Origin: a virus
Taxonomy: Duplodnaviria > Caudoviricetes
Strand: one strand, 5' to 3'
IMG/VR virus record: IMGVR_UViG_3300037424_000364
Span: 1 to 27,755 of that record
Length of the DNA: 27,755 bases
A model generated the notes under the pieces. That model had not been told where the DNA came from. It worked only from the letters and a program-made list of their open reading frames with translations, and made no database searches. Positions 1-27,755 of the stretch are shown here, piece by piece. Both the position numbers and the translations under genes were made by a program. Position 1 is the first letter of the stretch; each line of letters starts with the position of its first letter.

Positions 1-2
1 TT

Positions 3-2390
3 TTTGGTGATTACTTGATGGTCAAGAACATGCTGCGCGGCATGTATAAAGACACGCCTGAGCCGCGTAGGTTCGGATATAAGAGTATCGAGCAAATCGA
101 GCGTAGGGAGCGAGAGCTTGCCAGGCTGATAGAAGATACTCCGGCGGTGAAGGAAGCACTCCAGAAGCGCGGTAAGATGGTGCGAGAACTTGCAACTTCA
201 CTCGTTCGCGCCAAGCTTCTGCCTGAGTCTGCGCTAGACGATGTTGAGCATTACGTGCATCAGCAGGTGTTGATGTATGCGGAGGCGTACAGGCGCGGAA
301 TGGTCAAGCGCGGAAAGAAGTCCTTCCAGCGACATCGCGTACATGGAGAGGAGCTTGCCGAACTTCCTGAAGAATTTGATCCGAACACGTCGTATATCGA
401 GCCTGAAGTTACTTGGATGGCCGACGCATTCCTTGCTCTCAGGCAGAAGGAGCTTAACGAGGCGCTCATTGGCGAGTATGATAGGTCAGTTGAATTCGCA
501 AGAGAGGCTGAGACTAAAGGCGTCAGTGTTCGCGCAGTTGCTAAGGAACGCGGATACGACAAGTACGTCGTGACTCCTGCTATGCTCGGACATTCTCTTT
601 CATCGCTTCCTGCCCAGGTCGTGAATGGAATGCGAGAAGAGATCATGGATGATCTTGGACTCAACAAGGCAGAAAGGGATCTAGTAAATGAAGCTCTTGG
701 CGGAGGTAAGGTTACGTATCTGCCGAACGAAATAATCGAACAGCTTGAGGAAGATGGCAAGACGCTAAACGAAAGTTGGCTTACAAAACTGAACGAGCAG
801 TCCATTAACGTATGGAAGGCTTGGACGATTATGAACCCTCTCAATGTTGCTGGATACAATTTAAGAAATTATACTGGCGACCTAGATCCAGTATTCGCTG
901 CCGATCCAAAAATTCTTTTGGAGACAGCAAACGCATGGAGTGACCTACGTAAGCTTAATGACCCAGAAAGTGTATTGTCAGATGATATTCGCATGTCCAG
1001 GGACTATGGAGTAATAGGCTCTGGATGGGTCGGCACTGAGGTAAGCGACCTTACTGGAATACCATTCTTTAGGCGGTTCAATAAGAAGGGATTCAAACGT
1101 GGTCCTGTTGATGCCTATAAACGTATAGCTCGTGGAGGTACTGAGTTCAGAGAGAACTTGCTTCGCCATTCAGCTTTTCTGCGATACAAGAGGCTTATCG
1201 AGCGCGGAGAATTGAAATATTTCGGAGCGTCTAAGGCGAAGGCAGTTGAGGACATTAAGCGAGTATTCGGAATAGATGCCGCCGCAGCGCGAATGTCGCG
1301 CGACCTGTTTGGTGACTACGGCAACATGACTGTTATGGGTAATTACCTACGAGCCAAGCTTCTTCCGTTCTGGGCGTGGAATGAAATCAACATTAAGCGA
1401 TTTCCTCGATTGGTTGTGAACGCGCTACATGCTGGCGCAGGCTCAAGCGTTCGCCTCGGTGCAGTGAAGGCCGCCGTCGCTACGGTTCGCGTAGGTCAAT
1501 TGTATGGTATGCTGTGGGCTTGGAATAACTTACTCATCCCTGCAATCACTGGAGATGACGACGAGAAAGACTTGCCTCCATACGATCGTGCGAATCCACA
1601 TATTCTTCTGGGAAGAAATTCTGATGGGACGGTGAGGAACTTCCGGAATGTCGGCGCTGTTGGCGATCTTCTTGAATGGTTCGGAATCAACGAGGCACTT
1701 GCGGTTCTTCCGAAGCTTGAAGGTGGGCAGATTGACTGGAGTGATATCGGCAAGGAAATGCTGAAGGCACCATTAGAGAAGGTTATCGGCCTAATGCGCC
1801 CTGACATAAAGGCCGGCTTTGAGGTTGCAACTGGCACGTCGCTTTTCCCGAGTGCTTTACAGCCAAGGTCTGTCGCAAGGGACGAGGCGGTTGCTGGAGT
1901 AGTTGGATTGGTTGACGAGTACAAGGCCGTTAAGGGGCGAGTGCTGAATAGCGGAGACCGTGAGAGGTCCCATTACTTCCAGCGGTGGATGCTTGGCGTG
2001 GTCGATCCAAGGGCTACTGCGCTGAACGAGATGTACGATCTAAGGATGCGCTACCTGCAAAAGGAAGGAAAGATGGTTGGCGGAATCCATCCAATTTCCG
2101 AATACAAGCAGGCCAGGGAGGCGGCAATCAATGACGATCGCGAAGCGTTCAACGAATGGCGCGCGTCGTTCGTTCAGAGGCACGGCGGGTCGGTAAGCGT
2201 TGAGCGGTTCGGAAGCTACCTGAGGCGCGTTGACCCTATAGCCGGTGGCCTGAGCGAGCACGACGAACTTGTATTCGAGCGTGAGTTCCTGTCGAATGAG
2301 CAGCGCGAACAGTTGCGAGTTGCCCGCGAATACTCCGCAGAGCTACGCGACCGAATGCTTGCGTGGTGGATCGACGAAATGGAGAAGTAG
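3..2390 (+). CDS. C-terminal part of a very large phage protein, probably an internal virion/ejection (large polyvalent, LPD38-like) protein; 5'-truncated by the window edge
   Basis: Frame is open from base 3 (FGDYLMVKN...), >790 aa, helical. The 'FGDY..T....LR..LLPFWAW' segment resembles the C-terminal regions of large phage polyvalent/ejection proteins. It is the last large gene before the envelope module. Confidence 0.6.
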   Translation, partial: FGDYLMVKNMLRGMYKDTPEPRRFGYKSIEQIERRERELARLIEDTPAVKEALQKRGKMVRELATSLVRAKLLPESALDDVEHYVHQQVLMYAEAYRRGMVKRGKKSFQRHRVHGEELAELPEEFDPNTSYIEPEVTWMADAFLALRQKELNEALIGEYDRSVEFAREAETKGVSVRAVAKERGYDKYVVTPAMLGHSLSSLPAQVVNGMREEIMDDLGLNKAERDLVNEALGGGKVTYLPNEIIEQLEEDGKTLNESWLTKLNEQSINVWKAWTIMNPLNVAGYNLRNYTGDLDPVFAADPKILLETANAWSDLRKLNDPESVLSDDIRMSRDYGVIGSGWVGTEVSDLTGIPFFRRFNKKGFKRGPVDAYKRIARGGTEFRENLLRHSAFLRYKRLIERGELKYFGASKAKAVEDIKRVFGIDAAAARMSRDLFGDYGNMTVMGNYLRAKLLPFWAWNEINIKRFPRLVVNALHAGAGSSVRLGAVKAAVATVRVGQLYGMLWAWNNLLIPAITGDDDEKDLPPYDRANPHILLGRNSDGTVRNFRNVGAVGDLLEWFGINEALAVLPKLEGGQIDWSDIGKEMLKAPLEKVIGLMRPDIKAGFEVATGTSLFPSALQPRSVARDEAVAGVVGLVDEYKAVKGRVLNSGDRERSHYFQRWMLGVVDPRATALNEMYDLRMRYLQKEGKMVGGIHPISEYKQAREAAINDDREAFNEWRASFVQRHGGSVSVERFGSYLRRVDPIAGGLSEHDELVFEREFLSNEQREQLRVAREYSAELRDRMLAWWIDEMEK

Positions 2391-2397
2391 TAACTAC

Positions 2398-2416
2398 TGG
2401 TGGTGCAGCGCCACCA
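2398..2416 (+). terminator. Short hairpin after the large gene (possible terminator or processing stem)
   Basis: TGGTGGTG-CAG-CGCCACCA stem 7 nt after the stop codon; the U-tract is weak. Confidence 0.3.
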
Positions 2417-2449
2417 TGCCACTTTCTCTGTTACATACCTCAGCCAGGT

Positions 2450-2461
2450 TATAATTGTGGT
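2450..2461 (+). promoter_or_regulatory. Putative sigma70 -10 box driving a leaderless transcript
   Basis: Perfect TATAAT at 2450-2455, ATG at 2462, no Shine-Dalgarno; -35 not convincing. Confidence 0.45.
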
Positions 2462-3034
2462 ATGCAACAGATCAATCCAGGTGACGTGATCGGGTTCTCT
2501 GGCCGGGGGCTTGTAAGTTCGATCATTAAAGTGGGCACTCTCTCCAGCCCGTGGAGCGGCATTAGCCACGTTGGTGTCGTTGCACAGGCTCGTGGTCATG
2601 GTGACTTGGTTTTTGAATCAACGTCGCTGGACGATCTTCCATGCCGTGTGTCAGGTGTACGTGGATCTGGAGTACAGGCCCACGAGCTATGTGAGTTGAT
2701 CGACACCTATAACGGAGCGATGTACCATTATCCGTTGTACAGGGGGTTGTATCGGCACGAGAGTTCACGCCTTACGTCCTACCTGCTACAGGCCATTGGC
2801 AGGCAGTACGATAAAAAGGGTGCATTACATGCAGGCGGTATGCTGTATGCTACCGTATCTGCAATGAAGTGCGGGCAGGACCTTGCGGAGTTGTTTTGTA
2901 GTGAACTTGTTGCCGCTGCGCTTTCCAACATTGGCGTATTCGAGACAACGAATGCAAGTCGTTGGAACCCGACGCGGCTTATACGAGAGCTTCGTCGCCT
3001 CGATATTATTGGAAAACCAGTGAGGCTGAAATGA
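2462..3034 (+). CDS. Permuted papain-like amidase (YiiX/YaeF, C92; permuted NlpC/P60)
   Basis: Motif order PGDVIGF...SHVGVV...YD...FCSELVA...NP, with His before Cys as in permuted NlpC/P60. Start moved to ATG 2462 (MQQINPGD). Confidence 0.85.
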   Translation: MQQINPGDVIGFSGRGLVSSIIKVGTLSSPWSGISHVGVVAQARGHGDLVFESTSLDDLPCRVSGVRGSGVQAHELCELIDTYNGAMYHYPLYRGLYRHESSRLTSYLLQAIGRQYDKKGALHAGGMLYATVSAMKCGQDLAELFCSELVAAALSNIGVFETTNASRWNPTRLIRELRRLDIIGKPVRLK

Positions 3035-3597
3035 AGAGATTGCTGTGTATCGCTGTAGTTCTACTCGCCGGATGCGAGGCACCTGCGTTAGTTAAGCCGT
3101 TCGTTAGGCCGAAGGTTGTTGCCGAGCGTCCAACCGTTAATGTTCCATTGGCTGATCGTCAGAAAAACTGGCTTGGCCCAAGGCAGCGAGAGGGATCGTG
3201 TACGTGGGCGTCTGCCGTGTCGCTATTGCGGTGGCAGGGGCGGTATGCCAAGGCTGATTTCGTTCGTAAGAATTACGGAGACGGCGAGTGGCCCGACCAC
3301 TGGGCCGAGATGGCGGACAAGGCCGGCATCCGTTACGCAATGACAACGAACGGAGACGTGTCCTTCCTTGAGTGGGCGTGCCGCACTCGCCGTGGCTGTA
3401 ACATCACAATCATGGGCGGAGCCCATATGGTTACCCTTGTCCACTTCGACTCTAAGTGGGCAGCGATCCTCGATAACAATAGCGTCAGTAAGTTCAAATG
3501 GATTCCACGAGAGTCACTCGTGGCCGAGTGGCACGCTAGCCACGGATGGGCAGTCACACCTGTCTATGCTCCTATGCCGCCGCTTCCGCAGCGGTAG
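3031..3597 (+). CDS. Lipoprotein with papain-fold (C39-like) cysteine peptidase domain
   Basis: ATGA overlap with the upstream stop; signal peptide with lipobox LAGC; Q..GSC (Cys), HMVTLV (His), ILDNN (Asp/Asn) triad pattern. Confidence 0.75.
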   Translation: MKRLLCIAVVLLAGCEAPALVKPFVRPKVVAERPTVNVPLADRQKNWLGPRQREGSCTWASAVSLLRWQGRYAKADFVRKNYGDGEWPDHWAEMADKAGIRYAMTTNGDVSFLEWACRTRRGCNITIMGGAHMVTLVHFDSKWAAILDNNSVSKFKWIPRESLVAEWHASHGWAVTPVYAPMPPLPQR

Positions 3598-3619
3598 TTC
3601 CTTTTCTCTGGAGGTTTCA

Positions 3620-4282
3620 ATGAAGAGGTTTCTGTTGTGTGTGCTGGTCTGCGCGCTGGCGACTTCCGCCTTTGCTGTGGACGGCGTTATCGTGAAAGAA
3701 CGTATCGTCAACCTGCCGAACGATCAGGTGAAGTGGTATCTCAGCGTTGTCGGCGATCCCGCTGATAGCCAATACGCCACTGTGGTCAATTGGTTCAAAT
3801 CCGGCGACCTGAAGAAGCTGCGCAATCAAGTTCACTATCGCGAGATTGCAAAGGGTACTGCTGCCTACAACGAGCGCTATGCGAGGAACATTAAGGGCCT
3901 CCCCACCGTTCGATTGCAGGATCACGAAGGCGTCGTGATTTATGAGGCCGCCGGCACTAGCTTGCCAATGACTTCTGGTGGATTGTACGGTGCGCTAGCT
4001 GATGGAGTGATGGCCGCTCAGGGCATTACGTTTGGCGGCGGCTGTCCGTTCGGGCGGCCGTGCCCAAAGCCCAATCCGCAGCCTGATCCTGCCCCGGACC
4101 CTGTTCCTGACGAAGACCCGGAGCCGGAACCGATTGTTGATGGTGGCGCGCCGGTGGTCGAGCCGACTTCCGATACTGGTGTCAGTGGCCTGCTTCCGAT
4201 CATTGCGGCCGTGCTTAGCTTTCTTGGTGGGATCGTGGCTGGCGTTGCGGTCGAGTGGAAAAAGACGCACGCCGTAGAGTAG
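3620..4282 (+). CDS. Secreted, C-terminally membrane-anchored protein with a degenerate thioredoxin-like domain and Pro-rich linker
   Basis: SD GGAGG at 3610-3614; Sec signal ending AFA; 'IKGLPTVRLQD..G.VIY' resembles the thioredoxin cis-Pro loop but there is no CxxC; PKPNPQPDPAPDP linker; C-terminal TM helix. Confidence 0.6.
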   Translation: MKRFLLCVLVCALATSAFAVDGVIVKERIVNLPNDQVKWYLSVVGDPADSQYATVVNWFKSGDLKKLRNQVHYREIAKGTAAYNERYARNIKGLPTVRLQDHEGVVIYEAAGTSLPMTSGGLYGALADGVMAAQGITFGGGCPFGRPCPKPNPQPDPAPDPVPDEDPEPEPIVDGGAPVVEPTSDTGVSGLLPIIAAVLSFLGGIVAGVAVEWKKTHAVE

Positions 4283-4333
4283 TTTACTGCTTCGTTAAAC
4301 TGTACGAACAATTCTTTTCTCGTGAGGTGTACC

Positions 4334-4744
4334 GTGACTCTGCTTAATGTTCTTGCTCTCGTCGTGTTGCTGGCCGTTGTCGGGTTCGTCGTTGGCAAGT
4401 GGCTGTTTCAAAAGGACGAGTCGATTGAAGATCGACGGCGCGTCATGCTGAAGCTTGCCAATGTTCTTTCCGGTCTCGGCTTGGTGAAGATTCCCGAGTT
4501 CCTGATCGACTACGGGGTTGGCGACTACAGCGGAATGCTCCAGAAAGGCAAGGCTGTCATTGACACGTTTGCCAGTGGTGAGGAGGCCGTGCTGAAGGAG
4601 TTCTCTAAGATTTTTGAGAACGTGCTCACTGCGCAACTGAAGACTGATGCCGGCAGAGCGCTCATTGCCGCAAAGCTTACTGATGCTGTCAAGTCCACTG
4701 ACCCGAGCGTCGTCAAGGATGCACCGGCCGCCGGCGTCATCTAG
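4334..4744 (+). CDS. N-terminally anchored membrane protein (possible holin/spanin-type lysis accessory)
   Basis: GTG start after GAGGT; hydrophobic LLNVLALVVLLAVVGFVVG followed by a helical soluble region. Confidence 0.6.
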   Translation: MTLLNVLALVVLLAVVGFVVGKWLFQKDESIEDRRRVMLKLANVLSGLGLVKIPEFLIDYGVGDYSGMLQKGKAVIDTFASGEEAVLKEFSKIFENVLTAQLKTDAGRALIAAKLTDAVKSTDPSVVKDAPAAGVI

Positions 4745-4758
4745 CAAAAGCAGGTGCC

Positions 4759-5082
4759 ATGAAGAACCTCCTGCTTTGCATGGTTGTAACGGTTTCCTGC
4801 GCCGGCTGTGGAAATATGACCACACAGCCGGCCGGTGTGCGTACTATCCTTGCGTTCTCCGCTAGCTACTGTTCCGGGTGTGTTTCCGCCAAGAAAGAGA
4901 TCGCAAGGCTCATGTCGCTTGGTGCTCCGATTCGTGTTGTGGACTGCGCAAGCGAGGCAGGCAAGGCTGAAGCGGGTCGACACGGAATAACCGAGCTTCC
5001 TACGTTTATCCTTCTATTGGGTGGTGTAGAGTCTGCCAGGACTAACGACGTTTACACGGTCCGCAAGTGGTGTGGTGGGTAA
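4759..5082 (+). CDS. Thioredoxin-family lipoprotein (CxxC)
   Basis: Signal peptide with lipobox CAGC; FSASYCSGC active-site motif; ELPTFILL cis-Pro loop. Confidence 0.8.
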   Translation: MKNLLLCMVVTVSCAGCGNMTTQPAGVRTILAFSASYCSGCVSAKKEIARLMSLGAPIRVVDCASEAGKAEAGRHGITELPTFILLLGGVESARTNDVYTVRKWCGG

Positions 5083-5085
5083 GCC

Positions 5086-5400
5086 ATGAAGTTTGCCGTT
5101 TGCGGATACTTGATCGGAGCCGTCTCTCTACTGGCGGCAGGATTCCCTGCAATGCCACAGGCTGCGTCAGGAGGCTCGCTGGCGATCCTCGGCGGTACGG
5201 TGTGGTACTTGCTGGCTCGCGCCTTCCCAGCGCACTGTAGGGCCCAGCGAGAGGACAGGGCTGCCTACCTTGAGGCACAGGCAGCCGAGCGTAAGGCTTA
5301 CCTAGATGCGCAGTCGATGACTAGGAGGGAGTTCCGCAGGTCACTGCGCCAAATGGCTAAGTCAGTTGACGGCTTGACTAGAGCCATAGTCGAGAGGTAG
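5086..5400 (+). CDS. Small membrane protein with a coiled-coil tail (holin-like candidate)
   Basis: Two hydrophobic segments then a charged helical C-terminus; last gene before the terminator. Confidence 0.55.
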   Translation: MKFAVCGYLIGAVSLLAAGFPAMPQAASGGSLAILGGTVWYLLARAFPAHCRAQREDRAAYLEAQAAERKAYLDAQSMTRREFRRSLRQMAKSVDGLTRAIVER

Positions 5401-5415
5401 AATACTACAGGAACC

Positions 5416-5443
5416 AAAGCCGCCGACTGGCGGCTTTTTATTT
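5416..5443 (+). terminator. Rho-independent terminator, possibly bidirectional
   Basis: AAAGCCGCC-GACT-GGCGGCTTTTTATTT, 15 nt after the stop at 5400. Confidence 0.85.
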
Positions 5444-5689
5444 GGTTGTCGCGACAACCGCCAGGCGAATTGAGTGTTAAGATGGGTAAGGACTATACCT
5501 CGTTATGGTGCCCATGACATTTACGTAAGTAGTTTAGTTATAGGATGTTACGTAAACAGCAGTAAAACGTGCCGTGATCCTGCATGTACTACGACATCTA
5601 AAGTAAACAATCCGTAAGTCATTTCAACAGCGTGACTTACGGATTGTTATTTTGGCTGGCAGCAACACTAGACAACCGAAACGACAACC
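5444..5689. other. Putative attP site: arm-type repeats, two 25-bp dyads and a central core
   Basis: CGACAACC motif as a perfect palindrome (5444-5459) and as a direct pair (5671-5677, 5682-5689). TAA-N19-TTA dyads at 5526-5550 and 5615-5639, the second inside a 16-bp perfect IR (5606-5621/5633-5648). Central TGCATGTACTACGACATCTAA at 5581-5601. Located where the two gene blocks converge. Confidence 0.65.
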
Positions 5690-5791
5690 TTACTGGCCGA
5701 AACGTCAATAGATAAACCAGCATTTCTGTGGCAAGAAAGCTATGGTTACATAGCCGCTTCAACCAAAGAACCATGATAGGGGCTTGCCACA

Positions 5792-6022
5792 ATGATGCTC
5801 TACGTTTTTAGGAGGGGACATTGCAGGGAGGGCGAAGTTGCTGGAGAGAACCTACAGGCAGAAGAGGAGAGTTGGGATTGGCCGTGTGCGGACTCAAAGG
5901 ATGTCATCCTATGGGGACGTGGAACGGCTAACGAGCTATCCAGGAGGGCTGAGTACGCGCTTGCGTGCGCTGAAGGGATCCTCAGGTGGCTGAAGAACCA
6001 GAGGCAGAAGCGCACCGCATAA
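5792..6022 (+). CDS. Hypothetical protein (isolated plus-strand ORF next to attP)
   Basis: 76-aa ATG ORF filling an otherwise empty gap; AGGGG upstream; overlaps the 3' end of the convergent gene. Confidence 0.4.
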   Translation: MMLYVFRRGHCREGEVAGENLQAEEESWDWPCADSKDVILWGRGTANELSRRAEYALACAEGILRWLKNQRQKRTA

Positions 6023-6332
6023 CTCTAGGTGCTTTGGCTGGCTGAAATGCTCGCGGCTCCCACCTTCCCCTGACGTACACCATGGCAACCTTCTCTCCAC
6101 GCGAGGGCCTACGATTGCCTGCACCTGAGTGCTTATGCGGAACGTATCTCCATAGTGTTCCGTGTAGGTGGTACTGGTCGATATAGAATGTGCGATATCC
6201 GTATGGATAAGCATGAGGAATCATGCAGTTGGCAGAGTGGAGGCATCCGTGCAGCTCATCGCACGCCAGGTAGCCGTCCTTGTATCGCATTTCCCGTCCA
6301 CAGACCCGACACACCCAGTCTTCACTTGTCAT
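5982..6332 (-). CDS. Hypothetical protein with N-terminal Zn-ribbon-like CxxC
   Basis: ATGA coupling to the upstream gene; CRVC...C...HGC. Confidence 0.65.
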   Translation of the reverse strand: MTSEDWVCRVCGREMRYKDGYLACDELHGCLHSANCMIPHAYPYGYRTFYIDQYHLHGTLWRYVPHKHSGAGNRRPSRGEKVAMVYVRGRWEPRAFQPAKAPRVMRCASASGSSAT

Positions 6333-6658
6333 GGACGTAACTCATCTATTGCTGTGTTGATTGAGCAAATACACTCGTTTATCCTGAACACTTCCATCTT
6401 GCATTGAAGGTCATCTGGATTCAATTCATTGCCATGAAATGCAAGGTGCAGTGTAACTTCACTCAGTAGTGCAATCGAAGTAAAACTGCTTACTCGACCA
6501 TGTGTCAGGTCTTTTATTGCATATGAAATTGCATTGGCGTACCTAGCGTACTTATTTGCTAAAAGTAATTTCTCCTCACCTGGCATCATAAACGATAATA
6601 CGGCAAGACGCATGAAGTAGCGCTCAGCCATGCTCAGCCTGTCGATCGTTGTATTCAT
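6329..6658 (-). CDS. Hypothetical protein
   Basis: ATG 6658 overlaps the upstream stop (ATGA); visibly more AT-rich than its neighbours. Confidence 0.6.
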   Translation of the reverse strand: MNTTIDRLSMAERYFMRLAVLSFMMPGEEKLLLANKYARYANAISYAIKDLTHGRVSSFTSIALLSEVTLHLAFHGNELNPDDLQCKMEVFRINECICSINTAIDELRP

Positions 6659-6915
6659 TTTTCTCCTCGATAACCGAGCCTCCATAGTGCGCGGGCCATG
6701 TCCGTAGCTGTGCGCTCAACTGTCTCTTCAGCGAGGTCCCAGCACGATGCGTGAAGCATCTCGTGAATGAGTGCGTCTAGGCGATGCTCTGACCTAAGGG
6801 AACCGCGAATTGCGATCTCCTTACCCCTTCCGTCTGGAGGGCTACACGCACCTTCGACATATCGACTCTTCATAAGTCGAAATCTGTAGCGCTTTCCGTT
6901 AAATGTGAATGTCAT
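6655..6915 (-). CDS. Small HExxH zinc metallopeptidase-like protein
   Basis: 'G.C......I.I...L......DALIHEMLHA.....EE.V' minimal zincin pattern. Confidence 0.75.
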   Translation of the reverse strand: MTFTFNGKRYRFRLMKSRYVEGACSPPDGRGKEIAIRGSLRSEHRLDALIHEMLHASCWDLAEETVERTATDMARALWRLGYRGEK

Positions 6916-7526
6916 TGGATCTGCATCCCATGCTTGAATATGTCACTTACTAGGCAATCCTCTACCCATTCATATGCGTGGTCAGTGTAGCCGTGAAACA
7001 TATTCCATGGTCGCGGCATGACAATACCTACTCCGCCAAACAAACGCCACTGAGTAATATTCTCATCACTGTCGTCGATAAGCACGGCATGTTGAGATGC
7101 GCACACCCATTTTCTAGGACTCATTATATACTGACGCTGAATCCAGTGGGGCATCTCTGCATGAATCCATTCGAGCTTGCCGGCCAAGCAGTCCGGGTCT
7201 AGCGTTGGCGTTGACAGGATGAACACGTTCTCCCTACCGACAAGTTCAACGCACACATGTAGTAGTGTGTTCGCTTCCTGTGATCGTGGTGTAGTTGCCC
7301 ACACGTCGCGATCTATTGCACCCCAGAAGCTATCAACAGTGAAGCACTTCGTTTCGTGTAGGCCGTTTGCTGCTGCTACAATGTCCCTGCCCCACTTTGA
7401 CTTGAACTTATCGTATTCGTATGGTCCTACTGGGCATCCAACGCGCTGAAGTGCGTACATGGTAAACTGATTCAGCACGTCGTCGAGATCAAGGAATATT
7501 CGCGTTGGTTTAATAGCTGTCTTCAA
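6912..7526 (-). CDS. HAD-superfamily 5'(3')-deoxyribonucleotidase-like protein
   Basis: IFLDLDDVL motif I; ILST motif II; GKLEWI; LIDDS..N motif IV; PRPWN tail. Confidence 0.85.
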   Translation of the reverse strand: MKTAIKPTRIFLDLDDVLNQFTMYALQRVGCPVGPYEYDKFKSKWGRDIVAAANGLHETKCFTVDSFWGAIDRDVWATTPRSQEANTLLHVCVELVGRENVFILSTPTLDPDCLAGKLEWIHAEMPHWIQRQYIMSPRKWVCASQHAVLIDDSDENITQWRLFGGVGIVMPRPWNMFHGYTDHAYEWVEDCLVSDIFKHGMQIQ

Positions 7527-7893
7527 GTTGCTGAATCTCCCGCTTCTTCATGTTTTCGTGGATGTAACCCATGGCATTGAACATGACTCCACAGGCCGAT
7601 TCTATCATGTCAACCTCATGTCCGTCTCGCTCATCTATTACGACTCCGCCACGGTGAACCTTCCACATAGAGAAGAAGTGCCTCCAAAGCGACTTCATAA
7701 ACGACTCGATTGGGATTCCCTTCTGCCAGTTATCTGATGCACGAATCGTTCCGTCACTCTGTACACGATGCTTGTTCATGTACTCCGCGAATGCCTCAAT
7801 CGCGTAAGGCGACAATACCCCTTCAAAGTCGAGCTTGCCGGCATCAGTGTCACGGGTTGCACCGGTGTCAAACGTGCGAATCTTCGATGTCAT
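7510..7893 (-). CDS. dATP/dGTP diphosphohydrolase-domain protein (DUF5664-like)
   Basis: RTFDTGATRDTDAGKLDF...NWQKGIP....SLWRH...FNAMG pattern. Confidence 0.8.
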   Translation of the reverse strand: MTSKIRTFDTGATRDTDAGKLDFEGVLSPYAIEAFAEYMNKHRVQSDGTIRASDNWQKGIPIESFMKSLWRHFFSMWKVHRGGVVIDERDGHEVDMIESACGVMFNAMGYIHENMKKREIQQLEDSY

Positions 7894-7894
7894 C

Positions 7895-8131
7895 TCAGTA
7901 CCTTCTCCTAGCTACCTTTTTAACGTCTTCTGTAACACCAAACTCTGGGTCTACTGTATACGAGTGAGGATGTAGCGGAGGAAGTTTAGGCAGCTTGCTG
8001 TCTCTCACTGACATTATGTAGTTGAGAACTTCTTGCTCCGGCCTCTTGGTTATATGTGACGGGATAGCGTAGAATTCAAGTGCGTCAACCCACACCCCAT
8101 GTATTAGGAACTTACCCCTTTCGTAGAGCAT
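7895..8131 (-). CDS. Hypothetical protein
   Basis: 78-aa ORF tightly packed in the operon; AAAGGGG SD. Confidence 0.65.
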   Translation of the reverse strand: MLYERGKFLIHGVWVDALEFYAIPSHITKRPEQEVLNYIMSVRDSKLPKLPPLHPHSYTVDPEFGVTEDVKKVARRRY

Positions 8132-9191
8132 TTTTCCCTTTCGGAGAAGTGAGGAAAATTGGAAGCGTCATCGTCATTCCATAGTCGCGATCAATCGCGA
8201 TAAACGCTTGCGTCGGGTGTTGGAATTCTGCCTTGATCTCCAGAGAAAATTCAGAGTACCCGATTAGACTTCCGCAGCTAACCCACTTCGGGTATCCAGG
8301 AAGAAACGTATGCCAGTGACCGAAGATGTCGAAGTCAACCGGAGTGGCCTTGTCCCACTGCGCAATAGACTTGTTCACTGGGATCGTGATGCCTCCGACG
8401 CCTCCGTTATACCGAAGTCCGTCGCCATGGTGGAATCGAACCTTCCGCCCTTGAATTGTCTGGATATTATGGTATCCGTTACCTACGCTCCACTTGACGC
8501 TACCGTCGTTCGTGTAGTAGCGTTCCAGCGTCTTATAGAGAAGCCACTCGTAGCTGTTTCGGCAACTCGTCTTAATGCGCTTCTTCTGCGTCGTTCTTCC
8601 GTGGTTACCGACACACGTCGGAACATATATCGGCATCTTCGTCTCCTTACGTAGGTGGTCGATGCCTGAGCAAATCATTTCCTGTAGGAAGACGCACGCC
8701 TCAGTCGGGCTCAGAGAGTTAGTCTCCATGAGTTCCTCATGGATGTACCCAGTAAGCAAGTCACCAAGAAGAGGGTGCCACACTTCGACAACTGGCGCAA
8801 TGCTACTGTACCAATCAATTAGCCTTACTGATTGTGTGTAGAACCGATTGATCCGAACCTCAGCCTCACGAATGTCGAAGCTGTTCTTCCCGTTCGTACC
8901 GTCACTACTGACCTGTTCCTCGACGTGCCAGTCCGACGCTGGTATTACGGCGGCAACTCCACGAGACTTCCCTTTCTTCGCTTGCTCAAATGACCTGATT
9001 GTCGTCTCTCCGCCAAGGTTAATTAGCGTCTCGATCTGCGCCTCACGATCCAGAGCGATCGTAGCCGCTTCACGATATCTGGCTCGCCAATGCGCGGCCT
9101 TGGCTGCTGATTTCTCGGCAGCAAAGGCTGACGTGTCCCTTTCTTCTTGCTGACATTCATCGACAACTTCTTCAGGCTTTCTTCGCGCCAT
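8112..9191 (-). CDS. Calcineurin-like metallophosphoesterase
   Basis: SDWH, LGD, GNHG, HHGD and GHWH motifs in the canonical order; N-terminal coiled coil. Confidence 0.88.
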   Translation of the reverse strand: MARRKPEEVVDECQQEERDTSAFAAEKSAAKAAHWRARYREAATIALDREAQIETLINLGGETTIRSFEQAKKGKSRGVAAVIPASDWHVEEQVSSDGTNGKNSFDIREAEVRINRFYTQSVRLIDWYSSIAPVVEVWHPLLGDLLTGYIHEELMETNSLSPTEACVFLQEMICSGIDHLRKETKMPIYVPTCVGNHGRTTQKKRIKTSCRNSYEWLLYKTLERYYTNDGSVKWSVGNGYHNIQTIQGRKVRFHHGDGLRYNGGVGGITIPVNKSIAQWDKATPVDFDIFGHWHTFLPGYPKWVSCGSLIGYSEFSLEIKAEFQHPTQAFIAIDRDYGMTMTLPIFLTSPKGKNALRKG

Positions 9192-9420
9192 CAATCAACT
9201 CCACTAGTGTTGCTCTTACTGTAATCACGGAACGCTTAACGCCAAGTTCACGTACCAAATTTCTTGCGAGTGAAGATACATTAACACCATTACGCTCACT
9301 CGCTAAGACAATAACCTCCATGACATACTCGCGCTCATCGTCAGTTAGCTCATCAATCCAACCTCGCGATCTAACAACTGACGAAGATTTCTCAATTAAC
9401 TCTTTCGCGTCACGAATCAT
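9172..9420 (-). CDS. Small helix-turn-helix-like protein
   Basis: 'VSSLARNLVRELGVKRSVITVRATL' helix pattern; ATGA coupling. Confidence 0.55.
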   Translation of the reverse strand: MIRDAKELIEKSSSVVRSRGWIDELTDDEREYVMEVIVLASERNGVNVSSLARNLVRELGVKRSVITVRATLVELIDGAKKA

Positions 9421-9920
9421 AATGTTCCTCTCACTCGTTTTAGTATCGCAGTTGCCCTTGTGGCAAGCTGCTTGAATAGTTGATTGTCAACTATGTTAAG
9501 CGCAGCAAGACTTTGCAGGTCATGCGCAAGAGCGAACAGCATTGGCGAGTCCACGATAAGACGTGCATTTGCCTGCTTTCTTGCTGACTCTCCAATAGGC
9601 CATAATGACCTGCAATCGTGCTGAACCACATCCCCTGACGATATGCAGTACCACGGAATGTCGCTCCTGTAGTCAGCTATCGCAATGACGTTCATATGAT
9701 GATTGTCAAGGTACCATGGCGGCGGTGCAAAGATAGTTTTCCCCGTAGCGTCAAGAATTCCAAGGTCGTCTAGGATTCCTGACCTGCTCCCATTTGACCT
9801 AGCTGACTTAACCCTCAGTACAGTGCTACGAGACACTCCAGATGCCCTAGCTACGTCTGAGGTGGATACACCAGCCTTCAGTAGCTTACGGATATCCCTC
9901 TCCACTCGAATTGGAATCAT
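9417..9920 (-). CDS. Protein with N-terminal HTH (Hin/resolvase-type) and uncharacterised C-terminal domain
   Basis: 'IRKLLKAGVSTSDVARASGVSRSTVLRV' HTH; C-terminal PW...ANARLI..SP motif common in phage proteins. Confidence 0.7.
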   Translation of the reverse strand: MIPIRVERDIRKLLKAGVSTSDVARASGVSRSTVLRVKSARSNGSRSGILDDLGILDATGKTIFAPPPWYLDNHHMNVIAIADYRSDIPWYCISSGDVVQHDCRSLWPIGESARKQANARLIVDSPMLFALAHDLQSLAALNIVDNQLFKQLATRATAILKRVRGTL

Positions 9921-10300
9921 TCATCCCTTTCTATAATTAACATGACTCTCGGGTATTCTTTGTCAATAAGAAACCTTGGAGAGCGCCTCTCAAGGTGCTC
10001 GTAATCGTCATCAACTATCAGGCCAGAATCAACGATCCCGTCGTACACGGCCTTCAGCGATGCCATCGCGTTATCTTGGTCGCGTCGTCGCTGTTGCTTA
10101 TAGTGAAAAGTAACCTCGACAGTTGCGTGCCTCCACGGGCCGGTGGTAATGCACTCAGCCTCAACAGCTTCCTTGGCCAGCCTTCGATAACGCTTCGATG
10201 CCGACGCCTTCATGTACCTACCGCCCATAGAACCAACCGGACAGTTAGGTGATAGGACTTTAGCAGGCAATGGAAGCGTAATAACAACCGTTTCCCTCAC
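9917..10300 (-). CDS. rusA: RusA-like Holliday junction resolvase
   Basis: LPLP...SPN, RRRDQDNAMASLKAVYDGIVDSGLIVDDD motif. Confidence 0.8.
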   Translation of the reverse strand: MRETVVITLPLPAKVLSPNCPVGSMGGRYMKASASKRYRRLAKEAVEAECITTGPWRHATVEVTFHYKQQRRRDQDNAMASLKAVYDGIVDSGLIVDDDYEHLERRSPRFLIDKEYPRVMLIIERDE

Positions 10301-12537
10301 TGGACGATGCCCTCGTGCTTCGCAAAATTCGACGCAGACCAGTACATTACCTGCCGGCTATTTGGCACTGCCTTACTCGCAACCTGGCCGGCATCCACGA
10401 GATCAGCAAGTAGAGGCTTTCGATCGGAAGCGTTGAGCCATTTTGTAGCCTTTGTCAGTGCTGTCGTATTACAGCCTTCTACTCCGGCTGATGTAATCAC
10501 GTCAAGAATGCGCTGCTTATTAAGCTCGACCTTATTCTCGGCGATCCTTGGAACGATGTTCGCAGTGAAGTCACATATCAGCGTGCGAATCAAACGACAC
10601 GCATACTCAGCTATAGGACCAGTTATCTCTGGAGCGTCGAAGCTATCGCCAGAAGCAATGATGAGCGCAATGCGCCTAGCATTCTCCTCTGCCTTAGCCC
10701 ACAGAGCACGGAATTGCGGTGAGATGATGCCCATATTATGAGCATCGTCATCGAGCCTCTCAAATTCCAATTCTGAATCACTACCGCTGTGAACTACGAT
10801 TTGTTTTGGGCACGGTGACGTTACACCTGGGTGAAGAGAGCCACCAGTTATATTTGCGAAGTCAGCACCCTGCTCTGGAATGCGGGTGAACCACTGGCTC
10901 ACCTGTTCGATTATGTGGCCAGGAACATCCAGCTCCACTATTCCTCGCCTCTTGCGTGGATCGCTTTTTGTCTGAAATACTAGACACCGACTAAGCCACC
11001 CATCGTCAAGCTCGCTACGCGATACGCCATCAGAAAAGCGGTCAGGAGTTGACGTTCCATAGATGCAGCAGCACGGCTGGGACAGCCTAACGGCCGGTCG
11101 TGAAGCGCACTCCTTTCCGATATACACGTTTCCTGACGACGAGTAGAGCTTCATTAGTGCCGGCACGATCTTTGCCGTATGCTGGCTACTTCCGTCCTTA
11201 ATAGACGACATAAGAAAACCTATCTCGTCCATCATAAACAGGGTTGATTCATGCCGCTCAAGGCGCTGCTCAATCGCAGCATCGCTGGCCAGGTCGTCGC
11301 CGCCTATAAGGTCTCCGCACCCAGAGATGTCAGCTAATCGGCGTATCTGATTAGGAGCGTGTGCCTTCCCGGCGCTTGAGTGTGCCACCCCCATGCAGTA
11401 CACGTTCGTCCTGAGACCTGATTGCGTTCTGACCTTCCGACCGAACAGAGCGCCAAGGAACGCCAGTACGCACCCAAGTGTCAGCCACGGTTGCTCCTTG
11501 ATGGATGTTTCATTGATCCATGAGCACACCTCACCAGCAAGTCCTACCGGACGGCATAGGTATTCAACCTCGCTTGGATCACTCTCGTATGACGCATCGA
11601 ATGTTGCAGGAGGAACCACGTTTACTAGTAACCCAGAGAAGTCCATGAGTGGCAGGTCGTCACCTCTCAGGTTTCCTCGCCTCTCATTGCGCGGCTGCTT
11701 ATTCGCCTCAGACACCTTCCGGCGCAGGTCCTTGTAGTCGGCCTGGTCACCAAGGTCCCATGGCGGCTGGCACCGCGGGTTCCACTCTTCAGCCAGGTAC
11801 TTGAACGCGGTTTCCTCGTCCAAGTCCCACCCTTGGACAAGACGAATAGCGTGGCGCAAGCATGTGTCGTGGCCACGCTCCCCCTGGGTCGCTATGTCGT
11901 AGGTCGCAATGTCAGCACGAATGCGGCGATCCAAGTCTGCGTCAACCGGGCTTCCTGCGGCAGGAACCTCAACTGCGACGGCCTGCGCTGCGGCTTGCCT
12001 ACGCCACGGCACTACAGCCATTGGACGCATGAAGTCAGGAAACTCACCGTACTCAGTTTCCCACGGCGACTTCCCGGCCGACCATGCGTAGGTTCCTCCG
12101 TTCGGGTGGACGCTTGGTGCAAGTACGACGTAGTATCCAGTCGATCGGATGTCGATTCCAGGGCAGAATGCATTCTTATTGGCAGGCGGAGCGTCCGATC
12201 GGTAGAAGAAGTGAGCGCCTCCGCGAGGTGTGTCTTGGCGAACCGTGTTCGGCAGGAACTTCCCGATGTCTTGGAACTTCTGGATAGTCGCCCACCCGTC
12301 GATACCGCTCTCCTGCACGTCAACGTCCACGACGAAGATACCGCTTTCCGTACCGCACGCAACGGCGATGTTCGCATCAGGCCACTTCGCCCACCACGCC
12401 CTAATCTGTGCCTCGTCCGTGGTAGCGTCCTTCACGCCATGCTGGCAAGCTGGAACCTTCTGCTTCGGAAGGCAAGGGAACACGCGCCACTCGAGCGCAG
12501 CGTATCGCAAGGCCCAATCTAGAAAGCTAGCCGACAT
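10297..12537 (-). CDS. Bifunctional DNA primase/polymerase (Prim-Pol) fused to a DUF3987-type ATPase/helicase domain
   Basis: VFPC...K.P...HGVKDATTD..QI..WW..WPDANIA, VVDVD, TPRGGAHFFY, GIDIR..GYYVV.APS.H; C-terminal SSAGK and MMDEIG. SD GGAGG before ATG 12537. Confidence 0.9.
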   Translation of the reverse strand: MSASFLDWALRYAALEWRVFPCLPKQKVPACQHGVKDATTDEAQIRAWWAKWPDANIAVACGTESGIFVVDVDVQESGIDGWATIQKFQDIGKFLPNTVRQDTPRGGAHFFYRSDAPPANKNAFCPGIDIRSTGYYVVLAPSVHPNGGTYAWSAGKSPWETEYGEFPDFMRPMAVVPWRRQAAAQAVAVEVPAAGSPVDADLDRRIRADIATYDIATQGERGHDTCLRHAIRLVQGWDLDEETAFKYLAEEWNPRCQPPWDLGDQADYKDLRRKVSEANKQPRNERRGNLRGDDLPLMDFSGLLVNVVPPATFDASYESDPSEVEYLCRPVGLAGEVCSWINETSIKEQPWLTLGCVLAFLGALFGRKVRTQSGLRTNVYCMGVAHSSAGKAHAPNQIRRLADISGCGDLIGGDDLASDAAIEQRLERHESTLFMMDEIGFLMSSIKDGSSQHTAKIVPALMKLYSSSGNVYIGKECASRPAVRLSQPCCCIYGTSTPDRFSDGVSRSELDDGWLSRCLVFQTKSDPRKRRGIVELDVPGHIIEQVSQWFTRIPEQGADFANITGGSLHPGVTSPCPKQIVVHSGSDSELEFERLDDDAHNMGIISPQFRALWAKAEENARRIALIIASGDSFDAPEITGPIAEYACRLIRTLICDFTANIVPRIAENKVELNKQRILDVITSAGVEGCNTTALTKATKWLNASDRKPLLADLVDAGQVASKAVPNSRQVMYWSASNFAKHEGIVQ

Positions 12538-14140
12538 TCGCAACCTCCTGGTTGTACCCAACTACTTCCATGTACTTTCCCGCTCTGCGAACGGTTATTG
12601 AGGATGTCCAGTCAAGTAGCTCCTGGCTCAGCAGCAGGCTAGCGAGAGCAGAATCAACCGACATGCGGTCGCCCCGCTTCAGTGGCCATCGTTTGCGCCA
12701 CCAAGCCTGTCCAATCTCGCCTGCCGAACCATCGTGATCGAGGCATACCCATTCTCGAAAAGTTGTTAGACCGCACCTGTACTGCACGCGCAGCGAGTCC
12801 GGTGACCCATCCTTACAGTGACGAGACACCTGGATTGAGTCAACCCTGAACGTCTCTGGCTCAGAAGCTAATATAGAGCGATCGGAAGCCTTGACGCCAT
12901 GCATACGACGCTCACGCTCGATTCTGTCAAGTCGTTCGATCTCCTGTTTGGGAATAATCCATCCACATATTGGGCAAGCGCCAACTGCTCGACTGAAGGA
13001 CTCCCTGCAATTGCAACACGTAGCCAATACGCATGGTCCTCCATTAAGAAGATCAATAGGTCCGTGCGTCTCGATACACTGAGCGAAGTCCAAAACGAGG
13101 CAGTCTCGCTTACTTGGATGCACGCGAAGTCCCCTGCCAACCATTTGTGAGTAGAGACCGGCAGAGAGAGTCGGTCTGAGAAGGACGATACAATCAACGT
13201 GTCTTGCATTGAAGCCTTCAGAAAAGACATTTACGTTACAGATCGCACGTAACCTACCATCCTTGAATTCCCTTACGATCCTGTCTCTCTCTAGCTGTGT
13301 TGTCTTTGCCGTTATTGGCGGAGCCACTATCCCGTGCCGCCTAAGCTCGTTAGACACCTTCACGCAATGCGCAACATCAACCGCAAAAAAAACAATAGCT
13401 TTCCTATTCTCAGCTTTAATTATTCGCACTGCCTCAGCAACGGCCGAGCCAACCAACACGTCAGCGTTCGTAGCCTTCGACAACGAGTTTGTGATGTAAT
13501 CTCCACCAGAATTGCGCTTCACTTCAGACAAGTCCGGCTGCGTAATTCCAACTTTTGATCGCAACTTGCACAGGTACCCGTCTCGAATCAGGTTGGCAAC
13601 ATTAGCCTCATAACACACCTCGTTCAGGATATGGTCTTTATAACAAATCTCACCGCACCCCATTCTGAATGGAGTCGCAGTCCACCCGATTACGCGGAGA
13701 CCTGGATTAAACCTACGGCTCTCATTAATAAACGTTCGGTATTTACCCTCGCCTGATGGTGGTATTCTGTGCGCCTCGTCCACCATGATTACATCCCATG
13801 GCGGGAAGTCGCCTGCACGATTGTATACTGAGTCAATCGACGCGAAGAGTATGCTAGAGTCGTAGTCGCGCCGATCTAACGCAGCCGAGTAGATTCCAAT
13901 GTCTCCACCATGCAGGAAACTGCGAAGCTCATTTGCGTTTTGCTCAATCAATTCCTTTCGATGGGCGAGAATAATGCACCTGAACCACGGACACGATTCC
14001 TTCCACTTCTGAATCGACCACCCTATCAGCGCTGACTTTCCTCCACCGGTCGGAATTACTACACACGGGTTCGTCGTCTTCTCACAGACGTACCCATGCA
14101 GCGCGTCAAGCGCTTCCTGTTGGTATGGGTATGGAATCAT
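12527..14140 (-). CDS. Superfamily 2 DEAD/DEAH helicase (RadD/YejH-like) with Zn finger
   Basis: YQ..A, PTGGGKS, DEAH, TATPFR, SEGFN, QMVGRGLR; CxxC...CxxC. Confidence 0.93.
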   Translation of the reverse strand: MIPYPYQQEALDALHGYVCEKTTNPCVVIPTGGGKSALIGWSIQKWKESCPWFRCIILAHRKELIEQNANELRSFLHGGDIGIYSAALDRRDYDSSILFASIDSVYNRAGDFPPWDVIMVDEAHRIPPSGEGKYRTFINESRRFNPGLRVIGWTATPFRMGCGEICYKDHILNEVCYEANVANLIRDGYLCKLRSKVGITQPDLSEVKRNSGGDYITNSLSKATNADVLVGSAVAEAVRIIKAENRKAIVFFAVDVAHCVKVSNELRRHGIVAPPITAKTTQLERDRIVREFKDGRLRAICNVNVFSEGFNARHVDCIVLLRPTLSAGLYSQMVGRGLRVHPSKRDCLVLDFAQCIETHGPIDLLNGGPCVLATCCNCRESFSRAVGACPICGWIIPKQEIERLDRIERERRMHGVKASDRSILASEPETFRVDSIQVSRHCKDGSPDSLRVQYRCGLTTFREWVCLDHDGSAGEIGQAWWRKRWPLKRGDRMSVDSALASLLLSQELLDWTSSITVRRAGKYMEVVGYNQEVANVG

Positions 14141-14319
14141 CACAACTCCCAGCCTCGATACTTACCGTACCCGTCACCCGACTCTGGATCGCGTTTTGCT
14201 TTGCGGCGCTCGGCCCTGGCCTTCCATCTCTTCAGCCAGTAATGGTAACTAAGTCGGTGCCGGCCCTTCGCGTAGATTCCGTTCGCATCAGCCTTCTCGA
14301 CTAGTCTTCCAATGCCCAT
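14140..14319 (-). CDS. Small basic hypothetical protein (cassette gene A, copy 2)
   Basis: TAATG/TGATG translational coupling; paralog at 14668-14841. Confidence 0.7.
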   Translation of the reverse strand: MGIGRLVEKADANGIYAKGRHRLSYHYWLKRWKARAERRKAKRDPESGDGYGKYRGWEL

Positions 14320-14546
14320 TACCACCTAGCCTCGAATTCAAAGACTCCGTAACCCAATCGCGACTTCAACTCTCGCACTGAACAGCTAGCGGTCGAATGC
14401 AGCTCGACTGAGTTACCAATCTTTCTGCGAACACGCGCCCACAGGGTAAGCCTCATGGATTCAAACCACTGAGCATCTCTCATTTCAAGTACGTATGATC
14501 GCCCTTGAAACCTTGGGTAGTTCGCAAGTAATGATGTTCTTCCCAT
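14319..14546 (-). CDS. Hypothetical protein (cassette gene B, copy 2)
   Basis: MGRTSLLANYP...SVRELKS..GYGVFEFEARW; paralog at 14841-15059. Confidence 0.75.
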   Translation of the reverse strand: MGRTSLLANYPRFQGRSYVLEMRDAQWFESMRLTLWARVRRKIGNSVELHSTASCSVRELKSRLGYGVFEFEARW

Positions 14547-14671
14547 CACTTATTCACCTTCGCAATAACTAGTAGTGCAAGGAACGAGATTGCAATAATA
14601 AGAACAATCCCAATAGTCTGTGCGATCTCGACGGCAATTGGTGCGACCGCATCTTGGATGCCATGGCTCAC
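14546..14671 (-). CDS. Small single-TM protein (cassette gene C, 5'-truncated copy)
   Basis: A GTG overlapping the stop of gene A' gives 41 aa (VSHGIQDAVAPIAVEIAQ + TM helix); start uncertain. Confidence 0.5.
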   Translation of the reverse strand: MSHGIQDAVAPIAVEIAQTIGIVLIIAISFLALLVIAKVNK

Positions 14672-14841
14672 CTCGCCTCTGGTACGCTCAACAGTGCGCT
14701 CGCCTCTGGATCGCGCTTCGCCTTGCGGCGCTCGGCCCTTGCCTTCCATCTCTTCAGCCAGTAGTGGTAGCTTAGGCGGTGCCGGCCCTTCGTGTAGATT
14801 CCGTTCGCGTCAGCCTTCTCGACAAGCCTTCCAATTCCCAT
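14668..14841 (-). CDS. Small basic protein (cassette gene A', copy 1, new C-terminus from the junction)
   Basis: Hand-translated 57 aa MGIGRLVEKADANGIYTKGRHRLSYHYWLKRWKARAERRKAKRDPEASALLSVPEAR; not in the ORF track. Confidence 0.65.
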   Translation of the reverse strand: MGIGRLVEKADANGIYTKGRHRLSYHYWLKRWKARAERRKAKRDPEASALLSVPEAR

Positions 14842-15059
14842 CACCACCTAGCCTCAAATTCAAACACACCGTATCCAGCCTGTGATTTCAATTCTCGTAC
14901 TGATATGTCCACGATCTTTGGATACCCAATAATCTTCCTGTAGGCCCTATCCGCAATCATGTCCTTCATTGATTCAAACCACTGAATGTCCCTTAGCAAC
15001 ATGACGTGCCGAGGTCCATGAAATGTTGGATAATTAGCAAGTAGGGATGTCCTGCCCAT
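14841..15059 (-). CDS. Hypothetical protein (cassette gene B, copy 1)
   Basis: Paralog of 14319-14546 with the same termini. Confidence 0.75.
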   Translation of the reverse strand: MGRTSLLANYPTFHGPRHVMLLRDIQWFESMKDMIADRAYRKIIGYPKIVDISVRELKSQAGYGVFEFEARW

Positions 15060-15256
15060 CACTTACTAATCCTCACAATGGCTAGCATCGCAATGAACGC
15101 GATCGCAATGATTAGTACGCACCCGACGGCCTGGGCGATTTCGACGGCAATTGGTGCGATTGCATCCTGAATGCCCTGACTAACCTCGCCCCTGGTGCGC
15201 TCTACGGTGCGCTCCACAAGATCGCGAATGAAGTCTCTAAGTGGTGCTCGCATCAT
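15059..15256 (-). CDS. Small single-TM protein (cassette gene C, full copy)
   Basis: ATGA overlap with the nuclease stop; C-terminal hydrophobic helix. Confidence 0.7.
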   Translation of the reverse strand: MMRAPLRDFIRDLVERTVERTRGEVSQGIQDAIAPIAVEIAQAVGCVLIIAIAFIAMLAIVRISK

Positions 15257-16611
15257 TCTTTTCCAGCGCGTATCTCCGCGCGCCTCTTCCACTGGTCCCC
15301 GGTTGCGTGCCACAGTACGGCAATGCGGCCACCCTCGAATTCCGCTACGTCGTGGTCGAACGACTGGCTTCTTGCGATTGGAGTCAGACCATTCAGTGGC
15401 TCGCTAAATGCGGACCTCCATGCGTCGAACAACTCATCTGGAAACCCGCTCCACACAAGACGCGAGTCCGGCTCCGGGTATCTGTCAAGAATGTCATCGA
15501 CGACATGGAACCCGGTAGCCCCAAACAGGTCGCTCGACGTTGCGATCATCTTATTGGTGAGCGCTGTGCTAGGTAACGACGCCAAGTCCCAGCTTGTCAG
15601 CCGTCCTGGTCCGCGGCCAGATTGCCACCTGTCATCCGATCCATCGCACTTGACGTTCTCGAATGTGATGTACGATCCGTTATCGTCCTGCCCGTAGTCA
15701 ACGGGCACTGCCTCATGCACGAGGCGCGGTAGGATCAGGTGATCCTGGCACGACTTTTGCTGATCGTTTCGCGATAGTGCCCGCTTATGCTTCTCACACT
15801 GCCACCGTGCAGAGTTCCCGTCGTCGATTACGGGAGTTGCGTGACAGCACTGCCGGCACGAGATCGACGGGACCGGAACTGTAATTAGCGGGTTACCGTT
15901 GCATATCGCCTTGGCATCGCACCATTGGCATTCGTACCAATCACATCGCTCAGACATCTTTTTAGGTGGCTCGTTGGACCTGATAATGGTCTCGGCGCGC
16001 TCCATTATGCACTCTGCATACAGCTTGTCGTAGTGTATGCGTTCAGTATATAGCTCGTCAGTGTCCTTGTTTCTGGCCAGGTACAGCGCACGAGTTAGCC
16101 CACCGAGATGCATATACGCCTGCATCTGAGCGTAATGTTGCGGCTTACAATTCTCGACGCCTTCCTTCTTCAGCTTCGTAAAAGACTTGGTATTATGCGT
16201 CTTAAACTCCAGTAGGTGCCATGTCTTTTGGGCCTCCGGCACACCAAGAGCGCATCCATCCATGTGACCTGAAAAGTGTCCACCAAGAGCATAAACCGCA
16301 AACTGGTTTCCGTGCTCGTCAACGTCATGCACTTCGCAGCCGATCGCCCTCAAGTCAGCGACGAATCTAGCTTCCTCAAGGTCACCGGTAGCGAACAGTC
16401 GGTACATGCGGCCGTCAAATTCCGTCTTACAGCAGTCTCGGAATGCGTACCACAGATAACGGGCACAAGGGTGTCCTATGATAGACGCCCCAAGGTATCC
16501 GCGCGACGGTTCTGCATCGCCACGGAGCTTATACGCTTCGTAGATTGCGGCCACCGTCTTCGACTCTTTCGGCAGTATGCCTGTCAGGTCGCCCACTACA
16601 TATTTCTCCAT
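15253..16611 (-). CDS. Cas4-like PD-(D/E)xK exonuclease (phage recombination nuclease)
   Basis: YLGASIIGHPCAR.LWY, GHMDG, LLEFKT, HYAQMQAYM, CQWC...C cluster cysteines. Confidence 0.88.
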   Translation of the reverse strand: MEKYVVGDLTGILPKESKTVAAIYEAYKLRGDAEPSRGYLGASIIGHPCARYLWYAFRDCCKTEFDGRMYRLFATGDLEEARFVADLRAIGCEVHDVDEHGNQFAVYALGGHFSGHMDGCALGVPEAQKTWHLLEFKTHNTKSFTKLKKEGVENCKPQHYAQMQAYMHLGGLTRALYLARNKDTDELYTERIHYDKLYAECIMERAETIIRSNEPPKKMSERCDWYECQWCDAKAICNGNPLITVPVPSISCRQCCHATPVIDDGNSARWQCEKHKRALSRNDQQKSCQDHLILPRLVHEAVPVDYGQDDNGSYITFENVKCDGSDDRWQSGRGPGRLTSWDLASLPSTALTNKMIATSSDLFGATGFHVVDDILDRYPEPDSRLVWSGFPDELFDAWRSAFSEPLNGLTPIARSQSFDHDVAEFEGGRIAVLWHATGDQWKRRAEIRAGKE

Positions 16612-16856
16612 GTTTCCATAATTGCATCCGCAACTGTCGATAGCGAGTAGCTTGTAATCACAAGGCTCCTGGCGTCTAGCGAATAGATGTACAGCTTCTC
16701 AGAGCTTAGGTTGAATACCACTTTCCCGTTCGGCTCATCAAACCACACTGACACCGTTTCGTCAGACCTACACCTGAAGTGTAGGTGCCCCAGCAACTCT
16801 CCAATCTGTCTGAAGAAGTCGTCATTCATCGTGTTAATGCGAATCATAGCCTTCAT
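16596..16856 (-). CDS. Hypothetical protein
   Basis: Packed ORF; ATG 16856 preferred. Confidence 0.6.
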   Translation of the reverse strand: MKAMIRINTMNDDFFRQIGELLGHLHFRCRSDETVSVWFDEPNGKVVFNLSSEKLYIYSLDARSLVITSYSLSTVADAIMETWRNM

Positions 16857-17055
16857 CGTGTCCCCACTTAACGAAATTTCGCATAGCAACACAGAACATT
16901 ACTGCCTCAATACAGATCAAGTCGAACCGCATCATGCGAACCCCCTCCGTGATCCAGCACGCTCCGCCGACCATGGTGAAAAGGAACGCCCACCTCTTTC
17001 GGTGACCGATGTTCCATGCACCAAAGATGATGAGAGCATTTCCGATCCAACCCAT
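16834..17055 (-). CDS. Small 3-TM protein, PnuC/SemiSWEET half-transporter-like
   Basis: GWIG..LIIFGAW.IG.RKRWAFL....G.ACW.......FD.......F..A.RNF.KW pattern, three hydrophobic segments. Confidence 0.6.
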   Translation of the reverse strand: MGWIGNALIIFGAWNIGHRKRWAFLFTMVGGACWITEGVRMMRFDLICIEAVMFCVAMRNFVKWGHDEGYDSH

Positions 17056-17233
17056 GTAAGCACCACAAGGTTAGTGGCAGTCCGGATGCTTTGCAGCCGG
17101 AAGGTTTCTGTCGCAACGCCGGCCCTCTTTTACTGCCACTAACCTTACGTGGGCGCGAGCGGTACGGATGAGAAGGCGGCGCTGCCAATAGCATTCAGCC
17201 TGGCCCGCATGACGACCATCCGTACCGCTCGCG
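17051..17233 (-). ncRNA. Candidate structured RNA: two adjacent long perfect stems with large loops
   Basis: 17-bp perfect IR at 17154-17170/17217-17233 and 15-bp perfect IR at 17067-17081/17132-17146, in the only sizeable gap of the replication operon. Confidence 0.6.
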
Positions 17234-17261
17234 TCCGTGCGAAGCGGGGCAACACGAGAAA

Positions 17262-17786
17262 TTATCGAGCCCAAGGCAGCTTGACTCCTGAAACGACGTG
17301 CGCCGGCGCTGTAGGTGCAGGCGGTTGAGATTCCTGCGAAGGTCGCATCTGAGCCTTACTTGGAGGTTCGATGTGTACATCCGATCCTCCGGCCGGCTCG
17401 TAAGTACGAACCTCGTTCTGATCCCCCTTAACCTTCACGCACGCCAGAGCAACTTTATTGACGAGTTGCGCGCTATCCGACAGCGCGGTGATCCCGACCG
17501 CACGGCACAGTGCCGAGAGGCATCTCCACCCGATCTCGACGCATTGCTGGTTCGGGTTGTCGATATTTACCTGGTCAAACATGACTCGTCCCTTAGCCTC
17601 TCCGTCAAGAACCTTCAGCTTCAACTTCAGGTACTTCCCAGTGCCTGCCTTCGTACCCTTGATCTCCGACTCCTCAACGAGAACCTTGTACTTGCCGGCC
17701 GGAAGGACCTTGAAATCCTCTTGCGGCTCTACCGCTGAAGGATCAAACACAGCACCACCAAACAGGCCACTCAAATCTCCACTCAT
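17262..17786 (-). CDS. DUF669-family protein (putative single-stranded DNA-binding protein)
   Basis: F..LPAGKY.V.VEESE.K.TKAGTG.YLKL.LKVLDG...GR..FD..N..NPN; directly downstream of the Sak4-like gene. Confidence 0.85.
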   Translation of the reverse strand: MSGDLSGLFGGAVFDPSAVEPQEDFKVLPAGKYKVLVEESEIKGTKAGTGKYLKLKLKVLDGEAKGRVMFDQVNIDNPNQQCVEIGWRCLSALCRAVGITALSDSAQLVNKVALACVKVKGDQNEVRTYEPAGGSDVHIEPPSKAQMRPSQESQPPAPTAPAHVVSGVKLPWAR

Positions 17787-17827
17787 GTTACAAATCTCTG
17801 GGTTTATTAAGTTGAACCGTTTACACG

Positions 17828-18604
17828 CTACGAAGCGGCAGCTACCGCATCCGAGAACGCTTGCCAAGAGAGCGGTAATTCATATGGCAATCGACCGTAC
17901 ACTCCTCGACCTCCACCTGGGTGAGCAGGTCGCTTCTGTGTATACACGAAGCGCTGGCCTCCGTCCGTGTCGATTCCAATGCCGCGCTTTTTGTTAAACC
18001 CAACATCCTCTTTCTTCACTACCACCTTCGTATTACAGAAGAGGATTACGTCTGCCCATCGGTATAGCAGGTTCGCTGCCTTGTCGTTCAGGTCGAATTG
18101 GTACTGGTCGTAACTGTCCCCACCAGGCTCATCGTGACGCTTTACGCGGACGTGTCCGATGATGATGCTCGCCATTTCTCGTGCTGTACGCAGCGCGTCG
18201 AGCCCCTCAGTGAGCATCCGCCACTGCGACAGCGCCTCGACGTAACCCTTGCCGTATCCTCCGTTCACCTTCTCAATCGACTGCGCGTTTCCATTCAGGC
18301 GGCAAGTCTCTGCCCAGATCAATGGCTCGCACGCGCTAGCCGAGTCAATGACTACCGTTCCGAATTCATGCTTCTGCGAGTACAGTGAAGATAGCGCCTC
18401 CATAACGTCGCCGTAGCTTCCGCACGGCGGAAACTTCGGTACGCTAATGGTATCGACCCCCTCTTCCCCCTTCACTGGGATGACGACAGGAGCGTCGGAA
18501 CACGACGCGAAAGTGCTCTTGCCGATCTTCTCAACACCAAGAAGGATTATTCGCGGTGCGCGAAGTCTAGCCTCAGCAGTGATTGACGCAAGGTCGAATG
18601 CCAT
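17828..18604 (-). CDS. AAA_24 / Sak4-like ATPase (single-strand annealing recombinase)
   Basis: G.EKIGKSTFA Walker A; VVIDS Walker B; GGYGKGY; IIGH; WADVILF. Confidence 0.9.
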   Translation of the reverse strand: MAFDLASITAEARLRAPRIILLGVEKIGKSTFASCSDAPVVIPVKGEEGVDTISVPKFPPCGSYGDVMEALSSLYSQKHEFGTVVIDSASACEPLIWAETCRLNGNAQSIEKVNGGYGKGYVEALSQWRMLTEGLDALRTAREMASIIIGHVRVKRHDEPGGDSYDQYQFDLNDKAANLLYRWADVILFCNTKVVVKKEDVGFNKKRGIGIDTDGGQRFVYTQKRPAHPGGGRGVYGRLPYELPLSWQAFSDAVAAAS

Positions 18605-18606
18605 GC

Positions 18607-18810
18607 CTACTCCACAGTTGGGTCGCGTAGTTCAATAACAAATCGCCGCCCGTCGTATTCCGAGTTGAACGCAATGTCGTTCACGATGTCGGAGAGTACG
18701 GCGGCTAACGAAATTCCGTCCGCGCCTTCCCCTTCACCAGTGAGAACTTCCTCAACGGTTCCGAGAAAGACCTCATCGCTGTCCGATCGTAAAATGACTC
18801 GCCTATTCAT
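18607..18810 (-). CDS. Hypothetical protein
   Basis: ATG 18810 after GAGGT; packed in the operon. Confidence 0.6.
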   Translation of the reverse strand: MNRRVILRSDSDEVFLGTVEEVLTGEGEGADGISLAAVLSDIVNDIAFNSEYDGRRFVIELRDPTVE

Positions 18811-19063
18811 TGCCAGTAACCTCAGCCCTAATTGCCGCGCGATACTGCCGCCGAGTCTTCGCAACTGCACTTGGTGATTCCGCCTTACGGCTTGCTATGA
18901 AGAGAACCAGGTCGGAATGTTGAATTCGCAGTCGCTTATGTTTTGCTGCGCGTGACACAGATACATCGACGGCGGGTAGTTGACCACGTTTAATTATGCG
19001 GTCAATCGTGACGCGCTTGACAGCGAGAATCTCTGCCGCATTGTCGAGTGTAATGAGGTGCAT
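18803..19063 (-). CDS. xis: Excisionase-like HTH_17 DNA-binding protein
   Basis: LITLDNAAEILAVKRVTIDRIIKRGQLPA...RLRI..SDL..FI pattern. Confidence 0.8.
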   Translation of the reverse strand: MHLITLDNAAEILAVKRVTIDRIIKRGQLPAVDVSVSRAAKHKRLRIQHSDLVLFIASRKAESPSAVAKTRRQYRAAIRAEVTGNE

Positions 19064-19076
19064 TCGCGCCGCTTCG

Positions 19077-19149
19077 GATCGAGGTCAAGCATTCAATACC
19101 TCGATCTTATCCTCACGCACTGAGAATTATGTCTCAGTTCGTGAGATAA
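19077..19149. promoter_or_regulatory. Two back-to-back inverted repeats upstream of xis (operator or RNA hairpins)
   Basis: GATCGAGGT-N12-ACCTCGATC (19077-19106) and imperfect TTATCCTCACGCACTGAGA-N6-TCTCAGTTCGTGAGATAA (19107-19149). Confidence 0.5.
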
Positions 19150-19150
19150 A

Positions 19151-19564
19151 TTACGACGCATCTCCCTCAAGGACAATGTACCCGCGTCGGTACATTACAG
19201 AGTATGGAATCCCTGATTCCATTAGGCACATCGAGAGACGAGAACATGCGCACCGTATGGCATGATCCGACACCTCAGAGCCCCAGGCAACGTCCTGCGC
19301 CTCTTCAACTGGCACGCGACCGCGATCCGCGAGCAGCCTGAGCAGTTTGAATTGAATCGGCGGCAGGCGGACAGAACGGCCGTCGAGCGAGACAGTCGCC
19401 GAGTCTGGCGAGAAGTACAGGCTCGGCACTGGATCTATTAGGCTGCGCCCAGCCGGATGGAAGATTGGGAAGTCTACCTCAATCATCCCGTCGTCGCGTA
19501 TGATTCCGCCCTGAATCGCAGAGATCGCATTCCTTGCTTCCGAGTCGGAAAGCAAAAGGATCAA
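19151..19564 (-). CDS. OmpR/PhoB-type winged-helix DNA-binding protein without a receiver domain
   Basis: V.LDGRSVRLPPIQFKLLRLLA....V......VAWG......IR...SRL...L........RRGY; TTG start after AAGGGG. Confidence 0.75.
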   Translation of the reverse strand: MILLLSDSEARNAISAIQGGIIRDDGMIEVDFPIFHPAGRSLIDPVPSLYFSPDSATVSLDGRSVRLPPIQFKLLRLLADRGRVPVEEAQDVAWGSEVSDHAIRCACSRLSMCLMESGIPYSVMYRRGYIVLEGDAS

Positions 19565-19644
19565 ATTTACCCCTTAGGCGCGCACTGCGATCGCAGTGTC
19601 CGTCTTGGCTGTTAGAATAGAAGGGCTAGAAAAGAAAACGCGAG

Positions 19645-19899
19645 TTACTCTTCAGCATCATCCTTGGATTCACTAAGAGTAATTAGGTCAACATCCTTCA
19701 GCAACACTTCGCGCTCTACCCCAAAGCCCTTGCAGAGACGGTCGAGTGTATCAAGAAAGATCCTCTTCGACGTTCCATCAATGATGTTACCGTAGGTGGT
19801 CGGAGCGATCCCGGCCGCCTGGGCAGCTTGTTCTTTTGTCCAGCGCTTCAGAACGCGCTGAATCTCGATATTGTCGATCAACTTTCTAGGAATTTCCAT
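19645..19899 (-). CDS. XRE/Cro-CI family HTH transcriptional regulator
   Basis: WTKEQAAQAAGIAPTTYGNIIDG......LDTLDRLCKGFGV; SD GGAGG before ATG 19899. Confidence 0.85.
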   Translation of the reverse strand: MEIPRKLIDNIEIQRVLKRWTKEQAAQAAGIAPTTYGNIIDGTSKRIFLDTLDRLCKGFGVEREVLLKDVDLITLSESKDDAEE

Positions 19900-21061
19900 A
19901 TCTCGCCTCCGTTCTGCCATAGAATAGCCAGTGTCGCACAGTATCGGCAATTACCTTCAGCCGCGACAACTCATTCAGGTTGAATTGAGAGTACACGCGC
20001 TTCTGAAGGCTCTTATTCGTATGCCCCATAGTGAGGTCAATCATAGCCTGGTCTGGCACGAGGTCAACCACCGTCCCATACACATGCCTTAACGATCCGA
20101 TGCCTGCACCTGCCCTGAGCGCTCCATATGCCCCCATGGAGCGTACAAACCCCCTTGACAGGTAGGACGTTCCACCGCACTTACTCATTGGACGACCGTG
20201 CGAATCGAGAATCAGCGTGCGCTCACCCTCTTGGGACGGCTCCCTCTTCGACTCGTATTCGCGTATAGCCTCGACCGTCTCGGGCCACAGAACCGCCATC
20301 CGCCTCCGGCCTGTCTTGACTCTCCTGAAGTCGTGATACGGCGTGTCGCCATCCAAGTGAATTCGATCCGTCGTGATCGCGATTGTGTCAGCAGGGTAGA
20401 ATCCGCAATTCACGCCGAGTAGGATCGCCAGCCGTATTGTAGGTGTCGATGCGTTGATTGCCGCGAGGATTGGCTCACGATCAATCCACCTGCTAATGCC
20501 TCGCTCATCGCGATCCGCCTCAACCTCATGGATAGCTGGTGGGTGAAACCTCGGGCCAAAGTCAATCTCGCCGGATACCATCCTCATCTGCCGGCCCCAC
20601 TTCAGTATGCTGCGAACGCCGACGATGATCTTCCCTTGAGTTGCTAGCGAGAGCTTAGACTCCAAGTGCTTTTCTAGCGCTGCGAAATGCGACGGCTTAA
20701 GGCTTGACACGGCAACTACTGATATCCCTGATTCGATGCACGCTGCCCTAACTGCCGTGTAGTTGTACAGTGTACCGCGTGCCGCCTTGCGAGCAGCTAT
20801 TCGTCCTATCATGTCGTCGATATAATTGTCCACGAGACATGCCACAGTCAGTGATCTATCAGCCGCCGGCGGGACGACTCCGGCTATCAGATAGTCCTTC
20901 TCTCTGAGCCACAGATTCAGTGCCCCCTGAACATTGGCGAGCGGACCGAAGTAGTGAACCACGCCGCGAATCTTCTTGGCCCACTGGCCGTTCGGGTGTG
21001 GAGTAAGTGGGAAGTCAGGATGCTCAGACTTCCACTTCCGTGCGTCGTCAAGCTTACTCAT
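19886..21061 (-). CDS. int: Tyrosine recombinase / phage integrase
   Basis: N-terminal arm-binding-type segment PDFPLTPHPNGQWAKKIRG..HYFG; RVKTG (Lys), LWPET, SLRH, MGH, VY (Tyr). Confidence 0.88.
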   Translation of the reverse strand: MSKLDDARKWKSEHPDFPLTPHPNGQWAKKIRGVVHYFGPLANVQGALNLWLREKDYLIAGVVPPAADRSLTVACLVDNYIDDMIGRIAARKAARGTLYNYTAVRAACIESGISVVAVSSLKPSHFAALEKHLESKLSLATQGKIIVGVRSILKWGRQMRMVSGEIDFGPRFHPPAIHEVEADRDERGISRWIDREPILAAINASTPTIRLAILLGVNCGFYPADTIAITTDRIHLDGDTPYHDFRRVKTGRRRMAVLWPETVEAIREYESKREPSQEGERTLILDSHGRPMSKCGGTSYLSRGFVRSMGAYGALRAGAGIGSLRHVYGTVVDLVPDQAMIDLTMGHTNKSLQKRVYSQFNLNELSRLKVIADTVRHWLFYGRTEARYGNS

Positions 21062-21495
21062 CTAGCGGACGCCTCCACCTTACACCCCAAACAAATCAGC
21101 CCGTGAAACTCCCCTTTATCGTCGATATCTAACTCTAGCCGGCCGATGCTTCCATCTTCGCTACCGCAAAGCCGGCACGCACCGCCCTGCCGATTGTACG
21201 CTTGCTCAATCTCCGACGCCTTAATGCGGATTCCACCACGCATCCAAGGCTTCCACTTAGCCTTTAGAAGCGATTCCCAATAATACGACACCAGCTTGTC
21301 GCCGTTTTCGCTTCTCCACTTCTTTTGGTATTCAGCAAGATGCGCGGTATCCAGCCTAGGTTTACGTGCAATATACTTGCAATTGTTACAAACGTGAACG
21401 CGGCACACGCCGTTACCCGACTTCGCCTCACGAAACGAAGTGATCGACTTCTCTTTTCCACAGCGTTTACACGTTCTAGTCGCCTCTGCGATCAT
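21058..21495 (-). CDS. Zn-finger protein, degenerate endonuclease VII/HNH-like
   Basis: CKRC.KEK....F, CNNC, Q.GACRLCG, GLICLGC; the DH and C..CN catalytic residues are replaced. Confidence 0.65.
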   Translation of the reverse strand: MIAEATRTCKRCGKEKSITSFREAKSGNGVCRVHVCNNCKYIARKPRLDTAHLAEYQKKWRSENGDKLVSYYWESLLKAKWKPWMRGGIRIKASEIEQAYNRQGGACRLCGSEDGSIGRLELDIDDKGEFHGLICLGCKVEASAR

Positions 21496-21498
21496 GGT

Positions 21499-21666
21499 TC
21501 ATTTCTCCGTTGTCCAGAATTTCTTGTCGTCAACGTGCAGGAAACTCTTGTCTACCCCAACGCGGTCGCTCTCCGCCTCTGCCTTAGTGTCATATGGCCC
21601 ACAGTCTTCAGTACCCCATGCCCCGACAATCCACCATCCATCCTCGCGTTTGGTTATGTCGCTCAT
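21499..21666 (-). CDS. Hypothetical protein (55 aa, GPYxTxxEA motif)
   Basis: Hand-translated MSDITKREDGWWIVGAWGTEDCGPYDTKAEAESDRVGVDKSFLHVDDKKFWTTEK; GGAG upstream; fills the gap between its neighbours. Confidence 0.75.
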   Translation of the reverse strand: MSDITKREDGWWIVGAWGTEDCGPYDTKAEAESDRVGVDKSFLHVDDKKFWTTEK

Positions 21667-21667
21667 G

Positions 21668-22282
21668 TCAGTCTCTCCACGAAAACAGGTTGACGCCGTG
21701 ACCGGTCCACTTCGGCCGTATCACCTCCGGCTTGCCTATCACCTCATATCCATCCTTCTCTAGCTGTACAGTGATCTCCATTGCCACATCAGTGCTACAC
21801 TCGCCGGACGCATAATCATGGTCTTCAATTCCGCCTACGCTTGCGGAACACCCCTTGAATTCACACGCACAAAACCACCACTCCCACCCATTTTCGTACC
21901 ACTTCACTAGCTGGTCGATCCGCCTACGCATAGACAAAGCGACCATCTCGCGTGCCACTTGTCGTGACGCCCCGTTGTCGCGATACCACTTTTCCTCGCC
22001 GTCGTCCCAAGGCATGGTAATGACGACTCGGCGTCGTTTCCCTGAATCCCAGCAACAGCCCTCACTATCAATCTCTCGGCCGTGCCCGATCGGCCTTGCC
22101 TCATGCTCATACATATCGCTCCACTCCCATGGAGCAGAAGACATGCCGTCATCTGGCTCAATCTCGACGGCCGCTAGTATGTCCGCGAAGTCTACCTCGT
22201 CAGGCTCGACGATTGTTGTTGTGGTTGTCCGAATTAGCTTCCCGCAAGATCGGATTACGGTTGTCATCGTTTCGGTTTTCAT
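21668..22282 (-). CDS. Hypothetical early protein
   Basis: 204-aa acidic ORF in the operon. Confidence 0.75.
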   Translation of the reverse strand: MKTETMTTVIRSCGKLIRTTTTTIVEPDEVDFADILAAVEIEPDDGMSSAPWEWSDMYEHEARPIGHGREIDSEGCCWDSGKRRRVVITMPWDDGEEKWYRDNGASRQVAREMVALSMRRRIDQLVKWYENGWEWWFCACEFKGCSASVGGIEDHDYASGECSTDVAMEITVQLEKDGYEVIGKPEVIRPKWTGHGVNLFSWRD

Positions 22283-22289
22283 AGCGTCC

Positions 22290-22523
22290 CTATTGGTTCA
22301 AGGTTCGGATAATCCGTCTTTCATTGCACTTCGGGCAAACACCAAGGTGAGTGTACCAGTCCAATACTGACTTTCCGTTAGCGTTTTCTGTCGGAACCTC
22401 AACAAGAGACTCCTCATACGACTGATAGAATTCTACGTTAATCCAACCATCTGGAATAGAGTCAACTCCGTCGAACTCCTCAGTGTCACAGTACATACAC
22501 GCCAATCGAATTTTTCCGCTCAT
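22290..22523 (-). CDS. Small Zn-binding hypothetical protein
   Basis: CMYC...CPKC; SD GAGGT. Confidence 0.75.
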   Translation of the reverse strand: MSGKIRLACMYCDTEEFDGVDSIPDGWINVEFYQSYEESLVEVPTENANGKSVLDWYTHLGVCPKCNERRIIRTLNQ

Positions 22524-22550
22524 TCTGTTACCTCATTGTGAAAAGGAGCC

Positions 22551-22601
22551 GGCTAACCGTTTCATTTCCCTAGCGAACTAAGGGGAATGGAACGGGCAGC
22601 C
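22551..22601 (-). ncRNA. Conserved intergenic hairpin, copy E1
   Basis: GGCU-GC-CCGUU...UUCG loop...AACGG-UU-AGCC. Confidence 0.6.
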
Positions 22602-22614
22602 TTGCCCGTGCCGG

Positions 22615-23541
22615 CTACTCAATTCCTTCCACTCCAGCAATTTTCGCAATCCGTTCAATCTCGGCATAGGCCACGCTATGGCAGCCGGCCTTGAAGTTTT
22701 CCTTGTCGTCAACCGCGTCAAGGTGAAACATTCCAAGTCGAATCTCGCGGCCGTTCCGTTCCCAGGACCGCCCCTTATCGTGCAATACCCGGATAAGTCG
22801 AAACGCCTTGATGCCATGGTCAAGCGGGAAGTCCGCACCATGGCTTGTCTCGACACTCTCGCCGACGATTCGCAGACGACACGGCAAGCGATAAAATCCG
22901 CTGTCACGACTACCGCCATCAATCCACGAGGATAGATGCTTAGAAAGGCCTGCAAGGTACTTTCGATCTTCCTCTTCCGCCTTAATGCGTGCAGCCTCCA
23001 ATTCCTTTTCGTGCTTTGCATAGGCCCGTCGTTGACGTTCAGATTCTCTTTCGGTTAGCTTCTTAACATGCTCTTTAGCGTGGTCAAGGTCGGGCATTGT
23101 GATACGTCCACTCAGCCCAAAGAAAACCGCTAGGGCGTTTCCATCTTCCACTAGTTCACGCATGATCCGTTCATAGTGGTCCTTATATACCCTAGCCTTG
23201 ACATACTTTTTTAGCGTTTCGAGAATCCGTATTCGGTAACTTTCGAGTATTACCGCCGGCCTATTCCAGTCTTTCGGGTCTGCGTGAAAAACAGTCAAGT
23301 GACAGCACGCACGGGATACATTATTTATGTGCCCATTGGTGGTGATGCTATGACTTCGCGTCGTCATTAGCACTGCATCACCACGTTTGGTTTTGACGTG
23401 CCTTGCCACCGGAAAGTGCATTCCATAGCTGTAAATCGTATTCCCCTCAAAGTAGAAATTCCGCGTTGGAGTCTTCGCCCAGTCCTGGGACTTGTTGGCC
23501 CAAAGGTGAGCCACCATTTCAGACTTTACGATACGCTTCAT
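22615..23541 (-). CDS. Hypothetical early protein (308 aa)
   Basis: SD GAGGG; VAHLWAN...YFEG.TIYSYG.HFP.A N-terminal block; central coiled coil. Confidence 0.8.
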   Translation of the reverse strand: MKRIVKSEMVAHLWANKSQDWAKTPTRNFYFEGNTIYSYGMHFPVARHVKTKRGDAVLMTTRSHSITTNGHINNVSRACCHLTVFHADPKDWNRPAVILESYRIRILETLKKYVKARVYKDHYERIMRELVEDGNALAVFFGLSGRITMPDLDHAKEHVKKLTERESERQRRAYAKHEKELEAARIKAEEEDRKYLAGLSKHLSSWIDGGSRDSGFYRLPCRLRIVGESVETSHGADFPLDHGIKAFRLIRVLHDKGRSWERNGREIRLGMFHLDAVDDKENFKAGCHSVAYAEIERIAKIAGVEGIE

Positions 23542-23572
23542 TATGTCCCTCTTAATGTCTGGTTCGCGTTGC

Positions 23573-23623
23573 TGGACAAACCGATACGCCCCACTTTTCG
23601 AGTGAAGCGTATCGGGCCGTCCA
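23573..23623 (-). ncRNA. Conserved intergenic hairpin, copy E2
   Basis: UGGACG-GC-CCGAUACGC...GCGUAUCGG-UU-UGUCCA. Confidence 0.65.
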
Positions 23624-23637
23624 TAGCCCGTGGTTGG

Positions 23638-24129
23638 CTAAATGTCAATCCACTCCTCATCATCATCATCCAATAATTCCCCGTCGTCGTCAAACTCTTC
23701 ATCTTCATATACGGGCGGAAATTCTCCGCAATCCACAAGCCGGCCGCAATGCTCACACACAGTATAGTGCCAACATTCCGGGTCGACCGGGGTAAATTCC
23801 CCGCAATTGCAGCATTTGATTTCCCCCTCATCTTCGCAGTGTTCGTTTTCCGCTTCTTCTAACCAATCTCCCCATGAGCTAGAGAATACCTCCCCGTGTC
23901 CCTCTTGGCATACTGTCAGATTGTACGTGTCGCCAGTATTGAGGTAGGCTAACTCTCTATCGCAAGTGGACACATACTCGATTCCAAAATGTGAGTGTCC
24001 CCAACCGGCCCGGTTGATAAAACGCTCCGCTGCTTCGATACCGCCAACGTGTCTGTTAGAAAATTCTACCGCCCTGTTGCATACCTCATCGAAATTCTTT
24101 CCGTATTGTCGTCGAATCATAGTTGCCAT
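23638..24129 (-). CDS. Hypothetical protein with Zn ribbon and very acidic tail
   Basis: CCNC...CEHC; tail EDEEFDDDGELLDDDDEEW; SD GAGGT. Confidence 0.8.
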   Translation of the reverse strand: MATMIRRQYGKNFDEVCNRAVEFSNRHVGGIEAAERFINRAGWGHSHFGIEYVSTCDRELAYLNTGDTYNLTVCQEGHGEVFSSSWGDWLEEAENEHCEDEGEIKCCNCGEFTPVDPECWHYTVCEHCGRLVDCGEFPPVYEDEEFDDDGELLDDDDEEWIDI

Positions 24130-24182
24130 TGCATCTACCTCTTTTCTCGTTTCTTAATAAATCTTAAAAACTCATCGTCTAG

Positions 24183-24287
24183 CTATTCACGTTCTGCAAA
24201 GTAGTATCCGAATTCTGGTGAATTCAGATACTCAAAAAACTCGTCAACAATGCGATGCAAATCATCTACATACTTTTCAATTGTCAC
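24183..24287 (-). CDS. Small acidic ORF (34 aa; 50 codons if the internal TAG is read through to 24135)
   Basis: Strong SD AGGAGG + GTG; MTIEKYVDDLHRIVDEFFEYLNSPEFGYYFAERE*. Confidence 0.55.
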   Translation of the reverse strand: MTIEKYVDDLHRIVDEFFEYLNSPEFGYYFAERE

Positions 24288-24303
24288 TCGTTTTACCCTC
24301 CTA

Positions 24304-24876
24304 TCACTCCGTTTCGACCATATCACCACCACAACCGCAAGTAGGTGGGCCTATTTCATCCAACCACTTGCGTGTCATTCTCGCAACACACCCACAACTA
24401 CCGCACTCCACCTTAATCATCCGTGTCCCCTGCTTTTTCGGGGCGTTGGATTCGGTCAATACGGCATGTGGATACGGCCCGATGGTTTCGGCAATCCCCT
24501 TTAGCGTTTCGGTCAATGCTTCCCCAGGTTTCGTGGCGGTCATCCCCCCCTCTAGCCCCATGGCGACCGCGACCGCCCGAAAACGCCCCTTGTGTCCTTC
24601 CGCCAACCCAACCGAACAATGCACTAGTTCGTGCAATAGCGTTGCTGATACGGCTACTGGATCGCTTAGCACGGGGGAAATGAACACCTCGAAAGACCCG
24701 TCGCCACTATTTTGTGACGACCATGCCTCACCTATTCGCCTGTTTTTCTTTGCTAGTGCCCCCTTGCTAGGCCACGAACACGACGCACGAACCTTTGCGG
24801 GGACGGGGGATGATCGGTCCGCAAACATCGGCCGCAATGCGGCTATACACTCTGCTAGCCAGTCTTCACGATTCAT
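24304..24876 (-). CDS. SprT-like zinc metalloprotease with C-terminal Zn ribbon
   Basis: IGEAW...EVFISP...TLLHELVH...GHKGRF; C..CG...C.CG. Confidence 0.82.
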   Translation of the reverse strand: MNREDWLAECIAALRPMFADRSSPVPAKVRASCSWPSKGALAKKNRRIGEAWSSQNSGDGSFEVFISPVLSDPVAVSATLLHELVHCSVGLAEGHKGRFRAVAVAMGLEGGMTATKPGEALTETLKGIAETIGPYPHAVLTESNAPKKQGTRMIKVECGSCGCVARMTRKWLDEIGPPTCGCGGDMVETE

Positions 24877-24891
24877 AACTCACCTTTTAGT

Positions 24892-24949
24892 TAGATTGAC
24901 CGGCCGGTCCCCCTTGCAATGGAACGAGGGAAACGGGCTGGACAATCCA
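24892..24949 (-). ncRNA. Conserved intergenic hairpin, divergent copy E3
   Basis: UGGAUUG-UCCA-GC-CCG...CGG-CC-GGU-CAAUCUA; preceded by CUAUGGA like E2 and E4. Confidence 0.4.
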
Positions 24950-24962
24950 TTGTCCATAGTGG

Positions 24963-25250
24963 CTAGAATTCGATTGACCCCCAACCACGTATAGCGAGCG
25001 GTACGCGATCGGCCCAAATGGCCTTGTAGGTGTTTTCTCTCCCGCAAGTGGCTTGACCCTTTGCGGCGTCTTTCGATTCTGCCAATACGTACAATGCCCT
25101 ACGGCCGCGAATTGGGCAAAACAACTCCACCCTATACAATCCCAATTCCTGCCTATTCCCTTCCCCGTGTTCCCTTGTGAGGCAGAGAGAATAATTTTCT
25201 CTCTCCGATACATCTATTCTTGCACAGTCTGTTTTTAGAACTTTAGCCAT
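24963..25250 (-). CDS. Hypothetical early protein
   Basis: SD GAGGGG, ATG start. Confidence 0.7.
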   Translation of the reverse strand: MAKVLKTDCARIDVSERENYSLCLTREHGEGNRQELGLYRVELFCPIRGRRALYVLAESKDAAKGQATCGRENTYKAIWADRVPLAIRGWGSIEF

Positions 25251-25278
25251 AGCATCCCCTCGTTACGTGTAAACGGTT

Positions 25279-25331
25279 CGGATAAGCCACCTCGCCACAT
25301 CGGCACATAATGCGGCGGGGTGGGCTATCCA
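25279..25331 (-). ncRNA. Conserved intergenic hairpin, copy E4
   Basis: UGGAUA-GC-CCACC...GGUGG-CU-UAUCCG. Confidence 0.65.
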
Positions 25332-25345
25332 TAGCCTTTTGTGTG

Positions 25346-25552
25346 CTATTCGGCTATCTCGCTTAGAGGAACGGGTCTAAGCTTCCGTAGGTCGTACAGT
25401 TTACGTTGGTACTTGCATGATGCCTTGCAAGCCGCATACGATCGGTAGATAAGCATCCCTTCGTCTTCCTCGAATTCCGGATTACAGTCGTGTGGCAATA
25501 CCGGCTTTTCATTCTTGAAACACACAACCCAATACTCTTTCTGATTTTTCAT
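25346..25552 (-). CDS. Hypothetical early protein
   Basis: SD GAGGT, ATG start. Confidence 0.72.
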   Translation of the reverse strand: MKNQKEYWVVCFKNEKPVLPHDCNPEFEEDEGMLIYRSYAACKASCKYQRKLYDLRKLRPVPLSEIAE

Positions 25553-25579
25553 TTCCGATACCTCATAAAAGTGGTGTTG

Positions 25580-25629
25580 ACGGATAAGCCGTCACAACTC
25601 TCCGGAGAGAATTGGGACGGGCTATCCAT
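25580..25629 (-). ncRNA. Conserved intergenic hairpin, copy E5
   Basis: AUGGAUA-GC-CCGUC...GACGG-CU-UAUCCGU. Confidence 0.65.
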
Positions 25630-25641
25630 GCCCAATTGACC

Positions 25642-26136
25642 CTAGCCGTCGATGGTTGACCATCCGTAGGGGACGTATCCGACGGGGATACGTGGAAAGT
25701 TATGGGCCGGCTTAGGTTCCGGTTCCGATTCTGGCAACTCGACAAATTCGGCCCGACCATCGACGAAGAAGGGCATGCACTTCTGACCGGTTGCAATGCC
25801 GATGCGTTTGACGTATCCCCTTGCGTCGTCAAGGCGTGAACGATAGCACGCAACGGTCAACCGTTGGCTAGCATCGGCAAACCGCTTCCCGTCGGCGTCA
25901 TACCAAACACCTGTTGACACACCATCCAAGGTGTACCCGCCAAAGTATCGGCCAACGGTTTCCAGCAATGCGGAAACGACCGATTGCGGGATAGCTTCCC
26001 CGTTGTTGAATCGCACGGGGATGAGAGTTGACCAAACGACGGTATCTGCCGGCTTGGGTTCCGCCGGCTTGGTACAGCGGTGGAAGCGTTCTATCGCTTC
26101 GTCGTTAAGTCTGGACATGGTTTCAAGACAATGCAT
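25642..26136 (-). CDS. Hypothetical early protein
   Basis: SD GGAG; 'LIPVRFNNG..I.......FGGYT....G.W...DG' block. Confidence 0.75.
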   Translation of the reverse strand: MHCLETMSRLNDEAIERFHRCTKPAEPKPADTVVWSTLIPVRFNNGEAIPQSVVSALLETVGRYFGGYTLDGVSTGVWYDADGKRFADASQRLTVACYRSRLDDARGYVKRIGIATGQKCMPFFVDGRAEFVELPESEPEPKPAHNFPRIPVGYVPYGWSTIDG

Positions 26137-26164
26137 AGGTGTACTCCAAGGTTAATTGTGGCTT

Positions 26165-26224
26165 GCCTCATCAGTAGCGTGTGGACCACACACTCTAGAC
26201 CGACACTCCGTTGTCGGTTTCGGC
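26165..26224 (-). ncRNA. Hammerhead ribozyme, type II
   Basis: Minus strand reads GCC-GAAA-CCGACA(ACGGAG)UGUCGG-UC^UAGAGUGUG(UGGUC)CACACGCUA-CUGAUGA-GGC: complete catalytic core, three stems, GUC cleavage triplet. Confidence 0.9.
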
Positions 26225-26230
26225 TACTCG

Positions 26231-26332
26231 TTACCTCCAGACTGTAATGGGGTAGGCGACGGCAGCAACCGTCACGATGAGAATCAACCAATCGTACACA
26301 CGTGCCAAGATCATATCAGGTGTCGGGTGCAT
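26231..26332 (-). CDS. Small single-TM peptide (33 aa)
   Basis: MHPTPDMILARVYDWLILIVTVAAVAYPITVWR; GAGGG upstream; fills the gap before the ribozyme. Confidence 0.6.
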   Translation of the reverse strand: MHPTPDMILARVYDWLILIVTVAAVAYPITVWR

Positions 26333-26336
26333 CGAA

Positions 26337-26624
26337 TCAACCCTCATTCTCACAAAGGAAGTGGTAGAGCGTTTCAACGTCGATAACAATCATGCCAGTT
26401 GCACTATCACAGCTAGCAAAGACTTTACATGATGAAATGCGACCGACTACGGTTCCGCAATAGACAAGGCAGATTGGCTTGAACTGGTCGATGTCAGCCG
26501 ATCGACAAAACAACGCTAATTCAGATGGAGAAATGCCGCGTTCAATTAACGCTTGCCAAGCGTCGGCCGGCGGAGCGGTTTCCGTGCGTGCTAGTTCTTC
26601 GATAAGCTTTTCGTGGTAGGTCAT
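26337..26624 (-). CDS. Hypothetical protein, first gene of the leftward early operon
   Basis: SD AGGGGAG, ATG start. Confidence 0.72.
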   Translation of the reverse strand: MTYHEKLIEELARTETAPPADAWQALIERGISPSELALFCRSADIDQFKPICLVYCGTVVGRISSCKVFASCDSATGMIVIDVETLYHFLCENEG

Positions 26625-26659
26625 TGTTGCACTCCCCTGTAGATTCTGTTGACTAATGC

Positions 26660-26700
26660 CTCTATATACATACTAGCACGGATTAGTAGCCGTGCAGGCC
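26660..26700 (-). promoter_or_regulatory. Putative early promoter with an overlapping operator dyad
   Basis: Minus-strand CTGCAC-N16-TAGTAT; IR GCACGG-N8-CCGTGC (26676-26695) spans the spacer. Confidence 0.4.
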
Positions 26701-26967
26701 TATTTTCCTTGTGTTGGCTGGAATTCCTTTGTGTTGGGTGGAATTGTAGTGGTTAGGTAATTTGGGTAATTTTGTGGTTTGACAGTATATATATGTATGT
26801 TTGAAAGTTTACTGTTTTTTAGGCTTGTAGTCAAACTGACCGCCGCCGGCCTAATTCGACTGTAGTCAAATTGATATCACCCGATCGGGTGCTCTAGTCG
26901 TATCATACACCTACTGTGGTGGCATTACACCATGCGTCAGTATGTTTACTAGTAGTGCCACACGCCA

Positions 26968-27024
26968 TAACCTGTTGATACATAACAAGTTAGGTGCATA
27001 GGCGACAACCATGGTACGACAACC
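26968..27024. repeat. Orphan att-arm-like module: 25-bp dyad plus two CGACAACC repeats
   Basis: TAACCTGTTGATACATAACAAGTTA (26968-26992); CGACAACC at 27003-27010 and 27017-27024. Confidence 0.6.
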
Positions 27025-27409
27025 ACAGGCGTTATTCTAGGGCATTATGTAACCGACATGGGTGGTATCCGGGGGGCCCCATTGCCACTCAGATGTTACC
27101 ACGCCCCCCCCGTTAGCGTGCGACACGGTAGTATCTATCCCCTACGGACAGCCATACTGAATTGCGGGAATAGGCGTCGGGGGCCCCAGTCGCCAGGGAC
27201 CCATCGCCATGGAAGCGCGTCAGAGGCCCACAGCGCCTCGCTAGAGCGCGCCTAGCGCTTTCGACGGGAAAAGAGTCAAGGGACCCATCGCGATGCGTTA
27301 GAATGGCGCTGTAGAGCGCCAATGGGAATCGAGGTTTTGCTCGCCACTCATTAGTGGCATTGGGCGTGTCTCGCGCGCGAGGATTAGTCTAAGACACACA
27401 TAAAGACAT

Positions 27410-27553
27410 TGGAAGATAGGAAAATGGAATATGCTCAGACACCCAGGTATAAACCCGGACAGAGACGGATTCAACCTAACATGAAGATTACTGGAAGATA
27501 GAAAAGTAGAAAGATGCTTTTTTGACCCAGGTACATAGACCAGGACGGATTCA
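27410..27553. repeat. Imperfect tandem repeat of about 82-bp period
   Basis: TGGAAGATAG...ATGCT...ACCCAGGTA...GACGGATTCA occurs twice (starts 27410 and 27492). Confidence 0.75.
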
Positions 27554-27659
27554 TTATAAATGACAGGTAAGCCTCACGTATACGAGACGAATCATCACTA
27601 AATTAGTTAACAAGAGGAGAGGAGGCGAGACCATGGAAAGTAAGTCTTTCTTCTTCCGG

Positions 27660-27712
27660 TAGTAATAGTAGTATATAATAATATATATATATTATATAAT
27701 TATTATCCTATA
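27660..27712. other. Almost pure A/T tract (possible origin unwinding element)
   Basis: TATATAATAATATATATATATTATATAATATTATTAT with dyad symmetry, downstream of the 82-bp repeats. Confidence 0.5.
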
Positions 27713-27755
27713 CTCAATACCAATACCAATCTCATCCCCATCCCCATGCCATACC

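Follow-up and report, generated by a model that had tools for sequence, protein, structure and literature searches.

A covarying hairpin family anchored to upstream stop codons in phage gene arrays, and its possible part in RNase III processing

Five intergenic hairpins on the minus strand of the 27,755-nt phage sequence analysed here (the window) are members of one covarying RNA family, uncatalogued in Rfam, that occurs in phages. The element is a cis RNA hairpin of about 55–60 nt, always sense-oriented and anchored to the stop codon of the upstream gene, not to the next start codon. An upstream GGGC segment is complementary to a GCCC within the hairpin, which gives an alternative stem or pseudoknot. 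Judged from its sequence, the likeliest role of the element is that of a T7-like processing signal for host RNase III, with recognition bases that the alternative stem could mask; we hold this reading tentatively, at a little under even confidence.

The copies lie in an array of small co-oriented genes (21499..26624, minus strand), most of them without a family above cut-off; a 190-aa gene matches phrog_6361 and a 308-aa gene phrog_7247, and several array genes have homologues in motif-bearing loci. The genes downstream (8112..21495, minus strand) encode HNH/endo VII, tyrosine integrase, Sak4-like, SSB, Cas4-like exonuclease, helicase and primase proteins, the context of a temperate phage; from its position, the array is probably an early operon. 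All five hairpins fold where the sequence-only reading had placed them, and the true element extends 4–8 nt further 5′, through the GGGC segment. E1 (25580..25633) comprises the GGGC segment (25633-25630) and the long hairpin, scores 59.6 bits as a training copy and lies 8 nt after the TAG of ORF 25642-26136. E2 (25279..25337), 8 nt after the TAG of ORF 25346-25552, carries an AGGC variant, with three of the four alternative-stem pairs retained and two pairs added inward. E3 (24892..24956) combines the long hairpin with a compensatory GGAC/GUCC alternative stem; it precedes the 190-aa gene and follows the TAG of ORF 24963-25250 by 7 nt. E4 (23573..23630), with a GGGC/GCCC alternative stem and the long hairpin, precedes the 308-aa gene and lies 8 nt downstream of the TAG of ORF 23638-24129. 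E5 (22549..22609), 7 nt after the TAG of ORF 22615-23541, is the weakest copy. With the 5′ extension, z-scores against dinucleotide shuffles are −5.1, −4.5, −4.0, −6.7 and −2.4 for E1 to E5. A strict descriptor recovered four of the window's five copies and gave no match in 300 shuffled windows. In agreement with the sequence-only reading, the hairpins lack U-tails, with 0–3 U in the 8 nt after each, and are not intrinsic terminators. No terminator-like site was found on the minus strand of 19000-27755, and a sigma-70 promoter scan stayed at chance level (9 found versus 8.1 expected).

The long helix consists of a 6-bp basal stem, a G·Y pair, a C·N mismatch, two C-G pairs, 7 bp, a mismatch and a further 5–6 bp. 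Across the alignment, pairing holds in 92.5% of 545 cells, with two-sided changes at 14 of the 21 pairs. Seven helix pairs covary at E ≤ 0.05 under both tree-aware nulls (sequence-only alignment), in agreement with the earlier claim that the stems differ yet stay paired. G·U is favoured over A·C in the long helix (42 versus 15, or 25 versus 15 excluding the conserved G·Y column). Some details of the first description required correction. What had been taken for a fixed GC/YU 2×2 mismatch consists of a G·U or G-C pair (26/26) and a 1×1 mismatch (25/26), and it varies; the partner of the second C is other than G in 4/26; and the supposed GC/CC of E3 reads GUCC/GGUC in the homologous register. 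Invariant bases are kept at fixed helix positions (C38-G60 in 26/26, U41-A57 in 20/26), as might be expected of a site for a phage or host protein serving antitermination, translational control or non-catalytic RNase III binding. A small second hairpin of GNRA type, often found directly 3′ of the element in three relatives, also fits such a site. A DNA operator built on the palindrome GGGC-N6-8-GCCC belongs to the same group of explanations, and the temperate phage suits it. The palindrome spacer is variable (6–8 nt, once 12), which is unusual for an operator, and the long helix covaries, prefers G·U over A·C and has a single orientation. No candidate protein was identified, and we consider these explanations improbable.

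The sequence-only reading had proposed an Rfam comparison and a search for covarying homologues. Rfam gave no match over the copies in the window (E ≤ 5), at locus L043 (E ≤ 1) or at six further motif-bearing loci (E ≤ 0.5), and the homologue search, in addition to the seven covarying pairs, yielded at least 35 copies at at least 14 phage or prophage loci. Seven of these loci are in planctomycete genomes, and planctomycete bacteria are the likely hosts of the motif-bearing phages. Two pattern scans covered 53/64 and 14/64 parts of the sequence set, and matches were kept or discarded after folding and model scoring. Among 47 pattern matches, all except L043 and L047 were discarded as chance on folding and model scores, as were most matches of further scans (at least 121, at least 122 and 98 loci). 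L204–L232 were screened with the descriptor alone, not with the covariance model. L137 was excluded for want of a model match; L501 and L502 scored 12–14 bits on the opposite strand, had no upstream stem or stop and were also excluded. Scans that dropped the GGGC or the CCC requirement returned only known copies or chance matches, and no genuine copy without the upstream stem. Blastn against 50,697 phage records gave no match, a scan with the 308-aa protein recovered no locus, and order- and class-level genome samples (2/151 and 1/151) added nothing new. Relatives of the 190-aa protein occur at 62 loci, none of which had a model match at E ≤ 1; this gene is thus far more widespread than the motif. 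Literature searches with five exact core strings, and on RNase III, pseudoknots and translation termination together, found no paper, and the readable tables of Fremin 2023 (PMC10690425), as distinct from its alignments, contain no core string. Separately, contigs of one DNA run contained no joints, which weighs neither way.

The stop codon of the upstream gene lies 7–9 nt before the element in 27 of the 35 copies. The 34 upstream proteins represent 27 families, the stop-to-element spacers are only 35% identical, and no search step relied on ORFs. Distances from hairpin to next start in the window, 27, 28, 15, 31 and 27 nt, are those first reported; across the family they range from 0 to 70 nt (quartiles 21–32, automatic call), and it is the upstream spacing that is conserved, so the anchor originally proposed, the next start codon, has to be moved. 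The stop is TAG before 23/35 copies versus 32/112 other automatically called ORFs, the copies not being independent.

Such spacing is also what an uncleaved roadblock or insulator would show, in which a pseudoknot or the long hairpin at the entry of the terminating ribosome would block re-initiation or slow termination and protect the 3′ end of the upstream mRNA, like a ribosome termination structure (RTS) or stop-near REP sequences. The TAG bias fits this idea. Structures just past stops limit re-initiation, according to the part of Chemla et al. consulted (PMC7518266), and spacers of at least 8 nt place stimulatory structures at the entry channel in the eukaryotic case described in a passage of PMC13517186. 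The element shares with the RTS a stable structure right after the stop in gaps >25 nt, but the RTS (PMC7518266) is a statistical folding signal without conserved sequence or fold, whereas the element is a defined family. A generic insulator requires no conserved sequence, and we regard this explanation as rather unlikely. UAG-rich stops, a 7–9-nt spacer and a possible H-type pseudoknot also recall stop-codon readthrough or frameshift signals. Gammaretroviral readthrough and three-stem frameshift pseudoknots share with the element the UAG, a spacer of about 8 nt and, possibly, the H-type fold with a hairpin in loop 3; the element differs from them in its bacterial host, its putative pseudoknot and the lack of a conserved frame or product. 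The next gene lies in any of the three frames at random (8/7/12 of 27), an in-frame fusion is open in only 4/27, and because spacer variation shifts the frame across the conserved core there is no conserved extension peptide. Recoding of the gammaretroviral type is extremely improbable.

The upstream GGGC pairs with the hairpin GCCC over all four pairs in 33/35 copies versus 0.04 per copy by chance, the former figure being inflated because many copies were retrieved with GGGC in the query. Besides the compensatory change in E3, a second one, GGGG/CCCC, occurs at L467 and a wobble form, GGGC/GCUC, at L483. In the tree-aware test the alternative stem (S1) showed no significant covariation, and its outer extension pair is not significant (22/35, P = 0.11). 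Nested folding of the full element gives the alternative stem a probability of 0–0.19. As a pseudoknot, the model would comprise S1 (GGGC/GCCC), a loop of 1–2 nt, the basal stem as S2, whose pair 23-75 covaries, and the inner hairpin within loop 3. Its energy relative to the hairpin is within the error of the assumed penalties (−5 to +3, or +2 to +11 kcal/mol), which leaves room for a roadblock of either form. The short stem extends into S2 in E2, in G001f and in the second copy of L142, suggesting an exclusive hairpin rather than a fixed pseudoknot, to the detriment of a pseudoknot roadblock. The displaced linker is GGYY, not A-rich, and pseudoknot triplexes usually involve an A-rich loop.

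The topology also bears on self-cleavage. A type II hammerhead ribozyme is present at 26156-26225 on the minus strand (Rfam Hammerhead_II RF02276; 36.7 bits, where the gathering score is 37; E = 3.6e-4), with the stop of a 33-aa ORF (26231-26332) 5 nt upstream; the closing GGC of the ribozyme, counted from the alignment, ends 28 nt before the ATG, as previously described. The hammerhead is a neighbour of the family, not a member. None was found in related arrays, by Rfam at 7 motif-bearing loci including L043 and by pattern at 14 others, and a general design linking hammerhead and hairpins is not supported. The elements sit in a position like that of the hammerhead in the window, have invariant bases and could adopt a pseudoknot, and a new self-cleaving class with an HDV-like P1/P2/P4 scaffold lacking P3 was considered. 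HDV-like ribozymes have P3/L3, P1.1 and a conserved catalytic C in J4/2. The element shares with them the order of P1, P2 and P4-like parts and has none of these three features: between the basal-stem strand and GCCC there is no room for P3/L3, and the linker position corresponding to the catalytic C is C in 11, U in 11, A in 3 and G in 1 of 26. The copies have no Rfam ribozyme match, and the only conserved unpaired positions in the pseudoknot model are A18, G71 and a pyrimidine at 73; with so few invariant unpaired bases, catalysis has little support and is very improbable. Twister, pistol and twister sister ribozymes were rejected on anatomy, as were integron attC sites, sigma-54 promoters and N4-type hairpin promoters.

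Repeat elements offer a further comparison. E. coli REP carries a motif of G·U and a pyrimidine mismatch, and the element likewise combines an imperfect hairpin near stops with such a motif. A GTAG-led inverted doublet repeat of Gemmiger, which the short- versus long-hairpin layout resembles, matches the search pattern at 20–28 bits, and one gene can carry the element in some phages and not in others. These points raise the idea of a domesticated REP/REPIN repeat or a gene-cassette recombination landmark, mRNA stabilisation being secondary. The element differs in having no GTAG at the stem foot, no second short hairpin and no Y1_Tnp in 3/3 phage records; it keeps a single orientation and covarying inner stems, and its 5′ half is not repeated in the host (10 and 12 matches; controls, 9 and 15). 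Spacers and inner stems have diverged too far to allow easy homologous exchange, and we give either origin little credence.

The T7 early polycistronic message carries five RNase III signals, as stated in the part of PMC3867540 consulted. Like R1.1 and minimal uR1.1 of T7, the element is a two-turn irregular intergenic hairpin without a U-tail, and one register matches proximal-box positions 1, 2 and 4 and the middle-box C-G pair. It differs in being G+C-rich, with predicted bonds at the helix base rather than in an internal loop and with an unmatched distal box. We know of no competing GGGC stem or fixed stop spacing at T7 sites. With the bond placed before column 22, position +1 is W-W in 25/26, +3 is W-W in 19/26 and S-S in 1/26, +4 is G in 26/26 (G-C 9, G·U 17) and +7 is C-G in 22/26. 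Among the 22 registers listed, this is the only one combining all four determinants, which were taken from passages of PMC1540722 and PMC3074117; the column-shuffle P value of 0.0055 is optimistic, as the four were picked after the data had been seen. The predicted bonds are 25626/25625 and 25582/25581 in E1, 25329/25328 and 25280/25279 in E2, 24947/24946 and 24893/24892 in E3, and 23621/23620 and 23574/23573 in E4, all on the minus strand. E5, whose basal stem lacks the conserved A-U pair, fits the register worst.

Comparison with known specificity gives a mixed picture. An 11-bp helix with a 5′ single-stranded extension suffices for cleavage, according to a passage of PMC1540722, and the element exceeds the length of at least 11 bp beyond the scissile bond, about two turns in all, with 21 paired columns and about 18 bp apical to the predicted bond. 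The proximal box (position 1 G-C; 2 and 4 A-U/U-A) is matched in the column-22 register, more weakly in held-out copies, where +3 is A/U in just 4/9; over all copies +3 lacks A or U in 9/35, mostly with G, which the E. coli study describes as inhibitory. Proximal-box position 3 (A-U in E. coli) is not matched, +2 being U-A or C-G, nor is the distal box (U-A/U·G; U-A in 9/26 and U·G in 0/26 at the inferred positions), which Aquifex RNase III disregards according to a passage of PMC3074117. The predicted bonds are just 2–3 bp above the helix base, which leaves a single half-site. All five motif-bearing host genomes match the RNase III model TIGR02191, four above cut-off, and the dsRBD motif NYKSxLQQ is common to the four host RNase III sequences read. 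RNase J, the 5′-to-3′ exoribonuclease that an exoribonuclease-resistant RNA would call for, is above cut-off in 0/5 of these incomplete genomes. Host rRNA processing stems (one 16S and one 23S, by eye, cut sites not located) are A/U-rich and lack such a motif. The sequence-only reading had seen a conserved RNA structure punctuating an array of small genes, which is supported; of its three options, an RNase site, a protein-binding element or a catalytic RNA, the first fits best, and the last has little support.

Under the RNase III interpretation, the enzyme would cut at NGG^AYWGCCC and/or WRUCC^N near the helix base, and cutting would divide the polycistronic message gene by gene, setting fragment stability in the manner of the early signals of T7. 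The invariant GGGC calls for something besides RNase III. This segment would sequester recognition bases +4 to +7, as a short hairpin or a three-stem pseudoknot, and a ribosome paused on the stop codon, its entry channel reaching about that far, would tip the balance. That a terminating ribosome gates the site in this manner is possible though doubtful. We are similarly guarded about a translation-sensing switch, in which a three-stem pseudoknot at the mRNA entry of the terminating ribosome may hide the RNase III site until the upstream gene has been translated to its stop; ribosome traffic would then decide, gene by gene, how the phage processes its polycistronic message.

Phages are well known to place repeated hairpins between their early genes, so plain RNase III processing would add one more case, from a group of hosts not studied before. 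Two features are not part of that known pattern: a conserved competing stem that covers just the bases predicted for recognition, and a distance from the stop codon that holds across 27 unrelated upstream gene families. Every step is accessible in vitro with RNAs of 70–90 nt. If both features couple translation termination to mRNA cleavage, the element would be a compact, testable system for ribosome-steered processing of polycistronic messages and would provide a first model of planctomycete RNase III specificity.

The five elements of the window, E1–E5 (25580..25633, 25279..25337, 24892..24956, 23573..23630 and 22549..22609, all on the minus strand), each span ~55–60 nt, a hairpin together with a preceding GGGC-type sequence complementary to the hairpin's own GCCC. 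As the sequence-only reading had proposed, all five stretches fold, and none carries a U-tail; z-scores computed with the 5′ extension lie between −2.4 and −6.7. A strict descriptor recovered 4 of the 5 copies and found 0 in 300 shuffled windows. The copies occupy gaps between small co-oriented genes of unknown function, in an array that precedes the genes for integrase, recombination and replication; from this position we infer that the array is early. The window record is linear and viral (27,755 bases; completeness estimate 54%). The relative G001, whose genome is complete, has 50,141 bases with terminal repeats and carries the array in its final 5 kb. Two array ORFs of <40 amino acids (24172-24288 and 26231-26332, minus strand) fall under the ORF-list cut-off, and the gaps flanking the former lack the element. 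Upstream of the array, the non-coding end has several G+C-rich hairpins (27070-27300) and a direct-repeat pair (27410-27429 and 27492-27511, 82 nt apart, further flanks shared), a region that is possibly a terminus or regulatory.

The alignment A1, built from sequence only, has 92.5% of its 545 cells paired and two-sided changes at 14 of 21 pairs; with the partners slid out of register, pairing is only 34–46%. The stems covary, as had been claimed: under two custom tree-aware nulls (60 replicates each) rather than R-scape, seven helix pairs (30-68, 33-65, 31-67, 23-75, 34-64, 40-58 and 39-59) reach E ≤ 0.05. Adjacent columns 16-17 were also flagged, by one null only, reflecting a one-base alignment shift. 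What had been described as a fixed GC/YU internal loop resolves into one G·Y pair and a 1 × 1 mismatch; in 4 of 26 copies another base stands opposite the second C, and GCCC itself is invariant. G·U exceeds A·C (42 versus 15; 25 versus 15 with column 25-73 excluded) and every curated copy lies on the same strand as its flanking genes, which points to RNA. A REP-derived repeat or cassette landmark is an improbable identity for the element.

Pattern scans, a descriptor filter and a covariance model gave, among the matches listed, 35 distinct copies at 14 loci. Across phage, prophage and host records (G and L handles), these number 5 in the window, 6 in G001, 4 each in L146 and G005, 3 each in L298 and G004, 2 each in G006, L142, G003 and G102, and 1 each in G028 and G037. 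Identical re-assemblies were collapsed to one in this tally. The model was trained on 26 copies; 9 were held out, 3 of which have a degenerate basal stem. Comparison with Rfam, suggested with the sequence-only reading, returned no family for copies from the window, locus L043 and six further loci. Exact core strings had no match in the literature searched and are absent from the tables of Fremin 2023 that were compared. The element is a real RNA family, apparently uncatalogued as far as these comparisons (with Fremin 2023 through its tables) reach.

Host records carrying the element include one Planctomycetota and one Thermoguttaceae genome, the covariance model matches 5 of 151 sampled genomes of the family Thermoguttaceae (2 of 151 in the order sample and 1 of 151 in the class sample, all already-known copies), and many element-bearing loci have genes in common with the window; a planctomycete of this family is therefore the likely phage host. 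At L141, L367, L405, L481 and L486, a serine recombinase (resolvase)-like gene, read by eye, follows the small-gene array, in the place taken in the window by an HNH gene and a tyrosine integrase. A GTAG-led, REPIN-like inverted doublet repeat in Gemmiger (L406, L428, L434 and L442) and gut contigs (L245, L253, L255 and L266) also fits the search pattern; it forms short hairpins of its own, has a C·C mismatch within its long stem, and scores 20–28 bits with the covariance model.

The hairpin limits first drawn do fold, and they miss a competing upstream stem. GGGC lies 6–8 nt (once 12) upstream of GCCC, and the two pair completely in 33 of 35 copies, against a chance expectation of 0.04 per copy, a count inflated because GGGC was in several queries and in the model. 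Thirteen copies were found without requiring GGGC (window 5, L043 5, L141 1 and L146 2): 11 are fully paired, and E2 and G001f, one G001 copy, lose one pair and extend the stem inward. E3 (GGAC/GUCC) and L467 (GGGG/CCCC) show compensatory changes, and L483 has a wobble. Tree-aware nulls gave no significant covariation for the short stem because it is too invariant; its outer pair is not significant (22/35, p = 0.11). Nested folding favours the long hairpin. Among partial transcripts of 10 copies, the short stem is dominant (in most or part of them) in 7; in two it forms late or only briefly, and in one to two it is weak or absent. A pseudoknot in which the two stems coexist is near-equal in energy or clearly disfavoured, depending on the assumed penalty. 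Four degenerate copies (L465:9308-9383, L242:12890-12974, L146:2727-2807 and L467:7266-7352) retain a short GGGC/GCCC-type stem with a decayed basal stem, three of them also the stop spacing.

The sole Rfam match over the window is a hammerhead at 26156-26225 (minus strand; 36.7 bits, just below the cut-off of 37), a genuine ribozyme, as had been recognized, and of type II. It starts 5 nt past the stop of a 33-residue ORF (26231-26332); its cleavage triplet is GUC, and its 3′ tail complements a stem loop. Rfam and pattern searches of element-bearing loci found no hammerhead in related arrays; the design of one ribozyme plus a motif, put forward earlier, is thus peculiar to the window. That the element is itself a new ribozyme class seems improbable. 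A second repeated motif, AAY-GCY-GNRA-type loop-RGY-AAG, occurs on the minus strand of L242 (the G001 right end, 6 copies), at L146:2804 and 5408 and at L298:2155 and 2496, and is absent from the window. Often directly 3′ of the main element, it differs between phages by a compensatory change from C-G to U-A; two G001 copies stand before a start codon, resembling ribosome-binding sites, and others do not. It may act as a boxB-like site or as a tetraloop that docks onto the main helix.

The sequence-only reading had anchored the hairpins to the next start codon; the upstream stop is the tighter reference. GGGC lies 7–9 nt from the stop in 27 of 35 copies and 6–12 nt in 31, with the stop called at 22, 22, 72 and 72 nt in the remaining four (held-out copies: 11, 7, 7, 9, 6, 7, 72, 8 and 9 nt), whereas the next start is more loosely placed (quartiles 21–32 nt). 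The upstream proteins (n = 34) fall into 27 families, spacer identity is 35% and all three stop codons are used; spacer length, not sequence, is therefore kept. TAG is enriched as the upstream stop (23/35 versus 32/112, copies not being independent). The reading frame toward the following gene is random, which argues against a stop-codon readthrough signal, a highly improbable reading. A ribosome insulator that stays uncleaved (PMC7518266) is unlikely.

Among 22 registers compared, a cut before column 22 is the sole fit to RNase III rules. According to PMC1540722, a helix of 11 bp is enough, the proximal box is G-C, W-W, A-U, W-W (W = A or U), binding is blocked when position 2 is G-C or C-G, and the middle box contains a C-G pair; the mapping of the boxes to +1 to +7, counted from the predicted bond, is our reading of that paper's numbering. 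Aquifex RNase III retains the proximal rule and disregards the distal box (PMC3074117). The column-22 register has W-W at +1 in 25/26 copies and at +3 in 19/26, G at +4 in 26/26 and C-G at +7 in 22/26; in central registers, +3 is mostly G-C or C-G. Shuffling of pair columns reached this score with p = 0.0055, an optimistic value because the four determinants were chosen after looking at the data. Position +2 and the distal box, in its presumed placement, show no match to the rules in this register. W is missing at +3 in 9 of 35 copies, and E5 has no A-U pair at +1. A binding site for a protein is quite unlikely.

Positions +4 to +7 are precisely the bases that can pair with the upstream GGGC. 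Each of the 5 host genomes has RNase III; none yields RNase J above the cut-off. The rRNA genes of host G003 lie on separate contigs (16S, C1:414869-416395; 23S, C5:91447-94367), each preceded by a similar leader and having a long A/U-rich processing stem. Cleavage by host RNase III, predicted from the helix to fall close to its base, is not far short of an even prospect. The short stem would form first, masking the predicted site; a ribosome on the stop codon would hold GGGC at its entry, favouring the cleavable helix (entry-channel length from a eukaryotic review, PMC13517186). Such gating by a ribosome terminating on the upstream stop is a tentative model. A 5′-arm or double cut would leave no protective hairpin; a lone 3′-arm cut would leave one on the upstream message, on the principle given in PMC3867540.
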